DNA from: an uncultured Clostridium sp.
GTDB taxonomy: Bacteria; Bacillota; Clostridia; TANB77; CAG-508
Assembly (NCBI GenBank): GCA_945946655.1
Contig: CAMEWM010000003.1
Location: 28,109-92,108 of the forward strand
Reading direction: 5' to 3'
Length of the DNA stretch: 64,000 nucleotides
Part shown: positions 1-64,000 of the stretch, piece by piece
Position numbering within the stretch: the stretch's first letter is position 1
How the letters are laid out: each line of letters begins with the position of its first letter
The notes under the pieces: model-generated
What the model was told of the DNA's origin: nothing
The model's input: the letters and a program-made list of their open reading frames with translations, nothing else
Database searches by the model: none
Translations under genes and position numbers: made by a program

Positions 1-44
1 GCAAAGATACTGTTTTCCAAGCAATTGATGTTAACCTTGAATAT

Positions 45-1565
45 GTGAAAGTTAGATTCAATAGTATGATTAGTTCAGATGTAAAAATCCGAGAATTTAC
101 TTTAAATGCGAGAAATAAACAATATAATGCCTTCCTTGTATATATAGATGGTATGATAGATCAGGATATAATGAACAATTACATTCTAAAGCCACTAATG
201 CTAAAAAATAGCGCCAATTCTTTTGATGGTAATCAAAATAGAGTTTTAGCTGAAGTAAAAACAAATAACATTACTGTTAAAAAGATAAAGAAATTTGATA
301 TTATAGAATATATTTCTAATTGTTTACTTCCTCAAAATGCAGTCGAGAAATTATCTAAGTTTGATGACATAATAGATGGAATAAATTCTGGAAACTGTGC
401 TTTATTTATAGATACCCTTGATATAGCTTTTGATATTGAAGTTAAAGGCTTTAAACAGCGTGGCCTCGATACGCCAAATAATGAAACTGTCATTAGAGGT
501 GCACAAGTAGGATTTACAGAAAATTTACGTACAAACACCTCTCTTTTAAGGAGATATATTAATAATGAAAATTTAGTAGTGGAATCTATAAATGTTGGGA
601 AACTGAGTAAAACTTCTTGTGCAATATGCTATTTAAAAAATGTCGCCAATTCGGACTTAGTTGCAGAGGTTCGTTATCGTGTCAGCAATTTAGCTATAGA
701 CTATTTAATTTCTTCGGGTCAGCTTGAACAGCTTATACAAGATGATGATAATTCTAGTCTTCCTCAATTAATATCAACAGAAAGACCTGATAAAACTGCA
801 AATTTATTATTTGATGGAAGAGTAGCCATAATAGTAAACGGTAGTCCATACGTATTAGTAGTTCCTGCTATATTTTCTGATTTTTTATCTTCTCCGGAAG
901 ATTATAACTTAAAACATCAGTATGCAAACTTTTTAAGGATTTTAAGAGTCGTTGCCATTACATTTGCATTACTTCTTCCAGGTATATATATGGCAATAGC
1001 TAATTTTCATCAAGAAATTATTCCAACCGAATTGTTGTACACTATAATTTCAGCTAGAGAAACTGTACCATTTCCTATTTTATTTGAAATTTTAATAATG
1101 GAACTATCCTTTGAGCTTATTAGAGAAGCCAGTATTAGAGTACCTTCCCCAGTTGGTCAAACTATTGGAATTGTTGGTGCATTGATATTAGGGCAAGCGG
1201 CAGTTGATGCAAGTATAGTAAGCCCTATTCTTATAATTATCGTTTCATTCACGGGAATATGCTCTTTCTCGATTCCGGATTTTTCTCTTAGTTTTCACTT
1301 TAGAATAATGAGATTTGTATATATATTATTAGGCTCATTAGCCGGCTTTGTAGGAATTGCCGCAGGGATTTGTGTCCACTTATCAATATTAAGTAATCTA
1401 AAATCATTTGGAGTTAACTATCTAGGAAAAAGCATATTTAATACAAATAAATCTGGCAATGGAATAGTTCTTTCGCCTGCTTATCGTAGAGAAGATAGAT
1501 CTGATTTTCTAAAAAGTAAAAGGCCAAAACTACAAGATACAATTAGCATGAAGTGGAAATATTAA
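45..1565 (+). CDS. Spore germination protein, GerA-family A subunit (GerKA/GerAA-like); N-terminus may extend upstream of the window
   Basis: 506-aa ORF with hydrophilic N-terminal domain followed by multiple TM segments typical of GerAA/GerKA. Reading frame is open to the window edge (no in-frame stop in 3..44), and the listed start is GTG. It is followed immediately by B and C subunit genes. Confidence 0.85.
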   Translation: MKVRFNSMISSDVKIREFTLNARNKQYNAFLVYIDGMIDQDIMNNYILKPLMLKNSANSFDGNQNRVLAEVKTNNITVKKIKKFDIIEYISNCLLPQNAVEKLSKFDDIIDGINSGNCALFIDTLDIAFDIEVKGFKQRGLDTPNNETVIRGAQVGFTENLRTNTSLLRRYINNENLVVESINVGKLSKTSCAICYLKNVANSDLVAEVRYRVSNLAIDYLISSGQLEQLIQDDDNSSLPQLISTERPDKTANLLFDGRVAIIVNGSPYVLVVPAIFSDFLSSPEDYNLKHQYANFLRILRVVAITFALLLPGIYMAIANFHQEIIPTELLYTIISARETVPFPILFEILIMELSFELIREASIRVPSPVGQTIGIVGALILGQAAVDASIVSPILIIIVSFTGICSFSIPDFSLSFHFRIMRFVYILLGSLAGFVGIAAGICVHLSILSNLKSFGVNYLGKSIFNTNKSGNGIVLSPAYRREDRSDFLKSKRPKLQDTISMKWKY

Positions 1566-1582
1566 AGGAGAAAGTAATAAAT

Positions 1583-2689
1583 ATGAGTGTTTATAAAATT
1601 AGCTTATTAGAAGCAACCACATTAATATTAATAGTTACAGTTAACAGATTGGCTATAAGTATCCCTCAAGCAATATTGCTTTCTTGTGGTTCTTCTGCAA
1701 TTTTGAATACTATATATGTTAGTTTAATTGCAATATTGTTAACATATATTATTGTAAGACTATTTAGAAAATTTCCAGATTCAGATATTATTGATGTTTC
1801 GGAGTTTCTAGGTGGCAAATTTTTAAAATATGTAGTTGGTACTCTTTTCTTTATATATATTGTTATTATACTATCTTTTCTTTTGAGAGATTTTATAGAA
1901 ATACTACGTGTTCTTTACTACACCGATACTCCAATAGTTTATTTGTTATCTTTTTTTATTGTTGTATGTATTATTGCGAACCTATTAGGAAGCAAAAGTA
2001 TTGTAAAAACTAATGTAATACTATGTATAATAATGATTATTGGCCTATTAATCGCTTTCTCTTCAGTTATTCCTAATTTGACTATTCAAAGAATATTTCC
2101 TATTTTAGGGTATGGTAGTTATACTACATTCTTCTCAGGACTTACTAATATTTTAGCTTTTAATGGGTTGTCAATTTTGTATTTAGTTCCGCCAATGTTA
2201 AACGATAAAAAGGATTTTAAAAAAGCCAGTATGATAGCTGTATGTATATCTGCAATATTAATAATTTTAGCAACTTCTAGTATGCTTTTAGCCTTTTCTT
2301 TTAGCACAAATATTGAAAAAATATCACCATTATATACTTTACTATCAAATAATGAATTTGGGAAATATTTTCAACATCCAGAATCCTTATTTGTCTTTAC
2401 TTGGATTTTATCATTTATGAGTTATATAAATGTAGCATGCCTATTGCTAGTGCAAATATTAAAGAAGCTAACAAATGTCAAAAATGGCAAACCATTCATT
2501 TTTCCGATATGTATCGCAATTATTGTTTTAACTCTATTACCAAGAAATATGATTCAAGCTCGTGAGTTTGGAAATTATTTATCAAAATACTTTGCAACTC
2601 CAATCACTTTTATAGTCTTTCCACTCATAATGATTTTTGCTAATTTAAAATACAAAAAACAAAAAGGTAATGGAAAGGAGGAAATATAA
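1583..2689 (+). CDS. Spore germination protein, GerAB/GerKB-family permease subunit (APC-superfamily-like, about 10 TM)
   Basis: Highly hydrophobic multi-TM protein directly downstream of the A subunit, with start overlap or coupling to the A-subunit stop. ATG at 1583 is preceded by AAGGAG at 1563-1568; the track ORF starts at an alternative GTG at 1553. Confidence 0.85.
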   Translation: MSVYKISLLEATTLILIVTVNRLAISIPQAILLSCGSSAILNTIYVSLIAILLTYIIVRLFRKFPDSDIIDVSEFLGGKFLKYVVGTLFFIYIVIILSFLLRDFIEILRVLYYTDTPIVYLLSFFIVVCIIANLLGSKSIVKTNVILCIIMIIGLLIAFSSVIPNLTIQRIFPILGYGSYTTFFSGLTNILAFNGLSILYLVPPMLNDKKDFKKASMIAVCISAILIILATSSMLLAFSFSTNIEKISPLYTLLSNNEFGKYFQHPESLFVFTWILSFMSYINVACLLLVQILKKLTNVKNGKPFIFPICIAIIVLTLLPRNMIQAREFGNYLSKYFATPITFIVFPLIMIFANLKYKKQKGNGKEEI

Positions 2690-2690
2690 T

Positions 2691-3872
2691 ATGAGTATCG
2701 CATCAAATGTAAAAAAAATATCTATTATACTATTAGCTGTATTTGTAATATTATTTGCTCTATCAGCGCCTTACAGTACGCATAATATTGATAAATTAGC
2801 ATACGTGATTGCTCTTGGTTTAGATGTCGGGCAAAACGATAAGCTAAGACTTACTATTCAACTTTCCAAGCCAGAAGGAAGTTCTGGAGGTTCTTCAGGT
2901 AGTTCTTACACTAATATAATTGACACAGTTGAATGTTCTTCTATAGATTCTGGCATAAGTTTGTTTAATAGCTATATTAGCAGAAGACTTAACTTATCTC
3001 ATTGCAAAGTAATTGTAATATCTGCCAACCTTGCTGCTACGCAGGGAGTATCAGATTATATATATACTCTACTTAATAATGTTGAAATGAGTCCTCATGC
3101 AAGTATTATAGTTAGTAAAACACCCGCGGATGAATTTTTAAATAGCTCCCAACCAGAACTTGAGGATTTAGCTTCCAGATATTATGAAGTTTCTCTTGCT
3201 TCCAATAAATATACAGGTTATACTTCAAATGTATCCTTAATACGATTCTTTTCTGACTGTGTAGATACATTTACGAATCCTGTGGCCATTCTCGGATCTA
3301 TTGGCGATATGCCTATTAAGTCAAATGATAACATTGAAAATATGGGACTTGCTATTTTTAAAAATGACAAACTAGTTGGCGAATTAAGTGCTCAAGAAAC
3401 AATTTGGCACATGATTGTCTCTAATCAATTGAAATCCTGTACTATAAGTATTCCTGACCCTCTCGGCGATACAGAAAGTATAGATTTAAATCTAAAACTC
3501 GACTGTGTTCCCAAAAAATCAGTTAACTTAATTAATGGAACTCCCCATATTTCTTGTAAAATAAAAATTAAGGCTCAAATTTTATCGGCTACTCAGCAAT
3601 CCACTTCTAATGAGACTAATTATTACAAAAAAGAAAACTTGCGATTAATAGAAACAACTTGTAATGAATATTTAGAAAAAAATATTAAAGATTATTTATA
3701 TAAAACGGCCAAGACCTACAATTCCGATATAGATGGCTTTGGCAAGTATGCCGTAAAATATTTTTCAACCACTCAAGCTTGGGAAGAATATAATTGGCTT
3801 GATAATTATCATAATAGTATATTTAATGTAGAAGTTGACAGTACAATAAAGTCTGGATACAGCTTTTTATAA
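2691..3872 (+). CDS. Spore germination protein, GerAC/GerKC-family C subunit (atypical: no lipobox cysteine at the N-terminus)
   Basis: Third gene of the ger operon. It has an N-terminal hydrophobic signal or anchor segment and GerAC-like conserved blocks (VIALGLD...KLRLTIQ). AAGGAGG at 2673-2679 is followed by ATG at 2691. No Cys after the signal segment. Confidence 0.75.
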   Translation: MSIASNVKKISIILLAVFVILFALSAPYSTHNIDKLAYVIALGLDVGQNDKLRLTIQLSKPEGSSGGSSGSSYTNIIDTVECSSIDSGISLFNSYISRRLNLSHCKVIVISANLAATQGVSDYIYTLLNNVEMSPHASIIVSKTPADEFLNSSQPELEDLASRYYEVSLASNKYTGYTSNVSLIRFFSDCVDTFTNPVAILGSIGDMPIKSNDNIENMGLAIFKNDKLVGELSAQETIWHMIVSNQLKSCTISIPDPLGDTESIDLNLKLDCVPKKSVNLINGTPHISCKIKIKAQILSATQQSTSNETNYYKKENLRLIETTCNEYLEKNIKDYLYKTAKTYNSDIDGFGKYAVKYFSTTQAWEEYNWLDNYHNSIFNVEVDSTIKSGYSFL

Positions 3873-3892
3873 AATTATAAATTCAATTTTAT

Positions 3893-3958
3893 AAAAAGAA
3901 TTACTTTTATTACATTTAGCATAGAACAAGCTAAATATAATAAAAGTAATTCTTTTTT
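3893..3958. terminator. Long inverted repeat (about 19-bp arms) acting as a bidirectional terminator between convergent gerC and ftsH
   Basis: aaaagaattacttttatta ... taataaaagtaattctttttt, a perfect inverted repeat flanked by A-run and T-run between two convergent stop codons. Confidence 0.6.
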
Positions 3959-3991
3959 CATATTTATTAAATTTCAATTTTAGTTTGAAGA

Positions 3992-5845
3992 TTATTCTTC
4001 AAATAGTTTTTCAAATTCTTCTGCTGATATCACTTCTTTTTCTATTAATAAAGCAGCTAATTCATGTAATTTGTCTATATGCTTTACTAATATTGATTGG
4101 GCTTTTGAATATGCATCGTCTATTAATGTTTTTACTTCTTTTCCTATTGCATTTTCCATGCTTTCACCAAACAATTGCATTTGATAAGGATCTTTCTCTA
4201 GGTTTATGCTTAATGGTCCTATATTATCGCTCATGCCATAGATAGTTACCATATTTTTGGCAATATCTGTTGCAACTTCTAAATCGTTACTTGCTCCTGT
4301 TGATATATCATTTAGTATTAATTTTTCAGAAGCTCTTCCACCCAATAAAGCAACTAATTTTTCTAGCATTTCTGTTTTCGATATATAGTATTTGTCTTCA
4401 TTTGTTTTATACATTGTATATCCTCCGGCAATTCCTCTAGGAATTATCGATACTTCTTTAATATCCTTTTGAGTTTCTAAAAATCTGCTTACTATAGCAT
4501 GTCCTGCCTCATGATATGCTGTTAATCTTTTATCTTTATCAGACATTATTCTACTATGCTTTTCCACTCCAACTGTAACTTTCTTTAGAGCATCATCTAT
4601 ATCTTTATTTGTTATAGCTTTTTCTTTGTTAATTGTTGCAATTATTGCTGCTTCATTTAAGATATTTTCCAACTCTGCACCAGTAAAACCTGCTGTATCT
4701 CCTGCAATTGCTTTTAAGTCTACATCATCCGCTAACTTTTTATCTTTTGAATGTATTTTTAATATTGCCTCTCTTCCATTCATATCTGGAAGTCCTATCG
4801 TTATTTGTCTATCAAATCTTCCTGGTCTTAATAGGGCTTTATCCAACATATCTGGTCTATTGGTAGCAGCTAATAATATAACAGTATGTTCTGAATCAAA
4901 TCCGTCCATTTCTACTAGTAACTGATTTAAAGTTTGATTATTATCTGCATCAGCAGCAGTAGAACCATCTGTTCTCTTTGAACCTATAGCATCTATCTCA
5001 TCTATAAAAATGATTGATGGAGACATCTTTTTAGCTTTGTCAAATAACTTTCTTACTCTTGAAGCACCAAGTCCAGCAAACATTTCTGTAAATTCTGAAC
5101 CACTCATTGATATAAATGGCACATCTGCCTCTCCTGCTATCGCTTTTGCAATTAATGTTTTACCCGTTCCAGGTTGTCCACATAGTAAAACTCCCTTTGG
5201 AATTTTGGCTCCCATTTTATAAAACTCTTCTGGATTTTTCAAGAAATTAACAATTTCTATCATTTCTTGTTTTTCTTCATCTAGTCCTGCTACATCATCA
5301 AATGTTGTTTTTACATTTTCCTCATCTGCTTCATATACTTTTCCTTTATCTCCAAGTCCCTGCATTTGTATTAATAAAACAAATAGTACTACCATTAAAA
5401 TTGTTGGTAATATGGTAAATGCTTTATCTGCAATAGTTAAAAATATGTTTGGTTTTTCTTGAATTAATTCTATTGCATTACCCTCTTGCACTTTTTCCTG
5501 TACTAGTTCAATAAAAGCTTGCGTACTTGGTACAATACCTGTTCTAGGCTCTTTCTCTCCTTTTAGTGTAACTTTCACAGTGGTACTACCAACTGTCATT
5601 TTTATTTTTTCCACATTGCCATCATCTATTTGTTTAATCAAATTTGTATAAGAAATTTCATCTTCTCCAATTGTATCTTCATCTTCTTTTGGTTTCACTA
5701 TAGCAAATATTATGCTTCCAGCTAAGACTACAGTAAGCAAAGCTATTAATATCCATAATATAATTTTTTTAGATTTCTCTTCGTCTTTCTTATTTTTTCT
5801 TTTTTTGTCGTCTTTTTCTTTGTCTTTCAATATTTTACCCTCCAA
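3992..5845 (-). CDS. ftsH: ATP-dependent zinc metalloprotease FtsH
   Basis: 617 aa. N-terminal TM, periplasmic segment and second TM. AAA+ Walker A (GQPGTGKT), Walker B (IIFIDEID) and second region of homology. M41 zinc site HEAGHAIV near the C-terminus. Confidence 0.95.
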   Translation of the reverse strand: MEGKILKDKEKDDKKRKNKKDEEKSKKIILWILIALLTVVLAGSIIFAIVKPKEDEDTIGEDEISYTNLIKQIDDGNVEKIKMTVGSTTVKVTLKGEKEPRTGIVPSTQAFIELVQEKVQEGNAIELIQEKPNIFLTIADKAFTILPTILMVVLFVLLIQMQGLGDKGKVYEADEENVKTTFDDVAGLDEEKQEMIEIVNFLKNPEEFYKMGAKIPKGVLLCGQPGTGKTLIAKAIAGEADVPFISMSGSEFTEMFAGLGASRVRKLFDKAKKMSPSIIFIDEIDAIGSKRTDGSTAADADNNQTLNQLLVEMDGFDSEHTVILLAATNRPDMLDKALLRPGRFDRQITIGLPDMNGREAILKIHSKDKKLADDVDLKAIAGDTAGFTGAELENILNEAAIIATINKEKAITNKDIDDALKKVTVGVEKHSRIMSDKDKRLTAYHEAGHAIVSRFLETQKDIKEVSIIPRGIAGGYTMYKTNEDKYYISKTEMLEKLVALLGGRASEKLILNDISTGASNDLEVATDIAKNMVTIYGMSDNIGPLSINLEKDPYQMQLFGESMENAIGKEVKTLIDDAYSKAQSILVKHIDKLHELAALLIEKEVISAEEFEKLFEE

Positions 5846-5850
5846 AATAT

Positions 5851-6927
5851 TTATACATTGCTTTCTTCTGGTTTATCTCCAATATCTGGAGATTTTTCTT
5901 TTTTTCGTTCTTCCTTCTTTTCTTTTTCTTTTTGTTTCTCTTTTTCTTTCTTCTCTTGATTTTCGGCTTCTTCGTCATCTTCTTTTTGCTTATTAGCTTC
6001 TTGTTCTTCCCTTATGCGCTGTTGCTCGCTTTTTATTTTTTCTACCTCTACTTGCCTTTTTATATAATCTGATCTAATTATTAATATAGCAGTAATGATA
6101 TAAATATATGATATTGCTGTATACATGAATTGGAAATATTTTATTGTACATCCCGTAAATCCATTGATAATTATATATAACATATTTAATATTATTGGTA
6201 GAGTAAGTGCATGTACTCCCATACTAAATGCAGCGCTAAATCTAATTTTCATTCCAGTAATTCTAGCTGTTAGATATCCTAGTACTCCCAAGACTAAGGC
6301 ATCTACTAAAATGCTAGCAATGTATACTGCAAACATATACATATATATAGTTATGAATACCGAAGCATATATTTGTATTATATTGTTATTAAAATAATTT
6401 AATATTTCCTGCTTGTCTAATGATGTTATGTTATACTGAACTAAAAGATCTTTATACGTAGTTTCTGATACCGCTGACAACATTTCATTTTTTAATATTA
6501 GCTTTTCCTTTAATAAAACAATTCCATTTGCTTCATTTTTTATATTATCTCTATACTCATTAATCTGTTCTTCCGTTAAATCTGATGTATCAATTATTAT
6601 CTTTCCTGTTATATTATTTTGGCTACTAACTTCTAGCTTTTCATCATTGTTAATTTTTAGAATGCCATCTGCATATTTCAACGATTTCACATTTTCATCA
6701 AAATAGCCTAATGCACTATTAAATGAATTGGAGAATTTATATACTGTCATTATAGCAACAACAAGTGTAAATATTGCAACAATTTTTAACAGGTAACTGG
6801 CCGTTTTTCCCATTCCCTCAAGACCAAAGTCTTCATATTTTTCAAAGTTTTTTATACTCTTTAATACTGTTTTAAAAAAACCTTCTTTTTTTATTATATT
6901 ATCTTCATTATTACTTGTTTCTGGCAT
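5851..6927 (-). CDS. Polytopic membrane protein of unknown function (possibly DUF1189-like) with extremely Lys/Glu-rich C-terminal tail; co-operonic with ftsH
   Basis: 358 aa with several TM helices. C-terminal roughly 70 aa are almost entirely K/E (KEKEKQKEKEKKEERKKEK). Only a 5-nt gap to the ftsH start downstream on the same strand. Confidence 0.55.
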   Translation of the reverse strand: MPETSNNEDNIIKKEGFFKTVLKSIKNFEKYEDFGLEGMGKTASYLLKIVAIFTLVVAIMTVYKFSNSFNSALGYFDENVKSLKYADGILKINNDEKLEVSSQNNITGKIIIDTSDLTEEQINEYRDNIKNEANGIVLLKEKLILKNEMLSAVSETTYKDLLVQYNITSLDKQEILNYFNNNIIQIYASVFITIYMYMFAVYIASILVDALVLGVLGYLTARITGMKIRFSAAFSMGVHALTLPIILNMLYIIINGFTGCTIKYFQFMYTAISYIYIITAILIIRSDYIKRQVEVEKIKSEQQRIREEQEANKQKEDDEEAENQEKKEKEKQKEKEKKEERKKEKSPDIGDKPEESNV

Positions 6928-6956
6928 TATAAAACTCTCCTTCCGAAAATTTATCC

Positions 6957-8372
6957 TTATTTTTCCTTTTTTACTATTATTCCATCTTTAGTATCTTTTA
7001 TGCTATAGCCTTTACTTATTATTAAATCTCTCAATTCATCAGATTTTGACCAATTCTTATCTTCTCTGGCTTTTTTTCTTTCTTCTATAAGTTTTTGTAT
7101 CTCTTCTGGTAGATCTTCATTATTTTCTTCTTTATTAAATTCTGCTAAATATCTTTCTGCATTTTTAATATCTAGTCCTAATACTTTATCAAATTCTAAT
7201 AATAGTTCGGCAAATTTAATTGATTTTTTAGAGTTTCGTGCAATATCCCATACAACGCTCATAGCTCCTGGCATATTCATGTCATCATTTATGTATGATA
7301 TAAATTTTTCTTTATATTCTTCTAATACTGAATCATCTATATCTTCTTTTCCATTTAAATTCTTTACATAGCTGTCGTACAATCTTTCTAATGCTTTTTG
7401 TGCTCCAAGAGCTCCATCAAATGTAAAATTTAATTTATTCCTATAATGAGCTGTAAAGCAGAACAATTTATATGCAAGTGGAGATATTCCTTTTTCTTTT
7501 AGTTGTGATATGGTATAAGTGTTTCCTAAACTCTTTGACATCTTGCCTCCATCTACTAGTAAATATTCACAATGCATCCAAGTCCTCGCTGGCATTTTTC
7601 CAGTTGCTCCCTTAGCTTGAGCAATTTCATTTTCATGGTGAGTTGGAATATGATCTACTCCACCTGTATGAATGTCAAATTCTTCTCCTAAAAATCTTCT
7701 TCCCATAGTAGAACATTCTAGATGCCATCCTGGATATGATAATCCCCAAGGGCTTTCCCACTTCATTATATGATTTTCTGGAGCTTTAATCCAAAGAGCA
7801 AAATCATATGGATTTCTTTTTTCAGGATCCACATCCACTCTAGCACCTGCCATTTGTTCGTCTAAATTTCTATTTGACAATACTGGATATTTATCTAATT
7901 TTGATATATCAAAGTAAATTCCTTTGCTTGTTTCATATGCATATCCATTTTTTAGAATTTCTTGAACATATTCTATCATTTGTGGAATATTTTCTGTTGC
8001 TTTTGTAATTATTTCAGGTTTATCAATATTTAACTTTTCCATATCTTTAAAAAATATTTCTGTATAGAACTCTGCAATCTCGTATGGATCTTTATTCTCC
8101 TTTCGAGCAGCTTTTTCCATTTTGTCTTCACCTTCATCAGCATCAGACTCCAAATGTCCTACATCAGTTATGTTCATAACATGCTTTAACTCATATCCAT
8201 TATATTTCAAAACTCTTCTTAATGTATCCATAAATATATATGTTCTAAAATTTCCTATATGAGCATAGCTGTAGACCGTAGGTCCACAACTATACATTCT
8301 CACTTTGTTATTATCTATAGGTTTAAATTCTTCTTTTTTTCTTGTAAGCGTATTATAAAATGTTAATTTCAT
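6957..8372 (-). CDS. cysS: Cysteine--tRNA ligase
   Basis: Class I aaRS motifs HIGN (HIGH-like) and KMSKS present. Likely true start is the internal Met (MKLTFYNTLTRKKEEF) at 8372, preceded by AAGGAG; the track ORF extends to 8411. Confidence 0.95.
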   Translation of the reverse strand: MKLTFYNTLTRKKEEFKPIDNNKVRMYSCGPTVYSYAHIGNFRTYIFMDTLRRVLKYNGYELKHVMNITDVGHLESDADEGEDKMEKAARKENKDPYEIAEFYTEIFFKDMEKLNIDKPEIITKATENIPQMIEYVQEILKNGYAYETSKGIYFDISKLDKYPVLSNRNLDEQMAGARVDVDPEKRNPYDFALWIKAPENHIMKWESPWGLSYPGWHLECSTMGRRFLGEEFDIHTGGVDHIPTHHENEIAQAKGATGKMPARTWMHCEYLLVDGGKMSKSLGNTYTISQLKEKGISPLAYKLFCFTAHYRNKLNFTFDGALGAQKALERLYDSYVKNLNGKEDIDDSVLEEYKEKFISYINDDMNMPGAMSVVWDIARNSKKSIKFAELLLEFDKVLGLDIKNAERYLAEFNKEENNEDLPEEIQKLIEERKKAREDKNWSKSDELRDLIISKGYSIKDTKDGIIVKKEK

Positions 8373-8400
8373 ATGCTCTCCTTTTCTGGTTTCAGCTACA

Positions 8401-11028
8401 TTAAGCGTCATTAACTATATCTCCTGGTCTGTCAGGATCCTCTATTTCATTATCTTTTATCTCATTCTCGCCACTGCTAGTATCTTCCTTCTTTTTACTT
8501 ATAGTAATAGTTATATTGTCTCCTGCTGTCGCTTTGCTTCCTTCTTTCTTGCTTTGATTGATTACTGTTCCATCTTCTTTTGATGATTCTTCAGTCTCAA
8601 CTGTAACTGTTAAACCTAAATCTTTTAATATTTTTATTGCATCTTCTTTAGTTTTTCCAATAACATTTGGTACTGTAACTTCTTTTTTAGTATGTACATC
8701 ACATGTTTCGGTTGGTATATTATATTTACCACCATCATTTGTACGCCACAATGTTGTATCTTCTTTTTCTGGCTTTTTAGTATAAATCTTTTCTTCTGTA
8801 TTTGGGCAATTCTCTGTAGCTATTTTTCCAGTTTCTGTACATATTGTAAGTTTTGTATGTCCTTCACAATCTCCTGGTACAGTTCCTTTTACAAAATATT
8901 CTGTATATGTTCTACTACATGCTTCTGTAGCTACTTTACCAGAGTCTAAACAAATTGTAGCTGAAACCACATTACTTGGTTTTTCAAATTCTGCACTTTC
9001 TAGTCCTTTATGTATGTTATCCATTATTCTTACCCATATTCTGGCTGCTTTGTTACTAACATTTGCAGAACTTGTTGATAAGTCTTCTGGTATATCATAT
9101 CCATACCATGTTGCAGCAGTATAATAAGGTGTAAATCCGCAGAACCATCTATCTTTGTTATCTGTAGTTGTTCCTGTCTTTCCTCCTGTATCTTGCCCTG
9201 AAACTTTAGCATATGGAGCTGTTCCTCCAGCCCCCACAGGGCCTCTTAATATTGTTTGTTCAATATATGCATTTGCTTCAGACATTACTCTTGTTTTTTC
9301 TTGTACTGGCTCTAATACTATATTCCCAGATGCATCTTCCATTCTTGTGTAAAAAGTTGGTGTTATATAAACTCCTCCATTTGCTATTGCTGCATAAGCT
9401 CCGGCCATTTCAAGTGGAGATATACCATATGTTAAGCCTCCTAATACCATTGCTAAATTTTCATCATTGTGTTCTTTGTTTTCTTTAGCAGTTACTAATG
9501 ATGTTATTCCCATCTTTCTTAAAAATGCTATTGAATTACTTGGTCCTAATTCAGACATTATTTTTACTTCAGTCGTATTGGCTGATTTTTCTATTGCTTT
9601 TCTGACTGTAATCAATCCTAATCCAGAACTTGTTGGGTGATAATTGCCAAAGTCAGTTGATGATTCATCATATATAGTTGCTGCTGTTATTATTCCAGAT
9701 TCTAAAGCTGGAGCTATAGACGCTATTGGTTTCATTGAAGATCCCGGCTGTCTTACTGATTGAGTTGCTCTATTTTGTCCATTTGAGTCAACATCATCTC
9801 CAAGTCCTCCCATACATCCAACTACATAACCATTTTTGTGGTCTATAATTACCATTGCTGATTGTGTATGAGTATTAATTTTGTTTCCATCTTTTTTTTG
9901 TACACCAGCATATATGTAATCACCACTTCTATATACTTCTTCCATATTTGATTGTATATTAGAGTCTTGTGTTGTATATATTTTGTAGCCTCCACCTTCG
10001 ATCATAGTTTGAGCAATTTCTTTTGATACATCATTTTTCTCTGCATATTGTTGTATTACCTGATTTAACGCTGCTCTAGCTAAATATGACATAGACGAAT
10101 TTGTTGCCGTATTTCCTTTTTCAAATTTTAACCCTTCATCAACTTCTGCCTTTGCATTATTATATTCTTCTTCTGTAATCTTACCTAAGTCTTTCATCTC
10201 AGCTAAAACTGTTTTCGTTCTCTTCTTTATTAATTCACTGTTGTCTGATCCATTAAATGGATTATAGCTATTAGGAGCATGATTAATTCCTGCTAAAAAA
10301 GCACTTTCTGCTAAATCTAATTCTCCAACCGATTTATTAAAATAATATCTTGAAGCAAGTTCTACTCCATGCAAATTACCTTCTCCTCCTACAAATATTG
10401 TATTTAGATATAATTCTAATATTTGGTCTTTAGAAAGCATTTTTTCCACTTTATATGCTCTTGACATTTCTCTTATCTTTCTTTGAATTCCTGCTAATCC
10501 TGAATCGCTTTTATCATCCTTTAAGTTTTTTATTAATTGTTGAGTAATCGTACTTCCTCCATAAGAAGAATGTCCTCTATTTAAAATATATGTAACTGTA
10601 GCTCCAGCAGTTCTTTTTACATCTACACCCTTGTGTTGGTAAAATCTTTTATCTTCGATTGATATATATGCATCTTGCACAGTTTTTGGTATTTCACCTA
10701 GTGATACTGTTCTTCTTTTTTCCTCGCCAGAAACATTTGCAATTTCATTTCCATCTTTATCATATATAATTGTATCAATGCTTTTTAACGTCAAATCATC
10801 TTTACTCATTGACCAATCATCATTAGCAAATATTGCTACAACTGCACCAGCTCCAATAATAATTAATAGTATAATTAGAATAATACAAATCTTTAGAAAA
10901 AGAGCTAGTTTACGATGTCTTTTCCAAAACCCTTTTTTCTTTCCTTTTTCCTTTTTATCGTTTTCTGTATGTTTATTGTTATTTATATCATGTTTTGATT
11001 TAGCACGTTTATTTTCAGACTTACTCAT
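8401..11028 (-). CDS. Class A penicillin-binding protein (bifunctional transglycosylase/transpeptidase, PBP1A-like) with C-terminal PASTA-like, low-complexity tail
   Basis: 875 aa. N-terminal TM. GT51 motifs (EDKRFYQHKGVD, GGSTITQQL). Transpeptidase SxxK (SSMK) and KTGT motifs. Lys-rich N-terminus and acidic C-terminal tail. Confidence 0.9.
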   Translation of the reverse strand: MSKSENKRAKSKHDINNNKHTENDKKEKGKKKGFWKRHRKLALFLKICIILIILLIIIGAGAVVAIFANDDWSMSKDDLTLKSIDTIIYDKDGNEIANVSGEEKRRTVSLGEIPKTVQDAYISIEDKRFYQHKGVDVKRTAGATVTYILNRGHSSYGGSTITQQLIKNLKDDKSDSGLAGIQRKIREMSRAYKVEKMLSKDQILELYLNTIFVGGEGNLHGVELASRYYFNKSVGELDLAESAFLAGINHAPNSYNPFNGSDNSELIKKRTKTVLAEMKDLGKITEEEYNNAKAEVDEGLKFEKGNTATNSSMSYLARAALNQVIQQYAEKNDVSKEIAQTMIEGGGYKIYTTQDSNIQSNMEEVYRSGDYIYAGVQKKDGNKINTHTQSAMVIIDHKNGYVVGCMGGLGDDVDSNGQNRATQSVRQPGSSMKPIASIAPALESGIITAATIYDESSTDFGNYHPTSSGLGLITVRKAIEKSANTTEVKIMSELGPSNSIAFLRKMGITSLVTAKENKEHNDENLAMVLGGLTYGISPLEMAGAYAAIANGGVYITPTFYTRMEDASGNIVLEPVQEKTRVMSEANAYIEQTILRGPVGAGGTAPYAKVSGQDTGGKTGTTTDNKDRWFCGFTPYYTAATWYGYDIPEDLSTSSANVSNKAARIWVRIMDNIHKGLESAEFEKPSNVVSATICLDSGKVATEACSRTYTEYFVKGTVPGDCEGHTKLTICTETGKIATENCPNTEEKIYTKKPEKEDTTLWRTNDGGKYNIPTETCDVHTKKEVTVPNVIGKTKEDAIKILKDLGLTVTVETEESSKEDGTVINQSKKEGSKATAGDNITITISKKKEDTSSGENEIKDNEIEDPDRPGDIVNDA

Positions 11029-11182
11029 AAAATGCTCCTCCTTATATTCTTTTTATTACATGAAACAATTATATTACATATTTAAATAAAAGTAAAAGCT
11101 TTTTATAAAAATAATAAAATTTTATGCTTTAGCTACTGATTTTTGCACAATTTCTACTAATTATATCATTTCATTTTTAGAT

Positions 11183-11848
11183 TTAAGCAAAATCAATATA
11201 ATCTTCTAATATATCGTAAATACTTGTTACTATCTTAGCTCCTTGTTTTATTAATTCATTTGTCCCCATTGCATTTTCACTATTAATATTACCTGGAACG
11301 GCATATATATTTTTTCCTTGTTCTAAGGCGAAATCTACTGTTATTAATGTTCCACTTTTTTGTTTTGCTTCTATAACTAAAACTCCTGATGATAGCCCAC
11401 TAATAATTCTATTTCTGGCTGGAAAAGTATATTTGCTTGGTCTTACACCAATAGGATATTCAGATATTAATAATCCATTATTTTTTATAATTTCTCGTTC
11501 TAATAATTTATTTTCAGGTGGATATACATAATCTAATCCATTACCTAGTACCATAATCGTTTCTTTATTAGCCTTAAGACACCCTTTATGAGCAAAGGAG
11601 TCGATTCCTTTTGCTCCTCCACTAACAATAATCATTCCCCTCATAGATAGCTCATACGAAAATTTTTCGGCAATATTATGTCCATAAGCACTATAATCTC
11701 TACATCCAATAATTGCTATTTTTTTATTTGATTCTAGCAATTCTATATTACCAATACAGTATAGTTGTCTTGGTGGATCATATATTTGTTTTAGACTTTC
11801 TGGATATATTTTATCATCCATATTTATTGTTTTAATGATTGTATTCAT
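11183..11848 (-). CDS. dprA: DNA processing protein DprA (Smf), short form
   Basis: Rossmann-like DprA core motifs (IIGCRDYSAYG, VSGGAKGIDSFAH, GTLITVDFALEQGKNIYAVPG). 221 aa. Confidence 0.85.
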   Translation of the reverse strand: MNTIIKTINMDDKIYPESLKQIYDPPRQLYCIGNIELLESNKKIAIIGCRDYSAYGHNIAEKFSYELSMRGMIIVSGGAKGIDSFAHKGCLKANKETIMVLGNGLDYVYPPENKLLEREIIKNNGLLISEYPIGVRPSKYTFPARNRIISGLSSGVLVIEAKQKSGTLITVDFALEQGKNIYAVPGNINSENAMGTNELIKQGAKIVTSIYDILEDYIDFA

Positions 11849-11916
11849 AAATTTTCTCCTTTTAACATGAAAATAGGGAAATAGAAGTCTTTATCTCCTT
11901 TTCCCTATTTTATTTT

Positions 11917-12774
11917 TTAATATTTAATATCGTTTTGCAACTTTGTAGCTTTTATTACGTTGTTCATAAGCATTGCTATTGTCATTGGTCCAACTCCGCC
12001 TGGAACAGGAGTTATATACGATGCTCTTTCTTTTACTTTTTCAAAATCAACATCACCAACTAATTTACCATCATCATTTCTATTCATGCCTACATCAATT
12101 ACAACAGCTCCATCTTTTACCATGTCTGCTGTTACCATATTTATCTTACCAACAGCTGATATTAGTATGTCCGCTGTCTTAGCAATTTCTTTTATGTTTT
12201 TTGTTTTTGAATGACAGATTGTAACCGTCGCATTTTTATTTAGTAGACACTGTGAAAGTGGCTTTCCAACTATGTTGCTCCTTCCAATTACAACAGCATG
12301 CTTACCTTGTATTTCTATATTATACGCTTCCAACATTTTTATAATTCCATAAGGTGTACACGAAATAAATGTGTCTTGTCCAATCATTAATTTTCCAACA
12401 TTTATTGGATTAAATCCATCAACATCTTTTTTATAATTAATTCTTTCAAAGGCTTTTTGAATGTTTAATCCTTCCGGAATAGGACTTTGTAATAGTATTC
12501 CATTGATATCTCTTCTTACATTTAATTCATCTATTATAGATAATAATTTTTCCATTGAGGTATTATTATCTAGTATGATTTCTTCAAATTCAACTCCAAC
12601 ATCATTACAAGCTTTGCTTTTGTTTTTTATATATACCTTTGATGCACTGTTATCCCCAACTAATATAACTGCTAATTTAGGTATTATTTTTTTTTCTTTT
12701 AACTTATCAGTTTCTAATTTTAGTTCTTCTCTTATCTTTTTAGATAATTCTTTTCCATCAATCAATTGATACAT
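11917..12774 (-). CDS. folD: Bifunctional methylenetetrahydrofolate dehydrogenase/cyclohydrolase
   Basis: 285 aa. Typical FolD N-terminal MxLIDGK...LS and NAD(P)-binding VVIGRSNIVGKP motif. Confidence 0.95.
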   Translation of the reverse strand: MYQLIDGKELSKKIREELKLETDKLKEKKIIPKLAVILVGDNSASKVYIKNKSKACNDVGVEFEEIILDNNTSMEKLLSIIDELNVRRDINGILLQSPIPEGLNIQKAFERINYKKDVDGFNPINVGKLMIGQDTFISCTPYGIIKMLEAYNIEIQGKHAVVIGRSNIVGKPLSQCLLNKNATVTICHSKTKNIKEIAKTADILISAVGKINMVTADMVKDGAVVIDVGMNRNDDGKLVGDVDFEKVKERASYITPVPGGVGPMTIAMLMNNVIKATKLQNDIKY

Positions 12775-12897
12775 TTCATTTTCCCCTATTAAAACTTAAT
12801 CTATAATATTATCCATCTTTTGTATCCAGCTATCAATATATTTCTTCTACTGTATAACTTCCATCAGAATATGTACTATGAATATGTAAGTCTATCA

Positions 12898-13569
12898 TTA
12901 TACATCCTCTTCTACTGTTAGTTTTGCATAATATTCAGGATTAAAATCTTTGTCATATTCTACATCTCCAAAGATTTCTGGCATTTGCTCTTTAAATAAT
13001 AGCAATAATGGAATTAAAACTTGTCTAATTGCTGGATGAACATGGTTTGTAGTCCTTAAACTCAAAATATGTTTCCATTCTCTAATATTTGCTGTCATTG
13101 TATATTCTGCAGCAGTCGAATGAGGTAAAACTTCTCTACACATATCGGTAGTCGCTCCTAACTCCTTCATTTTCATATAATGTTTTTCCATGTCTTCCAT
13201 CGCACTCTTCCATGCTTCATACACTTCTTTATCTTCAATATATACAGGATTTATAACTGCAATTTCATTGCCATATTTATCTTTATCATAACTACAATAT
13301 CTCGTTGATTCAACAGAAAAACTTGCAAATCTATGTCTTGTTAAATCCTTATATGACCCTATGTCACTATAAATTCTAACCGTAATCTTTTCATGTTCTA
13401 AAACTGACTCATGTCCTCTATTAAGGCAATTTTTTAATAAGTTTTTATAGCTATCTTCACTTATATTTCCTTCTGAACGATAGCAAGTTCTACATGCTCT
13501 TTCGATTCTTTTCATAATTTTTACGCCATCAAAATTTTCTACTTTAATCCATGGTTCTACTAGTCTCAT
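12898..13569 (-). CDS. thyX: FAD-dependent thymidylate synthase ThyX
   Basis: ThyX signature RHRxxxxxS present as TRHRFASFSVESTRY. 223 aa. Confidence 0.95.
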   Translation of the reverse strand: MRLVEPWIKVENFDGVKIMKRIERACRTCYRSEGNISEDSYKNLLKNCLNRGHESVLEHEKITVRIYSDIGSYKDLTRHRFASFSVESTRYCSYDKDKYGNEIAVINPVYIEDKEVYEAWKSAMEDMEKHYMKMKELGATTDMCREVLPHSTAAEYTMTANIREWKHILSLRTTNHVHPAIRQVLIPLLLLFKEQMPEIFGDVEYDKDFNPEYYAKLTVEEDV

Positions 13570-13741
13570 TTTTTAATTTCCTCCAAATATAATTTTCTCT
13601 ACTATATCAAACCCAACTTTATTTTTCAATAATTTTTCTATAATTAATATAATTAAATTTTATGTCTAAAATTCTTCAATAAAATAATAGAAAGCTCAAA
13701 AATTATAAAAATAATTTTTGAGCTCACAATTATACATTTCA

Positions 13742-14851
13742 TTATATTTTAATTATTTTTTCCCATGGTAAATCATCTTTTCCAAAGTGTCCATAATTTG
13801 TTGTTCTTTCATATATTGGTTCCTTTAAGTGTAAATATTCTATTATTCCATCTGGTGTCAAATCAAATTTAGTTTTTATTAAATGTACTAGTTCTTCTTC
13901 CGTTTTTTCACTAGTTCCAAAGGTATTTACATATATTGAAAGAGGTTCCTTCATTCCTATTGCATAAGCAACTTGTATTTCACACTTTTTGGCGTATCCA
14001 TTAGCGACTATATTTTTAGCAATATGGCGCAACATATAAGCTGCTGATCTGTCGACCTTACTTGCATCTTTTCCTGAAAAAGCTCCTCCTCCATGTTTTG
14101 CATATCCACCATATGTATCAACTATTATTTTTCTACCGGTTAAACCCGTATCACCTAAAGGACCACCTATTACAAATCTGCCTGTTGGATTTACATATAT
14201 ATTTGTATTTTTATCCATCATATTTTCCGGAACAACAGCCTTTATAACTTTTTCTATAACATCTTCTCTTATTTGTTCTAAAGAAGCTGTTTCTAAGTGC
14301 TGAGTAGAAACTAATATTGTTTCAATTCTTTTTGGTTTATCATTTTCGTATTCTACAGTTACTTGAGTTTTTCCATCTGGTCTTAAATATGGAACTATTC
14401 CTTCTTTTCTAACTTGAGTTAATCTCTTTGCTAGTTTATGTGCCATATCTATTGCATAAGGCATATAGTTTGGTGTTTCATCACAAGCATATCCAAACAT
14501 TATACCTTGATCTCCAGCGCCTCCAACATCAACGCCAAGAGCTATATCTGGGCTTTGCTTTGTTATATCAGCATTTATTTTGCACGTTCTATAATCAATG
14601 TCCGTTTTCTCGTTGTCATAGCCTATTTCTTTTAATTTTTCTCTTACTATTTCTCCTAATTTAATTCTTGCAGTAGATGTTATTTGTCCTGCTATCGTAA
14701 TGGTATTGCTTGATACAAATGTCTCTATTGCGACCCTTGAATTTGGATCTTGTCTTAGACATTCATCTAATATTGTATCAGATATGTTGTCACATACTTT
14801 ATCTGGATGTCCTTCTGTAACACTTTCTGATGTAAAATAATAATTTTTCAT
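13742..14851 (-). CDS. metK: S-adenosylmethionine synthetase
   Basis: N-terminal [16 protein letters not shown] and GGGAFSGKD motifs diagnostic of MetK. Confidence 0.95.
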
Positions 14852-14956
14852 TTTTTCCTCTTTCTTGTGGCATTTATATTTTATTTTATTATTATACTAT
14901 AATATAAGTATTTTTTCCATATTTTTATCATTTTTCTTATTATTAGCATTAAAATT

Positions 14957-16180
14957 TTAGTCTTTAAGCCTAATTAATTTATTTATATTCATTTTTCCTG
15001 CTCTTGTCACCATGTTATATCCATATTTATCTTTCAATTCATCCATTATGTCATCGACTTTCCTTTGTTTCTCTTTTTCTTTATTTTTGTCTGTAAATAA
15101 AGAAATCTGCATTTCTTCTTTGTCTATTAAATTATCAACTCTAACTCCTAATAGTCTTATCTGTTTGTTTGATAATGAGTTATATAATGTTTCTAACAGC
15201 TCTTTAGCTTCTCTATATATGTACTTTGTGCTATCTGTTCCGTCTGCTAGTTTTTTTTGATGAGTATAAACATCAAATGTATTGGTTTTTATCTGAACAT
15301 TTACTACATTGGTTAGCATATTTTGCTTTCTTAATCTATAAGAAACTTGTTCACAAAGAGCCAATAATACTTCATTTAGTTTTACTATATCCGCAACATC
15401 TTGTGGCATTGTAACTGAATTACCTATTCCTTTTGGTTTATCATCATTCACTTGTACTGGACTATTATCTATACCATTTGCATATTCCCATATTGTTTTA
15501 CCTAGCTTTCCAAAACGTTTTATTATGTCTTGCTTATCTCTATGTGCTAAATCTCCAATTGTTTTTATCCCTATTTTTTGTAATTTTGGAATTGTTTTTT
15601 TACCAACCATTAGTAAATCTGATATTGGCAATATCCACATTTTTGTTGGAATTTCATATTCATATAATGTATGTATTTTGTCTGGCTTTTCAAAATCTGA
15701 TGCCATTTTTGCTAATAATTTATTATGAGCTATGCCAATATTTACTGTAAATCCTAGTTTTTCTTTTATTTCAGTACTTATTTGTTTTGCTTTATCTTCT
15801 ATTGTTTCATTTTTTAATAAAAAATGAGTCAAGTCTAATGAGCACTCATCTATTGATAATTGTTCTATTTGATCCGTATATTTTTTAAAGATTTCTATCA
15901 TTCTATTTGAATATCTTCTATAAATCGCAAAGTCGCTTTCAAAGACTTGTACTTGTGGGCATTTGTTTCTTGCCATATACAACGGTTCCCCTGTTTTTAT
16001 TCCAAATTGCTTTGCCACTGGGCTTTTAGCCAAAACTATGCCTCTACGCTCAGCTTCATCTCCTCCTATCACAGCAGGAATTGTTCTAATATCAACTTGT
16101 TCTCCTTTTCTTAACCTTTCTACTGCTGTCCATGATAAAAAGGCATTATTTACATCAACATGTAAAATAAAACGTTCCAT
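14957..16180 (-). CDS. dinB: DNA polymerase IV (Y-family translesion polymerase)
   Basis: ILHVDVNNAF catalytic-Asp motif and Y-family palm, finger and little-finger layout. Likely start is the internal Met at 16180 (MERFILHVD); the track ORF extends to 16225. Confidence 0.9.
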   Translation of the reverse strand: MERFILHVDVNNAFLSWTAVERLRKGEQVDIRTIPAVIGGDEAERRGIVLAKSPVAKQFGIKTGEPLYMARNKCPQVQVFESDFAIYRRYSNRMIEIFKKYTDQIEQLSIDECSLDLTHFLLKNETIEDKAKQISTEIKEKLGFTVNIGIAHNKLLAKMASDFEKPDKIHTLYEYEIPTKMWILPISDLLMVGKKTIPKLQKIGIKTIGDLAHRDKQDIIKRFGKLGKTIWEYANGIDNSPVQVNDDKPKGIGNSVTMPQDVADIVKLNEVLLALCEQVSYRLRKQNMLTNVVNVQIKTNTFDVYTHQKKLADGTDSTKYIYREAKELLETLYNSLSNKQIRLLGVRVDNLIDKEEMQISLFTDKNKEKEKQRKVDDIMDELKDKYGYNMVTRAGKMNINKLIRLKD

Positions 16181-16255
16181 AATAACCACCAAAGTTATTA
16201 TAGAACATTTGTTCTTGTATGTCAACCTCTTTATATATAAATGATATTATTATAA

Positions 16256-16477
16256 TCATATTATATTTCTCCAAAAATTGATTAATGCTGTAAATATAAA
16301 TATAAGTGCTAATATTCCTATAACAGCTGATAAAATAGCAATTATTTTCACAACTTTTCCTGTTATATGCGAAAATTTCTTGACATTAGAAAAGTCTAAA
16401 TTATTATATTCCATTCCAACTTTCATCTTTTGATATTTTTCATAATCTTTTTCATTCCAATAATCATTTTTACTCAT
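16256..16477 (-). CDS. Small membrane protein (73 aa, single C-terminal TM)
   Basis: ORF with hydrophilic N-terminal half and a clear TM helix, immediately downstream of dinB and upstream of the S4-domain gene on the same strand. Confidence 0.4.
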   Translation of the reverse strand: MSKNDYWNEKDYEKYQKMKVGMEYNNLDFSNVKKFSHITGKVVKIIAILSAVIGILALIFIFTALINFWRNII

Positions 16478-16489
16478 TAGTTTTCCCCT

Positions 16490-17299
16490 TTATATATAAT
16501 GTTGAACAATTACTGCTGTTTTCCCTTTTTTGGTTTTCCCTTCAATTTTGTCTATGTAAAATTTTCCTTTGCCTCTTATGACTAACGTATCTCCAACATT
16601 TATGATTTTTGAATTTCTCGTTTCATTCTCATAATTTATAAAAACTCTCTGGTTAGCAATTATTTCACTGGCTGAGCTTCTAGAGCAATGAGATAATTCT
16701 GACACTACATTATCTAATCTTAAAGATTGTATTGTAATTCTTATCTCTTGTTTTTTTATATCCGGATTTCTCACTTGTGATATATTTAAAGTTTCTATAT
16801 TTGCTTTACTAAATCTAGTTAATTGTGATAAATTATTAAAAATATATTGACATATTTCGTTACTCACAATTATATCAGCTCCATCTTCAAACACTAATAT
16901 ATCTCCAATCTTTTCTCTTTTGACTCCCAACTTCATTACTCCACTTAGATAATCTTTATGTGTATATGTCCCTTTGAGTTCATTAGGTAAGGTTATCCTT
17001 ATTAGGTCCACCATCTTAGAATAGTCAAATCTATTATTTTCAAATATTTCATTATATTTTTCTGGATATATTATTAGCATAACTTTTTCTGCATCCCTAC
17101 ATGCATAATAATATTTATAATTTTTTTCTTTTTCTATGTTTAATATCTCTTGACTAAGCTTTTTTTGATACATGTCTAAAAAGTCTGTATTAACAATCTG
17201 TTTTCTCGTTCTTGCCAATGTTACTTTGTCTAAAATTTTTGCTACAAATAGTCTATCTTCTTCATTTGAATATCTATCTAAAACTATTGATTTATTCAT
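16490..17299 (-). CDS. YlmH-like RNA-binding protein with C-terminal S4 domain
   Basis: 269 aa. C-terminal S4 fold signature (RLDNVVSEL..SRS.A..I......V.......GD.L.IRGKG). N-terminal YlmH-like domain. Confidence 0.65.
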   Translation of the reverse strand: MNKSIVLDRYSNEEDRLFVAKILDKVTLARTRKQIVNTDFLDMYQKKLSQEILNIEKEKNYKYYYACRDAEKVMLIIYPEKYNEIFENNRFDYSKMVDLIRITLPNELKGTYTHKDYLSGVMKLGVKREKIGDILVFEDGADIIVSNEICQYIFNNLSQLTRFSKANIETLNISQVRNPDIKKQEIRITIQSLRLDNVVSELSHCSRSSASEIIANQRVFINYENETRNSKIINVGDTLVIRGKGKFYIDKIEGKTKKGKTAVIVQHYI

Positions 17300-17455
17300 A
17301 TCTTGCCCTTTTATGCATATTTTTTATATTATATTTACACTTTCAACTGTTTCTAATATTGTTTAAATTATAATATCATATATAAATATTTTTTTAAAGA
17401 CTAGCTTTTTATATTTATTTGTGCTATTATATATATTGTCGTTTGAATTATATAT

Positions 17456-17530
17456 TGGGATGTCGCCAAGCGGTAAGGCCTCGGACTCTGACTCCGATAT
17501 GCGTGTGTTCGAATCACACCATCCCAACCA
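17456..17530 (+). tRNA. tRNA-Gln (anticodon CTG)
   Basis: Cloverleaf: acceptor tgggatg/catccca with U1-A72 typical of bacterial tRNA-Gln, anticodon stem tcgga/tccga, loop ctCTGac, T-arm gtgtg-ttcgaat-cacac, 3' ACCA encoded. Confidence 0.9.
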
Positions 17531-17534
17531 AGAA

Positions 17535-17565
17535 TGTGGTAGAAATTTTGTTCTACCACATTTTT
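17535..17565. terminator. Rho-independent terminator (bidirectional) between tRNA-Gln and the convergent HD-domain gene
   Basis: Hairpin tgtggtagaa-atttt-gttctaccaca followed by TTTTT. Confidence 0.6.
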
Positions 17566-17566
17566 A

Positions 17567-18136
17567 CTATTTTATTTCATTCATTTCTTCTTGTACATAA
17601 TCTTCGCAATCTCTCATTGCAAGAATTGTATCTTCAAATAATTTGTCTAATTCCCATCCAAGCATTTCAGCACCTTGCTTTATTACATCTCTAGAACATC
17701 CTGCAGCAAATTTTTTATCTTTAAATTTCTTTTTTAGACTTGAAACTTCCATATCTTTAGTACTTTTTGATGGTCTCATCTTTGCAGCAGCCCATATTAA
17801 TCCAGTTAGTTCATCTGTAGCAAATAATATTTTTTCCATTTCTTTCTTTGGCTCTAGTTCTGAACATAATCCATAACCATGTGAACAAATGCTATAAATA
17901 AAATCTTCATCAGCACCAGCCTCTTTCAATATCTCTCTTGCTTTATGACAATGTTCCTCTGGATATTGTTCAAAATCAATATCATGTAATAGTCCTACTA
18001 TTCCCCAATATTCTTCATCTTCTCCTAATTTCCTTGCAAAATATCTCATGACCCCTTCTACTGTAAAAGCATGTATTAAATGAAATTCTTCCTTATTATA
18101 TTTTTTTAATAATTGTACTGCTTCTTGTCTATTCAT
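17567..18136 (-). CDS. HD-domain metal-dependent phosphohydrolase
   Basis: 189 aa. H...HD motif (GLLHDIDFEQ) and downstream His/Asp residues of the HD superfamily. Confidence 0.8.
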   Translation of the reverse strand: MNRQEAVQLLKKYNKEEFHLIHAFTVEGVMRYFARKLGEDEEYWGIVGLLHDIDFEQYPEEHCHKAREILKEAGADEDFIYSICSHGYGLCSELEPKKEMEKILFATDELTGLIWAAAKMRPSKSTKDMEVSSLKKKFKDKKFAAGCSRDVIKQGAEMLGWELDKLFEDTILAMRDCEDYVQEEMNEIK

Positions 18137-18261
18137 CTTTATACCTTCTTTCTAAATTTCATATTATTTATAGCACTATTTTTTTATTTTATCAACTATT
18201 AATTTTTTAGTGTATTAATTTCCATATCTTGCAAATAATATTAATATTGGAGGTAAAATTT

Positions 18262-19527
18262 ATGAAAGATTATTTAGGAATTCAAAGTGTTAGTGCTTTA
18301 GAAGTTTTAGATTCTAGAGGTAACCCTACTGTACAAGTCGAAGTTGTTACTGAGGGTGGCTTCTCCGGTATAAGTATGGTTCCATCTGGAGCTTCTACTG
18401 GAAATTTTGAAGCAGTCGAACTACGAGATATAGATGACAGTAGATATAATGGCAAAGGTGTCACTCAAGCAGTTAATAATGTTAGTAAAATTTCTAAAAA
18501 ATTAATTGGTATGAATGTGTATGATCAAAGAAAAATCGACAATTTGCTTTTAGAATTAGATGGCACACCAAACAAATCAAATCTGGGAGCTAATGCAATT
18601 CTTGGAATCTCTTTAGCCTGTAGTAGAGCTGCTAGCAATTCTTTAGGCTCTCCACTTTATTCATATATCGGTGGAGTAAACGCACACGTACTTCCTACTC
18701 CTATGATGAACATTTTAAATGGCGGAAAGCATTCTGATAATAATTTAAGTTTACAAGAGTTTATGATTGTTCCTTATGGTGGCAGGACATTTGCAGAAAA
18801 ACTAGAAATGGGAGTTACTGTATATAATACTTTAAAAAAGTTATTAAAATTAAAGACATTAACTACTTCTGTTGGGGACGAAGGTGGATTTGCTCCCAAT
18901 TTAAAATCTACTGAAGAAGCTCTAGATTTAATTGTTGAAGCTATAGAGAAGTCAAACTATAAATTATATCAAGATATTGGAATCGCATTAGATGTAGCAG
19001 CAACAGAAATGTATAATGAGGCAAAGAAGCAAAATAAAGATGGATATTTGTTATGGAAAACTGGAGAATATAAAACTAAAGAGGAAATGATTGATTATCT
19101 TTGCAACCTTACTAATAAATACCCTATTGTTTCAATAGAAGATGGTCTTTCAGAAGAAGATTGGGATTCTTGGAAAGTTCTAACTCAAAAACTTGGAAAT
19201 AAGATTCAACTAGTTGGAGATGATTTATTTGTTACAAATGTAGCCAGATTAAAAAAAGGTATTGACTTAAAAGTTGCTAACAGTATTTTGATAAAGCCTA
19301 ATCAGATTGGTACACTAACCGAAACTCTTGACGCTATAGAGCTAGCCAAATCTAATGGTTACAAAGTCATCATTTCTCATAGATCTGGTGAGACAGAAGA
19401 TACTACTATTGCAGATATTGCAGTGGCCACAAATATTGGACAAATCAAATCTGGCGCCCCATGTAGAACAGACAGAACAGCAAAGTATAACAGATTGTTA
19501 AATATAGAACACGAATTACAAAACTGA
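18262..19527 (+). CDS. eno: Enolase (phosphopyruvate hydratase)
   Basis: [14 protein letters not shown]-terminal signature and full-length enolase barrel. GGAGG RBS at 18250, ATG at 18262; the track ORF starts further upstream at 18229. Confidence 0.95.
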
Positions 19528-19543
19528 GTAAAAGGTTAAAAAA

Positions 19544-19585
19544 TTGAAGCTAGAAATTACATATCTCTAGCTTCAAACTTTTTAT
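19544..19585. terminator. Bidirectional rho-independent terminator between convergent eno and the vWA-anchor gene
   Basis: ttgaagctaga-aattacatatc-tctagcttcaa hairpin with flanking T-run and A-run. Confidence 0.6.
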
Positions 19586-19588
19586 TTA

Positions 19589-20980
19589 TTATTTATTATG
19601 ATGTTTTACTACTCCTATAATTGCAATAGCTAATAATCCTACAATCGCTAATGATATTAACATTACATTGTCTCCTGTTTGAGGTATTGGTTCTGGTGCT
19701 ATTGTTTGATCTTTTTTCAATATTATAGAAGGTGATACATCTGAGGTTTCTTTCTGTGTAGTATCATCTGTACCAGTATAGCTTACATCAACTTTTTCAT
19801 TGGTTGGAGTTTCTACATTTATAATTTTTTCATTGAATTTTTCTTTTAATTTTAATTTATATTTAAATGATGCCGTTTCTCCAGCTTGTAGAGTTTGAAT
19901 TGTCCATGTTATGCTGTTATCTTCTTCATTAACAGTTGAAGTTACTGTTCCAATATTTGCTTCTTCAAATATTTCAAAGTCATAATTTTCTACTATATCA
20001 AGTGGGAAATAATCAACTACCGTAATATCCTTTATTTCATTTTTTATAACCACTTTTACATCATTATATACGTCTTTAGTAATTGTGTCTTCAACTGATT
20101 CATCTGACACATAATAGAATTTTCCATAATTAGGTTGTGCCTGTGTCCCAAATATTTCTTCTGCTAAGTCTTTGTAAGTTTTTCCTTTAGCATCTGGTGA
20201 TAGATTTCCATCTGGATCTGGCTGATATGTCGAATCAACACCAGTCATAACAGTTATAATATTTATATTACTATCTACCAATGATTTTAAAGTAGCTTTG
20301 GTGTTGGTTGCTGTTCCTCCAGAATATGTCATAGATGTTCCTACAGAGTTATTTGGAACTCCGTCTGTTAACAATATTAGATATCTATTAACTCCTTCAT
20401 CTGTGCTAAAACCACTTTTTGCTATTTGTAATCCTGCATCAATATTTGTTCTTACGCCCGTGGTTTCTATTCCATCTATAGCTGTAGTAATATCAGCTAT
20501 TTTATTAGTTGGAGCAATTACAAGATTAGCATCCTCCAAAGTTCCTTCTTTAGTGGTATCTGAATTCGAAGAAAATCTTACAACTCCTATTTTAGTAGTA
20601 GGTTGCTCTTTTAGTATAACATCTGCTAAGGATTTAGCTGCTGTAAACACTGCTTCTTTTCTCGTTTTTCCACTCGTCAAAGTATTATCTGACATACTTT
20701 TAGAATCATCAATTACTAAAAACATTTCTGTAGGTTTTATCGATTCGTCTTCACTTCTAAGGTTTTTTACATCAACTTGTAATGTAACTTCCTTTTTTTC
20801 GTTATCCACAGAAAGTAATTGTTTTATTACTTCTCCATCTTCTCCTAATTTTATAGTACAAACATTATCTTTTACTTTCTCTAAAGTTACGTCTTCATTT
20901 GCAGCATACACAAATGTTGTCATAATTACAGACATAATTAATGTAATAATTAAGCTTAATAAAATAAATTTTTTCTTCAT
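19589..20980 (-). CDS. Cell-wall-anchored surface protein with von Willebrand factor A (vWA) domain and C-terminal sortase sorting signal (IPQTG-type)
   Basis: N-terminal signal peptide. MIDAS-type DxSxS motif (LVIDDSKSMSD). C-terminal IPQTGD followed by a hydrophobic stretch and positively charged tail (KHHNK). Confidence 0.8.
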   Translation of the reverse strand: MKKKFILLSLIITLIMSVIMTTFVYAANEDVTLEKVKDNVCTIKLGEDGEVIKQLLSVDNEKKEVTLQVDVKNLRSEDESIKPTEMFLVIDDSKSMSDNTLTSGKTRKEAVFTAAKSLADVILKEQPTTKIGVVRFSSNSDTTKEGTLEDANLVIAPTNKIADITTAIDGIETTGVRTNIDAGLQIAKSGFSTDEGVNRYLILLTDGVPNNSVGTSMTYSGGTATNTKATLKSLVDSNINIITVMTGVDSTYQPDPDGNLSPDAKGKTYKDLAEEIFGTQAQPNYGKFYYVSDESVEDTITKDVYNDVKVVIKNEIKDITVVDYFPLDIVENYDFEIFEEANIGTVTSTVNEEDNSITWTIQTLQAGETASFKYKLKLKEKFNEKIINVETPTNEKVDVSYTGTDDTTQKETSDVSPSIILKKDQTIAPEPIPQTGDNVMLISLAIVGLLAIAIIGVVKHHNK

Positions 20981-21048
20981 ATTATTCTCTCCTTACATAT
21001 ACTATTTTAATACTTTATATCTAAATTTTCAACCTTTTATATAAGATT

Positions 21049-22281
21049 TTAATTATTCTGAATCCATTTTATTCTCTCTTCTCTCAATTTCTCACCAAAT
21101 TTAACACCTTGAAGTTTTGTATATTTACTAAAAATGTATTCACCATTTATTGTATTCAAACATTGATTTCCTATAGTTGCAAAATTAATATCTTGTGCAT
21201 TGGTATTTCTGCTACTTAATTTATCTGCATTAACTATTATTTGTAATCCATTTAACCCTAAGTTTGATTTATTTACTCGTTCTATAAAATCCACTTTTTT
21301 GGAAGGTTTCATTTTATAGAAAATCCCCCCTCTCATATGTTCCCTACAGGCTATTTGCCCACATTTAATCCATAAGGTTGGCACACCAATTCTATTTCCT
21401 AATTTTTCTACTAGTTCTACACCATTTATTTCATGATTATAATGATGAGGATACTCTTCTTTAGGTGTCACACCTTTTCCTAAATCGTGTACTAATGCAG
21501 AAAATCTTATTGCTAAATCAGTAGTTTCTTGAGAAGCATAGTCTAAGACCATTATTGAGTGAACATATGCATCTCCTTCTGGATGATATTGTTCTGGTTG
21601 TAATGCACCTATTAGATTGTATATTTCCTCAAAATGAACATCTAGCACATTTGCTTTTCTCAATATTTCAAAAAATATAGAAGGCTTTCTTGAATTTAGT
21701 GCCTTCTTGAACTCTTCGAATACTCTTTCTTTGGATAAACTGTTTAACTCATTTTTTACTTCATTCATCATTTTTAAGGTCTTTTTTTCTACTTTAAATT
21801 CAAGTTGTGTAGCAAACCTAGCAACTCTATATACTCTTAACGGATCTTCTTTAAATGCTGGCGTTGTAGCTCTTATAATTTTATCTTTCAAATCTTTTTT
21901 TCCATTAAATGGATCTATTATTTCTTTCGTTAACACATTTTCTGCTATAGAGTTGATTGTTATATCTCTTCGAGACAAATCTTCCTCTATTGTTATATTT
22001 TCATTTGTTATTATATTAAATTCTTTATGACCAACTCCATTTTTAGTTTCTGTCCTAGCCATTGCAAATTCTTTTCCCATCAATGAAAAAACCGCAAATG
22101 ATTTTCCTCTTATCTTTGCTTCCGGAAACATTTTAATAAATATATCTGCGGTGATTCCAGTAATACAATAATCTTCGTCATTAGTATCTCTGCCTAATAA
22201 TCTATTTCGTAAAGCTCCTCCAACTAGATAAAGAGTACCTCCTGATTTTTTTATTTTATTAGCTATATCTACAATGGTCAT
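21049..22281 (-). CDS. cca: CCA-adding tRNA nucleotidyltransferase (Pol-beta head plus HD domain)
   Basis: N-terminal GGALRNRLLG...DxD nucleotidyltransferase motif and a C-terminal HD domain (HDLGK). Confidence 0.9.
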   Translation of the reverse strand: MTIVDIANKIKKSGGTLYLVGGALRNRLLGRDTNDEDYCITGITADIFIKMFPEAKIRGKSFAVFSLMGKEFAMARTETKNGVGHKEFNIITNENITIEEDLSRRDITINSIAENVLTKEIIDPFNGKKDLKDKIIRATTPAFKEDPLRVYRVARFATQLEFKVEKKTLKMMNEVKNELNSLSKERVFEEFKKALNSRKPSIFFEILRKANVLDVHFEEIYNLIGALQPEQYHPEGDAYVHSIMVLDYASQETTDLAIRFSALVHDLGKGVTPKEEYPHHYNHEINGVELVEKLGNRIGVPTLWIKCGQIACREHMRGGIFYKMKPSKKVDFIERVNKSNLGLNGLQIIVNADKLSSRNTNAQDINFATIGNQCLNTINGEYIFSKYTKLQGVKFGEKLREERIKWIQNN

Positions 22282-22341
22282 ATTCTTTTCTCCTTAAATA
22301 AATTTATAATATTTTTTGTATTTTATCTAAATTTATTCTAT

Positions 22342-23004
22342 CTAATAAATAATTCCTCCTCCATAATCGTTTACATCCATGCCTTTAAAATCCACAAGAT
22401 TTAATTTATATTTTTCAATATGCTGTAATACTCTATCTTTGCTTTCTAACTTCTCTAAATCACCGAATAACACAAAATTATGATCAAAGACAAGGCTTGC
22501 ACCTCCTATAAATCCTTGCATCTTTGTCGGGTTGCCTTCTTTATCTAATAGCTTAATATTTTTTTCAACTATATAAGTAACATCTATTCCATATTTTTTT
22601 AATATATTATAAATACCGTAATCTGTGGTAATACAAGAATTCGAACTGGTAACACATATTGAGCATTTTACATATCCTTGTTTTACCGTAATAGTTGGTT
22701 TTATTGTTTTATCTGTATATTTACTTCCTATTATTCTGTTTCCTATCTGGCACGCATTATATGGAACATCCTTTGGATATTTTCTCTCTACTTTTGACAT
22801 TCCTATAATAAAATTATTTTCTATTATAGGGGCATTAGGCGCACAAATAATTTTATCATTTATTCTACAATAAAATATATCGCTATGTGCAGATATTTGC
22901 TCATATGCATAGTTAGATATAGGTAGTTTCTTTACATTAAAATACTTTGATAAGTAATCCATCTCTACGTCACGTATTCTACCATCGATCAATAAATTTT
23001 TCAT
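22342..23004 (-). CDS. Hypothetical protein (220 aa), no recognisable family
   Basis: Clean ORF with host-like composition between cca and hslO. Several Cys (CSICVTSSNSC). No motif I can assign. Confidence 0.45.
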   Translation of the reverse strand: MKNLLIDGRIRDVEMDYLSKYFNVKKLPISNYAYEQISAHSDIFYCRINDKIICAPNAPIIENNFIIGMSKVERKYPKDVPYNACQIGNRIIGSKYTDKTIKPTITVKQGYVKCSICVTSSNSCITTDYGIYNILKKYGIDVTYIVEKNIKLLDKEGNPTKMQGFIGGASLVFDHNFVLFGDLEKLESKDRVLQHIEKYKLNLVDFKGMDVNDYGGGIIY

Positions 23005-23060
23005 TTAGATACTCCCTAGTAATTACAATCTTTTTATAATATATTATTTGTATTGAAGAT

Positions 23061-23936
23061 TTAGATATTATCAGCCATTTTTTGTAATTCATTTCTAGTA
23101 AATACTTGTTTTGAATTACAGAAGTTGCAAACTATTTCTATTTTTTCTTCTTCATTAATTATATTTTCTAATTCTTTTTTACCAATTGCAATTAAACCTT
23201 TTTCACATTTTTCTCTTGAGCAGTTACATTTATATTCAGGATTCACATTCTCTAATACTTTTAAATTGTTATCACCTGTAACTAATTTTGCAATTTCTTC
23301 TAGCGTCTTATTCTCATCTAGCATTTTGCTTATTGGAGCTATGTTTCTTACCTGTTCCTCAATAATAGATATCTCTTCCTCTGTTGCATCTGGCATCAAT
23401 GATAATTTATATCCGCCTGCTGATTTTATTCCGTTTTTATCTACAAGTACTCCTAATGCGATTACAGTCGGAGTTTGTTCAGATGTAGCAAAATAATTTG
23501 TAAAGTCTTCTGCTATTTCTCCACTTACTATTGGAGTCATTCCTACATATGGATTTCCAACACCTAGATCTTTTACAATATATAACATACCTTTTGTCCC
23601 TACGGCTTTTCCTACATCTAGTTTTCCATTTTCTTTTAATGGTAAGTCAATTTGAGGATTACTTACATATCCTTTAACATTACCATTTTTGTCTGATACT
23701 GCAGTAAGCATTCCTATTGGTCCTTCTCCTTTAATTTGATTAGTCACAGTCGCTTCATCCGATTTTAACTCATATCCCATAATACTAGTTATTGTTAGCA
23801 ATCTTCCTAGAGCTGCTGAAGCTGTTGGACTTAAATCATGTATTTTCCTTGCTTTTTCTACAATTTCAGCTGATGATATACATTTTATACTTACTTTACC
23901 ATTATATGCTAAACAATCTATTATTCTATCTTTCAT
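23061..23936 (-). CDS. hslO: Redox-regulated chaperone Hsp33
   Basis: 291 aa. C-terminal zinc centre CxC...CxxC (CNCSREKC...CNFCNSK). Confidence 0.9.
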   Translation of the reverse strand: MKDRIIDCLAYNGKVSIKCISSAEIVEKARKIHDLSPTASAALGRLLTITSIMGYELKSDEATVTNQIKGEGPIGMLTAVSDKNGNVKGYVSNPQIDLPLKENGKLDVGKAVGTKGMLYIVKDLGVGNPYVGMTPIVSGEIAEDFTNYFATSEQTPTVIALGVLVDKNGIKSAGGYKLSLMPDATEEEISIIEEQVRNIAPISKMLDENKTLEEIAKLVTGDNNLKVLENVNPEYKCNCSREKCEKGLIAIGKKELENIINEEEKIEIVCNFCNSKQVFTRNELQKMADNI

Positions 23937-23937
23937 T

Positions 23938-24888
23938 TTATTCTTCTCCTTTTTTTATAAATTTAGATACAAAAAATCCCTCCATATTTTTTGAAGGCAA
24001 TATTCTCATTGCATTATTTATAGATTTATCCAGCCCATTATTAAATGCTGGAATTCCTTCTCTTATTTCTATATTTAATGGTACAAGTTTTATATTAAAA
24101 TTATTAATCGCCCAGTCTAGTATACATTCATTTTCTTCTTTATTTAATGTACATGTAGAATACACTAATGTTCCATTAGGCTTTAGTGCATTGTAAGCAC
24201 TTTTAAATAATTTTTTCTGCATCTTTGTAAGCTCTTTTACAGTTCTAGTAGACCATGATTTGTAAGTTTGAACATTATAAATAGAGAATCTTCCTTCTCC
24301 ACTACATGGAGTATCAAGCAAGACCTTATCAAATTTTTCATTATATTGTTCTCCTAACTTTTCTCCACGTCCATTTATAACTTCAACAATTTTGGCTCCT
24401 TGCACAATTACATTATATTTTAATCTCTCACATCTTAATTTGTCTAATTCATTTGCTAAAATATAGCCTTTTCCGTTCATTAGTGCAGCCATTTGTGTGG
24501 TCTTACTTCCCGGAGCTGCAGTTACATCCAATATGCACTCGCCTTCTTTTGGGTCAAGCACTAATGGTGGTACCATGCTTGACAAGCTTTGAAGATATAT
24601 ATATCCATTTTTATAAATGTCCAATTTTTGTATTTCTTTTTCATTTGCATTTTTTATTATCAGAGCATCTTTATACCATAATATTCGCTCAAACTTTATA
24701 TTAATTTCTTTAAAATATTTCATTAAATCTTGTATATTATATTTTAGTGTGTTAACTCTTATAGTTGTATATCTTTTTTCAGCTATTCCTCTAAATATAT
24801 TATCAACTACTCCTGGAGAAAACATTGTATATAAATTATCTACAAATTCTTCCGGTAATCTATTTTTTATTTCTGTAATTGATGGCAT
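23938..24888 (-). CDS. RNA cytosine-C5 methyltransferase, NOL1/NOP2/Sun (RsmB/RsmF) family
   Basis: SAM-binding motif (DVTAAPGSKTT) and catalytic PCSG / TC motifs (DTPCSGEG, YSTCTLN). Confidence 0.85.
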   Translation of the reverse strand: MPSITEIKNRLPEEFVDNLYTMFSPGVVDNIFRGIAEKRYTTIRVNTLKYNIQDLMKYFKEINIKFERILWYKDALIIKNANEKEIQKLDIYKNGYIYLQSLSSMVPPLVLDPKEGECILDVTAAPGSKTTQMAALMNGKGYILANELDKLRCERLKYNVIVQGAKIVEVINGRGEKLGEQYNEKFDKVLLDTPCSGEGRFSIYNVQTYKSWSTRTVKELTKMQKKLFKSAYNALKPNGTLVYSTCTLNKEENECILDWAINNFNIKLVPLNIEIREGIPAFNNGLDKSINNAMRILPSKNMEGFFVSKFIKKGEE

Positions 24889-24988
24889 ATTTTTTCCTTT
24901 CTTTTGAATTATTTTATTATATAATCAATTTATTCTAAATTGTACTTTTATTTATATGAGGCAGGTTCATCGAACCCGCCTTTTTTGC

Positions 24989-26374
24989 TTAGGATTCATA
25001 CACGATAATTGGCATTGTGTCGTCTATATTTTCATATATTATATTTGCCTTATCTGCCGGTAAGTTCACACAACCATGAGATCCATTTGTCAGGTATATT
25101 TCTTTTCCAAACTGTTTTCTCCACGATGCGTCATGCATACCGATTCCTTTGTTAAATGGCATCCAATATTGCACAAACGAAGAATATCTTGTTCCATTAT
25201 CATTGAAGCCTTTTAGATATACATTTCTAGCTTTATATGTCAAGTAGAACACTCCTGTCGGAGTATTATGTCCGGCTTCAACATCCCCTGTAACACAAGG
25301 GGAATCCACAATAAGCGCTCCATCTTTATACATCCATACATGTTGCCTAGAAATATCTATCTCCACATGGCTCGTCATATGTTCTGAAATAAGTTCTCTA
25401 TCATAAATTGGCATCGTGTTAATTGGTTCAGAATTGCCTAACATATCTTTTATTATAGCTATTTCGGTTTCTTTATCCAGTTGCGCCCGTACTTTTTGTG
25501 GTACATTAACAGTAACCATTTCCATAGAATCGGCTGCGATGAACTGCATATTTGAATTAGCTTCATTCACCATAACAGCAAGATTTTCCACAAAGTCATA
25601 AATTCCTTGATCTGTATTTATTACAAACTCTCCATTTTTATCTTGGTATACCCAATGCTTAATTGTATTAGAGTCTAATGTCACAACGTTACCATTGCTT
25701 AGGTTAAAATTGATAGAACTTCCTAATATAGAATTGAGATAATCTCTTTTAGGTATCAAGTCCTCCTCCACGATTTCTGGATCTATTTTTGTAATTGTTG
25801 AAAAATCGATTTGTTCATCCTGATTTTCCAATTTTTTAATAGCTAGTTCCATTGCTTCATCAAAATTAATCTTGCTACCTAGACATTCCTTTTTTATTGA
25901 AAATTCAGTATCATTCCAAGTCAGATACGCATTTTCAGGGTCAACCATGTTTTCCTCTTTTAATTCAGGTATCTGTCTAAGAAATTGTTCTACTAACGCT
26001 CTATCTACTGAAATAAAACTAATTAAATTATAGTCTCTTTCTTCCCTCCAATTTACATGCTGTTTTTCAAATATCTGCTCAATCTGATAAATGTCAATAC
26101 TAATTCCAAACTGTCTCAAATGTGTGACATACTCTTCTCCATCACTAAAAATGAATGATATCGCATTTTCACCTTTTTCTTTGCTAATCTTTGTAACTGC
26201 TTCATCAATGCTTAAATACGAACAATCAACGTTTTCTATTTTGGTGTTTCCTAAGAAATGTGTCTGACAAAAGTAATGTGCTCCCAAAAACGCGATTAAA
26301 AGAAGTATTAGAGCTAAAACACCCCCTACTATGCTCTTTGTCCGTTTTTTCTGCCATTTCATTTCAAAATCCAT
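24989..26374 (-). CDS. L,D-transpeptidase (YkuD domain) with N-terminal TM anchor and putative VanW-like, peptidoglycan-binding region
   Basis: C-terminal YkuD catalytic motif (GMHD...SHGCVNL). N-terminal single TM. Confidence 0.85.
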   Translation of the reverse strand: MDFEMKWQKKRTKSIVGGVLALILLLIAFLGAHYFCQTHFLGNTKIENVDCSYLSIDEAVTKISKEKGENAISFIFSDGEEYVTHLRQFGISIDIYQIEQIFEKQHVNWREERDYNLISFISVDRALVEQFLRQIPELKEENMVDPENAYLTWNDTEFSIKKECLGSKINFDEAMELAIKKLENQDEQIDFSTITKIDPEIVEEDLIPKRDYLNSILGSSINFNLSNGNVVTLDSNTIKHWVYQDKNGEFVINTDQGIYDFVENLAVMVNEANSNMQFIAADSMEMVTVNVPQKVRAQLDKETEIAIIKDMLGNSEPINTMPIYDRELISEHMTSHVEIDISRQHVWMYKDGALIVDSPCVTGDVEAGHNTPTGVFYLTYKARNVYLKGFNDNGTRYSSFVQYWMPFNKGIGMHDASWRKQFGKEIYLTNGSHGCVNLPADKANIIYENIDDTMPIIVYES

Positions 26375-26594
26375 CCTTTCTATGTTGTTAAAGTAATTAT
26401 ACTATTAACAAATTGTTTATAGGTACGAATGTCATTATACTATAATTAACATAACATGTCAAACAGATTTCTACATGCTTATAATATGATACCATAATGT
26501 ATGGATATAAGTGCCTGGCAAGGCGATACAAAAACAGTTGCAGAAATAGCATGTGTAAATGATATAAAGAGTTATTAAATCTAATAAATTTTAA

Positions 26595-26623
26595 TTGATT
26601 TGTCCATTTTATATGTTATAATG
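26595..26623 (+). promoter_or_regulatory. Sigma-A type promoter with extended -10 for the 26645 orphan gene
   Basis: TTGATT (26595-26600), 17-nt spacer, TGtTATAAT (26615-26623). AGGAGG RBS at 26631-26636. Confidence 0.5.
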
Positions 26624-26644
26624 AAATTATAGGAGGAATATAAA

Positions 26645-27244
26645 ATGAATAATGAATTAATGATTAACATGCCATCAGACTTTCAAAGAATGAATACCTT
26701 ACCAGAAGATCCTGCTAATTCAATTGCTTATGGAAAACAAACTCAATCATCAACTATGTTTGTGATGATGTATCCAATAAGCAATCAAGCTGCAATGCCT
26801 TATGGAAATGATAAAGTGGTAGTAGATGGTATTCATGGTGTATTATCTGAAACTCAAGGATTGGTTGAAGTCAAATCTGGTTCAACAAAAAATCAAAAAA
26901 GATATATCTATAGTATTGTAAAGACAAAATTAAATCCAAGTGGAATGCAATATGTTTTAACAATGCACATTGATATGAATGATCATGCTATAAATATTCA
27001 ATCATATTTTGATGAAGTAGGAATGACTGGCTTAAGGGATGCAACAATAATGAATAAAATGATTAGTGAAGGAAAAATTACTCCACCAAATATGGATGGT
27101 TGGTTTAAAGATCCTTATGATGAAAATTATAGAAGAGGATTATTGAGAAATGAATCAGAAAAACCAGAGTATGACGCAATGTTTCCACAACATCCTTTAT
27201 CAGAAATGAGAAATTTTATCAAATATTTAGTAGAAAACAATTGA
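26645..27244 (+). CDS. Hypothetical protein (199 aa), monocistronic orphan
   Basis: Strong RBS, own promoter and own terminator. No recognisable domain. Confidence 0.5.
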   Translation: MNNELMINMPSDFQRMNTLPEDPANSIAYGKQTQSSTMFVMMYPISNQAAMPYGNDKVVVDGIHGVLSETQGLVEVKSGSTKNQKRYIYSIVKTKLNPSGMQYVLTMHIDMNDHAINIQSYFDEVGMTGLRDATIMNKMISEGKITPPNMDGWFKDPYDENYRRGLLRNESEKPEYDAMFPQHPLSEMRNFIKYLVENN

Positions 27245-27320
27245 GATTTATCTAAAGACGATAGATATTATATTCACATTTAAAAATGTTACATAAAAAA
27301 GGTATCAGGATACACATTAT

Positions 27321-27362
27321 AAAGAGCTTAGTTTCATTCATCTAAAACTAAGCTCTTTTATA
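27321..27362. terminator. Bidirectional rho-independent terminator
   Basis: aaagagcttagtt-tcattcatctaa-aactaagctcttt hairpin plus T-run, between convergent genes. Confidence 0.65.
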
Positions 27363-28295
27363 TTATCTATTATTTATCCATTCATATACATAATCATAGA
27401 CTTCATATCTTCTATTTCCTTCATGTAGTATGTCGTGTCTTAATTCTTTATATAATCTAATATCTATACTTTCCATTCCTGCTTTTTTAAAATCATTATA
27501 AGCTCTTATTACTCCTTTGCCACATTCCCCTACTGGATCTTTATCTCCTGATAGAAATAAAACAGGCATCTTCTTATTCATTTTCTCAATGTTTTTTATT
27601 TTTCCTGTAAAAGACATCCCTGATAGCATCTCTCTGAAAAGTCCTGCTGAAAGATTATCTCCACGTCTTTTGTCTGCGATGTATTCATCTAGGCTTTTAT
27701 TATCTGAGCATAGCCAATCAAAATCTGTTCTATTGGGAGCAAATACTTTATTATATGTCTCAAATGTTAGTTTCCTTATCATTGGACTTGAATGATCTTC
27801 TCCAACTTTTTTTGCTTCATTTTTAACAGCAAATTTTGCAATTGCAATCTGTAGTGCAGGAATTTCTCCTGTCCCGACTAATATTGCTGCATCCACATTA
27901 TTGGGATATTTTATTAGATATGTTCTTGCTAAAAAAGAGCCTAATGAAAAACCTAATAATATATATGGAATTCCTTGCAATTTTTCTTTTATTTTAGTCC
28001 TACATGTATTCAAATCCTCTACTGCCCAATTCCAACTGCCAACTGGTCCAAAATACATTGGTTGCGCACCTTCTGCTATAGATAAGCCATGCCCTAAGTG
28101 ATCATTTCCCACCACAGCAATGCCTCTGTCTGTCAAATATTTAGCAAAGTCTTCATACCTTAAAATGTATTCCGTCACTCCATGGGCAATCTGCAAAACA
28201 GCCTTTGTTTCCCCATCTGGTAGCCATTCTACTGCATGTATTTTTGTCTTTCCATCTGCCGACATATAATAAAATTCATTCTTTCTCATTTTCAT
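27363..28295 (-). CDS. Alpha/beta hydrolase (lysophospholipase / monoacylglycerol lipase-like)
   Basis: 310 aa. Nucleophile elbow GFSLGS (GxSxG). HG oxyanion-hole motif. Confidence 0.85.
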   Translation of the reverse strand: MKMRKNEFYYMSADGKTKIHAVEWLPDGETKAVLQIAHGVTEYILRYEDFAKYLTDRGIAVVGNDHLGHGLSIAEGAQPMYFGPVGSWNWAVEDLNTCRTKIKEKLQGIPYILLGFSLGSFLARTYLIKYPNNVDAAILVGTGEIPALQIAIAKFAVKNEAKKVGEDHSSPMIRKLTFETYNKVFAPNRTDFDWLCSDNKSLDEYIADKRRGDNLSAGLFREMLSGMSFTGKIKNIEKMNKKMPVLFLSGDKDPVGECGKGVIRAYNDFKKAGMESIDIRLYKELRHDILHEGNRRYEVYDYVYEWINNR

Positions 28296-28503
28296 TCCTT
28301 CTTTCTTTAGTATTTCTATTTATTATTTTCCTATAAATATTTGAACATAAATTATTCCATATTTTTGACTTTTCACTACTCCTATTCCAGTATAATTAAA
28401 ATTGCTGCTTAATATGTTTGCTTTATGTCCGGATGAATTCATTATAAACGTAAATCTCCCTTAATTAAAGGTATTATTTTATGAATGTCCATTATGTATG
28501 TTT

Positions 28504-29658
28504 TTACTTAATAATAATGTTATTCTTTTTTAGTTCCCTTATCAATCCCTCAAAATTGTTTATATCGAATACATATCCCCTCATTCCACATTTTTCGCTT
28601 GCTATTATATTCTGCTCATTATCATCAATAAAAAAACTCTCTTCTGGATTTAATTTGAACTTTTCGAATAATCTATAATATATATTCGCATTTGGTTTCA
28701 TCATTTTCTCTTTCGCTGATATTAAAAATCCATCAAAATATTTGCCACATTCTGAATTTTTTACATATTCATATACTGATATATGTGTATTAGATAATGC
28801 ATAAACATTATAATTATTTTCTTTCAATTTTTTTATTAAGTTACAAATATCCATATTCATAGGCATATATTCATACCATGTGCTCATTATTTTTTCGAGC
28901 TTTTTCTGTAAGTTGCTTGGTAACTTTTCTTTAAATATTATCATAGCTTCTTTATAGTTGATAAGACCTTCATCTAATTTAAACCATTCTTCTGATTTAA
29001 ATATGACTTTTTTCAATATTTCTTTTTCTTCATCATTATCTGCAAATTTTGATACAATATAATCTTCATTCCAACCCAGTAAAACATTACCTAAATCAAA
29101 TATTATATTTTTTATTATATTGTTATTCCTCAATCCATACTTTTTTATATTTTCCTTTGTTGCAAATCCATTTGGCGTCTTTACCTTCTCTAAAAAAGTT
29201 ATTCCCTCTAAATGATCACATTCGTGTTGTATCAATCTTGAAAAAAATCCTTTTAAATTTTTTACTATTTTCTTTCCATCTTCATTATAATATGTTAATT
29301 CTATCTCTTTATACCTTTCAACTTTTCCTCGTATTTCTGGAACACTCATACATCCTTCATATTGGATATCTGTATCTTCTGATAATTTTCTCCAGCTTGG
29401 ATTAATCATTGCTGTTAGTGGTATATCTTCAGCATCATTATAAGTAATATTGTCTTTTGATGCGCCCACCACAATAATTTTCTTATTGACTCCTATCTGC
29501 GGTGCCGCTATTCCCAATCCAGTGCCAAATTGCAATGTCGTTTTTAAATCTTCAATTATACCTATAATCTCCGAATTTATATTTTCAATATCAACTTCTT
29601 CTGATATCTTACCTAGAGCAGGGTCTCCAACTTCCCTAACTTTTAAAACCTTTCCCAT
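28504..29658 (-). CDS. def: Fusion protein: N-terminal peptide deformylase plus C-terminal YihX-like HAD-IA phosphatase
   Basis: PDF motifs I to III (GLGIAAPQIG, EGCMSVPE, QHECDHLEG) in aa 1 to about 165. C-terminal roughly 200 aa carry HAD motifs closely resembling E. coli YihX (FDLGNVL, LSNT, K...FFIDDNEQNI). Single uninterrupted frame. Confidence 0.85.
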   Translation of the reverse strand: MGKVLKVREVGDPALGKISEEVDIENINSEIIGIIEDLKTTLQFGTGLGIAAPQIGVNKKIIVVGASKDNITYNDAEDIPLTAMINPSWRKLSEDTDIQYEGCMSVPEIRGKVERYKEIELTYYNEDGKKIVKNLKGFFSRLIQHECDHLEGITFLEKVKTPNGFATKENIKKYGLRNNNIIKNIIFDLGNVLLGWNEDYIVSKFADNDEEKEILKKVIFKSEEWFKLDEGLINYKEAMIIFKEKLPSNLQKKLEKIMSTWYEYMPMNMDICNLIKKLKENNYNVYALSNTHISVYEYVKNSECGKYFDGFLISAKEKMMKPNANIYYRLFEKFKLNPEESFFIDDNEQNIIASEKCGMRGYVFDINNFEGLIRELKKNNIIIK

Positions 29659-29696
29659 TTATTAGCTCCCATTTTTCCTTAAACTTATTTAATTAT

Positions 29697-31658
29697 TTAT
29701 ATTTGTTTTAATTTTCCTGATTTGTAAAATTTTAATAGTTCTTGTAAATCTTTAATTTCATTTTTTAGTTTTTTCCCAATATCTGTGTCTCCTACTGTTT
29801 TTCTTGTTATTCCAGTTTTCTTTACAATTAACTCTGAAATAATATCTTTTTCTTCTACAATAGCCTTTTCTACAGATTCAAAAGGCTTATTTTGGTTTAG
29901 TAATAATCCATTAGAATTATATGTCAATACGTATCCTGCATTGCCCGTTTTTTTCTGATAGCTTTTGGCAAATCCCCCATCAATCACTAACAATTTTCCA
30001 TTTGCTCTTATTGGGCTTTCTCCATCTTTTGCTTTTACTGGAATATGTCCATTTACTATATGAGATTCATTTTCATCTAATCCAAATTCTCTTAAAATTT
30101 TATTGCATATATCCTCTCTGCTTGTTAAGTAATAATATGGATTTTTAGCCTCTTTATGTGTTTCCTCATTTTTTACAAAGTAACTTTCAAATGTTGCCAT
30201 CTTATCTCTACCAAAAAATGGAGAGTCTGGAGAAATCCATAAATACCACATTATGTCTAATGTATCTTCATCAATGTTGTCCCTATTAAAATATATTTCT
30301 TTAATTTTTTCATTAATTCTATCTAAATATTGCTTCCCTTTAACTCTTTTTCCTAAAAATTCTACTTCTTTAAATTCGCCATTGTCCTCCATTGGTATGC
30401 ATGCATGGAATAATAAATTAGAATTAAATATTGTATAGACTTCTCCTTTTTGGCACAAAAAGCTAATATGATCATTTAATTTAGGACTATGCTTGAAAGA
30501 ATCACAAAGTCTTTCCATTATTTCATTTTCTTCTGTTGTTAACTCATATGGATTTTCCGGATCTATTGTCGGGAAATTTATATCATTTAATTCATATTTT
30601 TCTCCATCAATTACTACATAACCTTTTTTTAAATTCATTTTATCTAATAGCAATCTATTTTCCATATGGTATTCTGGATGTTTTTTTATAACTTGTCCTT
30701 CTATCTTAAATTGTATTATAGTGATTGCTTTATGTATTTTTGCAATACTAGTTTTATCGCTATCATCATATTTACTTTCATCATAAACTTTTGGCATAAA
30801 GTTTATGCAGTCATCATTTTTATATTTTTCCATTGCAAATGTTGCTAGTGGTCTTATATTTATTCCATATCCATCTTCTAAAATTGCTATATTATTGTAT
30901 CTTGCGCAGATTCTTATAACTGTAGCTATATTTGCCTTATTACCACAGGTAGCACCCATCCACGAAATATCATGGTTTCCCCATTGCATATCTACACTAT
31001 GAAAGTTCTTTATTCTCTCTATTACTAAATCTGGATGCTGTCCTCTATCATATACATCACCAATTATATGTAGATGATCAATAGCCATTCTCTTTATAAG
31101 ATTTGACAATGCTATTATAAAACTATCAGCTTGGTCTAGCTCTATTATAGTTTTAATAATTGCTTTATAATATCTTTCTTTATCTTTTTCATTACCTGTT
31201 TGCGAATTTAGCAACTCATCTATTACATATTCAAATCCATTTGTAATAGCTTTTCTCACTTTCGATCTTGTATATTTAGAGCTAACTTTTTTAGCGACTT
31301 CAACCAATCTATATAATGTAATGTTATACCATTCGTTTAAGTCCTCTACTTCCTTCTTCATAAGTTTTAATTTTTCCTCTGGATAATAAATTAAAGTAGC
31401 AAGTGTGGCTCTTTCTTTTTTAGTTATAGTATTTTCATATAAATCATCTATTTTGCTTTTAATTATACCTCCACCGTTATTTAAAATATGTTCAAAAGGC
31501 TCATATTCTCCATGTATATCACTTAAGAATATCTCTGTTCCTTTTGGTAGATTAATTATCGCTTGTAAATTTATAATTTCTTCTGCAACTTCATTTATAT
31601 TTTTGTATTCTTTACTCAATAGTTTTAAATATTTTTCTTCATCATATTCATTTTCCAT
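29697..31658 (-). CDS. fbp: Fructose-1,6-bisphosphatase class 3
   Basis: Class III FBPase signature (KYLKLLSKEY...LPKGTEIFLSDIHGEY). Start assigned to the internal Met at 31658, which is preceded by AGGAGG; the track ORF extends to 31706. Confidence 0.9.
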   Translation of the reverse strand: MENEYDEEKYLKLLSKEYKNINEVAEEIINLQAIINLPKGTEIFLSDIHGEYEPFEHILNNGGGIIKSKIDDLYENTITKKERATLATLIYYPEEKLKLMKKEVEDLNEWYNITLYRLVEVAKKVSSKYTRSKVRKAITNGFEYVIDELLNSQTGNEKDKERYYKAIIKTIIELDQADSFIIALSNLIKRMAIDHLHIIGDVYDRGQHPDLVIERIKNFHSVDMQWGNHDISWMGATCGNKANIATVIRICARYNNIAILEDGYGINIRPLATFAMEKYKNDDCINFMPKVYDESKYDDSDKTSIAKIHKAITIIQFKIEGQVIKKHPEYHMENRLLLDKMNLKKGYVVIDGEKYELNDINFPTIDPENPYELTTEENEIMERLCDSFKHSPKLNDHISFLCQKGEVYTIFNSNLLFHACIPMEDNGEFKEVEFLGKRVKGKQYLDRINEKIKEIYFNRDNIDEDTLDIMWYLWISPDSPFFGRDKMATFESYFVKNEETHKEAKNPYYYLTSREDICNKILREFGLDENESHIVNGHIPVKAKDGESPIRANGKLLVIDGGFAKSYQKKTGNAGYVLTYNSNGLLLNQNKPFESVEKAIVEEKDIISELIVKKTGITRKTVGDTDIGKKLKNEIKDLQELLKFYKSGKLKQI

Positions 31659-31702
31659 AATTAACCTCCTTAACTTATAAATCTTAATGGAGCTACTATT
31701 AA

Positions 31703-32239
31703 TCATAATAGACTTTTCTCATAATATCTTTTTAAGAAATTCCATGGCCCTGTTTTATCTGTTATTCCATCATAATTATTGTTAATTCTATCAATTATTT
31801 CCTGTCTTGTAAACCACCTTATATCTGATACTTCATCCTCTTGTAGTTTTATCTTAGATATGTCTACATCTTTATTTACAATATAGCACTCATTGAAATG
31901 ATTATTGATTATATTTTTTTGAATATTTGTGGAAGTTGACCCTACTAGATACATTATTTCTGTTTTTGATATATCAAGTCCTAGCTCTTCTCTCATTTCT
32001 CTGATTAATGCTTGATATCCAAACTCTCCTGCTAATACATGTCCCCCAGCTGTAATGTCCCACAAGTTTGGCCATAACTTTTTATTAGCACTTCTTTTTT
32101 GTAATAATACATCTCCATTTTTATTAAATATAAAACCATATATTGCTCTGTGCCATAATCCTTGTTCATGACAAACTTCCCTGGTTTCAACTCTTCCAGT
32201 AAATTCACCATGCTCATTTAATACATCAAAATATTCCAT
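31703..32239 (-). CDS. NUDIX hydrolase
   Basis: Nudix box GGHVLAGEFGYQALIREMREELGL (Gx5Ex7REUxEExGU). Confidence 0.85.
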   Translation of the reverse strand: MEYFDVLNEHGEFTGRVETREVCHEQGLWHRAIYGFIFNKNGDVLLQKRSANKKLWPNLWDITAGGHVLAGEFGYQALIREMREELGLDISKTEIMYLVGSTSTNIQKNIINNHFNECYIVNKDVDISKIKLQEDEVSDIRWFTRQEIIDRINNNYDGITDKTGPWNFLKRYYEKSLL

Positions 32240-32338
32240 AGTATTTCTCCTTTTAAATATTCATAATTTTCCTTATCCAATTATAAGTTTTTATCCGTAT
32301 AAATCTAAAATATCATCTTGTACTATATATTATCATCA

Positions 32339-33214
32339 TTATTCTAATCCTTTTAGAATCCCATATACCATTGAAATATCAGTTGGCACAACATATTTTG
32401 CTCCAATTTCTTCTGCCACTACTAGAACAAAAGCACACATTGCTCTTGTGGCATACCACCAATCAGGATCATTAACTTTTTTTCTTATTTCATCTAAAGA
32501 TATTTCCTTGTAATACCTTTCAGTATCTTTTCTTCTTGTTTCTATATCCATCATTATTGGTGATGCATTATCTTTATATAGAATATTTTTCTCATACTTT
32601 ATGCCAGACATTCTTGCAAATTTCTCATGTCCTCCACCAGATAGTATTAATATGTCTGCCTTTTCTTTTGGTAAATTTAGTCTTTCTCTTATAAAATTCT
32701 TTACTTCTTCTATATCTGTTGTTGCATAATCTCCTGCCAAATCCGGAAAATCCTGCATTACATCAATAACTCCAATCTTAGTATTTACACTTTCTTTTAT
32801 TTCATTATCATATATTGCAATCTCTGTTGAGCCTCCTCCACCAATAAATACACATGCTCTATCTTTTATAAACCTTGTTGCTCCATACACAGTAAGTTCA
32901 TTTTCTCTTTCCTGCGAAATAATGTCAAAATTATATCCAGTTTCGTTTTTAAATCTAGTTAAAAAATCGTTTCTCTCTACATCATCTAAAGTTCTAAAAA
33001 TACTTGTTCCACATACATATATATCTTTAGAAATGCATTTTAGATCATTTATGCTCTTTACTAATTCTTTTATATCACTTTCTCTCAATTCTTTATCTTC
33101 ATTATAATGTTTTTTGAATTGTATTGTTTTTCCTTCCAATTTTTTTATGTTTTCACCATCAAATTGGTCAATTTTTGTACATGTTGAACCTACTTCTACA
33201 ATTATTTTATTCAT
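32339..33214 (-). CDS. Ppx/GppA-family phosphatase (ASKHA fold, N-terminal domain only)
   Basis: IIVEVGSTCTKI (phosphate-1 loop) and VFIGGGGSTEIAIY (phosphate-2 loop, DIGGGSTE-like). Confidence 0.65.
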   Translation of the reverse strand: MNKIIVEVGSTCTKIDQFDGENIKKLEGKTIQFKKHYNEDKELRESDIKELVKSINDLKCISKDIYVCGTSIFRTLDDVERNDFLTRFKNETGYNFDIISQERENELTVYGATRFIKDRACVFIGGGGSTEIAIYDNEIKESVNTKIGVIDVMQDFPDLAGDYATTDIEEVKNFIRERLNLPKEKADILILSGGGHEKFARMSGIKYEKNILYKDNASPIMMDIETRRKDTERYYKEISLDEIRKKVNDPDWWYATRAMCAFVLVVAEEIGAKYVVPTDISMVYGILKGLE

Positions 33215-33320
33215 TTAGATCTCCTATATCATAAAAATATTTTTTACATTCTATCATATAACCATAAAAAAAGGAAGTGTCTTGTAAACACTCCAAATAA
33301 TTTTAATAGTAAGATTTCCT

Positions 33321-34697
33321 CTACTTCTTCAAATTTAGCACTGCCACACACTCCACATGTTTCGTAAATGGAAACATATCTACTGGTTGTATTCTATTTA
33401 TATTATAAATTTCTTCCATCTTTGATAAATCTCTAACCATAGTCGCAGGGTTGCAACTTATATAAACTAATTTCTCGGGTTTAATTTTTAATATGTTTTG
33501 TATTGTTTTATCGTCTAGTCCCTTTCTTGGTGGATCTACAATTATTGCCGTTGGAACAATGTTCTTTTTATTTATTAGCTCATCAAAAGAAATTTCTACA
33601 TCACCAACCATGAATTCTGCATTTTTTATATTATTTATTCTAGCATTTTCTACTGCATCATTAATAGCCTGAGGCACTATTTCTATTCCATAAACCTGTT
33701 TTACATATTTTGATGCAAATATACCTATTGTACCTATTCCACAATATAAATCAAATAATACATCATCCTTGCTTAAGCTTGCTGCTTCTATTGCTGTATT
33801 ATACAATATTTCTGCTTGCACTGGATTTACTTGGTAGAATGACATTGGTGATATTTTAAATGTATATTCTCCCAATTTATCCTCTATATATCCATCGCCA
33901 TATAAATTAATATTTTCTTTTCCTAGTATAACATTAGTGTTTTCATTATTAATATTTTTCACTATAGTCTTTATTTCAGGATATTGAGCGCACAATACTT
34001 TTACAATATCATGTTCTATCTCATTATTTGCTTTTTTCTCATTTACTACTAATATACACATTACTTGATTTGTATATTTTCCTACTTTTACTACTATATG
34101 CCTAAATAATCCTGTTTGTTTTTCTTCATTATATACTGATATATTTTTTTCTCTTATAAAATTTAAGATTGTTTTGGCAATTCTTTGTGATACTTCAGTT
34201 TGTATCTTGCAACTTTCTATCGGGATAATAGTATGTGTCCTTTGTGCAAATACTCCAATATCTGGCATTCCCTCTTTATTTAGTCCAACAGGATATTGTG
34301 CTTTATTTCTATAATTGTATGGATTATCCATTCCTATTGTAGATTCTACTGTAATTTTATTCTTTAAGTTCTTGTTTACTAGGCTTTGCACTGTTTCTTT
34401 TTTTAGCTTCAAAGTGTTTTCATATGTCATATGTCTTAAATCACATCCGCCACATCTCTGATATGTAGAGCAATCTACTTCTACTCTATTTTCCGAAGCC
34501 TCTATTATTTGGATTAATTTTCCATAGGCTTGAGAAGACAATACTTTCACAATTAATATTTTACATTTTTCTCCCTTTATAGCATTTGGTATGAATATAG
34601 TAAAACCATCAATTTTAGCAATGCCTTCTCCTCCAAAGCCATTGTCCACTATATCAACTATGTATGTTTCATTCTTTTTTACTGGAATTTTATTCAT
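33321..34697 (-). CDS. rlmD: 23S rRNA (uracil-C5)-methyltransferase RlmD/RumA family (TRAM domain, 4Fe-4S, SAM MTase)
   Basis: N-terminal TRAM. Cys cluster (C..CGGCDLRHM). C-terminal MTase with DPPRKG motif and nucleophile Cys (YISCNP). Confidence 0.9.
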   Translation of the reverse strand: MNKIPVKKNETYIVDIVDNGFGGEGIAKIDGFTIFIPNAIKGEKCKILIVKVLSSQAYGKLIQIIEASENRVEVDCSTYQRCGGCDLRHMTYENTLKLKKETVQSLVNKNLKNKITVESTIGMDNPYNYRNKAQYPVGLNKEGMPDIGVFAQRTHTIIPIESCKIQTEVSQRIAKTILNFIREKNISVYNEEKQTGLFRHIVVKVGKYTNQVMCILVVNEKKANNEIEHDIVKVLCAQYPEIKTIVKNINNENTNVILGKENINLYGDGYIEDKLGEYTFKISPMSFYQVNPVQAEILYNTAIEAASLSKDDVLFDLYCGIGTIGIFASKYVKQVYGIEIVPQAINDAVENARINNIKNAEFMVGDVEISFDELINKKNIVPTAIIVDPPRKGLDDKTIQNILKIKPEKLVYISCNPATMVRDLSKMEEIYNINRIQPVDMFPFTKHVECVAVLNLKK

Positions 34698-34712
34698 TTT
34701 CTTTTTCCTCTT

Positions 34713-35765
34713 TTAAACAATAAATTTTCCTATTTTAGGAATTCTCGATAGAATGTATGATGGAATCGCACTTAATATATATATAATTATAGTGGCTATT
34801 GGAATAGATAATATTACTGGCCATTGTAATAAACTTATATTTAATTTACTCATAATTACTATATACATTGGATGTATTAAATATACTCCTAGCGAAAGTT
34901 TTGTCCATTTATTTATGATTACTTGAGTCTTCTCAGCAAATCTTTTTTTCAAAAATATTTGCTTTACCATACAAAATACAGCCATGGAATTTAAGCATAC
35001 TGGAGCAGACAAAGCATTATAAAAAACAGTTGGTAATTTATAATCAGTAATTTTTAAATATCTAGTCCCTAGTATAATGAAAATTACAGATAATATTCCC
35101 AAGACATATAATATGTACCTTGTATGCTTTTTAATATCATACTTACTTAAATAATAGCCTAATATGTAATATCCAACAAATCCTAAGAAGAAATCTATGT
35201 GGAAATTTGCATATATTATATCCAAATTAGAAAATATCGGTAGTTTTATTATCATATTTAAGCAACATTCAGATATAAACCAAATTATCAAGAAATACTC
35301 TATTATTTTTTTGTTCTCAGGTTTTGTAATTAGTTTAATTATTGGTGTTGCTAGGTACAGACCAATTAACATATATAAATACCATAAATGGTAATGCCCA
35401 TTTATAAAACTCATAATAAAATACTTTGTACTAATGTCCGGTGTTAATAAAGCTCTATCCAATATTGCATAAAAAGCAGACCAGATTACTAGCATAATCA
35501 TTACTCTTTTTATATATTTCTTAAATATTTTCGATATTTTAATTTCTTTTTCTTCGGGAAGAAGTAACATGCCTGTTACCATTACAAATATTGGAACTCC
35601 CCACCTGACAATCGAGTCATATATATTTATAATATTCCATTCTTTACTAGTTGCATCTATCATATACCAATCTATCGCTGATACATGTAATAACACTACT
35701 GCTATGCTTGCAACAATTTTAAGTATATTTGCGTATAGTATTTTTTCTCCATTTTTTTCTTCCAT
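34713..35765 (-). CDS. Acyltransferase family 3 integral membrane protein (OatA/WecH-like, no SGNH domain)
   Basis: 350 aa with about 10 TM. N-terminal conserved His in the LLHVS context, typical of acyltransferase-3 O-acyltransferases. Confidence 0.85.
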   Translation of the reverse strand: MEEKNGEKILYANILKIVASIAVVLLHVSAIDWYMIDATSKEWNIINIYDSIVRWGVPIFVMVTGMLLLPEEKEIKISKIFKKYIKRVMIMLVIWSAFYAILDRALLTPDISTKYFIMSFINGHYHLWYLYMLIGLYLATPIIKLITKPENKKIIEYFLIIWFISECCLNMIIKLPIFSNLDIIYANFHIDFFLGFVGYYILGYYLSKYDIKKHTRYILYVLGILSVIFIILGTRYLKITDYKLPTVFYNALSAPVCLNSMAVFCMVKQIFLKKRFAEKTQVIINKWTKLSLGVYLIHPMYIVIMSKLNISLLQWPVILSIPIATIIIYILSAIPSYILSRIPKIGKFIV

Positions 35766-35777
35766 TACATTTCCTTT

Positions 35778-35942
35778 TAAATCTCATTGTTTATATCTTT
35801 TATTTTTTTATTTAATTCTTTTTCATCTTCTTTATTTTCCAATATTGTTTCTAGTACACCTAAGTCAAAGTCAGAAGAAATTTTCTTCAAATATTTTTCT
35901 CCTTCGTCTAGTCCTAAGTCTTTAAATGTCTTTTCTTTCATG
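35778..35942 (-). CDS. Small acidic protein, 54 aa (MKEKTFKDLGLDEGEKYLKKISSDFDLGVLETILENKEDEKELNKKIKDINNEI); below the ORF-track size cutoff
   Basis: Hand-translated. ATG at 35942 with AAAGGA about 9 nt upstream. It lies 24 nt after the stop of the 1280-aa gene and ends 13 nt before the acyltransferase start. No Cys. Confidence 0.35.
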
Positions 35943-35966
35943 TTTTGCCATCCTTTCTCTGCAAAG

Positions 35967-38900
35967 TTATTTAAAGTTTTCTATTAGCTGTTCTTCGCTT
36001 ATCTCTTTATTATTATATAGAAAATCTACTACTTTGTCCATTTTTTCTTTATTTTCTGTTATTATATTGATGACATCCTTAAAGCACTCTTCTAATATCT
36101 CATTAACCTCTTTTAATACATCTTGAGACAATTCTGTATCCTCATTTTCAATTTGTGCTAATCCAAATTTTGACATTCCATAACGTGTTACCATGTTTCT
36201 TGCAATTCTAGTTGCGTGTTCTAAGTCACTAGTATTTCCATTACAATATTCTCCTAAGTATACTTTTTCTGCTCCCATTCCAGCAAGCGATACTTTTATC
36301 ATATTTAGCAGTTCTGTTTTTGATTGAGTATAACCACTTGTTCCTTTATGAGCTACATACCCTAGCGTGCCAGTTCCTTCAGCATTTATTGTAATTTTCT
36401 TTATTCCAGGTTCTTTAAATAGTATCAATCTTAAAATTGCATGCCCCACTTCATGTATAGCAGTATTTTTCTGTGCCTCTTCAGTTATCTTGCTTGGATC
36501 AATCATTGATTGTCCTCTAAAAATACATGAAGTCATCTCTTGTATAGTTGGAATGTCTTGCTGCTTTATAGTAATAATATCATCTGAATTATTTTTTGCA
36601 TGTTTCATTAATATTTCTTGTAGTAACTTATCAACAAATCTACCATTTCCTATATTATCAACGTTGCAAAAATATTTTATTACTTTTTTCACGTCTTCTT
36701 TTGCACTTTCTTCTATTTTCATTCCTGTATTTTCAATCTTTTTATACAGAATAGATTCTAATTCACTATCGTTATAATCGGGGAAGTCAAATGTATAACC
36801 TATTCTCGAAGCTATTCCTGGGTTACTATCTACAAAATCCTTCATCTCTTTTTTGTATCCTGCAAAGATTACTACAAATTCTCCCTTATGATCTTCCATT
36901 GCCTTTATTAATGTTGCTATTGCTTCTGCACCAAAATCATATTGTGCTCCTTTCCCTTGAGTAAGGCTATAAGCCTCATCAATGAACAATACTCCTCCCA
37001 TTGCTTTTTCAATTACTTCTGACGTTTTCGGTGCTGTCTGCCCAACATATCCTGCTATTAAATCTTTTCTTTCTACTTCTATCAACTTGTTTTCATGTAT
37101 TATTCCTAAGTCGAATAACATCTTAGCCATTATTCTTGCTATGGTTGTTTTTCCTGTTCCAGGATTTCCTGTAAACACCATATGCATATTCTGTGCTGCT
37201 ATATCTATTTCATAGTTTTGAGCCTTCTTTAAAAATCTTACATATGATTCAAAATCTTTAATTTTTTTCTTTAGATCTTCTAACCCTATAACATTATTCA
37301 GTAATTTATCTACTTCAGTTGCATCTTGAACGTCATTATTGGTTAGCTCTTCTATTGTTGGTATGTCAGCTTCACTAATAGATGTTATTTTTTCATTTTC
37401 ATTCTTAGAATGTTTCATAATTGTCTCTTGTACTAATTTATCTACAAATCTGCCATTTCCAAACATCTTTCTCTTTGAATAATATGAAAATATACCTAAT
37501 AATTTATTATCTAAGTTTTCAGATAACTCAAATCCCATATTTTTCATCTTGATTTTATATATTTCTAGAAGTTCTTCTTCTGTATAATCTGGAAAGTCAA
37601 ATGTATAGCCTATTCTTGATGCTATTCCTGAATTACTATCGATAAAAGTTTTCATTTCATCTTTATACCCTGCAAAAATTACTACAAATTCTCCTTTATG
37701 ATCTTCCATTGCCTTTATTAATGTCGCTATTGCTTCTGCACCAAAGTCTGAGGAACTTCCTTTTACTTGAGCAAGACTATAAGCTTCATCAATAAACAAT
37801 ACTCCTCCCATTGCTTTGTCTATTACTTCTGACGTTTTCGGTGCTGTCTGCCCAATATAAGGTGCTATTAAATCTTTTCTTTCTACTTCTATCAATTTAT
37901 TTTCACGTATCATACCTAAATCATATAGCATTTTTGCCATTATTCTTGCTATTGTCGTCTTGCCAGTTCCTGGATTTCCTGTAAACACCATATGCATATT
38001 TACATTCGCTAAATTTATTCCATTAGCCTTCGCTTTTACTTGGAAAAGCATATATTGTTCAAATTCTTTCAATTTGTTTTTTACGTTTGATAAACCAATT
38101 ATGTTCTTTAAACTTTCTTCCACAGATTCCTTTTTATACATATTATCTGGAAAAACAACTTTATTCTTTGAATTACTATAAATAGCAAGATATCTTGCCA
38201 ATTCATTATTAGAAAATGGTAAGAATTTCTCGTTAAAACTTACAAAGTCAATGAATTGTTTTTTATACTCATCTTTATTCTCTCTTAAGTTTCTAATTAG
38301 ACTATCTTTTAAAGAACTTGAATATACTTCAAACATTTCATCTATTGTTATTTTTGGGAATTTAAACCTATAGCTTTGATACACAAACTTCAATCTTGGG
38401 TCTAATCCTATTAAGTTATCTATTTCTTCCTCTGTTCCAACTAGTATTATATAGTGTTCCAAGTACAATGATGTTAGAATTTCTATTATATTTTCATATT
38501 GTTTTCTTTTTATCTCTTTGTATTCTCCAATTCCTATAGTGGCATCTTTATATAGTTTATAGTCATCAACAAACTCTTTTATACCTGTCAATACATATAA
38601 TTTACCTTCTTCTATATCAATACGTCTAACTTCCGAATAAGAATTTATAGGTTCATATGGTGGTCTTGCTGTAATTCCATAAGTTGTCCTTGCAGCTAAA
38701 TTTTGCATACTGATACTAATAGGATTCTCCGTCTTTGTTTTCCCATATCTATATAATACTTTTGATATCTTTTTAATAAATTCAGTCTTTCCAACACCTC
38801 TATCTCCTTCTATTGTACAATGTAAGTTTTGTTGAAATTTATTTGTCATGATTTCGATTAAACTATTTACATTCAGTATTTTCTCATTATATTTTAATAT

Positions 38901-39809
38901 CTCATCAAGTTGCTTTTTTCTGTCAAAATCAAGTTGTTCTATTTTATCTTCTATCATTTTTTTATTTTCAAGATTCATTCTTTCTTGATTCTGATGATAG
39001 TAATCTCTCTCTTCTTGTATTTTATCTTCTCTGCCGATTTTCTTGAGGTAATAAATATATCCAGCTATTAAACTTGGACAAGCTTCAAGTCTACAACTAT
39101 ATGTATTACAAAGATAAGTTGGATTTTTCGTCTCTCGTGTTAGATATGTATAATTTTTCCATTCCTTTTTTTTCAAGCCATTTATATCACATGCAATATT
39201 TCTAAAATCTAAACAACTCAATTGCGAATTAATAGTTATACGTTTTTCTTTATTCAATGAATTAGTTACCCATATCATTTCTTTTTTTACTAACTCATTA
39301 CAGAAATCAAATACTTTATCTGGGACTCTTTTTAATCCTTCGTCAAACTGCCAAACGAAGTCAAATTCGTCATAGACTTCATTGCTTTTTCTAAATTCTT
39401 CTCTATCTTTTAATTTATCATCAAATTCACCTTTTTGTTTTAAATATGCTATATATCCCATTATATTTTTAGGACATTTTTGGAATCTACACCCAATGCA
39501 AACATTATCTATATTGCCTTTTAATGTAAAAACGCTCTTTGTTTTTTGAAATATATTGTTTTCATCCAGAATACCTTTTTTATTCTCTACTGCGTCTAAC
39601 AAATCTTTTGTAGAATGCTTTTTACTACATAAATTTATTATATTCGATTCAATTAATACTTCTCCATTTTTACCTGCGCTTAATGATACTTCACCATTTG
39701 CTAATAAGTACTCACACAGCTTTAATGTGTCATCTGATACATATCTTAGTCCATTTAGTGCCTTATCTTCAAAATTAATGTTTTTATTAGTTTCATTCAT
39801 CTCTCCCAT
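35967..39809 (-). CDS. Large cytosolic multi-ATPase/protease: N-terminal duplicated Cys-motif domain, P-loop NTPase, two tandem CbbX/SpoVK-type AAA+ modules, C-terminal FtsH-like (M41) HExxH peptidase domain
   Basis: 1280 aa, no TM. Cys motifs CIGCRFQKCP...GYIAYLKQKG and CNTYSCRLEACP...GYIYYLKKIG. Walker A GDRGVGKT. Two copies of MHMVFTGNPGTGKTTIARIMAKML with Walker B VLFIDEAYSL and arginine-finger region. C-terminal IHEVGHAI with downstream E/D ligand (LEHATRIARNMV), resembling FtsH HEAGHA. Confidence 0.85.
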   Translation of the reverse strand: MGEMNETNKNINFEDKALNGLRYVSDDTLKLCEYLLANGEVSLSAGKNGEVLIESNIINLCSKKHSTKDLLDAVENKKGILDENNIFQKTKSVFTLKGNIDNVCIGCRFQKCPKNIMGYIAYLKQKGEFDDKLKDREEFRKSNEVYDEFDFVWQFDEGLKRVPDKVFDFCNELVKKEMIWVTNSLNKEKRITINSQLSCLDFRNIACDINGLKKKEWKNYTYLTRETKNPTYLCNTYSCRLEACPSLIAGYIYYLKKIGREDKIQEERDYYHQNQERMNLENKKMIEDKIEQLDFDRKKQLDEILKYNEKILNVNSLIEIMTNKFQQNLHCTIEGDRGVGKTEFIKKISKVLYRYGKTKTENPISISMQNLAARTTYGITARPPYEPINSYSEVRRIDIEEGKLYVLTGIKEFVDDYKLYKDATIGIGEYKEIKRKQYENIIEILTSLYLEHYIILVGTEEEIDNLIGLDPRLKFVYQSYRFKFPKITIDEMFEVYSSSLKDSLIRNLRENKDEYKKQFIDFVSFNEKFLPFSNNELARYLAIYSNSKNKVVFPDNMYKKESVEESLKNIIGLSNVKNKLKEFEQYMLFQVKAKANGINLANVNMHMVFTGNPGTGKTTIARIMAKMLYDLGMIRENKLIEVERKDLIAPYIGQTAPKTSEVIDKAMGGVLFIDEAYSLAQVKGSSSDFGAEAIATLIKAMEDHKGEFVVIFAGYKDEMKTFIDSNSGIASRIGYTFDFPDYTEEELLEIYKIKMKNMGFELSENLDNKLLGIFSYYSKRKMFGNGRFVDKLVQETIMKHSKNENEKITSISEADIPTIEELTNNDVQDATEVDKLLNNVIGLEDLKKKIKDFESYVRFLKKAQNYEIDIAAQNMHMVFTGNPGTGKTTIARIMAKMLFDLGIIHENKLIEVERKDLIAGYVGQTAPKTSEVIEKAMGGVLFIDEAYSLTQGKGAQYDFGAEAIATLIKAMEDHKGEFVVIFAGYKKEMKDFVDSNPGIASRIGYTFDFPDYNDSELESILYKKIENTGMKIEESAKEDVKKVIKYFCNVDNIGNGRFVDKLLQEILMKHAKNNSDDIITIKQQDIPTIQEMTSCIFRGQSMIDPSKITEEAQKNTAIHEVGHAILRLILFKEPGIKKITINAEGTGTLGYVAHKGTSGYTQSKTELLNMIKVSLAGMGAEKVYLGEYCNGNTSDLEHATRIARNMVTRYGMSKFGLAQIENEDTELSQDVLKEVNEILEECFKDVINIITENKEKMDKVVDFLYNNKEISEEQLIENFK
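36782..38000. repeat. Intragenic tandem duplication (two roughly 410-bp, highly similar segments with 810-bp period) encoding the two CbbX-type AAA+ modules
   Basis: 36782-37190 and 37591-38000 share long identical runs (e.g. actacaaattctcc[c/t]ttatgatcttccattgcctttattaatgt[t/c]gctattgcttctgcaccaaa; ttcctgtaaacaccatatgcatatt). Confidence 0.8.
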
Positions 39810-39969
39810 ATTTTCTTACGTTCCTTTCCATATTTACATATAGTATAACATAATGAATAATTATTTGAAAGATTATGCCAGTACAAATTTTTTTAATAAT
39901 TTTTGAATTTCTATTGACAATAAAAGTATAAATGTGCTAATATAAATAAGTGTTAACAATAATGCACAT

Positions 39970-40053
39970 GCGGATGTGGCGGAATTGGCAGACGCGCTGG
40001 TCTTAGGAACCAGTACCAACGGTGTGGAGGTTCAAGTCCTCTCATCCGCACCA
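39970..40053 (+). tRNA. tRNA-Leu (anticodon TAG), type II with long variable arm
   Basis: Acceptor gcggatg/catccgc, anticodon stem ctggt/accag, loop cTTAGGa, long variable arm, T-arm ggagg-ttcaagt-cctct, CCA encoded. Confidence 0.9.
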
Positions 40054-40087
40054 AAAGACAGGTTATTAAAACCTGTCTTTTTTTTTC
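40054..40087 (+). terminator. Rho-independent terminator after tRNA-Leu
   Basis: aaagacaggt-ttattaaa-acctgtcttt followed by T9. Confidence 0.75.
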
Positions 40088-40109
40088 ATATATACGAATA
40101 TTTTTCTCT

Positions 40110-40421
40110 CTACTCAAATAATTGTAATATCTCTTCCTTGCTTTGAACACCTAAACTAGTTCCAAGTACTTTTCCATCTTTTATTGCCACAAATGTTGGT
40201 ATACTCATAACATTGAATTTCGAAGCTAATTCTGACTCTTCATCAACATTTACTTTACATACTTTTATTTTACCTTCATTTTCATTTGCAATTTGTTCAA
40301 CGACTGGCATCATTGCTCTACATGGTCCACACCAAGTAGCCCAGAAGTCTATTAATACTGGGATTTGAGATTTTACAACCTCTTCATCATAATTTTTACT
40401 AGTTAAATTTATTTCACTCAT
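40110..40421 (-). CDS. trxA: Thioredoxin
   Basis: 103 aa, WCGPC active site. Confidence 0.9.
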   Translation of the reverse strand: MSEINLTSKNYDEEVVKSQIPVLIDFWATWCGPCRAMMPVVEQIANENEGKIKVCKVNVDEESELASKFNVMSIPTFVAIKDGKVLGTSLGVQSKEEILQLFE

Positions 40422-41324
40422 TTAGTTGTTCCTCCTTAATTTATTAATTATTGAAAGCCCTGCTTTTGTGCCTTCATATACAGCTTTTGATATTTGTAAA
40501 ATTCCTCCTGTGCAGTCTCCTGCAGCGTATACATTTGGTATTGTCGTTTCCATATCAGCATTCACTATGATATAGTTTTCTTCAATTCTAGCTCCTAATT
40601 TCTTAGCAAAATCCAGACTGCTGGCTGTTCCTTGTGCTATAAATATTCCTTGTACTTTTTCTGTTGAATTATCTTCAAATTCTATCTCTTCGATTTTATT
40701 GTCTCCTCTAAATTCTCTTATTTTTTTATCGTTTATTTTCAATTTCTCATTATTGCTTCTATTCTCTATGTGCTCTTGCCCATCTGTAAGCATAGTAACC
40801 GATTTAACAACTGGCAAAAGTTCTTCTATCTCTCCTATTGCGTATTCCCCATTTCCTAAAACTGCTACATCTTTATTTTTATAGAAAGCTGCATCACATA
40901 TAGCACAGTAACTTATTCCTTTTCCTTCATATTCCTGTACACCTTTTATATTAGGTTTATTTCTATTTGCACCTGTTGCAAGTACTATAGTTTTAGCTAT
41001 ATATCTCTCATTTTGTGTTTGATTTGCTGTAATCACTTCATAATTATTATCGTTTGTATATTTTATTCCTATTACCTCTTTTTTTAAAATATTCACTCCT
41101 AATGCTTTTGCTTGTTTTTCTCCATTCTCTATTAGCACTCTACCTGAAATCGGCTTCTCAAAACCATAGTAATTTTCTATTTTCTTTGCCTTATTTAAGG
41201 CACTTTCTCCTTTTGTAATCACTAGAACATTAAATCCTGCACGTTTTATATATAAACTTGCTGTGATTCCAGCAGGTCCACCTCCTATTATTATAGTATC
41301 ATACATAAAAAATATTCCCTTCAT
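40422..41324 (-). CDS. trxB: Thioredoxin-disulfide reductase
   Basis: FAD motif IIIGGGPAGITA and redox-active CAICD. About 300 aa. Immediately upstream of trxA. Confidence 0.9.
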   Translation of the reverse strand: MKGIFFMYDTIIIGGGPAGITASLYIKRAGFNVLVITKGESALNKAKKIENYYGFEKPISGRVLIENGEKQAKALGVNILKKEVIGIKYTNDNNYEVITANQTQNERYIAKTIVLATGANRNKPNIKGVQEYEGKGISYCAICDAAFYKNKDVAVLGNGEYAIGEIEELLPVVKSVTMLTDGQEHIENRSNNEKLKINDKKIREFRGDNKIEEIEFEDNSTEKVQGIFIAQGTASSLDFAKKLGARIEENYIIVNADMETTIPNVYAAGDCTGGILQISKAVYEGTKAGLSIINKLRRNN

Positions 41325-41325
41325 T

Positions 41326-42240
41326 TTAATCTAATAGATTATATATATTCTCAAATTTATAGCCTTTTTCTTTTAAGTAATGTATTAAATCTGATAACAT
41401 TTCATATGTTAATATTTTATCACTAGAGTCATGCATTAAAATTACAACTGTATCCTTCTCCCCCATAGTATTTATTACATTTTGCATTAAATCCTCTTTT
41501 GTGTGTGCACCTGCGGCATCTTCGCTAAGACAATTCCAATCTAGATGCACCACACCATTTTCATATAATAGTGCTTTGGAATTTTGTTTAGCATTATCAT
41601 AATATCCGCCATTTGAACCTCCTGGAAATCTGAATAGTCTAGAACTATAAGATTGGTTTCCTAATGCATCTTTTATTGCCTGCTCTGTAACATTATATTC
41701 ATTGAACGTCGCTTCTGGTGATGAATATATTTCTGAATATCTATGCGAATATCCATGATTTGCAATATAATGTCCCTCATCAAACTCTCTTTTTAGTATA
41801 TCCGGATTATTTTTTGCATTATTTCCTAATATAAAAAATGTTGCTTTTACTTCTTCTTTTTTTAATAAATCCAATATTAATGGAGTTACTGTTTTTGATG
41901 GTCCATCATCAAAAGTCAAAAATACTCTTTTTTCTCCAGTTGATCTATATATATGAAGAATTCTATCCTTCTCTTCATCTGAAAGAGGTCTACTAGTTTG
42001 TTCTATTCTTTTTTCTATTTCTGCCTGTTTTTTTTCTTCTTCCTGTCTCTTTTTTTCTAATTCTTCTTTTTCAATTTCTTCTTGTTGTTTTTGATATTCT
42101 TTTGCTTGCTCTTGTACTCTATTATATTCAGCTAACTTTATTCCTAAAATTGTTGCTAAAAATACAAGTAAGATCAGTAAAATAATAATTATTGCCACTT
42201 TCTTTTTATTTAATTTTCTTGTTGTTATTAAATCGTACAT
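41326..42240 (-). CDS. Polysaccharide deacetylase (NodB/CE4 domain) with N-terminal TM and K/E-rich coiled-coil linker
   Basis: NodB motif VFLTFDDGPS and His motifs. N-terminal TM then a QEE/KKR-rich segment. Confidence 0.85.
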   Translation of the reverse strand: MYDLITTRKLNKKKVAIIIILLILLVFLATILGIKLAEYNRVQEQAKEYQKQQEEIEKEELEKKRQEEEKKQAEIEKRIEQTSRPLSDEEKDRILHIYRSTGEKRVFLTFDDGPSKTVTPLILDLLKKEEVKATFFILGNNAKNNPDILKREFDEGHYIANHGYSHRYSEIYSSPEATFNEYNVTEQAIKDALGNQSYSSRLFRFPGGSNGGYYDNAKQNSKALLYENGVVHLDWNCLSEDAAGAHTKEDLMQNVINTMGEKDTVVILMHDSSDKILTYEMLSDLIHYLKEKGYKFENIYNLLD

Positions 42241-42344
42241 TTCTACCTCTTATTTTTTTTCTTTATTCTATCATATACTATTTTTATTTACAATATTCTA
42301 CAAATTTTTTCATATTAAATAAGACGCCAAAATAGCGTCTTTAC

Positions 42345-45080
42345 TTAATTTTCATGCTTAGTTCCATTAATTTTTAAAAGTTTAAATAATTCCACAATGA
42401 TTATTGGAGCAATTACTAGCAATATCGTTTCTATAATTCTATCCATTGGTAATACCGGTATACTAAATACAGTTCTTAACGCTGGTATTGCTAGTATTAC
42501 AATCATTAATAATGCTGATGCACCTATTGCTATGAATAAATTCTTGTTTCCTCCAATTCCTGTTTTAAATATCGACTCTTTATTGTTCCTTATATTAAAT
42601 ACATGAATCAATTCTGAAAATGCTAAAACTATAAATGCCATTGTTTGCCCTATTTCTACTCTTACCTCTTCAGGAGTTAATCCATCAATTGTAGGTGGAT
42701 TTGGTGTTGCGATACCTATAACAAATGCAGATAAAGATAAAATTCCAATCATTATTCCTTGATAAGCAATTCTCCAAGTCATTCCTTTTGTAAATATTCC
42801 AGTGTTAGACTTTATAGGCTTCCTATTCATTACGTTTTTATTTGCTGGATCAAAAGCTAATGCTAATGCTGGTAATGAATCTGTAACTAAATTTATCCAT
42901 AAGATATGAATAGGCAATAATGGTTCAATTAAATTTATTGGTATTCCAAATTTACTTGATAAGAATGGAGTTATAAGTATTGCTAAAAATAATACAATTA
43001 CCTCTCCAACGTTGCTTGATAATAAGAATTGAATAGCCTTTAAAATATTGTCATATATACGCCTTCCTTCTTCTACTGCCGATACTACTGTTGCAAAATT
43101 ATCATCTGTTAAAATTACATCTGCTGCTTCTTTTGCAACATCTGTTCCTACCATTCCCATTGCACAACCGATGTCTGATGTTTTAAGTGCTGGTGCATCA
43201 TTAACACCATCTCCTGTCATTGCTACCACTTCACCATGTGCCTGCCATGCTTTTACTATACGAACTTTGTGTTCTGGTGAAACTCTTGCATATACTCTGA
43301 TATTTTCTACTCTTTGTATTAATTCATCTTGAGACATTGATTCTAGCTCACTACCAGTAATTGCTTCTTCTCCTTCTTCCAAAATTCCTAGTTCTTTTGC
43401 TATTGCAACTGCTGTTGTTTTATGGTCTCCTGTTATCATTACTGTCTTTATCCCAGCTGATTTACACTTTTCTACAGCAACTTTTGCTTCTTCTCTTGGT
43501 GGATCTATCATTCCAACCATACCAATAAAGATTAGATCTTTTTCAATGTTTTTCATTTCTTCTTTTGATGGCATATGATCTATTTCCTTATAAGCCATAG
43601 CTAGAACTCTTAGCGCATTTTCCGCCATTTCATTATTGAATGTGCTAATTGTCTTCTTATAAGTATTTATATCATTATTCACTTTTCCATTTATTTGATA
43701 TCCATTACATCTAGCTAAAAGCTCATCCATGCCACCTTTGGTATAAACCATATACTGGTTATCTGCAACTTTATGAACTGTTGTCATCAATTTTCTGTCT
43801 GAGTCAAATGGAACTTCTTCAACCCTTGGCATGCTGTTAAAAACATCCGGAGTAAAGTCTAATTTGAATCCCATATCAATTAAAGCTGTTTCAGTTGGAT
43901 CTCCTGTTAATTTCTTGTTTTCTCCAATCTTAGTATCGTTGCATAGCATTGATATATTTACTAATCTTACTAATTCTTCATTCTCTTTATCTGTATTGAC
44001 TTCATCAATATCTATTATTCTATTGTTATAGAATAATTTTTTTACTGTCATTTTGTTTTGAGTTAGTGTTCCAGTCTTATCTGAGCAAATAACTGTAGCA
44101 CTTCCAAGCGTTTCTACTGCAGGTAATTTCTTAACAATAGCATGTCTTTTTACCATTCTTTGTACACCTATTGCTAAAACAATTGTAGAAACTGCTGCTA
44201 ATCCTTCTGGAATAACAGCAACAGCTAAGCTTACTGCTGTCATAAACATATCTAATGGTTCTTTTCCTTGTAATAATCCTATTACAAATATTACTGCACA
44301 TATTGCAAGTGATGCTATTCCCAAAGTTTTTCCTAATTTATTTAATCTTTGTTGTAGTGGAGTATCTGATTTCTCTGTGCTATTTAATATTCCTGCAATC
44401 TTGCCTACTTCTGTATTCATTCCAGTTTCAACTACAATGCCTTTTCCTCTACCATATGTAATTAAGCTAGATGAAAATAGCATATTAGTTCTGTCTCCAA
44501 TTCCCACATCAGTGTCTGTTATTGTCGTTGCATATTTTTCTACAGGAACTGATTCACCTGTTAAAGACGATTCCTGTGATTTTAAATTCATAGCCTCTGT
44601 AATTCTTATGTCTGCTGGGACATAGTCTCCTGTTTCCAACACAACTACATCTCCTGGAACTAAATCTTTTGATGGAACTACTGTTATTTTACCATCTCTA
44701 ATAACCTTAGCAGAATAACTACTTAGTTTTTTTAAAGCTTCCAAAGACTTTTCAGCTTTATCTTCTTGCGCTACGCCAATTATAGCGTTTACTATTACAA
44801 CTATCATTATAATAATAGAATCAGTTATTCCTTCACCTTGTACATATCCAACTATTCCAGAGATAATAGCAGCAATAATTAATACAATAATCATAAAATC
44901 TTTAAATTGTTGCAAAAACTTAACCCAAAGAGGAGTCTTCTTTCCTTCTTCTAATTCATTTAATCCGTATTTTGATTTTCTTTGTACAACTTCTTCAGAT
45001 GACAATCCCAAATCTTCATTTGTATTCATGTCTTTTACTGTTTCATCTACTGATTTGTTAAACCAATTCTTTTTTTCCAT
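42345..45080 (-). CDS. P-type ATPase, cation-transporting (P2, Ca2+/Mg2+ type)
   Basis: DKTGTLT phosphorylation motif, [14 protein letters not shown] hinge, 10 TM. Likely start is the internal Met MEKKNWFN at 45080; the track ORF extends to 45104. Confidence 0.9.
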
Positions 45081-45362
45081 ATTTTCTATTCCTTTCCCGA
45101 GCATTTTTCTAATCTATTATTTTATTATGTACAAAAAAGCAAGACTCTAAAAGAAATTTGCCCAAAATTCTGTAAATTTCTTTAAAAGTCTTGCTTACCA
45201 TCATTACTTGGTTACTAGCCATGCTTTGTGCCGTGATGTTGACTAGTAGTTTACAAGCTACTCCCTTTTAATTTACATTATATTATCATTCTTAATTAAA
45301 AAACGCAAGATGGTATTGTAATTTTTTTTAAAATTGTTTATACTATTGATATATAAATTATT

Positions 45363-45437
<75 letters not shown>

Positions 45438-45440
45438 CAA

Positions 45441-45486
45441 AATAACAACTTACGAAACTATAATAGTTCATAAGTTGTTATTTTTC
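45441..45486 (+). terminator. Rho-independent terminator after tRNA-Gly
   Basis: aataacaactta-cgaaactataatagttca-taagttgttatt followed by a T-run. Confidence 0.7.
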
Positions 45487-45499
45487 ATACAACCATATT

Positions 45500-46261
45500 T
45501 TAGTCTGTTACATAATCAGCAAGTTCTAAAGCAATATCAAAATGTCCTGAATCATGCTGTGTTCCTGTAAGTTCACCTTCTTTATGTCTTCTATTCCATT
45601 TTGGAGCATCAAGTAAATCACCACTTGTAAAGAATATATATAGGTTTATGTTTCTAAAATCACACATAGCTTGAATTCCCGAGCATTCCATTTCCACGGA
45701 TATACAACCATCAGCTTTATGTTTTTCAAAATTATTAACTGTTTCTCTGTAAAAAGAATCTGTTGTCCAAGTTTTCCCTTTAACAAAAGGTATTCCATTT
45801 TCCTCCATAAATTTTGCAACTATATCAGCGTTTTTGACTCTTATATAATCAGAAGCAGGTGCATAGTGATATGAAGTACCTTCATCACGATATGCCTCAG
45901 TAGGAATCATAACTTTTCCATGAGTAATTTCTTTATTTAAGCATCCACATCCTCCAAAGACTATATATTTATCAGTTTTTATTTCCGATAAAGTATCTTC
46001 TATTGTACCCACGCATGCAGGTGCACCAACATAAGTTTTATAAAAAGCAAACTTTTTATCATTATAATTTATCTGGTAAATTGGTGTAATTCCAGTAACA
46101 AATTTAAATTGTCCAATTTGTTTACAATTGTAGTTTTCTAAAACATATTTTTCAATAATGTTCGAAAATGTAACTATACATGCATCTACTATTGGAGCAT
46201 TTTCTTTTAATTTTGGATTTATTTTTGCCTCAGATTTATTATCAAAACTATCGACTATCAT
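45500..46261 (-). CDS. Nucleoside phosphorylase, PNP/UDP family 1 (purine, uridine or MTA nucleoside phosphorylase-like)
   Basis: 253 aa. SVEMECSG motif comparable to DeoD/Udp VEMEAAG. Gly-rich phosphate-binding region. Confidence 0.7.
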   Translation of the reverse strand: MIVDSFDNKSEAKINPKLKENAPIVDACIVTFSNIIEKYVLENYNCKQIGQFKFVTGITPIYQINYNDKKFAFYKTYVGAPACVGTIEDTLSEIKTDKYIVFGGCGCLNKEITHGKVMIPTEAYRDEGTSYHYAPASDYIRVKNADIVAKFMEENGIPFVKGKTWTTDSFYRETVNNFEKHKADGCISVEMECSGIQAMCDFRNINLYIFFTSGDLLDAPKWNRRHKEGELTGTQHDSGHFDIALELADYVTD

Positions 46262-46424
46262 ATCATATTATTTCCTTTCAAATTCAATATTTATAACATT
46301 TACATCAGATATAGAAAATTAACAATATTATATTAAATAATCCCATATGCATCTCTCCTTTTATATTATTATGTTTATTATACAGTAAATCTAAAAAAAA
46401 ACATAGTTTTATTTAAATATTTAT

Positions 46425-46470
46425 AAAAAACACACCCTGCAAAGTTCGTAAGAATCTGCAAGGTGTGTCC
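46425..46470 (-). terminator. GC-rich rho-independent terminator of the GC-rich orphan gene (minus strand)
   Basis: Minus-strand reading: gacacaccttgcag-loop-ctgcagggtgtg followed by TTTTTT. The stem is much more GC-rich than host terminators. Confidence 0.6.
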
Positions 46471-46519
46471 CTTATTCACCCTTTACCAGTTGGCTTAGGA
46501 TTAAAGGAAGAAAGAGTTG

Positions 46520-47185
46520 TTAATTGCTTGTGGTCTCGTCACTTTCATAATGGTGCACATACCATTCTGGATGAGTAGTCCTCTTGTAACCAGCTTCAAT
46601 CAGAGAGTTGACAGTATCGTTGACAACCGTTTTCACCTTGATCAAAAAGGTCCTGCCATACTCGTCGCAGACCATAAGGGTCTTATCATCGACAACGATA
46701 TACGTGCCAATATTTTTTCCAGTATCGTGGAGCAAGTACTTCGTCACCATTGCCGTGTAGTAGGTATTGGTAGCAGTATCATTATAACCTTCACTAATCT
46801 GCTTAACCTGCTTAATCTGCGCCAGATTCAGTTGAGCCTCTTTGATTCCTTCAGACTTAGCGATTTCGGCCGCTTTTTCGTAGGTTTCTGCCCAATTTTC
46901 CTCGTTAGCAATCTTCGCCAACCAGATATAGGCTTCAGGTTTTGTCTCTTCATTAGAAAACGGAACATAGAGACAACCGTACTTGTACCCGGCACTCTTC
47001 AGGATATCTTCGATTTCGCTACGATACGGAGTCACCATAACGTTACCACTGCCATCTGAGAAAGCAATTTGACCATTGTTCTGGCAGTAGAACTTACCTT
47101 CACAATGTTCGATCACTTGGTAGGAGAACTGCATTAGTTCCTCCAAATCTGCGATCCGGACGTGACGAATAGGTTTGTTGAACAT
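46520..47185 (-). CDS. Hypothetical protein (about 221 aa) on a GC-rich island with atypical codon usage
   Basis: Roughly 42-45% GC against about 27% for the surrounding window. Uses CTG/GCC/CGC-type codons rare in the host. Start assigned to the Met at 47185, preceded by AGAGG; the track ORF extends to 47209. No recognisable domain. Confidence 0.6.
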   Translation of the reverse strand: MFNKPIRHVRIADLEELMQFSYQVIEHCEGKFYCQNNGQIAFSDGSGNVMVTPYRSEIEDILKSAGYKYGCLYVPFSNEETKPEAYIWLAKIANEENWAETYEKAAEIAKSEGIKEAQLNLAQIKQVKQISEGYNDTATNTYYTAMVTKYLLHDTGKNIGTYIVVDDKTLMVCDEYGRTFLIKVKTVVNDTVNSLIEAGYKRTTHPEWYVHHYESDETTSN

Positions 47186-47276
47186 ATGTATACCTCTTTC
47201 TGCCCACAATTCGTGGGACTTTGTAATATGTCGTGCTCTTGAGGAGTCACGCTAACCCTTTTGGGTTATTCCTCAT

Positions 47277-47305
47277 ATTATATCATGTTTTACATAATTT
47301 GTAAA
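47277..47305 (-). promoter_or_regulatory. Near-consensus sigma-70 promoter driving the GC-rich orphan gene
   Basis: Minus strand: TTTACA, 17-nt spacer, TATAAT (+ strand coordinates 47300-47305 and 47277-47282). Confidence 0.55.
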
Positions 47306-47405
47306 CTTGTAGTATTATTGAGTTCTTTTCTTATAAAAAGAAATAACAGATTTAATAGTAATACAACCTCATATTACCTAATATATTATTATATAATTAT
47401 TAGAG

Positions 47406-48561
47406 GTGATCGCATTGATTATTAAATCTATTAAAGTAAATTTGCTAAAAAAGATGTTGTTCTTTTTATTTATCCTTTTACTAGTCTCTACAATTTTGTG
47501 TTTCTGCGCATTTAACGGGTTTAAATTTATAACTATGTTTGAGTCATCTAACACTATTGATAATGTTTTTAATTCAGAGGCAACAGGTGAAAATTTTATG
47601 AATCAAATTGCTAATATTTCTATGGAAGACTTAGCTGAAGATTCTGACTCTCCTAAATCATATATAAAGTGGGTTGATTTTCAAGGTACTTCATCAATTT
47701 TAAAAAAGCTGTCTGACTTAGATATTTCCTCGCATGTTAATAATGAACCTGTAAAATTAAATTGGATAGAACTCATGGCATACTTAGGTTGCAAATATGG
47801 TGGTAATTTAGCTTTATTTAAGCAATCTGATTTAGATACATTAGTATCAAATTTACGTGAAGGCAAGTCCATATCAGAATTAACCTCTAACATGAAATTA
47901 TATAATTATTTTTATCAGAGTTATGATGCTATATTTCATGAATATTTAGGAGAATATGAAATTGAAACTATTGATACAGATGGAAATAAATCTTACACAA
48001 AAAAATATGGCTTAAAGGTATTTCTTCCTATTGCAAAAAATTATAGTTTCAGCCATTATAAAGATTTTGGTACTTCTCGTTCTTATGGATATAGACGTTT
48101 ACATTTAGGTAATGATCTTCTTCGGAAGCATTGGTACTCCCATTATCGCAGTTGAATCTGGTTATATAGAAGCTTTAGGATGGAACCAATATGGTGGATG
48201 GAGAATTGGAATCCGTAGTTTTGATGGAAAAAGATATTATTACTATGCACATTTAAGAAAAGATCATCCATATGCAAAAAATTTATGTGAAGGTCAAATA
48301 GTTACTGCAGGTGATGTTATTGGATATTTAGGAATGACTGGTTACAGTAGTCATGAAAATGTAAACAATATTAACATTCCTCACTTACACTTTGGAATAC
48401 AACTAATTTTTAACGAGGTACAAAAAGACGGAGTTAATCAGATTTGGATTGATGTATATGAAATTGTAGAATTCTTACGAAAAAATGCTTCTCAAGTTTA
48501 TATTGCATACCCCGATACAAAAGATTTTGAAAGAAAATACGATATGATGATAATAGATTAA
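47406..48561 (+). pseudogene. M23 (LytM-type) peptidase gene interrupted by a frameshift (two overlapping ORFs 47406-48155 and 48112-48561)
   Basis: Upstream ORF ends right after the HxxxD motif (HLGNDL). The downstream ORF in the +1 frame continues with GTPIIAVESGYIE...HLHFG (HxH), so the M23 catalytic motifs are split across frames near 48115-48130. Confidence 0.7.
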
Positions 48562-48600
48562 ATATTGCATTTTTCTATATTTTTTTGTATAATTCTATTT

Positions 48601-49473
48601 ATGAAAACTATAATTGTAAATAAAGAAAATGATGGAAAAAAATTAAATAATGTTTTATTAAAGGAATTTCCTTCTCTAAGTGTAAATTCTTTTTATAAAG
48701 CATTAAGAAAAAAAGATATCAGAGTTAACGATGTAAAAGTAAATGAAAACGTATCTGTACATACTGGCGATTCTATAAAAGTTTATATTACAGATGATAT
48801 ATTATTGGGTACTTCTATAGAGGTTGAAAAGGTATTTGAAGACACTAATATTTTAGTGGTAAACAAGCCTGCAGGAATTGAAGTAACTGGAGATCAGTCA
48901 TTAACAGCTTTATTAGCACAAATATATGGCTTTGATATTATGCCTTGTCATAGACTTGATAGAAATACTTCCGGTCTTACTCTTTTTGCCAAAAATGAAC
49001 AATCACAAAATATCCTTTTTGAAAAATTTAAAAAACATGAAATTGAGAAGCACTATCTTTGTAGAGTATATGGTATTCCAAAAGAAAAACATAAAATTTT
49101 AACAGCTTTTCTTTTCAAGGATAATAAAAAATCTATTGTATATATTAGTGATTCTCCTAAAAAAGGCTATCAAAATATTATTACAGAATACACGGTAGTA
49201 TCTACTAACTCTTTTGATAACACTAGTATATTAGAGATTATTTTACATACTGGTAGAACTCATCAAATACGCGCACATCTATCTCATATTGGTTATCCTA
49301 TTATTGGAGACGGTAAATATGGAATAAACGAGATAAATAAAGAATTTAAGTGTAAAACTCAAAATCTGTGTAGCTATAAAATTAAGTTTAATTTTAAGAC
49401 AGACTCTGGTAACTTAGCCTATTTAAATGGAAAAGAAATAGAATTAAAAGATATAGAAAAAATATTTAAATAA
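48601..49473 (+). CDS. RluA-family 23S rRNA pseudouridine synthase (S4 plus PUS domains, RluD/RluC-like)
   Basis: N-terminal S4-like region, catalytic HRLDRNTSG motif. ATG at 48601 (MKTIIVNKE); the track ORF starts further upstream at 48565. Confidence 0.85.
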   Translation: MKTIIVNKENDGKKLNNVLLKEFPSLSVNSFYKALRKKDIRVNDVKVNENVSVHTGDSIKVYITDDILLGTSIEVEKVFEDTNILVVNKPAGIEVTGDQSLTALLAQIYGFDIMPCHRLDRNTSGLTLFAKNEQSQNILFEKFKKHEIEKHYLCRVYGIPKEKHKILTAFLFKDNKKSIVYISDSPKKGYQNIITEYTVVSTNSFDNTSILEIILHTGRTHQIRAHLSHIGYPIIGDGKYGINEINKEFKCKTQNLCSYKIKFNFKTDSGNLAYLNGKEIELKDIEKIFK

Positions 49474-49547
49474 GATTCTAAAAAATGACTGAAATCAATC
49501 ATTTTAAAACATGATTGATTCCAGCCATTTCTATTATATAAAATTTT

Positions 49548-50480
49548 TTATAAAGCCATATTTATTCCTTTTGAAATTATTTTTGACATATTTTCTATTA
49601 ATTTATCTATCTCTTTTGGTGTAACTATCATATTGTAATCTTTTGGTATTAGTGCTTCTTTTATTTCTTCATAATTATCTTTTTCTTTTAGCTCATTTAA
49701 GTATGAATTAGACATTGCTTTCTGTTGTAAATTGTCTATAAATAAGTTTATACAATCATTAGTTATTGAAGCAAGATCCACAACCGTTGGAATTCCTAAG
49801 GCTATTACTGGTATTCCTAATGTTTTGTTGCTTATTTCTTTCCTTTTATTATCAACTCCTGCTCCTGGTACTATGCCAGTATCTGCAATTTGAATACTGC
49901 TACTTATTCTTTCTATACTTCTTGAGGCTAGGGCATCTATAACAATTAATAATTTTGGATGTATATTATCTACAATTCCTTTTAAAACCTCCATTGTTTC
50001 TATTCCTGTAGTTCCGAGTACTCCTGGTGATATTGCAGAAACAGGTCTTGTATCTTCTGGCATCACTTTAGGCATATATTCTAATATGTGTCTTGTTATC
50101 TCTATATGTGGTATAACTTTAGGGCCAAGTGCATCTGGAGTTACATACATATTTCCCAACCCCACAACCAATATATCCTCTGTATCAGTCACATGCTCTC
50201 CTATTACCTTCCTTAACTCATCTGCAAGCACTTCTGCTATTTGTTCTATCTTTTCATCATCTGCAAGTTTTATGTTCTTTACATCCAATGTAATATAATT
50301 TCCTATAGGCTTTCCAAGCTTATTTTCTCCATCTTCATTTATTATTTTTACTCTTGAGATATCTGTTTCTTCTCGTGACTCATTTTCAATCTCAATTCCA
50401 TCAATTTCACTCTGTATATTATTAACTTTTTTATAAATGTCATTTCTCTCAACTGCTAAATCCGTTCTAAAATTATACAT
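49548..50480 (-). CDS. gpr: Germination protease (spore protease GPR)
   Basis: N-terminal RTDLAVE and conserved blocks LVVGLGNMYVTPDALGP, IDALASRSIERI, PGAGVDNKRKEIS, GIPVIALGIPTVVD. Confidence 0.9.
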   Translation of the reverse strand: MYNFRTDLAVERNDIYKKVNNIQSEIDGIEIENESREETDISRVKIINEDGENKLGKPIGNYITLDVKNIKLADDEKIEQIAEVLADELRKVIGEHVTDTEDILVVGLGNMYVTPDALGPKVIPHIEITRHILEYMPKVMPEDTRPVSAISPGVLGTTGIETMEVLKGIVDNIHPKLLIVIDALASRSIERISSSIQIADTGIVPGAGVDNKRKEISNKTLGIPVIALGIPTVVDLASITNDCINLFIDNLQQKAMSNSYLNELKEKDNYEEIKEALIPKDYNMIVTPKEIDKLIENMSKIISKGINMAL

Positions 50481-50534
50481 AAAAACCTCCTACACAGTAA
50501 TAGTTTGTGTAGGAGTATTTATTTTATTCAAAAA

Positions 50535-51575
50535 CTAAGAACAATATCTACAAAGTATAGATTCTAATCCAATATTTATATCCATAGCTCCACTTTTTAC
50601 TTTATAATCTAGGTCTATAAATTCTTGCAAAATTTTTCTAAGTTCTTCTTCTTTAAAATATTTTGATTGCATTGTGTATTTAGTTGTTAGAAAAGTTTGA
50701 TTAGGCTTTAAATTTAGGCTTTCTGCAATATTTAATTTTTCTCTAATTGCAATTTTTGTAATGTATATTTTTTTAAAATGATTATATAATGTAATAAATA
50801 TTTTTTGTATCGGTTCCTTTGCATATATTAAATTTTTTAAGACTTGAAGAGCTTCAGAAATATTTCGTTTACCTAGGCTATCCGTTAAGTCAAATATTAT
50901 ACTTTCAAATTGCTTTATTGCCAGTAAGTCAATTGTTTGTTTTGTTATTGTACCATTCTCTCCAACATATTCTATTTGCTTTCTTATTTCATTGATTAAG
51001 TCTTGTAGAGAAGTTCCGCAAACTTCTATAAAATAATTTAATGTACTATTGTCTATATTTACTTTATATGCATTACATATGGCTTTTATTCTCTTTGCTA
51101 AATCTATAGGCTTTTGCCTTTCAAAATTACATACACACCCAACTTTCTCTATTTCTTTATATAAGTCATTTTTCTCTACTTCATTTTCTATGAACACTAA
51201 TATTACAGAATCTTTAATCATATCTATATTTTCATCTATATATGTAGCTAATTTATTCTCAAATTTGTTATCTTCTTTTTGTTTTTTTGTTTCTGTACCA
51301 GTTTTTCCTCTTTTCGCTTTCTGAAATAATCCTGTATCTTTTGCAATAATAAGTTTTTGTGGATATCCAAATGCTGGAGTTTCAATATCCGCAATAATAT
51401 CTGCAACATTATTGTTATCTATCTGTATGTAATTTATTCCATTTATTACTTCTCCAAATAATTTATTTATCTTTTTTACGCAGTTGTCTAATAAAAATCT
51501 TTCTTCTCCATATAATAGATAAATATTATTAAGTTTACCAGCTTTTAAATTATTTTCTAATGTAGCAATATCCAC
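50535..51575 (-). CDS. holA: DNA polymerase III delta subunit
   Basis: 346 aa, N-terminal YLLYGEE motif and delta-subunit fold. Gene order gpr-holA is common in Firmicutes (comEC-holA region). Confidence 0.8.
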   Translation of the reverse strand: MDIATLENNLKAGKLNNIYLLYGEERFLLDNCVKKINKLFGEVINGINYIQIDNNNVADIIADIETPAFGYPQKLIIAKDTGLFQKAKRGKTGTETKKQKEDNKFENKLATYIDENIDMIKDSVILVFIENEVEKNDLYKEIEKVGCVCNFERQKPIDLAKRIKAICNAYKVNIDNSTLNYFIEVCGTSLQDLINEIRKQIEYVGENGTITKQTIDLLAIKQFESIIFDLTDSLGKRNISEALQVLKNLIYAKEPIQKIFITLYNHFKKIYITKIAIREKLNIAESLNLKPNQTFLTTKYTMQSKYFKEEELRKILQEFIDLDYKVKSGAMDINIGLESILCRYCS

Positions 51576-51589
51576 TATCTTCCTCCCAG

Positions 51590-53608
51590 TTACTTATTAA
51601 GCACTATTCTAAAAATTTCTGAAACACTCCATGCTTGTGCGAAAGTTCCTCTTGCTTCATATGGTTCTCTAGAATCATATAATTCACTTATTGTTCCAAT
51701 ACTAGACCTTTCATACATTTCTTTTTCAAAAGTTAATCTTGTATTCTGTACCAACTCTTTCAATTTGTCTTCTAATTCTTGTTTTCTTATTCTGTCTTTT
51801 TCCATCTTTATTGTATTTTTTAAAGCATCATAATACAATCCCAATAACCAAGGCCAGGTTATTCCTTGATGATAACTTGTATCTCTTTTATATGGTGATC
51901 CCTCATATATAGCAACATATTCCTCTTCGTCTGCAGCCAATGTCTGTAAACCATAATTATTTAGTAGTTTTTTGTAAACCACTTCTATTATTTGCTCTGC
52001 AATTACCGGTGTCTCAATAACTGGATGAGATAAACTTAATGCAAATAATTGATTTGGTCTTATTTTATCATCTCCTAAAACATCATACAAACATTGCTTA
52101 TTTTTATTATAGAATTTTTCATTGAATGACTTTGAAGTTTTTTCTGCCATTTCTAAGTATTTCTTGCATAATTTTTTATCATCAAACTTTTCTGCAAATC
52201 TTGCCATTATCTTTAGAGCATTATACCATAGTGCATTTAGCTCTACAGTTTTACCGTTTCTCGGAGTTACTGCATGTCCATCTATTTTCACATCCATCCA
52301 AGTAATCTGAGTATTTTCAGTTCCTGCTGATATTAAATTATCATTATCTAGATAAATATTATCTCCATCTACATTTATTTTTCCAGAATAAGCTTCAATT
52401 ATTTTTACTAAAGATGGGTATATTTTTTCTTTAACAAAATCATAATCATTTGTATATTTTAAGTACTTATAAACTTGCTCTATTAGCAACAATGAACTAT
52501 CAGCACTATTATATAGTGGCCTATTATCATATCCAGAATATCCATTTGGTACTAATCCAAATTTCATGTCTCTTATATTAGTTAACAAGACTTCCTTTGC
52601 TATATCATATCTCTTAGTAATAAGCAGTAGTCCTTCAAATGAAATTAAAGTATCTCTTCCCCAATCCAAGAACCATGGATATCCAGCAATTATTGTGTGT
52701 AAACCAAATGATGGTCTGTTAACTATAAAATTATCTGTTGCCATTATCAGCGTCTTTATAATTTCTAGATTCTTATTATTCATTTTACTGTTTTGTAGAA
52801 TTCCTGTGTCGTAGATAATTCCGCTTAATCTAGTTAATTCTTTATTAATAACATTTACTCCATCAATTTCTTCTATATTTTCTTCTAATGAACATACAAA
52901 AGTTATATCTTTTTCTTCATTCGGATCTAAATTAATGTTATATACCCCTGGTATGTAGTGATTCTCTTCCGCTTCAAAGCCTCTTTCCTCTTCTCTTAAA
53001 TAATACATATTATTAAAGCTGTCATCTATATGTTTAAGATATTTACCATCTGAACATGTCATATATATAGGTGTTGATGAGTTATCATCTAATATCACTT
53101 TTAGCTTATTATTAAAATGAGTTTGAGTAGCTTCAAATTGATGCTCATGATTAATTGAATGAAAATCTCTAAAATTCATAACTGGAGCTAATGTAAGCTT
53201 TGATTCTGCATTTTGATTTTTTATCCTATATAATATTACTACAGTATTTTTTCCATACTCCATACAAATGAATTTTTTTATTGTTATATCTTCTACTTTA
53301 TATGTAAATATTGGAATATATTCTTTTTTAAATTCTGTTAGGTATGTATATCCTTCAGAAATCTCGCCGTTTGAAATATTAGTATATAAATTATATTTTC
53401 TTCCGTTAGTTTCCATACTTTCATCTAATTTTGATAATATCAAGAATCTTCTTGCTGGTGGAGTTAATGGAGCTATTAATAGCCCATGATATTTTCTTGT
53501 ATTACATCCTATTTCACTCTGGCTACAAAATCCACCTATTCCGTTAGTTATTATCCAGTCTCTTTTTAAAGCTTTTTTTACACGTCCATCAATTTCATTA
53601 TATTTCAT
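51590..53608 (-). CDS. Glycogen debranching enzyme (amylo-alpha-1,6-glucosidase, GDE_C domain)
   Basis: 672 aa with (alpha/alpha)6-barrel GDE C-terminal domain blocks (GYPWFLDWGRDT, DGHAVTPRNGK). Confidence 0.8.
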   Translation of the reverse strand: MKYNEIDGRVKKALKRDWIITNGIGGFCSQSEIGCNTRKYHGLLIAPLTPPARRFLILSKLDESMETNGRKYNLYTNISNGEISEGYTYLTEFKKEYIPIFTYKVEDITIKKFICMEYGKNTVVILYRIKNQNAESKLTLAPVMNFRDFHSINHEHQFEATQTHFNNKLKVILDDNSSTPIYMTCSDGKYLKHIDDSFNNMYYLREEERGFEAEENHYIPGVYNINLDPNEEKDITFVCSLEENIEEIDGVNVINKELTRLSGIIYDTGILQNSKMNNKNLEIIKTLIMATDNFIVNRPSFGLHTIIAGYPWFLDWGRDTLISFEGLLLITKRYDIAKEVLLTNIRDMKFGLVPNGYSGYDNRPLYNSADSSLLLIEQVYKYLKYTNDYDFVKEKIYPSLVKIIEAYSGKINVDGDNIYLDNDNLISAGTENTQITWMDVKIDGHAVTPRNGKTVELNALWYNALKIMARFAEKFDDKKLCKKYLEMAEKTSKSFNEKFYNKNKQCLYDVLGDDKIRPNQLFALSLSHPVIETPVIAEQIIEVVYKKLLNNYGLQTLAADEEEYVAIYEGSPYKRDTSYHQGITWPWLLGLYYDALKNTIKMEKDRIRKQELEDKLKELVQNTRLTFEKEMYERSSIGTISELYDSREPYEARGTFAQAWSVSEIFRIVLNK

Positions 53609-53625
53609 CTATCGTTTACCTCTTT

Positions 53626-55257
53626 TTATTCTTTTTGGCTTGTTTTTCTCATCTTTCTTAATGTATCTTCCATTCTCTTTTCTCTGTCTTTATCCATTTT
53701 CGTTTCTTCATTTAGTTCACTAATTTCTTTTTGTTTTACATTTTGTTTCTTTTTCGCAGATTCTTCTTTTATATGAGTACTTTCCTGTATTGATTGAATT
53801 CTATCATTATATTTTTCAAAGAATTTGCTATTTGAACGTTTTTTAGGATTTTTCTTCTTTATGTTTTTCTTTTTGTTGCTTTTCATTTTTTTCTTTGTAT
53901 CTTTTATTTTAGAATCTAGCATTATATATTGTGTATCGTTTTGCATATCTCTAAATTTTAGATCATCACAAATCAATTGAATAATACTTGTAGCTATCGC
54001 ATCTGGATTGTGTCTAATTCTTCCATTCTCTATTGTTGAAAGATTTCTTTGTATTAATTTTATACCTTCATCTTTTACTTTAGATACATTTTGTTCAACA
54101 AGTTCGGCCCCTTCCTTATTATACTGTCTTATATATTCTGGAACGATTTCTCCTGTATCATATATGCAATAGTCAATAACTCCTTTGCCTGCATGATCTA
54201 TTATTGCCTTTATATGATCATATAATGTATAATCATCTGTTTGTCCATACTCTGTCATTATATTACTTACATATATCTTAAATCCTTGCGCTTCTTTTAT
54301 TGCCTTAGATACTCCTGGTAGTAATAAGTTTGGTATCACATTTGTATATAAGCTACCAGGGCCAATTACAATAGCATCCGCTTCTTTAATTGCTTCTATA
54401 ACTCCTGGTGCAACTCTTATATTAGTTGGAGATATGTATATTCTACTTATTTTACTTATTTTTTGGCTTACCATCTCTGGTATCTTATCTTTACTTTCAA
54501 CTACAGTACCATCTTCTAACTCTGCACATATTTTAATCTGGTCAAGTGTTACTGGAAGTACTTTGCCTACCATATTAAGAATTTTAGAACTTTCCTGTAT
54601 AGACATAGAAAAATCCCCAACAGCTTCTCTCATAGCAGTTAAATAAATGTCTCCAAATTTCAATCCCTTCAATTGACTATTCGTCATGTCGAGATTTAAT
54701 AGACAATTCATTTCTTCTTCATTTGTAGATAAAGCAATTAAGCTGTCTTTAATATCTCCTAAAGGAAGTGTTCCAAGATTTTCTCTCGATTTATTTTCCT
54801 TTTCTCCATAATCCGAAACTGTTACTATTGCTGTTATGTTGTCTGTATAGTTTTTTAATCCTCTTAGTACTGTATTTAACCCAGATCCTCCACCGATTAC
54901 AACTATCTTAGGTCCTTGATTATAAATTTTTTTATTAAATATTAAAGATTTAACCTTACTTTTATTTTCTAACTCTCTGGTATCTGATTCCTCTACTAAT
55001 ATTTCTAAAGTCCTTTTTTGTATGAATATAATACTTATAATTGCAAATGTAAATCCAGTTACAAACATCAAGACTATTTCAGCAAGTTCTTTAAACCCCA
55101 TCTCATTTGTAACTAGTATTTTAGCCATTCCATAGCATACTAATACTATTCCTACTATCATTAGAAAAATCCATCTTTTTATTTTTGCTCCTGATTTAAA
55201 CCATTTAAAAAAACCGTTCATTTTTTTATCCTTTCCACTGTAAAGACTATTCTCCAA
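53626..55257 (-). CDS. YvcK-like gluconeogenesis factor (CofD/UPF0052 family) with N-terminal TM segments and Lys-rich C-terminal tail
   Basis: KIVVIGGGSGLNTVLRGLK nucleotide-binding motif typical of YvcK. Two N-terminal TM helices. C-terminal roughly 110 aa are K/E low complexity. Confidence 0.75.
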   Translation of the reverse strand: MENSLYSGKDKKMNGFFKWFKSGAKIKRWIFLMIVGIVLVCYGMAKILVTNEMGFKELAEIVLMFVTGFTFAIISIIFIQKRTLEILVEESDTRELENKSKVKSLIFNKKIYNQGPKIVVIGGGSGLNTVLRGLKNYTDNITAIVTVSDYGEKENKSRENLGTLPLGDIKDSLIALSTNEEEMNCLLNLDMTNSQLKGLKFGDIYLTAMREAVGDFSMSIQESSKILNMVGKVLPVTLDQIKICAELEDGTVVESKDKIPEMVSQKISKISRIYISPTNIRVAPGVIEAIKEADAIVIGPGSLYTNVIPNLLLPGVSKAIKEAQGFKIYVSNIMTEYGQTDDYTLYDHIKAIIDHAGKGVIDYCIYDTGEIVPEYIRQYNKEGAELVEQNVSKVKDEGIKLIQRNLSTIENGRIRHNPDAIATSIIQLICDDLKFRDMQNDTQYIMLDSKIKDTKKKMKSNKKKNIKKKNPKKRSNSKFFEKYNDRIQSIQESTHIKEESAKKKQNVKQKEISELNEETKMDKDREKRMEDTLRKMRKTSQKE

Positions 55258-56176
55258 TAACCTCTATCTCTAATTCTATTGCTTTATTAAACTTTTCAAA
55301 AACTTGTTTTTTTACAAACTCTACCAACTCCAGCACATCTTTGGCAGTTGCATTTCCTAAGTTAACTATAAATCCTGCGTGTTTTTCCGAAACTTGAGCT
55401 CCTCCAATAGTGTAACCCTTTAGGCCACATTCATCTATCAGTTGAGCTGTTATAAAATCAGAACCTCTTTTAAAAGTACTTCCGGCACTTGGTTTGTCTA
55501 TTGGTTGTTTCTCTTTTCTACTTTGTTTGTTACAATCCATCTTATCCTGTATCTCTTCCTTAATACCTTTGTTTAACTTTAATGTTGTATTTAATATAAT
55601 TATATTATTAGAGAATATACTATGTCTATATCCAAATTCATGTTCTTCATTATCTATTTGCTCTATTCTTAATTGTTCATCAGATAAATTAATGTACCTT
55701 GTAGAGACCACAATATCACTCATTTGCCCTCCATAGGCTCCAGCATTCATTTTTATCGCTCCACCTATGGTACCTGGTATACCCGCAGCAAATTCAAAAC
55801 CTGATAATTGCTTATCTAGCAATATTTGCGCTACTTTCGAATTTAATAAACCAGCATCTACTTTTATAGTTTCATCATCTACAAATTCATAGGAATTAGT
55901 ACATACTTTTGCAACAATTCCTCTTATTCCATTATCTTTTACTAATATGTTACTTCCGTTTCCTATTATCTTTAGTGGTTCATTTATTTTCCTTGATAAT
56001 TTAACTATTTTTTCTATCTGCTCTATACTTCTTAATTTAATAAATATATCTGCATTGCCACCAATTTTAAAAGTAGTATGTTTGCTCATAGGCTCATTTA
56101 TATAAATGTCTTCTTTTGATATAAAATTTTTTATTTTATCATATGTTTCTATTATTTTGCTATTATCCATTATCAT
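55247..56176 (-). CDS. murB: UDP-N-acetylenolpyruvoylglucosamine reductase
   Basis: FAD-binding GGNADIF-type motif (KIGGNADIFI) and MurB C-terminal domain. 309 aa. Confidence 0.9.
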   Translation of the reverse strand: MIMDNSKIIETYDKIKNFISKEDIYINEPMSKHTTFKIGGNADIFIKLRSIEQIEKIVKLSRKINEPLKIIGNGSNILVKDNGIRGIVAKVCTNSYEFVDDETIKVDAGLLNSKVAQILLDKQLSGFEFAAGIPGTIGGAIKMNAGAYGGQMSDIVVSTRYINLSDEQLRIEQIDNEEHEFGYRHSIFSNNIIILNTTLKLNKGIKEEIQDKMDCNKQSRKEKQPIDKPSAGSTFKRGSDFITAQLIDECGLKGYTIGGAQVSEKHAGFIVNLGNATAKDVLELVEFVKKQVFEKFNKAIELEIEVIGE

Positions 56177-56304
56177 TCCACCTCTATTATCTAGATATAT
56201 TCGTAATAACGTCTTTTATTCCCTTAAAAATCCTTATTATTTTATCATTTATACTACAATTTTACAAGTGGCAGGAAACATAAAATAAAGCCACCAGAAA
56301 GTTC

Positions 56305-57702
56305 CTATGGCTTTATTTTGTTTACTATTGGTTGTAATATTTTCTTTATAAAATTCTTATTTGTTATTACACAATAAGCAAGTACAATTATAAACATTAT
56401 AATATTTAAAATCATATTATTTTTATAATATGTTATTAATGTTATAACAAGTAATATCCAAAATACATAATTGAATTTTTCTTTTAATTGTATATATTCA
56501 CTTAATCTATATCTTCTATATGCAAATACAATTACATTGGAAATTAAAGTTGATAGTGTTGCCGCCCATATTCCAAATTTAGGTATTAATATTAAGTTTA
56601 AACCAACATTAATAATTGCAGCTACTACTGTTGTAGAACCCATTATTTTTGTATTTTTGTATGCTGTAAATATTCCGCCATAGAAATTAGACATATTAGT
56701 ATAATATATAGATATTACTAATATAGGTATATATATGTATGCTTCATTATAGCTAGAATCTACTAATAGTGGAAATGCAAAAGGCATTATAGCTATTAGA
56801 CCAAGTACTATTGCTTTCAAGAAGAATTTGATGTCTCTATAAATGCTATTATAGTACTGAGTTTTGTTATCTTCTTTTAATATTCTTGCAGCAGACTCTT
56901 TCCATGCAGTTGAAAAAAATCCATAAAATGTATATATGATATTCGGAAATTTATTGGCTATTGAATATATGCCATTTGCATTAGCACCAGCCATCCATGT
57001 TAGCATAAGTCTATCCGATAAGCTTATAATTATCCAAGATAAGTTATTTGGCACCAAAGGTATAGAATATCTAAGCATTTCAGATAATGTCTTTTTATTT
57101 AAATCTTTTATACTTATAAATTGTGGTAAATGTAACTTCATAAGTACTACTATCGCAGTAACACTATTTGCAACAGTATTAGACCACAATAATCCACTTA
57201 CTCCTAATTTAAAATTAACGATAAATACTATATTTAATACTATTGTTGATGCACCTAAAATGAAGTTTGAAAAAGAGTATAATTTTATTTTTCCAGTTCC
57301 TCTTGCAAGTGCATTGCTTAGTCCAATAAGGACATTTGATATTATAAACAATAAGAATACAACTGCATATTCATATTTCATTATTCCCATTACAATTCCA
57401 GCAATTATTGAAAAAACTAATGTTCCAACTGCTGTATATGCAATAGTTGCAGTTATTACTCTTTTTTTACTTTTCAGATCCTCTGCATCTATTAAGAATC
57501 TAAACATAGATTCTTCCATTAACATAGTTATTATTGGTAATAAAAATGTTGATAATGTTACTAGAAAATCATAAGTACCATATTCTGAAGTTGTTAATTT
57601 TGATGTATATAATCTTAGTAATAAAAAAGATACAATTTGAGTACTTAGTTTACCTATAGCTATTATCACTGTATTTTTTAATAATTGTTTCTTTTGATTC
57701 AT
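56305..57702 (-). CDS. Polysaccharide biosynthesis / oligosaccharide flippase (MOP superfamily, Wzx/MurJ/SpoVB-like), 14 TM
   Basis: 465 aa, highly hydrophobic, N-terminal MNQKKQLLKNTVIIAIGKL typical of Wzx/SpoVB-type flippases. Confidence 0.75.
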   Translation of the reverse strand: MNQKKQLLKNTVIIAIGKLSTQIVSFLLLRLYTSKLTTSEYGTYDFLVTLSTFLLPIITMLMEESMFRFLIDAEDLKSKKRVITATIAYTAVGTLVFSIIAGIVMGIMKYEYAVVFLLFIISNVLIGLSNALARGTGKIKLYSFSNFILGASTIVLNIVFIVNFKLGVSGLLWSNTVANSVTAIVVLMKLHLPQFISIKDLNKKTLSEMLRYSIPLVPNNLSWIIISLSDRLMLTWMAGANANGIYSIANKFPNIIYTFYGFFSTAWKESAARILKEDNKTQYYNSIYRDIKFFLKAIVLGLIAIMPFAFPLLVDSSYNEAYIYIPILVISIYYTNMSNFYGGIFTAYKNTKIMGSTTVVAAIINVGLNLILIPKFGIWAATLSTLISNVIVFAYRRYRLSEYIQLKEKFNYVFWILLVITLITYYKNNMILNIIMFIIVLAYCVITNKNFIKKILQPIVNKIKP

Positions 57703-57891
57703 TTTACACTTCCAATTTCATATTTTATTCATACATTTATAATTTTATTTTTACATATTTTATCATACTATTATTTTCTGTCAATAATAACTTATTTTTA
57801 TAAATATATTTTTTGATATTGTAAAAATTGTTGAAAACATTCTTTTGTAATGATACAATTTTATTAAATTTATATCAAAGGAGATTTATTT

Positions 57892-59121
57892 ATGAAGAAG
57901 GAAACCTCTAGAGCCTACATTGCAAGCCACATAATTTTACGAAACAATATTTTTTATCAATGGGAGACTTTTTTTAATAATTTTCAAAAAGGAAACGAAT
58001 ATATGAGACAATATTTATGCGACATTTGGAATAGCATAGATGATACAACAATTAATCCAGACTTCTATCTAAATGATATTGATAGAAAAGTATCTAAAGA
58101 TGACTTTTATATTTTCATGAAAAAAATAAATGATTTCTATGTAATATTCTTTGTATTTCCCGAGCCAGATTCAGCTATAGCACAGGCAAAATGCGTTGCT
58201 CTAGTTGTTGGTGGAACTGTACCAAGATACATTACTATGGAAATTTCCAAAATTAATGGAACTCAAAAGTCTTATATGGCTTGTGAGTGGCATTTTGAAA
58301 ATAATAACTTTGTTCATTACAATTATGGATCTATGCAACAAAATACAATTAACGAATTTATAGATATAGTTAAGGATTTGTTGGAGAAAGCAGGAGATAA
58401 GCCAACAGCTCTTTTGGAATGTGGCTTAAAAAACAAAACATTGAATTTAGTAGATTTAAATAATATTTCTTTTAAAGATTTATTATCTTTATGTATTGGA
58501 AAAGTATATTCCAATCAACGTAAATTTATCGATTATTTAGGAGATTATAACTCTTGGAACACCGATATAACTACAGGAATATTAAAAATAGATCAAAAAG
58601 AATTTAATGTAGAGTACATAGGTACAACATCACCTAGTATAGATAACTTTTGGTACTCCTCTATAATAGAAAGATCTATTCCTAATCAGTATGTTTATTT
58701 GATGATAGCAGTAAAAAAATTGATGGAAAGTTTTGGATTAAATAAATTCGTTGAAAATAAAATTAATCTTGATAAAGATATTAATCCTTTCAACTTATCT
58801 ATGATTTATATTGCTTTTTCTCCGGAAAAAGTTACTTACTTTTGTGGCAAGGGAGATACATCTATATATATGTTTGTAAAAAATCTACCAGATAGCATAT
58901 TTGCCAAAGTTGAACCAAATTCATTCATATCTACAGTAATGGATATATTATCTACATTTAATGTTAACGCCAAATTAATGGTAAAAGCTTTTCTGATTGA
59001 AAATGATTGTGAATATACTGAAAATGAAAATAATATTATTGGCATTTTTTCTGACAAATCAAAAATAGTTTTTAAATTTGATGGAGATAATCTCATAAGC
59101 GCTTCAGGAAATCTAAACTAA
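57892..59121 (+). CDS. Hypothetical protein (409 aa), orphan
   Basis: Monocistronic on the + strand, with own terminator. No recognisable motifs. Adjacent to the tRNA-Gly locus. Confidence 0.5.
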   Translation: MKKETSRAYIASHIILRNNIFYQWETFFNNFQKGNEYMRQYLCDIWNSIDDTTINPDFYLNDIDRKVSKDDFYIFMKKINDFYVIFFVFPEPDSAIAQAKCVALVVGGTVPRYITMEISKINGTQKSYMACEWHFENNNFVHYNYGSMQQNTINEFIDIVKDLLEKAGDKPTALLECGLKNKTLNLVDLNNISFKDLLSLCIGKVYSNQRKFIDYLGDYNSWNTDITTGILKIDQKEFNVEYIGTTSPSIDNFWYSSIIERSIPNQYVYLMIAVKKLMESFGLNKFVENKINLDKDINPFNLSMIYIAFSPEKVTYFCGKGDTSIYMFVKNLPDSIFAKVEPNSFISTVMDILSTFNVNAKLMVKAFLIENDCEYTENENNIIGIFSDKSKIVFKFDGDNLISASGNLN

Positions 59122-59131
59122 CTTAGATAGC

Positions 59132-59164
59132 AAAAAATAAGTCGACTAGATCGACTTATTTTCT
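59132..59164. terminator. Bidirectional rho-independent terminator
   Basis: ataagtcga-ctaga-tcgacttat with flanking A-run and T-run. Confidence 0.65.
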
Positions 59165-59171
59165 GTATATA

Positions 59172-59245
59172 TGGAGCAGATGAGGGGAATCGAACCCCCA
59201 CTGTCGCCTTGGGAAGGCAATGTTCTACCACTAAACTACATCTGC
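59172..59245 (-). tRNA. tRNA-Gly (anticodon CCC)
   Basis: Reverse complement gives gcagatg...catctgc acceptor, anticodon stem ttgcc/ggcga, loop ttCCCaa, T-arm ggggg-ttcgatt-cccct, CCA encoded. Confidence 0.85.
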
Positions 59246-59587
59246 ATAATCATATTTTACCACTTATTTATATTTTTTCAAGTAGTTAAGATTATTAATT
59301 TATGTTTTTACTATAAAGATAAAAAATAATCTAGAAGACCTACAATTGTCCTGTGGTCTTCTAATATATTAGTCAGAATATATTATTTAAGATGTATTGA
59401 ATCCTGTCAATTATTTTCTTAAATATAGATTCTTCTTTATATTCTACAATTTCCAAAGTTATCAAATTCTTTATCATACATATAACATTTATATCATTAT
59501 CTTTATTATATTTATATCATAAGTTAATATTTTGTACAATAAAAATTCAACCTATGTTACTATCCACCCACGACACAAGGAGGTTAC

Positions 59588-59968
59588 ATGGCAATCTTTG
59601 AAGCCGAGGGCTATTGCCCTCAGACCGCAATCTGGCGGTGGAACATCGACCATAGTGGCAATGTTGCCACTGACTACGAGGAGGTGTATAGCCTGCTACG
59701 TAGCACCATGGGTTACATGGTGTACCCTGACCCGGAGAGAACTCTTCAGTACGCACCTGAGCTGTTCTGTGGCGCCCACGCTAACAGCAGTTCTCTTGGG
59801 CGCACCCTTGCGTCTAAGTTGAAGCAGCTTCATCCTACCAGGATTGAGCTCTATGACTGCAAAGACTACTCCGATCTCCTCCAAGGAGAAACGCTACTGT
59901 CTGATGAACGCTTCACTGTCGTTCTCAGCACTGTTGGCGGGGTTCAGGTTTACATCTTCAAGCAGTAA
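59588..59968 (+). CDS. Hypothetical protein (126 aa) encoded on a short high-GC island
   Basis: AGGAGG RBS 7 nt before ATG at 59588. Roughly 50-55% GC against about 27% for the host. Followed by a GC-rich terminator. No recognisable domain. Confidence 0.6.
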   Translation: MAIFEAEGYCPQTAIWRWNIDHSGNVATDYEEVYSLLRSTMGYMVYPDPERTLQYAPELFCGAHANSSSLGRTLASKLKQLHPTRIELYDCKDYSDLLQGETLLSDERFTVVLSTVGGVQVYIFKQ

Positions 59969-59982
59969 CCAGGACCGATGGA

Positions 59983-60017
59983 GGGGGCACTTATAACAGT
60001 GCCCCCTTTGCTTTTTT
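59983..60017 (+). terminator. GC-rich rho-independent terminator of the 126-aa gene
   Basis: gggggcact-tataac-agtgccccc followed by tttgctttttt. Confidence 0.75.
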
Positions 60018-60053
60018 ATTTACTATTTTTTAGCTATTGTATTAATTAAACAT

Positions 60054-60078
60054 AAAAAAACTCTACAATATTGTAGAG
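60054..60078 (-). terminator. Rho-independent terminator after tRNA-Gly(TCC) (minus strand)
   Basis: ctctacaat-attgtagag hairpin followed on the minus strand by T7. Confidence 0.55.
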
Positions 60079-60087
60079 TTTATATTT

Positions 60088-60161
<74 letters not shown>

Positions 60162-60275
60162 ATATTTCCTAACGACAAATATTATTATAATGGTAATTAT
60201 TCAATTTGTCAATAGGATTTTTAAATTTTTTTAATTTTTTTACACATTTATCATTTATTGTATTAATATTATATT

Positions 60276-61157
60276 TTATGCTCTTGGGTGAGCTTTTTTA
60301 TATTCATTTTTTATTCCTGGATCTTGAAATTGCATATATACTTGTGTAGAAGATATATCTGAATGTCCAAGCATTGTCTGAATAGCTTTTAGATCAGCTC
60401 CATTTTGCAATAAATGCGTTGCAAAAGAATGTCTTAATACATGTGGGGTTATTTCTTTTTCTATATGAGCTTGTTCTTTATAATATTTAACAATCTTCCA
60501 GAATCCTTGTCTTGTTAATCTTGTTCCATTAACATTAACAAATAGAGCCTCTTCATTTTCATCTCTTATTAAATATGGTCTTGCATCCTCTATGTACTCT
60601 TTTAATGCTTTTAAAGACATTGAACCTAAAGGAATATTTCTTGCCTTATTTCTTCCTCTACATACAACATATCCTTCATCCATTTTAACATCATCTATAT
60701 CTAATGAGATCATTTCCGTAACTCTCATTCCTGTAGCATATGCGAATTCTAGCATTGCTTTATCTCTAGTGCCCTTTAAATCAACATCTTTAGGTTGTTC
60801 CAATAATAACTCAACTTCTTTTGAAGTTAATATATTAGGTACTCTTTTATTTATTTTAGGTGATTCAATAGTCATAGTTGGATCTTTCTTTATCTTCTTT
60901 ACTCTTATTAAATATTGATAAAAAGATCTTATTGAAGCTAGACTTCTTGAAATAGTAGATTCCTTTTTATTTTCTTCTCTTAAATATTCCATATATTCTA
61001 GTATAGTTTCTTCGGTTACTTTTAAATAGTTAATTTTGTTATCTGATACGTATTTTTCATATTGCTCTATATCTCTTCTGTATGATTGAAGTGTGTTATC
61101 TGATAATTTCTTGTCATCTTTAAGAAAATCTAAAAAAAGTTTAACTTGCTTTTCCAT
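60276..61157 (-). CDS. xerD: Tyrosine recombinase XerD/XerC family (chromosome dimer resolution)
   Basis: 293 aa. R..H.R.Y catalytic tetrad context (HVLRHSFATHLL, ...TQVY). Adjacent to spoIIM, as in the Bacillus ripX region. Confidence 0.85.
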   Translation of the reverse strand: MEKQVKLFLDFLKDDKKLSDNTLQSYRRDIEQYEKYVSDNKINYLKVTEETILEYMEYLREENKKESTISRSLASIRSFYQYLIRVKKIKKDPTMTIESPKINKRVPNILTSKEVELLLEQPKDVDLKGTRDKAMLEFAYATGMRVTEMISLDIDDVKMDEGYVVCRGRNKARNIPLGSMSLKALKEYIEDARPYLIRDENEEALFVNVNGTRLTRQGFWKIVKYYKEQAHIEKEITPHVLRHSFATHLLQNGADLKAIQTMLGHSDISSTQVYMQFQDPGIKNEYKKAHPRA

Positions 61158-61352
61158 TTGAACTCCCCTATTCTATTTATTTTTATATATGTATGTTTTA
61201 TAAAATTAACTTTTAATTTACATAACTTATACATGTTATATCAAAATATTTGTCAATTGTAAATACATTTTCACAAAATTCTACAATTTATTTTTGTAAT
61301 TGTTATAATTAAAATACAATATTAATTCTAATTGTAACTTATAATTATTTGC

Positions 61353-62000
61353 TTAACAATACTTAATTAGCATTTGGCTTAAATTTCCTGATATATACGT
61401 CTCAACTAATGACGAACATATCAATATCGTTAAAATTAATAAAGAAAATATTGTATGCTTAAATATTTGTAATTTTATATTTTCTCTTCTTCTATCTTCC
61501 ATTATTAATCTATATAATTTTATTCCACTAACTGCTAAAGTTATAATTGCTGGTATGTATATTATATTTTGTAATAACATTGTAGAAAATATAAATAATA
61601 TTGCTTTTTCTGTTCCTAGAGTTGCAGTTATAGCCGATATTGTATAACCTATACAATATCCCTTATATCCAATTACTAGATATATCAATGGCACTCCTAT
61701 TACAGTAGATCCTAGAAACCACAACAATGTTGCGATACAGATATTATTAAAAATAGAAGAAAATAGCAATTCTTTTGTAGAAATTTGATAATTCTCTTTT
61801 ACAGAATTTATAAAGTTATTAATGTAGCTACTTATTTGATTTGATTGAGTTTCATTTGAATTGTTAACAAATAAAATTCCTAGTATTAGTCCAATAAAAA
61901 ATATTATTATTAAAATCAAATAAATTTTAGCATTTTCTTTTATGTAGTTAAAAACTATATTGCGTGCCTTATTTTTGCTATTTCTTCTTGTTCTTTTCAT
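61353..62000 (-). CDS. spoIIM: Stage II sporulation protein M
   Basis: 215 aa. Basic N-terminus followed by 5 TM helices with SpoIIM-like spacing. Confidence 0.75.
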   Translation of the reverse strand: MKRTRRNSKNKARNIVFNYIKENAKIYLILIIIFFIGLILGILFVNNSNETQSNQISSYINNFINSVKENYQISTKELLFSSIFNNICIATLLWFLGSTVIGVPLIYLVIGYKGYCIGYTISAITATLGTEKAILFIFSTMLLQNIIYIPAIITLAVSGIKLYRLIMEDRRRENIKLQIFKHTIFSLLILTILICSSLVETYISGNLSQMLIKYC

Positions 62001-62071
62001 TAATTCCTCCTAAGATTATGTTTTATACATAATGTCTATTCAATAATCTTAGAATTAGAACTCTATTTTAT

Positions 62072-63265
62072 CTATTCTGCAGATACTTTTCCGTACATTC
62101 CGCCTCCGCCAGCTTGTATTTTCATTTTACCTTCTCTTGAAGCTATTATTTCAGAAGCTACTTTCTCTCCAACTATCGCTTCTATATCGTCTTTTGATAA
62201 ATTATGTAATATAGTCATTTCTGTTCCAAATTTATTTAATAATTTATCTATTGTTTTTGAGCCAAGCCCTGGTATAAATGTAAGAGGTACTTGGTATATA
62301 TAAGGTGGTCTTTGTTTAGGGCTTTTACTTTCTTTCTTGTCCTTAATTAGCTCTATTCTATCAAATACTCCGAATGTAACTTTATCGCTACCACAATAAG
62401 GGCATATTTCTACAGGTTCTTTTGTCTCTATTACTTGATTACAATTATCACAAAAAGTTCTATGATATTTGCCAAGTTTTGGATCTAACCCATAATTACA
62501 TATAACCTTCCTTCCATCTTCTCCTTTTAAAGCTTTTACAATTTCTTTAAAACTTATATCTTTTACTAACATTTTATTGTATTCTCTTGCTATTTTTGGA
62601 AGTGAATGTGCATCTGAGTTTGTAACAAAAGTTTTATCCTCTAATTCTGAAATCATATCTGCTAAATATGTATCTGCACTCAATCCCAATTCAATAGCAA
62701 ATATTTTATTAAATTTTTCTTTGAATATATCTTTCATTCTATCAACGCAATTGCCATAGTAACTTTTAAATGGTGTAAAACAATGTGCAGGAATCAAAAT
62801 GCCATTATACCTTTCTACTATATCTATTAGTTCATATCCTGATACATTTGATCTTTGTGTACTTAATGTTATATTCTTTATATGATGGCTCATTTCTTCA
62901 GAAAATGCTTTTATATCAGACAAGTGTGGAAAGAAACATACATTATGAGCAGCTCCACATTTTCCATTTCTGCCAACTTCTGACGTCTCTACTTCGCTTC
63001 CTAATAATATACATACTTTATCTTTATATATTATTCCACCATCCTCAATCTCATAAGCTTCTCCTGTCTTTAAAAAGTTTTCTATGTCTTCAATTACATA
63101 TGGAGAAGCACAATCTATAATACCAACTACATTAATTCCTTTTCTATCAGCACATTCTCTTGCAATATTTGCAAAATTCAAACTTCTTGCTGCTGTTATT
63201 TTTATTGGTTTACCACTTTCACTTCTCCCTATGTGAACATGTAAATCCGCAAAAATTTCTTCCAT
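62072..63265 (-). CDS. PHP-domain protein with CxxC...CxxC zinc ribbon and C-terminal HhH (TIGR00375 / endonuclease Q-like)
   Basis: N-terminal ADLHVHIG PHP His motif. CDNCNQ...CPYCGS zinc ribbon. C-terminal IPGLGSKTIDKLL helix-hairpin-helix. Confidence 0.6.
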   Translation of the reverse strand: MEEIFADLHVHIGRSESGKPIKITAARSLNFANIARECADRKGINVVGIIDCASPYVIEDIENFLKTGEAYEIEDGGIIYKDKVCILLGSEVETSEVGRNGKCGAAHNVCFFPHLSDIKAFSEEMSHHIKNITLSTQRSNVSGYELIDIVERYNGILIPAHCFTPFKSYYGNCVDRMKDIFKEKFNKIFAIELGLSADTYLADMISELEDKTFVTNSDAHSLPKIAREYNKMLVKDISFKEIVKALKGEDGRKVICNYGLDPKLGKYHRTFCDNCNQVIETKEPVEICPYCGSDKVTFGVFDRIELIKDKKESKSPKQRPPYIYQVPLTFIPGLGSKTIDKLLNKFGTEMTILHNLSKDDIEAIVGEKVASEIIASREGKMKIQAGGGGMYGKVSAE

Positions 63266-63306
63266 TTTTATCTCCTTTTGTTTTTATATTTTATTTTTTC
63301 CTAAAG

Positions 63307-63338
63307 AAAATGAGGATAATAAACATCCTCATTTTTTA
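63307..63338. terminator. Bidirectional rho-independent terminator
   Basis: aaatgaggat-aataaac-atcctcattt plus T-run. Confidence 0.6.
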
Positions 63339-63347
63339 TCTTATGTT

Positions 63348-63689
63348 TTATCCTTTAAACCAATCTTCATATGCTCTTTCAGTCTTAGTTTGTCCCATAA
63401 TATCATGCTGTCTTATAGTTTCTTCTTTAGTCATTACTCTCGTTCTGTCATTAGATATTCTTGAAGAATCAACTAACTGTTCTAATGGTACACCATTTAC
63501 CCTATTTTGTAGAATGAAATGAATTTGTGGCATTTCTCTTATATATTCTGCCATATTCTTATTTCTACTTTCTTCATGTTCACTATGTTCTCTGAATCTA
63601 TCTAAATGTCTATTGGCTTCTTTTACTGCAGATGTTATAATTCCTACAGTATTTGGTATTATCAAATCATTAGGATTTACTAAACTCAT
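63348..63689 (-). CDS. Hypothetical protein (113 aa)
   Basis: ORF overlapping the upstream gene by 4 nt (ATGA-type coupling). No recognisable motif. Confidence 0.4.
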   Translation of the reverse strand: MSLVNPNDLIIPNTVGIITSAVKEANRHLDRFREHSEHEESRNKNMAEYIREMPQIHFILQNRVNGVPLEQLVDSSRISNDRTRVMTKEETIRQHDIMGQTKTERAYEDWFKG

Positions 63690-63997
63690 ACTTTTATAGC
63701 CTCCATTTTATTAACAAAATTTTTAAATGTTTCTAAGTATCTATTTTCTTTTCCTTTTAAATTTCTATATTCTAATAGCACTAAAGCTTCATCTACTTTA
63801 AATCCAATTCTTTCAGGTCTATCTAATAACATTCCTCCGAACTGGTCTATAAGTTCTAGTATATCTGCTTCTGGCTCTCTTGGTTCTGATCCACTATATC
63901 TATTTATTTGCTCACATATTCTACAAAATCTTTCATCAAATCCAAGTGTCGCTAAGTATTCGGCTCCTTCTTTTGCATATGTCTTTATTTTGCTCAT
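63686..63997 (-). CDS. Hypothetical protein (103 aa) with a CRIC motif
   Basis: ORF translationally coupled to 63348-63689. Confidence 0.4.
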   Translation of the reverse strand: MSKIKTYAKEGAEYLATLGFDERFCRICEQINRYSGSEPREPEADILELIDQFGGMLLDRPERIGFKVDEALVLLEYRNLKGKENRYLETFKNFVNKMEAIKV

Positions 63998-64000
63998 ATC

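Follow-up and report, generated by a model that had tools for sequence, protein, structure and literature searches.

A peptide deformylase fused in frame to a HAD phosphatase in an uncultured Clostridium, and recurrent fusions of the same deformylase module

Does the joining of a peptide deformylase (PDF) and a HAD-family phosphatase in one reading frame reflect a joint function, or did two genes that lay close together simply run into one? The question is raised by a window of 64,000 nucleotides (the whole stretch of DNA analysed here) from an uncultured Clostridium sp., which carries such a gene. PDFs are normally stand-alone enzymes, as the preliminary description of this DNA remarked, and lengths of about 160-220 aa do prevail among the 150 best library representatives. 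That description, made from the sequence alone, suggested that the fusion might indicate a moonlighting or regulatory link, or a def paralogue specialised for something else.

A genuine fusion of two complete genes

The fusion ORF (28504..29658, minus strand) comprises 384 codons and a TAA stop, starts with an ATG at 29656-29658 and is translated without internal stop, which agrees with the in-frame def-HAD fusion first described. A Shine-Dalgarno-like GGGAG (29666..29672, minus strand; sequence ...AATGGGAGCTAATAA-ATG) precedes the ATG by about 8 nt, and a gap of only 38 nt separates the ORF from the FBPase gene upstream.

The PDF module occupies residues 1-177 (29128..29658, minus strand; last residues ...NGFATKENIKKYGLR). 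It matches PF01327 Pep_deformylase over residues 5-161 (E 1.1e-45, 155.5 bits against a curated cut-off of 22.8) and scores above the cut-offs of NCBIfam NF001159 (146 bits, cut-off 125) and TIGR00079 (119.1 bits, cut-off 103.95). All three PDF motifs reported as intact were located in this half and are invariant in the clade alignment A1: GLGIAAPQ (residues 47-54, 29497..29520, minus strand), EGCMS (residues 101-105, 29344..29358, minus strand), whose Cys103 is a metal ligand, and HECDH (residues 145-149, 29212..29226, minus strand), with His145 and His149 as metal ligands and Glu146 as the catalytic residue. Stand-alone PDFs have the same three motifs (GxGxAAxQ, EGCxS, HExxH), and the PDFs of Leptospira interrogans (1szz/1sv2) and Arabidopsis (PDF1A, 1zxz) align end to end with residues 1-177 (E 6.5e-35 to 7e-30). 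Unlike stand-alone PDFs, this one bears a 204-residue C-terminal enzyme domain, its gene does not adjoin fmt, and it belongs to a clade that is limited to uncultured gut Clostridia and in which the copy is dispensable in some lineages.

The second module, residues 181-384 (28507..29118, minus strand), corresponds to a full-length stand-alone HAD-IA phosphatase gene of 203-206 aa. It matches PF00702 (residues 182-358, E 3.6e-12, 47.5 bits against a cut-off of 26.4), PF13419 HAD_2 (residues 243-360, E 3e-11, 44.2 bits against 23.8) and the generic HAD-IA variant 3 model TIGR01509 (41.9 bits, cut-off 29.4), and the four HAD motifs named in the preliminary description are all present. Motif I, FDLGNV (residues 187-192, 29083..29100, minus strand), contains the nucleophile Asp188 and has Gly, not Asp, at position +2; the D and the G are invariant in alignment A3, while most variants have FDFGNV, the FDLGNV of the window being a minority allele. 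Motifs II (LSNT, residues 288-291, 28786..28797), III (the lysine inside MMKPN, residues 319-323, 28690..28704) and IV (FIDDNEQN with its DD pair, residues 343-350, 28609..28632), all on the minus strand and placed by motif location and alignment A3, are canonical. A helical C1 cap is predicted by AlphaFold2 (AF2) between motifs I and II (helices 198-203, 209-220, 223-229, 235-245, 254-264 and 269-280, pLDDT >90).

This half had been called YihX-like. The assignment to the HAD-IA variant 3 subfamily stands, given the TIGR01509 score, but YihX orthology was rejected, with 47 bits against the PRK09456 equivalog cut-off of 295. Among solved structures, the closest match is the N-terminal HAD domain of drimenol synthase (9m7d/9mhs, E 2e-19), whereas structures of YihX (2b0c/8pno), the alpha-D-glucose-1-phosphatase of E. 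coli, rank only sixth to eighth among the PDB matches (E 1e-8). These HAD-IA variant 3 proteins share the four motifs and the helical cap with the HAD half, and the drimenol synthase domain (FDLGDV) also has the same unusual D-x-G, not D-x-D, in motif I. Unlike them, the domain in the species of the window occurs only as the C-terminal half of the PDF fusion.

The AF2 model of the whole protein has two folded domains and a mean pLDDT of 92.6. The pLDDT falls to 61-79 across residues ~151-180 and the pTM is only 0.62, which suggests that the two domains have no fixed packing against each other.

The protein is a genuine fusion of two complete genes, shared by all sampled variants of one species. 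The same DNA with the same neighbours is present in six independent SRA assemblies, and each of the 15 members listed for its 32-member 90% cluster is 384 aa long (more than 100 contigs); the fusion is thus not an artefact. The junction is also unchanged between the two most divergent variants, which come from other samples. AT-rich, homopolymer-rich DNA such as that at the junction is prone to sequencing or assembly errors; nothing else was found in favour of two separate genes with a missed stop or frameshift. The identical assemblies, the constant length and the divergent variants exclude such an error at the junction, a separate HAD gene would lack a start codon, and the probability of an artefact is negligible.

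The junction and its likely origin

The junction lies at codons 178-181 (29116..29127, minus strand), near the region of about 29130-29180 first proposed but slightly lower. It was placed by codon comparison with stand-alone HAD genes (L001, L004 and L088) and with the 3' ends of stand-alone def genes. Codons 178-180 encode NNN, the usual three-residue tail of def, three residues being the commonest tail length of the stand-alone gene, and codon 181 is ATA (Ile) at the position of the ATG of the HAD gene. Stand-alone HAD genes open with ATG ATA AAA AAT ATA ATA TTT GAT, and the HAD part in the window reads ATA ATA AAA AAT ATA ATA TTT GAT directly after the normal def tail. The codon comparison and the tail-length statistics thus place the native C-terminus of def next to the native start of the HAD gene, with no stop, spacer or linker in between. 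With ATA in place of its start codon and no further Met until residue 239, which is beyond the catalytic Asp188, the HAD half can be made only within the fusion.

These features are best explained by a small deletion that took away the def stop codon and a short spacer, joining two neighbours. Unfused neighbours of the type def-stop-HAD were found in none of 73 genome loci and 13 metagenome loci, so the deletion step is deduced rather than observed. Stand-alone HAD genes of 203-206 aa are present in L001, L004, L096, L097 and L098, and the HAD half is 66-70% identical to its stand-alone homologues. In L001 and L004 these homologues are two to five genes from def, and in the scans they never directly adjoin it.

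The organisation of the locus is favourable to such joins. The def gene of this clade is part of a compact, AT-rich array of small hydrolase genes on the same strand (398 of 432 neighbouring ORFs), and the gaps between def and the next gene include -23, -11, -4 (four loci), 2, 2, 4, 4, 5 and 7 nt, with A-runs preceding ATGA overlaps. Because the def stop often abuts or overlaps the start of the next gene, in-frame joins are readily made by small lesions. In the window, a Ppx/GppA-family gene (291 aa) and a NUDIX gene (178 aa; together 31703..33214, minus strand) are neighbours of the fusion gene and belong to the local pool of small hydrolases that supplies PDF fusion partners in other species. 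An RlmD/RumA-like gene with TRAM and U5 methyltransferase domains (33321..34697, minus strand) serves as the synteny anchor; 37 related loci have it upstream of the PDF gene and in the same orientation.

One deformylase module with many fusion partners

The PDF of the fusion belongs to a tight group in uncultured gut Clostridia. Identity drops at the edge of this clade, from 65% or more to 49% or less, and matches at E <= 1e-30 are limited to 21 library representatives; the representative-library search merges the clade into few clusters and yields no census of architectures. The module is unfused in about 80% of species, and stand-alone PDFs of 176-188 aa are found in about 48 of 59 loci. Where retained, it is 70-80% identical across species, compared with 56-68% for the adjoining RlmD-like gene.

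A search for the same fusion in relatives found that PDF-HAD is confined to one species and that other relatives fuse the PDF to other partners. At least ten unrelated partner families are attached to the module at the same residue in other species or strains: of the 46 related proteins matched, 45 have the module boundary at residue 177 and one has it at 176, and the tails that follow include NUDIX, HD, GNAT, FtsK-gamma, Ham1, Ppx/GppA, DUF4406-like and P-loop domains. In the NUDIX and HD fusions the native Met of the partner is retained, at tail position 4-9. Several partners match genes that are separate neighbours of def, namely HAD (66-69% identity; L001 and L004), NUDIX, Ham1, GNAT and Ppx/GppA. 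Given these varied partners at one residue, their counterparts among local neighbour genes and the mostly unfused state of the module, a specific link between deformylation and phosphatase activity, and thus the moonlighting or regulatory connection suggested earlier, is not supported.

The fused or unfused state flips between near-identical relatives. The PDF modules of a NUDIX fusion and a stand-alone gene are 96% identical, and those of a GNAT fusion and a NUDIX fusion are 99% identical, the DNA homology of this second pair ending at the def tail. Other fusions, those with the DUF4406-like and FtsK-gamma domains, are kept across many species. Together with the high conservation of the PDF module where it is retained, this persistence indicates that the fusions are not obviously harmful and that some might be selected. 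Many of the partners are nucleotide or phosphoester hydrolases, a bias that could stem from a shared function as well as from the composition of the neighbourhood. Joins to the upstream gene and truncated hybrids are also present in the clade. A composite-protein scan identified other composites, such as NUDIX + c38 and Nudix-like + HAD; the scan is noisy, as ORFs cut off at the ends of loci are taken for components.

The clade has also lost the gene. Mid-contig deletions or truncations of def that remove catalytic motifs were found in six species representatives (L062, L063, L069, L070, L071 and L073), so the def of this locus is dispensable in some lineages. The earlier suggestion of a def paralogue is plausible in this sense of redundancy, although no new specialisation is implied. 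Neither a second def nor fmt was found within the 64-kb window.

Fusions of PDF are known in another form. The def-fmt fusions (P0080 and P0083, PF01327 + PF00551) likewise have an N-terminal PDF in a longer protein made from neighbouring genes; they join two steps of one pathway, whereas the partner in the window has no known link to formylation and differs by species. In Rosetta-stone fusions of adjacent genes in compact genomes, as here, both parts are separate full-length genes in relatives and the junction is at a native end and a native start. The present case differs in that def acts as a hub of fusions, joined at one residue position to at least ten partners within a narrow clade, and in that the state flips among relatives with PDF modules 96-99% identical.

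Accident, selection and function

We favour, with a probability of about 0.68, an accidental join of two neighbours by a small deletion, giving a two-domain protein whose halves are independent and which is tolerated rather than selected. The PDF half would take N-formyl groups off nascent chains, the HAD half would act as a Mg-dependent phosphatase, and a flexible tether would link the two independently working domains, with no selection for a joint function. Tolerance would be helped by the apparent redundancy of this def copy, which is broken in several related species. Values of pN/pS are similar in the two halves (0.39 for PDF and 0.30 for HAD), and are weakly informative as they derive from only 10 polymorphic sites.

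The fusion might instead be one by design, in which a PDF at the ribosomal exit carries the HAD domain (and elsewhere NUDIX, HD, Ham1 or GNAT), or in which the expression or stoichiometry of the partner is coupled to translation. Such a role would fit the use of exactly one attachment point for at least ten partner families, the maintenance of several fusions over many species clusters and the high conservation of the PDF module, and the flexible tether in the AF2 model would keep both active sites free. Bingel-Erlenmeyer and colleagues reportedly found in 2008 that E. coli PDF binds the ribosome via its C-terminal helix, which would favour the same reading. We nevertheless consider it unlikely: the module stands alone in about 80% of species, the partners are unrelated in function (a DNA-binding FtsK-gamma domain, GNAT, phosphatases, a P-loop protein) and are whichever genes sit nearby, upstream-gene fusions and truncated hybrids occur too, and six species have lost the def copy outright. 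No precedent for such a fusion, solved or published, was found, and full-text searches of the literature returned nothing on PDF-HAD or PDF-NUDIX fusions. A broader form, in which the module is a general N-terminal carrier of house-cleaning enzymes (HAD, NUDIX, HD, Ham1 and GNAT) at the ribosomal exit and slippage in its A-rich tail might switch the states reversibly, is rather speculative and improbable; if true, selection for a modular system, rather than neutral accident, would account for the recurrent fusions.

The disrupted def genes of six related species at this locus, the dependence of the HAD half on the def start and the confinement of PDF-HAD to one species could also mean that one of the halves is a passenger heading for loss, with the redundant PDF as a mere translated leader for the HAD enzyme, or the reverse. 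This has little probability given that catalytic motifs are intact in both halves, that both domains are predicted with pLDDT >90, and that polymorphism is low and similar in the halves, with no truncated variant among the 15 listed members. Still less probable is a re-specialised paralogue, that is, a PDF-fold enzyme acting on a non-ribosomal substrate related to that of the phosphatase. The clade does stand sharply apart from other PDFs, and its gene is placed among nucleotide house-cleaning genes and not next to fmt. Against this, the scores exceed the curated cut-offs of the equivalog and subfamily models for PDF, the motifs for catalysis and metal binding have the canonical form, the nearest solved relatives (from Leptospira and plant PDF1A) are bona fide PDFs, and the partners are too varied for one common pathway.

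The PDF-HAD protein by itself is a curiosity, a new architecture of two well-known families probably without joint function. With at least ten different domains attached to the C-terminus of one deformylase, the clade offers a natural test of the load that PDF, and its docking on the ribosome, can bear at this end. It also illustrates clearly how multi-domain proteins arise in compact, AT-rich genomes that are prone to deletion and in which stop and start signals overlap. Such fusions will mislead automated annotation and the prediction of function by guilt-by-association.

Other sources of the variable tails were considered. The PDF fusions resemble toxins of the CdiA-CT/Rhs type in having a constant N-terminus, a sharp boundary (KYNLR in PDF) and unrelated C-terminal domains, and in one pair of PDF strains the replaced segment begins exactly at the KYNLR boundary. 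In contrast to these toxins, they have no secretion signal, toxin domain or immunity gene, and most species are tail-less. A polymorphic-toxin-like system was rejected, as secretion and toxin domains are missing and the tails are housekeeping enzymes that are also found as neighbour genes. Cassette shuffling of an integron-like kind, or driven by attC or REP elements, was likewise rejected, since L089 and positions 21000-37000 of the window contain no repeated element but just weak, AT-rich chance repeats. That the whole array belongs to a phage or other mobile element was rejected too: a large serine recombinase is beside it in L090 and L093, at the place of the rlmD-like gene, which is present in the sister strains L089 and L091. 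From this arrangement, the recombinase of L090 and L093 looks like an element inserted at rlmD, whose presence does not render the array mobile.

The PDF-HAD open reading frame

The PDF-HAD gene (window 28504-29658, minus strand) is a single open reading frame of 384 codons without internal stops, and joins a peptide deformylase (PDF, gene def; residues 1-177) in frame to a HAD phosphatase (residues 181-384), as the preliminary description proposed. Pfam searches match the N-terminal half to PF01327 (peptide deformylase, residues 5-161, E 1e-45) and the C-terminal half to PF00702 and PF13419 (residues 182-360). In NCBIfam, the PDF half scores over the curated cut-offs of the PDF models NF001159 and TIGR00079, and the HAD half passes that of TIGR01509 ('HAD-IA variant 3'). 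All motifs expected from the first reading are present and could be placed exactly: GLGIAAPQ (residues 47-54), EGCMS (101-105) and HECDH (145-149) in the PDF half; FDLGNV (187-192), LSNT (288-291), MMKPN (319-323) and FIDDNEQN (343-350) in the HAD half. Most variants of the gene read FDFGNV, the FDLGNV of the window being a minority allele.

The gene is not the product of an assembly error, because the 1155-nt sequence and its neighbours are identical in six independent SRA assemblies, all 15 listed members of a 32-member 90%-identity cluster (well over 100 contigs) are 384 aa long, and the junction is the same in the two most divergent variants. There is no missed stop or frameshift. All sampled variants of one species carry PDF-HAD, and polymorphism is low and alike between its halves (pN/pS 0.39 and 0.30, 10 variable sites only). 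Together with intact motifs and folds predicted with high confidence, this makes both halves look functional.

The HAD half had been called YihX-like, after the E. coli HAD-IA phosphatase. The name holds at the subfamily level (HAD-IA variant 3) but not as an assignment to YihX itself, as the YihX equivalog model, whose cut-off is 295 bits, gives 47. Among solved structures, bacterial drimenol synthases have the closest HAD domain (E 2e-19, versus 1e-8 for YihX), and its motif I, read directly from the alignment, has the same D-x-G form. Proteins of 443 aa (P0057-P0059, P0065, P0066; loci L099, L101 and L102) join this HAD family to another N-terminal domain, Nudix-like and ~240 aa long, thus the HAD gene is itself a repeated fusion partner.

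A deformylase clade with many fusion partners

Close relatives of the PDF half (70-80% identity) occur solely in MAGs of uncultured gut 'Clostridium sp.' or 'Clostridia bacterium', such as Clostridium sp. CAG:465; the G+C content of the window is 29%. In an exhaustive search covering 1.8 billion representatives, this clade stands sharply apart from other PDFs: identity falls from 65% or more to 49% or less, and just 21 representatives reach E <= 1e-30. Of the 59 full ORFs taken from species-representative genomes, some 48 encode a PDF alone (176-188 aa) and seven encode fusions, to NUDIX (L001, L004, L020), HD (L013, L033), FtsK-gamma (L005) or a DUF4406-like tail (L035). Two MAGs have two copies of the clade on separate contigs and in separate contexts (L011 and L024 in CALXXK01, L050 and L054 in CALXVA01), whether as true paralogues or through contamination of the bins.

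In a large protein database, the tails attached at the same PDF residue comprise HAD, NUDIX, HD, GNAT, FtsK-gamma, Ham1, Ppx/GppA, DUF4406-like and P-loop domains, and the HAD architecture was seen in the window's own species alone. Rarer hybrids exist, in two of which the partner precedes the PDF module. Stand-alone homologues of the HAD, NUDIX, Ham1, GNAT and Ppx/GppA partners neighbour def in other genomes; at L060 def and Ham1 are separated by 7 nt, and the corresponding def-Ham1 fusion is P0048. The partner's own Met is retained 4-9 residues past the terminal LR of the module in the NUDIX and HD fusions.

Fusion state differs even among very near relatives: one NUDIX-fused PDF module shares 96% identity with a stand-alone one, and a GNAT-fused module 99% with a NUDIX-fused one. 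In the latter pair the DNA of the two strains is 98.9% identical as far as the def tail; beyond it one has the GNAT tail and an AP-endonuclease-2 gene, the other the NUDIX tail and an ASCH gene, and homology returns at the Ham1 gene. A search for attC-like or REP-like repeats able to drive cassette exchange found none. Directly downstream of the PDF-GNAT stop in L089 (6062-6121) lies a ~60-nt fragment like a CYTH gene, a scar of earlier rearrangement.

A widespread 270-aa form carries the PDF module and an isolated FtsK-gamma winged-helix DNA-binding domain (P0002-P0007, P0012-P0014; L005 6001-6828). As FtsK-gamma normally forms the C-terminus of FtsK, this form is not a simple whole-gene fusion. 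The same arrays also encode a composite of NUDIX and c38 (L018 1594-2637, L049 7636-8670, L050 7635-8678), c38 being a separate gene of ~190-200 aa in L012 and L042; fusions in the lineage are thus not confined to def.

Junction, origin and meaning of the fusion

The PDF module of related proteins ends in NGFATKENIxKY(N/G)LR at residue 177 (176 in one protein), and the commonest stop of stand-alone versions lies three residues further (NEK*, EVN*, NKN*). Stand-alone HAD homologues begin ATG ATA AAA AAT ATA ATA TTT GAT (MIKNIIFD). By codon comparison, the window reads TTG AGG AAT AAC AAT / ATA ATA AAA AAT ATA ATA TTT GAT across the junction, with ATA (Ile181) at the position of the HAD start codon; a stop codon and spacer are missing, and nothing else. 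PDF-HAD thus reads as an entire PDF with its usual three-residue tail (NNN) followed directly by an entire HAD protein. The first Met within the HAD half is residue 239, past the nucleophile Asp188, so a functional HAD can be translated solely as part of the fusion. The AlphaFold2 model has two well-folded domains (mean pLDDT 92.6); across residues ~151-180 pLDDT is lower (61-79), and the pTM of 0.62 is modest, in agreement with two independent domains joined by a flexible tether.

The best-supported reading is that a small deletion would have taken out the def stop and spacer ahead of an adjacent HAD gene, giving a two-domain enzyme whose halves would act independently. We infer the deletion step, as the genome and metagenome loci scanned contained no unfused pair of def followed by HAD. 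The preliminary description raised a specific link between deformylation and the phosphatase. This is unsupported, because the partners are too varied, most species have none, and those present mirror the local gene pool. That the PDF module serves as a carrier or ribosome tether for its partners seems improbable. Neither PDF-HAD nor PDF-NUDIX fusions turned up in a full-text literature search; the architecture is new, its component parts known. Taken singly, PDF-HAD is of little interest. Across the clade, a single deformylase gene is a hub for fusions to ten or more partners, switches state often and has decayed now and then, a pattern that is a modest but genuine curiosity.

The def gene array and its broken copies

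An RlmD/RumA-like methyltransferase gene lies upstream of def on the same strand in 37 loci (window 33321-34697). The surrounding genes form a long array of small genes, in which 398 of 432 neighbouring ORFs share the def strand, and both content (745 ORFs in 435 clusters) and gene order are strongly shuffled across species. The array is rich in 'house-cleaning' small hydrolases (NUDIX, Ppx/GppA-family, YfbR-like HD, CYTH, Ham1, sometimes in two copies, Maf, ASCH and HAD; window 29697-34697, minus strand; L089 1299-8837). Read along the minus strand, the window has RlmD-like, Ppx/GppA-like, NUDIX, class-3 FBPase, PDF-HAD and alpha/beta hydrolase genes, in that order. Gaps from def to the next gene are often tiny or negative (-23, -11, -4 in four loci, 2, 2, 4, 4, 5 and 7 nt). 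A-runs precede the ATGA overlaps at the def 3' end, and the downstream gene has a Shine-Dalgarno-like GAGG in the LR codons of def (TTG AGG).

Six species representatives have a broken def at this locus, in mid-contig. A deletion of codons ~11-80 that removes motif 1 is common to L069 and L070, with the ATG also lost in L069 and a stop within motif 2 in L070. In L073 codons ~62-111, motif 2 included, are deleted; L063 ends at codon 127, before motif 3, and L062 is frameshifted. L071 ends at codon 106, also before motif 3, and continues into an HD gene, of which the 3' part is present; database protein P0069 is the same hybrid. These sequences imply that the copy is dispensable in those species. 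The six broken copies also argue that the lineage has another route of deformylation; a further def at some other place in the genome would be the simplest, and would account for the extent of rearrangement that this copy tolerates. Neither a second def nor fmt lies in the 64-kb window.

A large serine recombinase (Resolvase, Recombinase and Zn_ribbon domains, 574-587 aa) is encoded in L090 (1517-3280) and L093 (1126-2850) with a ParB-like HTH gene nearby. It sits exactly where the sister strains L089 and L091 have the RlmD/RumA-like gene; a mobile element has probably inserted at rlmD. In the window, the sole opposite-strand gene of the local array is a 199-aa ORF (26645-27244, plus strand), which is kept in independent assemblies and has no match in a Pfam search. 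An FtsH-like protein of 1280 aa (35967-39809, minus strand), about double the usual length, is unusual in architecture: a Peptidase_M41 domain lies at its C-terminus, and it also has an nSTAND3-like NTPase region and two AAA ATPase modules.

Follow-up and report, generated by a model that had tools for sequence, protein, structure and literature searches.

Our analysis of the window, the whole 64,000-nucleotide stretch of DNA, indicated that a 1280-amino-acid protein encoded on its minus strand is probably an FtsH-like ATP-dependent zinc metalloprotease of the cytosol that uses a different motor. From the N to the C terminus, the protein comprises two copies of a four-cysteine (Cys4) domain, a degenerate AAA+ module (D0), two intact AAA+ modules (D1 and D2), and an M41 peptidase domain. 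The gene, its domains, and its surroundings are as follows:

39842..39869, minus strand: sigma-70-type promoter-like site with an extended -10 element (TTCAAA, 16 nt, TG-n-TATACT), 5' of the 1280-aa gene (consensus scan)
35967..39809, minus strand: gene for the 1280-aa soluble multi-AAA+/M41 protein (ORF and translation; Pfam and NCBIfam domains)
39372..39770, minus strand: Cys4 domain copy 1, residues 14-146, with C61, C104, C107, and C112 invariant
38964..39371, minus strand: Cys4 domain copy 2, residues 147-282, with C199, C234, C239, and C244 (Cys columns invariant in alignment A7)
38130..38912, minus strand: D0, residues ~300-560, a degenerate AAA+-like module that includes GDRGVGKT (AF2 model; Foldseek)
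37320..38129, minus strand: D1, intact AAA+ module of the SpoVK/CbbX/EccA clade, residues 561-830 (NCBIfam; PDB sequence match)
36525..37319, minus strand: D2, second intact AAA+ module of the SpoVK/CbbX/EccA clade, residues 831-1095 (NCBIfam)
35970..36524, minus strand: C-terminal M41 zinc-peptidase domain, residues 1096-1280, with HEVGH (Pfam Peptidase_M41)
35777..35941, minus strand: 54-aa acidic ORF, pI 4.8, with an AGGA-type ribosome-binding site; lineage-specific neighbor (translation)
34713..35765, minus strand: Acyl_transf_3 membrane acyltransferase, 350 aa; accessory neighbor (Pfam PF01757)

The motifs that an earlier note had reported for the 1280-aa protein were all found in its translation, including the Cys motifs CIGCRFQKCPKNIMGYIAYLKQKG and CRLEACPSLIAGYIYYLKKIG, two occurrences each of VFTGNPGTGKTTIARI and VLFIDEAYSL, and single motifs GDRGVGKT, IHEVGHAI, and LEHATRIARNMV. 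The proposed union of soluble CbbX/SpoVK-type AAA+ modules with an M41 domain proved to be a real architecture in Pfam and NCBIfam, with Pfam recovering AAA in two stretches (5.5e-36) and AAA_lid_6 in two stretches, and with SpoVK, CbbX, and EccA as the top NCBIfam matches. As had also been claimed, the protein has no transmembrane (TM) segment, its maximal 19-residue Kyte-Doolittle mean being 1.39 and below threshold throughout, whereas the FtsH of the same window (3992-5845, minus strand) peaks at 2.98 with two segments; TM segments were likewise absent from the family members listed. Judged by sequence, the protein belongs to a real protein family. An exhaustive phmmer search with domain mapping identified 73 proteins with one to three such AAA modules and a C-terminal M41 domain, distributed over about 66 GTDB species genomes, mostly of gut and rumen Clostridia and of Coriobacteriia (Olsenella sp. 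An270, Adlercreutzia faecimuris, and Enterorhabdus sp. P55), with Olsenella sp. An270 (WP_087227353.1) and A. faecimuris (WP_242164485.1) as cultured representatives. A protein from metagenome assemblies (P0001) was 100% identical to the 1280-aa protein. A gene-fusion or assembly artefact was ruled out on the strength of some 66 independent genomes, isolates among them, that share the architecture. No published account of a SpoVK-type AAA+/M41 architecture was found in the open-access literature, and the RefSeq name of the two homologues checked is just "AAA family ATPase", in agreement with the suggestion that the family is undescribed.

The FtsH-like M41 C terminus was borne out with an intact peptidase site, as Peptidase_M41 (PF01434) matched residues 1108-1275 at 1.7e-29, its 103.5 bits being well above the cut-off (29.9). 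Residues 847-1274, spanning D2 and M41, were collinear with FtsH structures such as 2ce7 in a PDB sequence search. In a neighbor-joining tree of M41 domains, the family and the protein P0092 stood apart from FtsH-type domains, with a bootstrap for this split of only 4/40. P0092, which groups with the family in this tree, is a soluble classical-AAA/M41 protein. H84, E85, G87, H88, E146, and D160 were invariant across 27 diverse family members (alignment A4), and we take E146 and D160, from motif reading without structural superposition, to be the zinc-site residues of FtsH. This invariance of the later Glu and Asp, together with HExGH in 68/68 full-length family M41 domains, speaks against the protein being a pure chaperone or disaggregase whose M41 domain is a non-proteolytic oligomerization or scaffold module, like the plant FtsHi pseudo-proteases; pseudo-proteases typically lack HExGH and the later Glu and Asp residues. 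Although the SpoVK-EccA-like clade's characterized members are chaperones (PMC11513918), and FtsHi pseudo-proteases offer a precedent (PMC8197885), we consider a purely non-proteolytic role very improbable.

The motor of this predicted protease differs from that of FtsH. Two tandem CbbX/SpoVK-type AAA+ modules, as previously proposed, were evident when each module was scored alone, D1 reaching 256, 236, and 216 bits and D2 reaching 249, 225, and 215 bits against SpoVK, CbbX, and EccA, respectively, and when D1 was compared with PDB sequences (CbbX, 4.8e-53). No FtsH model reached 1e-8 on the isolated modules; only SpoVK, CbbX, EccA, and IteA did. D1 and D2 share 67% protein identity, and their DNA forms a direct repeat with 810-nt spacing and 87-88% identity. 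The Walker A, Walker B, and pore loop (Y-I-G) of D1 are invariant. Among 125 complete modules from the 73 proteins, Walker A was present in 125/125 and Walker B in 122/125, and the Ar-h-Gly pore loop was found in 108/125, the canonical match being missing in 17/125. The sensor-1 GY motif appears as AGY in both D1 and D2 (G714/Y715 and G984/Y985, at least 90% conserved; 120/125 family modules), and an Asn precedes the Arg finger in NSGIASR (D1) and NPGIASR (D2), with N-x-G...R in 121/125 modules. In this motif the Arg lies at N+6, and N+4 is not Arg, presumably as in CbbX. The sensor-2 Arg is kept within GNGRF in both modules (G1054, N1055, G1056, and R1057 invariant; GNGR in 119/125 modules). 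Judged from these motifs, D1 and D2 carry the signature that marks the SpoVK-EccA-like clade, namely, a sensor-1 Tyr, an Asn upstream of the Arg finger, and a sensor-2 Arg. This clade is sister to the AAA domains of FtsH and retains the sensor-2 arginine, which FtsH has usually lost (PMC11513918).

The AF2 model of residues 1-566 had a pLDDT of 85, and the top Foldseek PDB matches for the D0 fold were CbbX structures (3syk/3zuh; E 6e-6, 13-14% identity). The GDRGVGKT motif read earlier as an extra P-loop is indeed present, but it sits in this degenerate AAA+-like module, in which the family does not conserve the Walker A lysine, a DE Walker B is lacking, and the glycine G335 is invariant. The duplicated N-terminal Cys motif was confirmed as two four-cysteine copies derived from an internal duplication (hhalign of alignment A6 against A7; probability 99.3%, E 1.6e-20). 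The Cys4 domain, which is unclassified and possibly zinc-binding, had no Pfam match, its model gave nothing under E 0.3 in a Foldseek search of the PDB, and the Cys-repeat profile gave chance-level matches only against PDB sequences. It may resemble SWIM zinc fingers (ZSWIM8 and Shu2) in having a helix directly after the Cys cluster, with scores below significance, but the SWIM signature CxCxnCxH is absent, the pattern here being C...CxxCxxxxCP or C...CxxxxCxxxxCP.

In our proposed mechanism, which draws on homology, D1 and D2 would form stacked hexameric rings whose aromatic-hydrophobic-Gly pore loops could pull a substrate, once unfolded, into a ring made of the C-terminal M41 domains, which follow the final AAA lid just as they do in FtsH. 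The two Cys4 copies may select substrates or adaptors. A report on YME1L engineering describes the TM anchor as driving hexamerization of the catalytic domains (PMC5095350), and a soluble M41 enzyme would therefore need a substitute. D0, presumably non-catalytic, and the extra ring probably replace the hexamer-stabilizing membrane anchor of FtsH/YME1L. The 1280-aa protein would act as a stand-alone gene product.

The closest known counterpart is FtsH (MEROPS M41; TIGR01241), including mitochondrial YME1/AFG3L2, with which the protein shares a C-terminal M41 domain with HExGH and the later Glu and Asp, as well as an AAA+ module directly N-terminal to M41, the peptidase following right after the AAA lid. 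In contrast to FtsH, which has two TM helices, an extracytoplasmic (periplasmic) domain, and a single FtsH-type AAA module, the protein has neither helices nor such a domain, contains two active SpoVK/CbbX/EccA-clade modules and one degenerate module, and adds novel Cys-rich domains at its N terminus, about 300 residues in all; its whole-protein TIGR01241 score, 112.4 bits where the cut-off is 600, sets it apart from canonical FtsH. The inferred logic of stacked ATPase rings feeding a compartmentalized peptidase, with N-domains selecting the substrate, is that of ClpA/ClpC-ClpP and Cdc48/VAT-20S, but the protein described here carries its peptidase, of the M41 metallo type, as a covalent fusion, and its two rings would consist of SpoVK-type modules that are recently related, with 67% identity. 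Likeness to the SpoVK/CbbX/EccA clade lies in the GY, N-x-G-x-x-S-R, and GNGR signatures, in the top HMM and PDB matches, and in the variable N-terminal domains, a trait noted for the clade (PMC11513918). The family differs from it as a peptidase fusion, a 2024 PNAS analysis having found no peptidase association in the clade (PMC11513918), and in having one to three tandem modules that score below all three equivalog cut-offs. For CbbX (TIGR02880), the modules reach 236 and 225 bits, short of the 459.25 cut-off; no RuBisCO gene was present among the window ORFs scanned or the related loci examined, and neither a RuBisCO nor a T7SS context was seen in the window or those loci.

SpoVK (TIGR02881) is the top NCBIfam match, which would fit a sporulation-specific SpoVK-like remodeling or quality-control machine of the mother cell or forespore, a role that the earlier note had raised. 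The genome of the window carries genes for a GerA/GerB/GerC germination receptor, and one homologue lies close to yabP, yabQ, and divIC. However, the single modules score 256 and 249 bits against SpoVK, far under its equivalog cut-off (422.95), and the whole-protein 494 bits is the sum of two modules, so that the protein is not SpoVK proper. Unlike SpoVK, the family reaches beyond spore formers, as it also occurs in Coriobacteriia (Olsenella, Adlercreutzia, and Enterorhabdus), which, to our knowledge, do not sporulate. Further, the conserved upstream element is the sigma-70-type extended -10 promoter-like site, a consensus match only, whose two hexamers and TG are kept at the locus of the 72% homologue (L005); no sporulation gene was found among the conserved neighbors; and true SpoVK is found in sporulating Bacillota only (PMC11513918). 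A dedicated role in sporulation is thus unlikely.

A similar weighing applies to an anti-phage or conflict effector, namely, an IetAS-like ATPase-protease. A partial PADLOC match to IetA (82.8 bits) and an NCBIfam match to IteA (76 bits) would fit such an effector, but they reflect generic AAA similarity, the IteA model (NF042959) having a cut-off of 510. No IetS-like serine protease gene is adjacent, defense genes do not recur around the family, whose neighbors are housekeeping genes, and a scan of IMG/VR viral contigs gave one locus with a weak 26% match. The defense-system reading was rejected on the generic PADLOC matches and this single viral match, and we regard it as the most improbable of the alternatives.

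The genomic setting fits a protein that works on its own better than it fits a gene system. The three ORFs of 1280, 54, and 350 aa are present on one strand as reported, although the gaps given as 24 and 13 nt are actually 25 nt (1280-aa/54-aa) and 11 nt (54-aa/acyltransferase). Given these short gaps, the presence of ribosome-binding sites, and the lack of terminator-like sites in between, one could envisage a dedicated three-gene system in which the protease degrades or processes the 54-aa peptide, or the peptide acts as its adaptor or inhibitor, and the acyltransferase modifies a product; the terminator-free stretch, however, also takes in a housekeeping tRNA/rRNA methyltransferase gene. 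The acyltransferase itself is a full-length match to PF01757 (7.5e-34; 117.7 bits, cut-off 31; residues 10-334/350), and the 54-aa ORF had no Pfam, NCBIfam, or PADLOC match. The idea of a conserved cluster failed on synteny, as the 54-aa ORF was found in only 2/86 related loci and the acyltransferase in only 1/86. At the locus of the 91% homologue (L004), which has both, the 54-aa ORF is identical; the L005 locus keeps it with unchanged length and 69% identity, a point in favor of a functional link, but has a tRNA methyltransferase gene directly after it in place of the acyltransferase. No small ORF lies downstream of the gene at the loci of homologues with 50-64% identity, and clustering of the neighbors of family loci revealed no partner conserved family-wide. 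In a distant Coriobacteriia subclade, a small acidic ORF directly follows the stop codon of the family gene and precedes a gene for a YbjN-family chaperone-like protein, an arrangement reminiscent of the one here; homology of the 54-aa ORF to these small acidic proteins was rejected (hhalign probability 0.2%). Judged by gene order, both the acyltransferase and the 54-aa ORF are lineage-specific neighbors, the acyltransferase lying outside the protease system, and there is little likelihood of a dedicated three-gene system.

Bacterial ATP-dependent proteases comprise, in textbook accounts, ClpXP/ClpAP, HslUV, Lon, FtsH, and the proteasome, with FtsH as the membrane-anchored one. M41 and SpoVK-type AAA+ modules are each known, and what appears to be new is the coupling of an FtsH peptidase to a sister-clade AAA+ motor in a soluble protein. 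The SpoVK/CbbX/EccA clade is currently viewed as one of dedicated non-degradative chaperones. As a tentative and rather doubtful extension, the family could constitute a distinct, so far unrecognized kind of ATP-dependent protease in the cytosol, in which a multi-ring SpoVK-type unfoldase is covalently linked to M41 and the Cys4 domains serve in sensing or recognition, perhaps in response to metal or redox state, with small acidic partners and a YbjN-type chaperone possibly joining it in some lineages; it could also represent a surviving link, one that would show the SpoVK/CbbX/EccA "chaperone" clade to descend from a protease-coupled FtsH-like ancestor. If active, the enzyme would extend the range of mechanisms in the SpoVK/CbbX/EccA clade, provide a natural answer to the assembly of an M41 ring without a membrane anchor, and be an uncharacterized proteolytic regulator in Coriobacteriia and in a large number of uncultured Clostridia of the gut and rumen.

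The gene under study encodes a 1280-aa protein in which AAA+ modules of the SpoVK type precede an M41 zinc-peptidase domain, and it is followed by two smaller ORFs, each with an AGGA-type ribosome-binding site ahead of it:

35967-39809, minus strand: large ORF, 1280 aa
35777-35941, minus strand: small acidic ORF, 54 aa, pI 4.8
34713-35765, minus strand: acyltransferase ORF, 350 aa (Pfam Acyl_transf_3, 7.5e-34)

The domains of the large protein were assigned as follows:

Residues 14-282: tandem Cys4 domain pair, two copies of one domain
Residues ~300-560: D0, degenerate AAA+ module containing GDRGVGKT
Residues 561-830: D1, active-type AAA+ module
Residues 831-1095: D2, active-type AAA+ module
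Residues 1096-1280: M41 zinc-peptidase domain (Pfam Peptidase_M41 at 1108-1275, 1.7e-29)

All three ORFs, and every motif quoted for them in an earlier sequence-only note, were recovered in translation of the minus strand; the gaps, put there at 24 and 13 nt, measured 25 nt (large/54-aa) and 11 nt (54-aa/350-aa). The HMM searches that the note had called for matched AAA and AAA_lid_6 in two stretches each, besides Peptidase_M41, and the top NCBIfam models were SpoVK, CbbX, and EccA. Scored in isolation, D1/D2 reached 256/249 bits for SpoVK, 236/225 for CbbX, and 216/215 for EccA, with no FtsH model matching to 1e-8; because these per-module scores lie far under the cut-offs, the modules are not SpoVK, CbbX, or EccA equivalogs. 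Walker A, Walker B, and a Tyr-Ile/Val-Gly pore loop occur in each module, as do all three signatures distinguishing the SpoVK-EccA-like clade from FtsH, namely a sensor-1 GY, an Asn ahead of the Arg finger, and an Arg kept in sensor-2 (PMC11513918). D1 and D2 share 67% protein identity, and their cores form direct DNA repeats (36773-37190 and 37583-38000; spacing exactly 810 nt, identity 87-88%), a possible substrate for module gain/loss or gene conversion; this would agree with family proteins having one, two, or three complete AAA modules each. The fold of D0 is also AAA+ (top PDB matches CbbX, E 6e-6, 13-14% identity), and a D0-like module is common throughout the family. The extra P-loop suggested for GDRGVGKT is present as sequence, but its Walker A lysine varies across the family and D0 has no DE Walker B.

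The D2 and M41 domains are collinear, in a single stretch, with FtsH crystal structures (residues 847-1274 with 2ce7). The HExGH residues were invariant in a 27-member alignment, as were a downstream Glu and an Asp, which we take from the motif to be the FtsH zinc-site residues. No hydrophobic segment was detected in the 1280-aa protein by a 19-residue hydropathy scan (maximum, 1.39, versus 2.98 for the canonical FtsH at 3992-5845, which has two TM segments), in line with the soluble protein originally proposed. In a neighbor-joining tree, the M41 domains of the family and of P0092, a protein from the exhaustive search, grouped together and apart from FtsH-type M41 with a bootstrap of 4/40; mean identity was 39% inside this group and 31% to FtsH. 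The fusion of M41 to SpoVK-type AAA may be either ancient or a secondary capture. P0092 itself (683 aa) joins a classical FtsH/Cdc48-type AAA to M41 without a TM segment, and M41 proteins free of the membrane are therefore of at least two kinds. The relative P0012 (1588 aa, NCBI), which shows weak Cys-region matches and shares the D0 module, has three AAA modules of the SpoVK type but no M41, indicating that the peptidase was gained or lost within the lineage.

The duplicated Cys motif noted at the N terminus proved to be a pair of homologous domains (profile-profile comparison of the two halves: probability 99.3%, E 1.6e-20), each with four (nearly) invariant cysteines (C61/C104/C107/C112 and C199/C234/C239/C244). 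The AF2 model of the pair was confident (pLDDT, 89.8; pTM, 0.86), and the domain had zero Pfam matches; we regard it as an unclassified Cys4 domain that may be SWIM-like and may bind metal. The Cys domains are restricted to a subset of the family. A 772-aa protein, P0024 (NCBI/ENA/Logan, contigs up to 66 kb), starts with DUF6882 and carries the tandem pair C-terminally without ATPase or peptidase, which identifies the pair as a mobile module.

An exhaustive phmmer search of 1.84 billion representatives, with the M41 domain as the query, placed large proteins that end in an M41 domain above canonical FtsH-type proteins. Domain mapping of these and the whole-protein-search matches yielded 73 proteins in which M41 comes after SpoVK-type AAA modules, a recurrence that, with the domain matches, bears out the proposed joining of CbbX/SpoVK-type AAA+ to M41. 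Motif retention in these 73 proteins was as follows:

Full-length M41 with HExGH: 68/68
AAA modules with Walker A: 125/125
AAA modules with Walker B: 122/125
AAA modules with aromatic pore loop: 108/125
AAA modules with GY: 120/125
AAA modules with GNGR: 119/125

No TM segments were detected among the family members listed. The gene occurs in at least about 66 species in a scan of GTDB species genomes; among the matches listed, carriers were mainly uncultured gut or rumen Clostridia, Lachnospiraceae, Ruminococcus, and Oscillospiraceae, and the closest was 64% identical to the window protein, whose own species was not among them. Coriobacteriia carriers include the cultured Olsenella sp. An270, Enterorhabdus sp. 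P55, and Adlercreutzia faecimuris. A viral-contig scan gave one weak match (26% identity). Some genomes have two nearby copies: contig JAFXSQ010000005.1 of one Lachnospiraceae MAG bears two paralogues in adjacent stretches (L064 and L065), and locus L012 has a 1746-aa copy at 345-5585 and, at 9008-10741, another ORF (577 aa) that is shorter or N-terminally cut. No description of the architecture was found in the open-access literature, and the two homologues checked in RefSeq (WP_087227353.1 and WP_242164485.1) are named merely "AAA family ATPase"; within that scope, the view that this is not a described family, already annotated with a function, is supported.

The three-gene unit is not conserved. 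Across 86 related loci, tblastn recovered the 54-aa ORF only beside the 91% (L004) and 72% (L005) homologues, with 69% identity and equal length in L005, and the acyltransferase recurred only in L004. The small ORF of L005 runs directly into a tRNA/rRNA methyltransferase gene that in the window comes after the acyltransferase, which makes the latter an accessory insertion. Loci of 50-64% identity homologues had no 54-aa ORF, acyltransferase, or any downstream small ORF, and clustering of all neighbors within 4 kb revealed no family-wide partner gene. The 54-aa ORF had zero matches in Pfam, NCBIfam, and PADLOC. The idea of a small partner is kept alive by a Coriobacteriia subclade, in which a small acidic ORF (52-175 aa; conserved N- and C-terminal motifs DLLASLQxALGG and LRxCExxLN) overlaps the stop of the AAA-M41 gene or lies within about 15 nt, followed by a YbjN-family, T3SS-chaperone-like protein (143-181 aa; PF10722, 1.1e-12). 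This looks like a three-gene operon specific to the subclade, although homology between these acidic proteins and the 54-aa ORF was undetectable. The small ORF and YbjN-like regions are located at:

L037, 10785-11515
L042, 10767-11531
L056, 10816-11683

The same arrangement was found in L039, L047, L051, L055, L068, and L071.

The window (G+C, ~29%) contains the housekeeping genes of a spore former, among them a GerA/B/C operon, the pair of thioredoxin and thioredoxin reductase, and a fructose-bisphosphatase gene. The germinant-receptor operon (GerA/spore-permease/GerAC; 45-3872, plus strand) marks the host as an endospore former and adjoins the canonical FtsH gene (minus strand). Divergent from the large gene lies tRNA-Leu(UAG) (39970-40053, plus strand), whose promoter-like region (TTGACA-18-TAATAT) is near-invariant across L004 and L005; a strong hairpin immediately 3' of the tRNA gene (40053-40081) resembles a bidirectional terminator that the tRNA gene would share with the thioredoxin operon. 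A 384-aa ORF (28504-29658, minus strand) joins peptide deformylase (residues 5-161) to a HAD-family hydrolase (182-358), an apparently uncommon fusion. Locus L001 lists a 949-aa class-I aminoacyl-tRNA synthetase (13111-15960, minus strand) with a NUDIX match amid tRNA-synt_1 matches, an odd insertion. The first terminator-like site downstream of the large gene lies at 33274-33294, past the methyltransferase gene, making co-transcription with the downstream neighbors plausible; any such transcript would be shared equally with this housekeeping gene. A sporulation-specific role, as a SpoVK-like machine, is unlikely given that the family also occurs in Coriobacteriia and that the element upstream of the large gene, kept in L005, is a sigma-70-type extended -10 (TTCAAA, 16 nt, TGnTATACT), a modest argument from a consensus match.

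By sequence, the M41 site of the protein and two translocase-type AAA modules, pore loops included, are intact, and one AAA-like module is dead. The protein lacks a membrane anchor, its last AAA module and M41 are collinear in the manner of FtsH, and its genomic habit is stand-alone. We envisage a hexamer in which stacked D0/D1/D2 rings would sit above an M41 ring, with the Cys4 domains capturing substrates that would then be unfolded and fed to the peptidase chamber by threading. Since FtsH/YME1L catalytic domains rely on the TM anchor for hexamerization, according to PMC5095350, the extra rings likely replace it. The protein would work like FtsH, yet it departs from it in two defining features, the membrane anchor and the ATPase type. 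Within the SpoVK-EccA-like clade, PMC11513918 reports that it found no association with peptidases. We describe the family as a putative soluble, multi-ring, SpoVK-type AAA+ M41 protease family with unclassified N-terminal Cys4 domains, and it is an exception to the view that takes the SpoVK-EccA-like clade to be non-degradative chaperones (PMC11513918).

Follow-up and report, generated by a model that had tools for sequence, protein, structure and literature searches.

A natural gene of atypical composition with a conserved leader RNA and a predicted fold-back transcript in an uncultured Clostridium

Gene, expression signals and composition

The window analysed here, the whole stretch of 64,000 nucleotides from an uncultured Clostridium sp. 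(contig CAMEWM010000003.1), carries at 46425-47305 a compositional island with one gene on the minus strand (46520..47185), which encodes a protein of 221 amino acids. An alternative, longer call starts from a TTG at 47209 (229 aa); the ATG at 47185 was taken as the start because all homologues begin with MF..PI at this position and the Shine-Dalgarno (SD) sequence lies 7 nt upstream. The gene is preceded on the same strand by a sigma-A type promoter (47277..47305), composed of the -35 element TTTACA (47300-47305) and the -10 element TATAAT (47277-47282), separated by a 17-nt spacer with a terminal TG. In addition to this TG, it matches the consensus at 11/12 positions and is the best hit in the region; the promoters of homologues keep the -35 element, the 17-nt spacer, TRTG and TATAAT. 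Between promoter and start codon lies a structured 5' leader (47186..47270, minus strand), which includes the SD AGAAAGAGG (47193-47201), a strong ribosome-binding site (RBS). At the other end of the gene, 3 nt past the stop codon, an anti-SD CUCUUUCU (46509..46516, minus strand) forms the perfect complement of AGAAAGAG within the SD. Further along the same strand follow a small predicted hairpin (46478..46501), with a same-place hairpin in the alleles L007, L021 and L022, and an intrinsic terminator (46423..46475), a long G+C-rich hairpin GGGACACACCUUGCAG...UUGCAGGGUGUG with a subsequent U6, which was overlooked by a simple terminator scan because of its 12-nt loop. The predicted fold of the 3'UTR reaches -37.6 kcal/mol (z -5.7). 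An earlier, sequence-only reading of this DNA had described a single 221-aa ORF of the minus strand with its own promoter, strong RBS and GC-rich terminator, and we verified these coordinates and signals. On the plus strand, the codon-aligned antisense ORF 46517-47059 was rejected as a by-product of TTA/CTA/TCA avoidance that is not conserved in homologues.

The elevated GC content and grossly atypical codon usage noted in the same reading were also found here. The island has a GC content of 42.3% and its coding sequence one of 43.5%, compared to 29.4% for the window and 16-19% for the intergenic DNA immediately beyond; in 100-nt steps, the profile rises at ~46400-46450 and falls at ~47250-47300. 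GC1 and GC2 are normal and the anomaly is confined to third codon positions, where GC3 amounts to 0.509 vs 0.126-0.284 in the remaining window ORFs that reach 150 aa or more. Under host usage, the synonymous-codon log-likelihood of the gene lies 8.4 standard deviations below the mean of 46 window genes. The shift consists of an avoidance of A-ending codons (A3 16% vs 47%) with T3 unchanged, and ATA, TTA, GTA and AGA are not used at all. Among the codons that had been called frequent, CTG (4/12 Leu codons; host 2%) and GCC (3/15 Ala codons; host 7%) are indeed enriched, whereas CGC never occurs in the gene. Host translational selection was rejected as the cause of the high GC3, as the enolase gene has a GC3 of 0.20 and prefers T-ending, not G/C-ending codons. 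Island 2, which is strictly orphan and also located in the window, has the same GC3 signature.

The gene had further been placed between a tRNA-Gly gene and housekeeping genes. The housekeeping flanks are correct according to the Pfam families encoded over 5-6 kb on each side, but the tRNA-Gly(UCC) gene (45363-45437) is not adjacent: it lies 1.06 kb from the island, with a nucleoside phosphorylase (PNP) gene (45500-46261) in between, which does not fit an insertion at a tRNA 3' end.

The protein family and its structured leader

The 221-aa protein is acidic (pI 5.1), and its AF2 model (pLDDT 95.8) is beta-rich, with two related beta-sheet-plus-helix modules joined by a long helix (residues 84-111). 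The internal repeat is detected by hhalign with an E value of 1.6e-4, and the repeat module, QNNG...VTPYR...PFSNGE, is absent from Pfam and the PDB. In agreement with the claim that no domain is recognisable, searches of the full protein against Pfam, PDB sequences and the PADLOC defence systems gave no match, and no clear structural relative was found for the model; the PH-like superfamily (PH, PTB and EVH1 domains) was among the candidate folds considered. Homologues (n = 91) share 37-58% identity and come from low-GC gut Clostridia; a search of 5.8 billion proteins gave 58% identity for the closest non-self homologue. The motifs VTPYR and CDEYGRT are invariant, and the dN/dS of 0.12-0.15 in unsaturated family pairs indicates purifying selection. 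The architecture of promoter, leader and terminator is common to the 91 natural homologues, and throughout the sampled hosts the gene is about as GC-rich as its host or richer. We conclude that the family is uncharacterised and, as far as sampled, confined to gut Clostridia of low GC content, which are represented mainly by metagenome-assembled genomes.

A conserved functional partner was rejected, as there is no homology between p246, the divergently oriented upstream gene, and the gene upstream in L007, and neither p246 nor island 2 has homologues near other family members. No toxin gene lies beside the family gene in the four listed contexts (the window locus, L007, L009 and L010), and the Pfam and PADLOC searches revealed no Imm or SUKH domain typical of polymorphic-toxin immunity. 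The only traits common to the family and such immunity proteins are hypervariability and a tandem paralogue (L037). As a low-confidence guess, the product could be an abundant cytosolic protein of binding or immunity type, possibly binding its own leader.

This leader spans ~90 nt and contains three hairpins conserved across the family: P1 (47263-47267 paired with 47254-47258), P2 (47244-47251 with 47232-47238) and, after an A/U-rich linker (47218-47231), P3 (47213-47217 with 47203-47207), all on the minus strand. Plain MAFFT alignment followed by RNAalifold recovered only part of P3 and misaligned the helices; the leader alignment was therefore built from a hand-written structure, which was turned into a covariance model for model-guided alignment. 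In this alignment, 15/17 pairs are altered on both sides by compensatory changes, and 97.9% of the cells are paired vs 23-46% when the partners are slid. The single-sequence fold has a predicted z of -3.7. Conserved unpaired nucleotides comprise UACC between P1 and P2, the A/U-rich linker and the P3 loop GAAUU. The covariance model finds one match per locus, always directly 5' of the family gene; within the window it gives a single match at 97 bits, with the next best at 15. Rfam 15 yielded no match at gathering score in the window and, for 46380-47360 at E values up to 10, only chance matches (a snoRNA and a lambda thermometer). The leader is thus a family-specific structured RNA motif absent from Rfam.

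Given these features, the leader itself might be the main regulator, either as a metabolite riboswitch or as an autoregulation site for the encoded protein, with the 3'UTR complementarity being incidental. The covarying stems and the conserved unpaired nucleotides would fit such a role, the restriction of the motif to the family gene is what autoregulation would predict, and the protein does have two repeated modules. However, the three hairpins are independent of each other, with neither a junction nor a supported pseudoknot as would be expected for a riboswitch; the predicted leader fold has no terminator, U-tract or SD-sequestering helix, and the SD is unpaired when the leader is folded alone. 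The protein is, in addition, acidic. A candidate UACC:GGUA pseudoknot, joining J1/2 to the region after the SD, was rejected by inspection, as alleles without GGUA give no support. We consider control exerted mainly by the leader quite unlikely, while noting that it is compatible with the fold-back regulation discussed below and not exclusive of it.

Residence of the gene and exchange of its alleles

Several lines of evidence place the gene among the regular residents of its chromosome. All sampled contigs of the species contain it, and its 90% identity cluster covers well over 100 contigs, with 36 variants of the protein. The identical PNP protein occurs on 22 contigs, and the 221-aa gene lies beside it, with natural SNPs, in all six displayed. 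Two housekeeping neighbours of the gene, a P-type ATPase and an RluD-like synthase, also adjoin the family gene in a distant clade. Orthologues of similar composition at the same position, which the sequence-only reading had named as the sign of an old resident, were therefore largely found, and the resident reading is favoured.

The same reading had also raised the possibility of an artificial introduction. An engineered or synthetic cassette would account for the near-consensus promoter and RBS, for a start codon embedded in CATATG and for codon usage that looks E. coli-like. Yet the arrangement recurs with natural polymorphism in many independent metagenome assemblies, the 91 homologues form a large natural family whose leaders carry compensatory changes, and plasmid collections contain no match. 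The engineered reading is refuted, and we regard the chance of a construct, or of an assembly or contamination artefact, as next to nil.

The possibility that a ready-to-express cassette was recently acquired from a ~45% GC donor, its codon usage being not yet ameliorated, deserves more consideration. It would explain the distance from host codon usage and the sharp compositional edges at promoter and terminator, and the adjacent PNP gene is patchy and mobile-looking: orthologues of PNP with 83-88% identity are found in unrelated surroundings, next to resolvase and Mob genes. For this reason PNP, itself mobile, is a weak anchor for the empty-site search, which gave none. Against a recent import, the 5.8 billion proteins contain no donor sequence. 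Low GC content is common to all sampled hosts apart from L029, a short contig whose flanks are insufficient for a judgement, and no sampled host carries the gene at its own composition. The collections searched contained no copy from a plasmid, phage or virus. In line with the earlier statement that mobility genes are lacking, neither the one-ORF island nor the 5-6 kb on each side encodes an integrase, transposase or recombinase. Direct repeats flanking the island are limited to short AT-rich chance repeats, among which a 23-nt imperfect repeat (46350-46372 and 47370-47392, 78%) was judged to be such a match. Presence in all sampled contigs of the species and the neighbourhood kept in the distant clade likewise argue against it. 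Moreover, a simple GC-rich donor would not deplete A3 while leaving T3 unaffected, and an import leaves the positional excess of RNA structure described below unexplained. The locus resembles a horizontally acquired islet or ORFan in its atypical codon usage bounded by its own promoter and terminator and in its lack of a known domain; it differs in lacking mobility genes, att-like repeats and a donor, in its presence in all contigs of the species that were sampled, and in that the family resides in related genomes as well, where it shows the same anomaly.

Nevertheless, family members do move between genomes. In five near-identical genomic backgrounds, the flanks are 96-99.6% identical whereas the alleles share only 48-74%, with variable breakpoints located in the leader or promoter at one end and at the stop codon or in the 3'UTR at the other. 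In these five other species or strain groups, homologous recombination has thus exchanged the unit from leader to 3'UTR, as an allelic cassette, between strains and species. This exchange is an orthologous replacement at a resident locus and not the insertion of a new gene. GC3 among alleles ranges from 0.20 to 0.62 and differs even within one background (0.33 in L012 vs 0.53 in L020); at the window's own locus the island carries SNPs at about twice the density of its flanks, and a micro-tract of five SNPs is seen in L004. These observations, together with the replacements in other species, can also be cited for an import, and the GC3 variation would equally fit differing histories of import and amelioration. 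Taken together, the earlier suggestion of horizontal acquisition stands as far as cassette exchange within the family is concerned, while its stronger form, a recent foreign import, appears unlikely.

Deep allelic lineages exchanged by homologous recombination are known from the pneumococcal capsule and pherotype loci and from the staphylococcal agr groups. The pattern observed here is the same, with near-identical genomes, saturated synonymous divergence at one locus and breakpoints in conserved flanks, but the exchanged unit is a single cytosolic gene whose homology arms appear to be its own leader and 3'UTR. A diversity-generating retroelement (DGR) target was rejected, as the window contains no template repeat, with no second copy of any island segment, and no reverse transcriptase is found among the neighbours; unlike the adenine-specific DGR pattern, the differences between alleles reach saturation at every synonymous site, and dN/dS is 0.14.

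Since the locus is a recombination hot spot in five backgrounds or more, and the GC rise coincides with the exchanged segment, GC-biased gene conversion could have lifted GC3 as a neutral by-product. The bacterial effects reported for this process are, however, far smaller than a GC3 of 0.51 vs 0.18, and the process should not spare T-ending codons as observed. It does not predict a conserved anti-SD, 5'-3' closure or the codon-placement structure z-scores, and some alleles at equally recombining loci have a GC3 of only 0.25-0.32. We therefore regard gene conversion as a very unlikely cause of the anomaly.

Predicted folding of the transcript and its meaning

All RNA folding reported here is prediction, and MFE structures of ~850-nt RNAs are unreliable as such; the following results should be read accordingly. 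The SD:anti-SD duplex has an energy of -14.6 kcal/mol, better than every window of the coding sequence tested. For the 848-nt transcript (z -4.2), the MFE and the centroid structure both predict a pairing of the anti-SD with the SD and a molecule closed 5' to 3', and the predicted unpaired probability of the SD drops from 0.64 to 0.19 on addition of the 3'UTR, and only then. The identical anti-SD 8-mer is present in L007, L009, L012, L021 and L022, hence in six alleles including that of the window, despite saturated synonymous sites. It is kept across alleles whose 3'UTRs otherwise differ, which argues against the incidental complementarity assumed if the leader were the main regulator. L011, L015, L049 and L045 use different sequences for a predicted pairing between the SD or start region and the stop or 3'UTR region. 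Overall, MFE structures pair the SD or start region with the 3'UTR in 16/22 alleles vs 3/22 control genes, and the SD alone in 13 alleles vs none of the control genes (22 each), although the alleles are phylogenetically related and the counts are not independent. Six of the 22 alleles lack the 5'-3' closure in their MFE structures.

The coding sequences are predicted to be structured as well. All 18 family coding sequences analysed fold more stably than their synonymous-codon permutations (mean z ~ -3.3, range -1.2 to -8.1), including low-GC3 alleles, whereas eight host genes gave a mean z of ~0 in the same permutation test. For the window allele, the excess within the coding sequence alone is weak (z -1.24). 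Pairs common to alleles number 331 over 78 comparisons vs 159 expected by chance; a conserved specific fold of the coding sequence was rejected, since positional overlap between alleles is weak. That structure selects for GC3 is something we infer, because the low folding energy of the window allele largely follows from its GC content.

Based on these predictions, the following mechanism can be proposed. The near-consensus sigma-A promoter would produce an mRNA that opens with the family-specific three-hairpin leader, an A/U-rich stretch and the strong SD, and in which the stop codon is followed by the 8-nt SD complement and the strong terminator. The transcript may be under selection for heavy base pairing, with the extra synonymous G and C supplying pairing potential in an AT-rich genome. 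Once complete, it would fold back, with its 3'UTR covering the ribosome-binding site. Only nascent transcripts would then be translated, unless there is an activation, for example by 3' trimming, unwinding or a bound factor, and the closed RNA may be nuclease-resistant.

Parts of this scheme have precedents. The hok mRNA of type I toxin-antitoxin systems is closed at full length by 5'-3' pairing (fbi/tac) into an inert and stable form that is activated by 3' processing. The predicted closure of the whole mRNA is shared with the island, whose product is, in contrast, a soluble acidic protein of 221 aa, with no evident antisense RNA gene and no plasmid association. Since neither a small hydrophobic toxin nor a conserved antisense feature is found, the locus does not qualify as a type I toxin-antitoxin system. 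In the icaR mRNA of Staphylococcus aureus, a 3'UTR anti-SD motif is complementary to the SD of the same mRNA and the pairing is proposed to block initiation (PMC3868564). The island shares this motif and differs in the position of the anti-SD just past the stop codon, in an unusually structured coding sequence and in the tie of the element to one protein family. In Bacillus subtilis, the mRNA of hbs, a monocistronic gene with strong expression, combines a highly structured 5'UTR and a strong SD with a 5'/3'-UTR interaction that couples stability to translation (PMC5737220); that interaction, however, shields an RNase Y site and not the SD, and the composition of hbs is ordinary for its host. 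Obelisks with their Oblin-1 protein (bioRxiv 10.1101/2024.01.20.576352) likewise combine a strongly self-complementary RNA of ~0.85-1 kb with a novel-fold protein of ~200 aa in gut microbiome data. Membership was rejected, as the island is chromosomal DNA with promoter and terminator, not an RNA-only circular genome, and differs in fold and motifs: its protein is beta-rich and acidic, without the helical 'globule' or the basic domain-A motif GYxDxG.

In summary, we hold with moderate confidence that the island is a natural, chromosomally resident gene with a fold-back-regulated, hyper-structured mRNA, exchanged by homologous recombination. Should this reading be correct, a spike of GC3 in an AT-rich genome can mark selection on mRNA structure and not foreign DNA, which calls for caution with detectors of horizontal gene transfer and would at the same time provide a handle for finding similar genes. 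It would also add to the catalogue a structured leader motif (not in Rfam) and a protein repeat module (not in Pfam or the PDB), as well as a chromosomal case of whole-transcript 5'-3' fold-back control in Firmicutes, which is rare, with icaR and hbs among the few examples. More tentatively, the family could represent a class of bacterial mRNAs not yet described, 'self-locking' ones whose whole transcript is shaped by pairing selection and which are translated only co-transcriptionally or after unlocking, for instance on germination, under stress or upon nuclease attack; a spike of GC3 against an AT-rich background might then be their general signature, and the deep polymorphism might point to conflict (immunity, defence) or self-recognition. 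As one transcription unit is swapped precisely between gut strains that are identical otherwise, the gene is a probable target of balancing or frequency-dependent selection in an uncultured lineage and offers a probe for selection at the strain level.

Composition and expression signals of the GC-rich gene

The region at 46425-47305 shows a GC content of 42.3% (43.5% in the coding sequence) compared to 29.4% for the window. It is bordered directly by intergenic DNA of 16-19% GC, and a 100-nt profile revealed abrupt GC steps at its terminator and promoter. The sequence-only reading had described a compositional island with a single 221-aa minus-strand ORF, and this was confirmed by the ORF call and by GC, GC3 and codon-usage scans. 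The coding sequence spans 46520-47185 (minus). A mechanical ORF list also contains an extended version with a TTG start at 47209; the ATG at 47185 is common to all homologues, which open with MF..PI, and the ribosome-binding site (SD, AGAAAGAGG, 47193-47201, minus) has the right spacing for it. The gene indeed carries its own expression signals, namely a promoter on the minus strand (TTTACA-17-TATAAT with TG, 11/12 positions matched), this strong SD, and a terminator (46423-46475, minus) with a long G+C-rich hairpin followed by U6.

The compositional anomaly is limited to third codon positions: GC3 is 0.509, compared to 0.126-0.284 in all other window ORFs with 150 aa or more, and both GC1 and GC2 lie in the normal range. 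Based on synonymous host usage, the codon likelihood lies 8.4 standard deviations under the mean of 46 window genes. Specifically, A-ending codons are avoided (A3 16% vs. 47%), with zero uses of ATA, TTA, GTA and AGA and an unchanged T3; CGC, which had been named as frequent, is not used at all. Host translational selection fails to account for this usage, as enolase has a GC3 of 0.20 and favors T-ending codons. A 180-aa antisense ORF (46517-47059, plus), in exact codon alignment with the sense frame, owes its existence to the near absence of TTA, CTA and TCA codons from the gene; it is not conserved in homologues and was rejected as a by-product. Across the window, third-position A/T skew tracks the strand: T3 exceeds A3 in plus-strand genes (66-3872, 18262-19527, 47454-49473, 57892-59121) and A3 exceeds T3 in most minus-strand genes, the exceptions being the family gene and the neighbouring nucleoside phosphorylase gene. 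The host is a spore former, since spoIIM, the GPR protease and a gerA operon are also encoded in the window.

The gene does not lie beside tRNA-Gly, as had been stated; the tRNA is 1.06 kb off, with the phosphorylase gene (45500-46261, minus; PNP_UDP_1 family, normal host GC) in between. This phosphorylase is 77-88% identical to proteins of many other Clostridia and Lachnospiraceae; there its homologues neighbour resolvase, Mob_Pre and YhcG-like genes in unrelated surroundings, and the gene has the appearance of widely exchanged cargo.

A resident protein family with exchanged alleles

An exact-protein look-up of the phosphorylase yielded 22 contigs of independent metagenome assemblies. In each of the six displayed, the 221-aa gene again has the phosphorylase on one side and the 246-aa/M23/RluD genes on the other, and the copies differ by natural SNPs (8 synonymous, 6 non-synonymous). 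In one metagenome sample (L004), five substitutions fall within 22 nt (window 47048-47069, codons 39-46) while the remainder of the gene is nearly identical, suggestive of gene conversion from another allele over a short tract. The 90% protein cluster comprises 36 variants on well over 100 contigs, and plasmid, phage and viral collections gave no match at protein or DNA level. The identical arrangement, the SNPs and the missing plasmid or phage matches speak against artificial introduction, and an artefact or engineering can practically be dismissed as explanation. In agreement with the sequence-only reading, no mobility genes were found among the neighbouring genes; there are no meaningful flanking repeats, and no segment of the island recurs elsewhere in the window. 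By these features it is not a conventional genomic island.

Among 5.8 billion proteins we found 91 homologues (best non-self match 58% identical), none of which carries a Pfam domain or a name, and a profile search of 1.84 billion representatives matched 312 clusters. The reported lack of a recognisable domain was borne out by empty searches of Pfam, NCBIfam, PHROGs, PADLOC and PDB sequences. In remoter relatives from other metagenomic lineages, the N-terminal module (QNNG..AF.D..G..VTPYR.E....L..GY....VPFSNGE, with a helical linker) is repeated in 2-8 tandem copies; these long proteins (P0096, 656 aa; P0130, 951 aa; P0146, P0150, P0267) have no annotation. One repeat-bearing protein, HUV42861.1, is labelled Patescibacteria. 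In the highly confident AlphaFold2 model (pLDDT 95.8, pTM 0.88), a long helix connects two modules, each consisting of a beta-sheet plus helix, and both halves of the acidic protein (pI 5.1) are related (hhalign E 1.6e-4). A dN/dS of 0.12-0.15 in unsaturated allele pairs indicates a real protein under purifying selection. Known Rfam or Pfam families, a type I toxin, a DGR target and Obelisk/Oblin were each ruled out.

In a distant clade, whose protein is 35% identical to that of the window, the gene lies between a P-type ATPase and an RluD-like synthase (31% and 33% amino acid identity to the window counterparts). The same neighbours, as putative orthologues, occur here in rearranged order, and their joint presence by chance is unlikely.

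In five independent cases, near-identical flanks enclose deeply different alleles: L021 vs. L022/L024/L025 (flanks 99.1-99.6%, allele protein 60-61%), L017 vs. the L016 group (95.6-98%, 48-49%), L027/L028 vs. L032/L033/L035 (about 97.5% on one side, 48%), L012 vs. L020 (96.4%, 54%) and L010 vs. L038 (96.7%, 74%). Synonymous divergence (pS) is saturated for L021/L022 (0.81) and L012/L020 (0.73) and lower for L010/L038 (0.59). Fine mapping placed the divergent block over the coding sequence with variable breakpoints (-77 to the stop codon in L021/L022, -150 to +825 in L012/L020, +74 to +1100 in L010/L038). This pattern fits homologous recombination, with conserved leader and 3'UTR plausibly serving as homology, and not a site-specific mechanism. 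These comparisons indicate that family alleles are swapped between strains. Of the proposed horizontal acquisition, allele exchange by recombination holds, and insertion of a cassette does not. Between L027/L028 and L030-L035, one flank is about 97.5% and the other about 78% identical, so the gene marks the border of a recombination tract between species. L037 harbors a tandem pair of paralogues, both equipped with a promoter and leader of their own; the second (MFYAPIRHTPLKY..., 3060-3487), directly downstream of the first, has a two-hairpin leader without P2.

Predicted structure of leader, coding region and finished transcript

A strong promoter and a leader of about 90 nt recur upstream of divergent homologues whose genomic surroundings differ, and every leader folded on its own into three hairpins (P1-P3). 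A covariance model, started from a hand-specified structure, gave exactly one match per locus at 33 loci, always just 5' of the family gene; the second-generation model scored 97 bits at the window leader vs. 15 bits at the next best site with filters off. In the model-guided alignment, which is fitted to the structure, 15/17 pairs show changes on both sides and 97.9% of cells are paired vs. 23-46% with slid partners; no shuffle reached the observed covariation. Among unpaired positions, conservation is seen in UACC (between P1 and P2), in an A/U-rich linker, in the GAAUU loop of P3 and in the SD. The leader had no match in Rfam 15, and leaders of the remoter clade are shorter and were missed by the model. 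By this comparative evidence, a covarying leader is an unusual transcript property supported across the family. Since the SD is free in the leader and a terminator is absent, the layout is not that of a classical riboswitch. Leader-centred regulation, which overlaps with a reading based on mRNA structure, seems a rather improbable explanation of the island.

All 18 family alleles tested, including those of low GC3, gave more stable folds than controls in which synonymous codons had been exchanged between positions (z -1.2 to -8.1, mean about -3.3), compared to a mean of about 0 (-2.2 to +2.1) for eight window genes of like length. The window allele is the weakest (z -1.24), for which this CDS-only test alone is not significant. 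Individual base pairs are barely conserved across alleles (331 shared vs. 159 expected, 78 comparisons), so the signal is general structuredness and not one fold. An over-structured coding region is a predicted property of the transcript, likewise unusual and supported across the family.

A second GC-rich island (59532-60010; 48% GC, A3 9.5%) lies between tRNA-Gly(CCC) (59172-59245) and tRNA-Gly(UCC) (60088-60161), with its own promoter-like region and strong terminator. Its 126-aa protein (59588-59968, plus) is a strict orphan matching only its own cluster among 5.8 billion proteins (12 variants, about 120 contigs), without matches in Pfam, NCBIfam, PHROG or PADLOC. Measured against synonymous permutations, the coding sequence is also strongly over-structured (z -5.0). 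Its leader bears no relation to that of the family gene.

Three nucleotides past the stop codon of the family gene, an 8-mer CUCUUUCU (46509-46516, minus) is perfectly complementary to AGAAAGAG of the SD. This anti-SD also follows the stop in L007, L009, L012, L021 and L022, among which synonymous sites are saturated and 3'UTRs otherwise different. The conserved complementarity can be read straight from the sequences. The duplex beats all CDS windows tested in the window allele, L007 and L012; in L011 the pairing links start and stop regions, and L015, L049 and L045 achieve their own 5'-3' pairing by different sequences. In whole-transcript MFE folds, the SD or start region is paired with the stop or 3'UTR in 16/22 alleles vs. 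3/22 window control genes, and the SD itself in 13/22 vs. 0/22 under identical treatment. The 848-nt window transcript (-250 kcal/mol, z -4.2 vs. dinucleotide shuffles) is closed by SD:anti-SD in both MFE and centroid structures. The partition function predicts an SD unpaired at about 0.4-0.7 while the nascent transcript extends no further than the stop codon, dropping to 0.0-0.19 with the 3'UTR (window allele, L007, L009, L012, L020, L022).

From sequence complementarity and predicted folding, we infer that the finished transcript would fold back, with the 3'UTR masking the SD. Such post-stop closure would also be unusual and, in the models, is supported across the family. Fold-back inhibition in hok is among the closest mechanistic precedents. 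Others are icaR, with anti-SD pairing between 5'- and 3'-UTR (PMC3868564), and hbs mRNA (PMC5737220). With fold-back mRNAs of the icaR and hok type the family gene shares, at sequence level, 3'UTR complementarity to the SD.

Origin of the composition

At every sampled locus, GC3 of the family gene (0.20-0.62) equals or exceeds that of the host, with flank GC of 0.26-0.37; none of the sampled loci revealed a high-GC host whose surroundings match the gene. GC3 differs between alleles sharing one background, which weakens a purely intrinsic origin, and some alleles may have spent time elsewhere. A recent, unameliorated import accounting for the composition is unlikely, and GC-biased gene conversion more doubtful still. 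We give an even chance to the reading that the gene is resident and recombining and that its mRNA structure is under selection. Overall, the island is real but was misread: it is neither an inserted nor a synthetic cassette, and its gene belongs, as a resident, to an uncharacterised family of Clostridia.

Follow-up and report, generated by a model that had tools for sequence, protein, structure and literature searches.

GC-rich islands of AT-rich genomes are usually RNA genes. The described systems closest to the island analysed here are the large, GC-rich structured non-coding RNAs found near tRNA genes in Firmicutes (ROOL, GOLLD, OLE, raiA, tmRNA and RNase P RNA), the islets and hotspots linked to tRNA genes, small accessory genes such as the orphan immunity genes that accompany polymorphic toxins and the Acr loci with their HTH (Aca) partner, and mRNAs whose half-life is extended by folding, which are known among engineered and eukaryotic mRNAs and, in bacteria, as stable type I toxin mRNAs.

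The island lies in a window of 64,000 nt (the whole stretch of DNA that was analysed) from an uncultured Clostridium sp. (contig CAMEWM010000003.1, assembly GCA_945946655.1). It resembles the structured RNAs in being a GC-rich stretch of about 450 nt, adjacent to tRNA genes and with a strong folding z; however, it has no covariance-model match and no conserved architecture, and its constraint at the protein level is clear. As in tRNA-linked islets, the island is located 3' of a tRNA gene, tRNA-Gly(tcc), in an interval whose contents vary, its relatives abut tRNA or tmRNA genes, and a serine-recombinase element uses the 3' end of the adjoining tRNA-Gly(ccc); unlike such islets, it is devoid of an integrase and of convincing att repeats, consists of a single gene and is fixed in the species. 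The likeness to immunity and Acr-type genes comes from a family that is small, soluble, orphan and sporadic, with extreme allelic divergence at a fixed locus and tandem paralogues, from an HTH gene in the cassettes of relatives and from an AcrIII-1/Csx16-like neighbour in one of them. In contrast to those genes, the gene of the island has no toxin, defence or mobile-element partner within the window, the HTH gene of the relatives is convergent and not co-transcribed, and the family shows neither a PADLOC or PHROGs match nor structural similarity to known immunity or Acr proteins. Finally, the body of the gene is predicted to be far more paired than its synonymous alternatives and the ribosome-binding site is open, as in the half-life-extending mRNAs, whereas here the trait belongs to a natural bacterial family and to unrelated accessory neighbours, with GC 10-25 points above the host.

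A single-gene cassette in a hypervariable interval between tRNA-Gly genes

The features of the locus are the following (window positions, strand, description):

59172-59245, - strand: tRNA-Gly(ccc) (ARAGORN; Rfam 68.1 bits)
59254-59281, - strand: promoter-like site of tRNA-Gly(ccc) (TTGAAA, 16-nt spacer, TAAAAT, with TG in front)
59511-59540, + strand: candidate sigma-70-type promoter of the 126-aa gene (TTTATA, 18-nt spacer, TACAAT; 9/12 consensus matches)
59578-59583, + strand: Shine-Dalgarno AGGAGG, 4 nt before the ATG, read in the sequence
59588-59968, + strand: CDS of the 126-aa protein, stop included, from the ORF list (GC 0.52, GC3 0.61)
59606-59621, + strand: hairpin GAGGGC-UAUU-GCCCUC over codons 7-12 (E-G-Y-C-P-Q), the sole RNA element common to the family
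59979-60020, + strand: intrinsic terminator of the 126-aa gene (13-bp stem at 59979-60010 with 7 G-C pairs and a 6-nt loop, then a T-tract)
60058-60081, - strand: predicted terminator hairpin of tRNA-Gly(tcc), the right boundary of the variable cassette
60088-60161, - strand: tRNA-Gly(tcc), 3' end towards the island (ARAGORN and Rfam)
60184-60212, - strand: perfect promoter of tRNA-Gly(tcc), by sequence match
60276-61157, - strand: xerD-like tyrosine recombinase, chromosomal and outside the island, adjoining spoIIM (Pfam Phage_integrase and SAM domains)

The strongest GC island of the window spans 59560-60010 and has a GC content of 0.53, compared with 0.294 for the window as a whole; in windows of 200 nt the values are 0.51-0.56 across 59600-59999 and 0.15-0.35 on either side. 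The abrupt rise described by the sequence-only reading is thereby confirmed, and the AGGAGG ribosome-binding site, the gene's own terminator and the position between the two tRNA-Gly genes, on which ARAGORN and Rfam agree, were all located as it had stated. The island is a single-gene cassette formed by a promoter-like site, a Shine-Dalgarno sequence, a 126-codon ORF and a terminator, in which the site at 59511-59540 would act as the promoter, judging from its match to the consensus. The encoded protein begins with MAIFEAEGYCPQ, and the ORF displays codon periodicity (G1 0.31, A2 0.33, A3 0.10). The terminator carries one polymorphism within the species, located in the loop at 59998. The gene has a GC3 of 0.61, whereas seven host genes of comparable size have values of 0.15-0.20; the ORF at 46520-47209 (- strand) elsewhere in the window reaches 0.50, and the claim of a codon usage unlike that of every other gene, which holds against those host genes, was to this extent slightly overstated.

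No integrase or recombinase gene was found within the island, the 842-nt interval between the tRNA genes containing the 126-aa ORF alone. The xerD-like gene was used as synteny anchor for the comparison of loci, and its presence beside spoIIM in all 80 loci fetched from related species supports its chromosomal nature, in agreement with the earlier suggestion. The interval itself varies in length among relatives (314, 842, 1000, 1505 and 1645 nt) and in contents. It is empty in L014, where a hairpin equivalent to 60058-60081 is also present, and it harbours an unrelated gene in L051; the region of the tRNA-Gly(ccc) promoter-like site is kept in L011, L012, L014 and L094. Other sister species have homologues of the gene at this site. 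Whereas XerD is 95-100% identical between sister species, the same-site family alleles are merely 17-32% identical, and between L097 and L109 the dS is 0.054 for mutS2 and 0.62 for the adjoining family gene. The interval is hypervariable between species, its alleles being replaced or diverging far faster than the flanking chromosome.

Family members elsewhere adjoin tRNA-Gly, tRNA-Leu and tmRNA genes, and a tRNA or tmRNA gene is the immediate neighbour in 9 of about 17 gene contexts; tandem paralogues occur in L100. Another strain of the same species (L002) carries a serine-recombinase/TnpV element at the 3' end of tRNA-Gly(ccc), with a break of synteny at window position 59170. In the search for att sites the one candidate was an AT-rich repeat of 13 nt (59522-59534 and 60077-60089; one mismatch), which does not stand out from the chance repeats of the region. 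With a location at a tRNA 3' end and presence/absence among relatives both observed, the view of the interval as an integration hotspot is sustained and the description of the gene as hotspot cargo is supported, although the turnover has the appearance of alleles being exchanged between flanks that stay conserved, and not of an element being inserted and excised. The cassettes of relatives also hold a 65-aa XRE-type HTH gene (HTH_26), convergent to the family gene and absent from the window. In L012 the AcrIII-1/Csx16-like gene next door, which matches Csx16 and STIV_B116, is unrelated to the family.

The abrupt compositional jump and the tidy architecture of the gene, with a consensus Shine-Dalgarno sequence and a strong terminator, could also be expected from an assembly chimera, a contamination or an engineered insert. 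However, more than 100 independent contigs from metagenomes carry this very sequence in the same position, the locus is unchanged in 10 independent assemblies, and the junctions are the same across assemblers and studies, on contigs of up to 286 kb; in other species homologues are located at this site. An artefact or engineered insert is excluded because the junctions recur across independent samples, and the chance that we would still grant it is practically nil. The proteins form one cluster with 12 variants, the commonest three being present on 57, 30 and 18 contigs (NCBI, ENA and Logan), and the gene was recovered in 8/8 sufficiently long contigs picked solely by the exact XerD protein. 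The gene and spoIIM have nucleotide diversities (pi) of 0.0031 and 0.0043, respectively, and the polymorphisms of the gene within the species, two synonymous and one non-synonymous, are too sparse for showing constraint. Within the species of the window the gene appears to be fixed and vertically inherited.

A previously unannotated protein family

The product of the island is a small alpha/beta protein of the cytoplasm. Its family had not been annotated before and is found only in uncultured Clostridia of the gut and rumen, most of them low in GC; the window is close to 'Clostridium sp. CAG:245'. In an exhaustive HMMER search the window protein matched P0013-15 at E 3e-5 to 5e-4, in an alignment starting at residue 1, and the profile search gathered 46 clusters of a family of about 50; against family profiles that include it, the protein scores 1.7e-36 and 1.3e-20. 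BLASTP between the window protein and the same-site ORFs of L011 and L012 gave no significant match, and the link was made through intermediate sequences and profiles. The family shares the motifs MAxYE..G.CP, GYMVY, SLG..A..L, DERFxV and VxxYxxK, and the window protein belongs to this MAMYE-GYCP family by profile match, motifs and compatible fold. Within the family it is the shortest protein and the most divergent one; the near-invariant LGDR has become LRST in it, and nine residues of the C.YA..GR segment are deleted; on account of these two losses, the window copy could be decaying. A NUDIX fusion (P0049) was rejected as a single-contig chimera.

Searches of Pfam, PHROGs, PADLOC and NCBIfam with the window protein and 36 family members returned sub-threshold noise only, no match or structural relative of the family was found in PDB or BFVD, and a third large-scale search of proteins, made with a broader profile, gave no new or annotated relatives. 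Searches of phage and plasmid DNA gave no meaningful match. The family shows no similarity to catalogued defence or Acr proteins in PADLOC, PHROGs and BFVD. The arrangement also departs from a type II toxin-antitoxin system, as it consists of a single gene with no Pfam or PADLOC match and the HTH_26 gene of the relatives is not co-directional.

These data bear on the reading of the island as a structured non-coding RNA gene in which the 126-codon ORF is incidental. Such a reading might be entertained given the folding z of -5.8 for the sense strand of the whole island, the tRNA genes on both flanks, the occurrence of an equally long open frame in 1.5-3% of the dinucleotide shuffles of the island and the poor AlphaFold model from the single sequence (pLDDT 34, unusable). 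The model built with the family alignment is nevertheless confident (pLDDT 78.6, pTM 0.75), the relatives are detectable at the protein level only and not at the DNA level, with in-frame indels and a dN/dS of 0.11-0.29 in six family pairs, and a strong Shine-Dalgarno sequence and the start codon are conserved in all ten family genes examined. Furthermore, Rfam gives no match in 59560-59975, either at the gathering score or at E up to 10, the matches nearby being weak ones in the terminator region (best frnS, 33 bits against a threshold of 60), and the RNA consensus of the family is reduced to one small hairpin. The non-coding reading is already largely refuted, and we consider it very improbable.

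Base composition and folding of the mRNA

High GC is a lasting family trait. The family gene exceeds its flanks in GC content by 0.10 to 0.25 in 18 low-GC hosts, and in six mid-GC hosts the difference is about 0; the mean for family genes is 0.45. At a conserved locus with a host GC3 of 0.08, the excess persists in lineages separated by a dS of 0.3-0.6. High GC cannot be used as an acquisition clock because it is common to the whole family in every low-GC host.

The predicted folding of the 126-aa gene reaches z -5.4 with respect to dinucleotide shuffles and -5.0 to -5.6 with respect to synonymous permutations. Against synonymous permutations ten family genes lie between -1.8 and -5.2, and 19 further ones have a mean of -2.6 with an extreme of -7.3; overall, the excess in the family corresponds to a z of about -2 to -9, with a mean of about -3 to -4, the genes of L108, L115 and L116 being without it (z 0 to +0.4). 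Seven host control genes range from -1.8 to +1.6 and average about 0. Composition cannot explain the excess because the permutations leave it unaltered, as they do codon usage and the encoded protein. In 15/16 family genes the stabilisation is greater for the sense than for the antisense strand, and in all ten genes examined the body is less open than the initiation region. By its z values, its sense bias and controls near zero, the gene is to be counted among those with selected mRNA secondary structure: high GC goes with synonymous-site selection for pairing of the sense mRNA body, with the ribosome-binding region staying open. This strong coding-region signal was absent from the sequence-only reading. 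Several unrelated neighbouring accessory genes present the same GC-rich, over-folded trait.

A plain recent transfer from a donor of about 50% GC, whose composition would persist as an unameliorated relic with the folding as a functionless by-product, has to be weighed against this selection. The site is a hotspot, the GC3 of the gene stands far above that of the host, some family members reside in hosts of 41-46% GC, and the window allele is closer to genes from other genomic contexts (30-37% identity) than to the same-site sister alleles (17-24%). Nevertheless, the gene is fixed with a diversity like that of its neighbours, same-site homologues exist in sister species, and the GC excess is maintained in 18/18 members from low-GC hosts, including the diverged lineages; in addition, the folding excess goes beyond permutations that leave composition, codons and protein untouched, and its sense bias extends to nearly all the genes. 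The recent acquisition proposed earlier does not withstand these observations, and a plain transfer seems to us unlikely. If alleles were repeatedly imported from mid-GC donors, the GC excess could in part be a relic of transfer.

The transcript might alternatively have a dual function, coding for the protein and acting through its hairpins as a regulatory or decoy RNA. The strong and sense-specific excess of structure would fit this possibility, as would the hairpin over the G-Y-C-P codons, which is conserved, its flanking pairs having changed in a compensatory manner (GA..UC in the window and UU..AA in L097) and its codons favouring pairing among the members having the motif (GGC in about two thirds, TGC in nearly all). 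However, no family-wide structure was found beyond this hairpin: the consensus fold from a codon alignment of 20 members consists of one hairpin of 4-6 bp at -3 kcal/mol, whereas the single sequences have a mean MFE of -128. The alignable subgroup of four sequences, equivalent to three effective ones, shows weak covariation, with five double-sided changes versus about 17 broken pairs among 118, and the variability of third codon positions is 0.38 in stems and 0.30 in loops, showing no stem-specific constraint; both results also weigh against the explanation proposed below. With no repeated loop motif and no partner or target identified, a dual function appears improbable.

A CsrB-like sponge was rejected by eye, the predicted loops (UAUU, AAUCUG and AUGU) being without GGA motifs, and so was a VirR-box/VR-RNA arrangement, no VirR boxes being found upstream of the gene.

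Proposed role and significance

We propose as the probable explanation that the island is a natural hotspot gene of an unannotated family, whose GC content is tied to the folding of its mRNA and whose product is an accessory protein of the conflict type. In this mechanism the over-folded, GC-rich body would protect the transcript, within an AT-rich host, from RNA-targeting attack or from decay that is single-strand-specific and prefers AU, and such resistance may in turn give the mRNA of this one isolated gene a long functional half-life. The protein would be an accessory factor under lineage-specific selection, most plausibly immunity-like or anti-defence-like and in conflict with mobile elements or competitors; we infer this role because of the hotspot location, the allele turnover, the tandem paralogues and the preference for sites adjacent to tRNA and tmRNA genes.

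A broader possibility, to which we would give only a small chance, is that AT-rich, uncultured gut Clostridia contain a class of small conflict genes, comprising the family, the AcrIII-1/Csx16-like neighbour and other hotspot orphans, whose mRNAs have been selected to be GC-rich and almost fully paired. With this structural armour the transcripts would last longer or evade RNA-guided or single-strand-specific attack, for example by type III CRISPR, RNase toxins or RNase Y/J decay, and the 126-aa protein would be a new immunity or anti-defence factor encoded where alleles are rapidly replaced.

GC islands of AT-rich genomes are normally taken as an RNA gene or as a fresh horizontal transfer, and this island is neither, being instead a fixed, vertically inherited protein gene with a composition tied to selection on mRNA folding. 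It introduces an unannotated family with no sequence or structural relatives and a hypervariable tRNA-Gly locus in abundant uncultured Clostridia of the human and animal gut. If the over-folded, GC-rich trait is general for accessory or conflict genes, it would offer a simple compositional handle for finding them, together with a testable bacterial case of synonymous-site selection on the structure of a whole transcript.

The GC-rich island and its occurrence in the species

In 200-nt windows the GC content rises from 0.21-0.24 to 0.51-0.56 over 59600-59999 and then returns to ~0.3. The island as a whole (59560-60010) has a GC of 0.53 against 0.294 for the whole window, the highest of all GC islands in the 64 kb. 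The sequence-only reading, which had described such an island, is borne out by these values and by the elements localised in and around it:

59172-59245, minus strand, tRNA-Gly(ccc)
59578-59583, AGGAGG upstream of the 126-aa ORF
59588-59968, plus strand, 126-aa ORF
59979-60010, terminator with a 13-bp stem, downstream of the ORF
60088-60161, minus strand, tRNA-Gly(tcc)

The GC3 of the ORF is 0.61 versus 0.15-0.20 in host genes of similar size (n=7), and when the island is dinucleotide-shuffled an equally long open frame turns up in just 1.5-3% of cases. GC is also elevated in another orphan ORF (229 aa; 46520-47209, minus strand; GC 0.43, GC3 0.50 versus the host's 0.15-0.20), which had no match in Pfam. 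It lies ~1.1 kb away from a further tRNA-Gly(tcc) gene (45363-45437) and may represent another instance of the same phenomenon.

The host is an uncultured gut Clostridia bacterium near 'Clostridium sp. CAG:245', with CAG:508 and Ca. Merdicola among its relatives. A search of 5.8 billion proteins with the window protein retrieved one cluster only, comprising 12 near-identical variants, the three commonest of which occur on 57, 30 and 18 contigs (NCBI, ENA, Logan). The gene order (DUF6882 gene, tRNA, ORF, tRNA, xerD, spoIIM) is identical in 10 independent assemblies, and the gene is present in 8/8 sufficiently long contigs picked solely by the exact XerD protein. Its nucleotide diversity (pi 0.0031; 2 synonymous sites and 1 non-synonymous site) is on par with that of spoIIM (0.0043). 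Thus the gene is natural and appears fixed in its species; artefact, contamination and engineering are excluded, which refutes the earlier suggestion of an engineered insertion or assembly artefact, and a recent, strain-specific acquisition finds no support.

Coding nature and predicted fold of the family

The presence of a GC island beside tRNA genes in an AT-rich genome had prompted its reading as a structured RNA. The sense strand of the island indeed folds with z = -5.8 (folding energy relative to permuted or shuffled sequences, negative being more structured), and Rfam models gave zero matches to it, even at E up to 10. An exhaustive HMMER search of 1.84 billion representatives yielded three distant homologues (P0013-15, E 3e-5 to 5e-4), whose alignments to the window protein begin at residue 1. 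Alignment ties the window ORF to these and to the same-site, same-orientation ORFs of two related loci, L011 and L012, with the motifs MAxYE..G.CP, GYMVY, SLG..A..L, DERFxV and VxxYxxK common to the family. Purifying selection is evident from the dN/dS of 0.11-0.29 in six informative family pairs, and all ten family genes inspected have a strong Shine-Dalgarno sequence and are more open around the start of translation than in the body of the gene. Furthermore, a 20-member codon alignment gave a consensus RNA fold of -3 kcal/mol versus a mean single-sequence MFE of -128, and no shared RNA structure except one small hairpin. Because of this strong protein evidence, and of the absence of a common RNA structure beyond that hairpin across the 20 members, the structured-RNA reading is rejected and the feature is a protein-coding gene, translated-looking and self-contained, of a constrained protein family.

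Profile searches gathered ~46 family clusters, none of them named or carrying a Pfam domain, and nothing significant was found in Pfam, PHROGs, PADLOC or NCBIfam, or in a PDB sequence-profile search. With the family alignment the AlphaFold pLDDT increases from 34 (single sequence) to 78.6 (pTM 0.75), and the predicted fold consists of five helices against a five-stranded sheet ending in a three-strand meander, for which Foldseek returned nothing significant in the PDB (best E 0.13) or in BFVD. The window copy is the shortest family member. It lacks a long variable loop also missing in L108 and L112, and short forms therefore arise naturally; unique to it are the loss of 9 residues (the C.YA..GR segment) and the exchange of the near-invariant LGDR for LRST. 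The window copy may be partly decayed.

Two aberrant members were also observed. At L118 (640-1081) a frameshift divides a copy of the L109 family gene (99% identity) into two ORFs; the copy is a pseudogene or carries a sequencing error. In P0049 (L130 810-1412) an N-terminal stretch of a NUDIX hydrolase (85 aa) is fused in frame to the C-terminal part of an L011-type family protein; this fusion, known from a single 1.5-kb contig, probably results from a deletion or from chimeric assembly.

A variable site between tRNA-Gly genes

Content of the interval between the two tRNA-Gly genes in the window and related loci
L014, 314 nt: empty
Window, 842 nt: only the family gene
L051, 1000 nt: 242-aa ORF, unrelated
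L012, 1505 nt: family gene and Cys-rich gene
L011, 1645 nt: family gene, convergent HTH_26 gene and Cys-rich gene

The site is hypervariable and tRNA-linked. A DNA match to the window island is absent from all 80 species loci, and a family gene near xerD occurs only in the two nearest species. Among the window, L011, L012, L091 and L094, XerD is 95-100% identical while the same-site family alleles share 17-32% identity, save two pairs (L011-L094, 89%; L012-L091, 51%). These values and the differing interval contents, with one relative empty (L014) and another holding an unrelated ORF (L051), support the proposal that the gene is hotspot cargo and encodes a small protein of unknown type. Neither an integrase nor a convincing att repeat lies alongside the window cassette. 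The best reading is that of an accessory cassette, stable within species, whose alleles are swapped via recombination between conserved flanks or diverge unusually fast.

Sister species have one or both of two companions alongside the family gene, a convergent gene for a 65-aa XRE-type HTH protein (HTH_26) and a Cys-rich gene (L011 5292-5624, 5829-6026; L012 5457-5771; L091 4527-4724; L094 4609-4806, 5011-5343). The latter is GC-elevated (0.40-0.42) and encodes a basic protein of 104-110 aa; the window has neither companion.

In another strain of the window's species an inserted element sits exactly at the tRNA-Gly(ccc) 3' end (window ~59170), and the 126-aa gene therefore lies outside it. The element encodes a large serine recombinase (Resolvase and Recombinase domains), TnpV and a 90-92-aa protein, is found in L002 and L122 (the window's species) and in L094-L096, and takes the place of the window's DUF6882-side flank in the strains that bear it.

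Elsewhere, lone family genes lie among housekeeping genes which, from ORF N-termini, we take to be mutS2, ftsY, rplC, pnp/rpsO and trxB; just MutS2 is backed by a Pfam match. A tRNA or tmRNA gene adjoins the family gene in 9 of ~17 contexts. Family genes are found 145-170 nt downstream, in the same orientation, of a tmRNA gene in L099 (1557-1913 and 2081-2533) and of tRNA-Gly(tcc) in L104 (315-388, 558-1160) and L106 (22-95, 240-695), again at classic integration sites. L100 carries tandem paralogues of 161 and 147 aa (227-712 and 735-1178), 23 nt apart and upstream of ABC-transporter genes. Between L097 and L109 the dS of mutS2 is 0.054 and that of the adjacent family gene 0.62 (dN 0.13). This divergence is mosaic: the two differ hardly at all from the promoter through the 5' UTR and the first 38 nt, after which divergent blocks alternate with conserved ones. 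The intergenic region of L109 further contains an extra insertion of ~400 nt.

GC excess and mRNA folding across the family

The mean gene GC of 24 family members is 0.45. Where the flanks have less than 36% GC (18 hosts), the genes exceed them by +0.10 to +0.25; in six hosts of 41-46% GC the excess is ~0. Folding was scored against synonymous-codon permutations, which hold protein, codon usage and composition constant. Against its permutations the window CDS gains ~30 kcal/mol in stability (z -5.0 to -5.6); nine further family genes gave z -1.8 to -4.9, and another 19 a mean of -2.6, the extremes being -6.8 and -7.3 and three genes lying near zero, versus -1.8 to +1.6 in ordinary host genes (n=7). 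High GC is characteristic of the family and is coupled to the folding of its mRNAs. In 15/16 genes the sense strand gains more stability than the antisense (mean -22 vs -15 kcal/mol), which points to RNA, not DNA, as the level of the effect. Only one element keeps its position across the family, the hairpin GGGC-UAUU-GCCC at the G-Y-C-P codons (window 59606-59621), with compensatory changes in flanking pairs and a predominance of the pairing-favouring codons GGC and TGC. Outside this hairpin, covariation in the one subgroup that could be aligned is weak.

In relatives, several small genes that occupy this hotspot but are unrelated to the family have the trait as well. In L012 (7124-7528, plus strand), just past tRNA-Gly(ccc) where the window has its DUF6882 gene, a 135-aa protein with a Cys-rich C-terminal tail matches STIV_B116/DUF1874, the AcrIII-1 ring-nuclease family (bioRxiv 10.1101/778746), and PADLOC Csx16; its gene has a GC of 0.55 in a 0.33 locus and a folding z of -7.9. 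L071 holds a tandem pair of paralogues, 86 and 88 aa long, that bear no relation to the present family (7111-7368 and 7549-7812, plus strand; GC 0.48-0.50 in a 0.29 locus, z -3.3 and -4.2); 7111-7368, the one of the pair scanned, had no Pfam match.

In the 126-aa gene, synonymous sites are arranged for maximal base-pairing of the sense transcript, with the ribosome-binding site left open. We propose that the GC-rich, over-folded body may shield or stabilise the mRNA within an AT-rich host, and that the protein may act as an accessory factor, probably tied to genetic conflict. The locus is of a known kind. The protein family that it carries is new and without annotation, and is marked throughout by an unusual signature of mRNA structure and GC.
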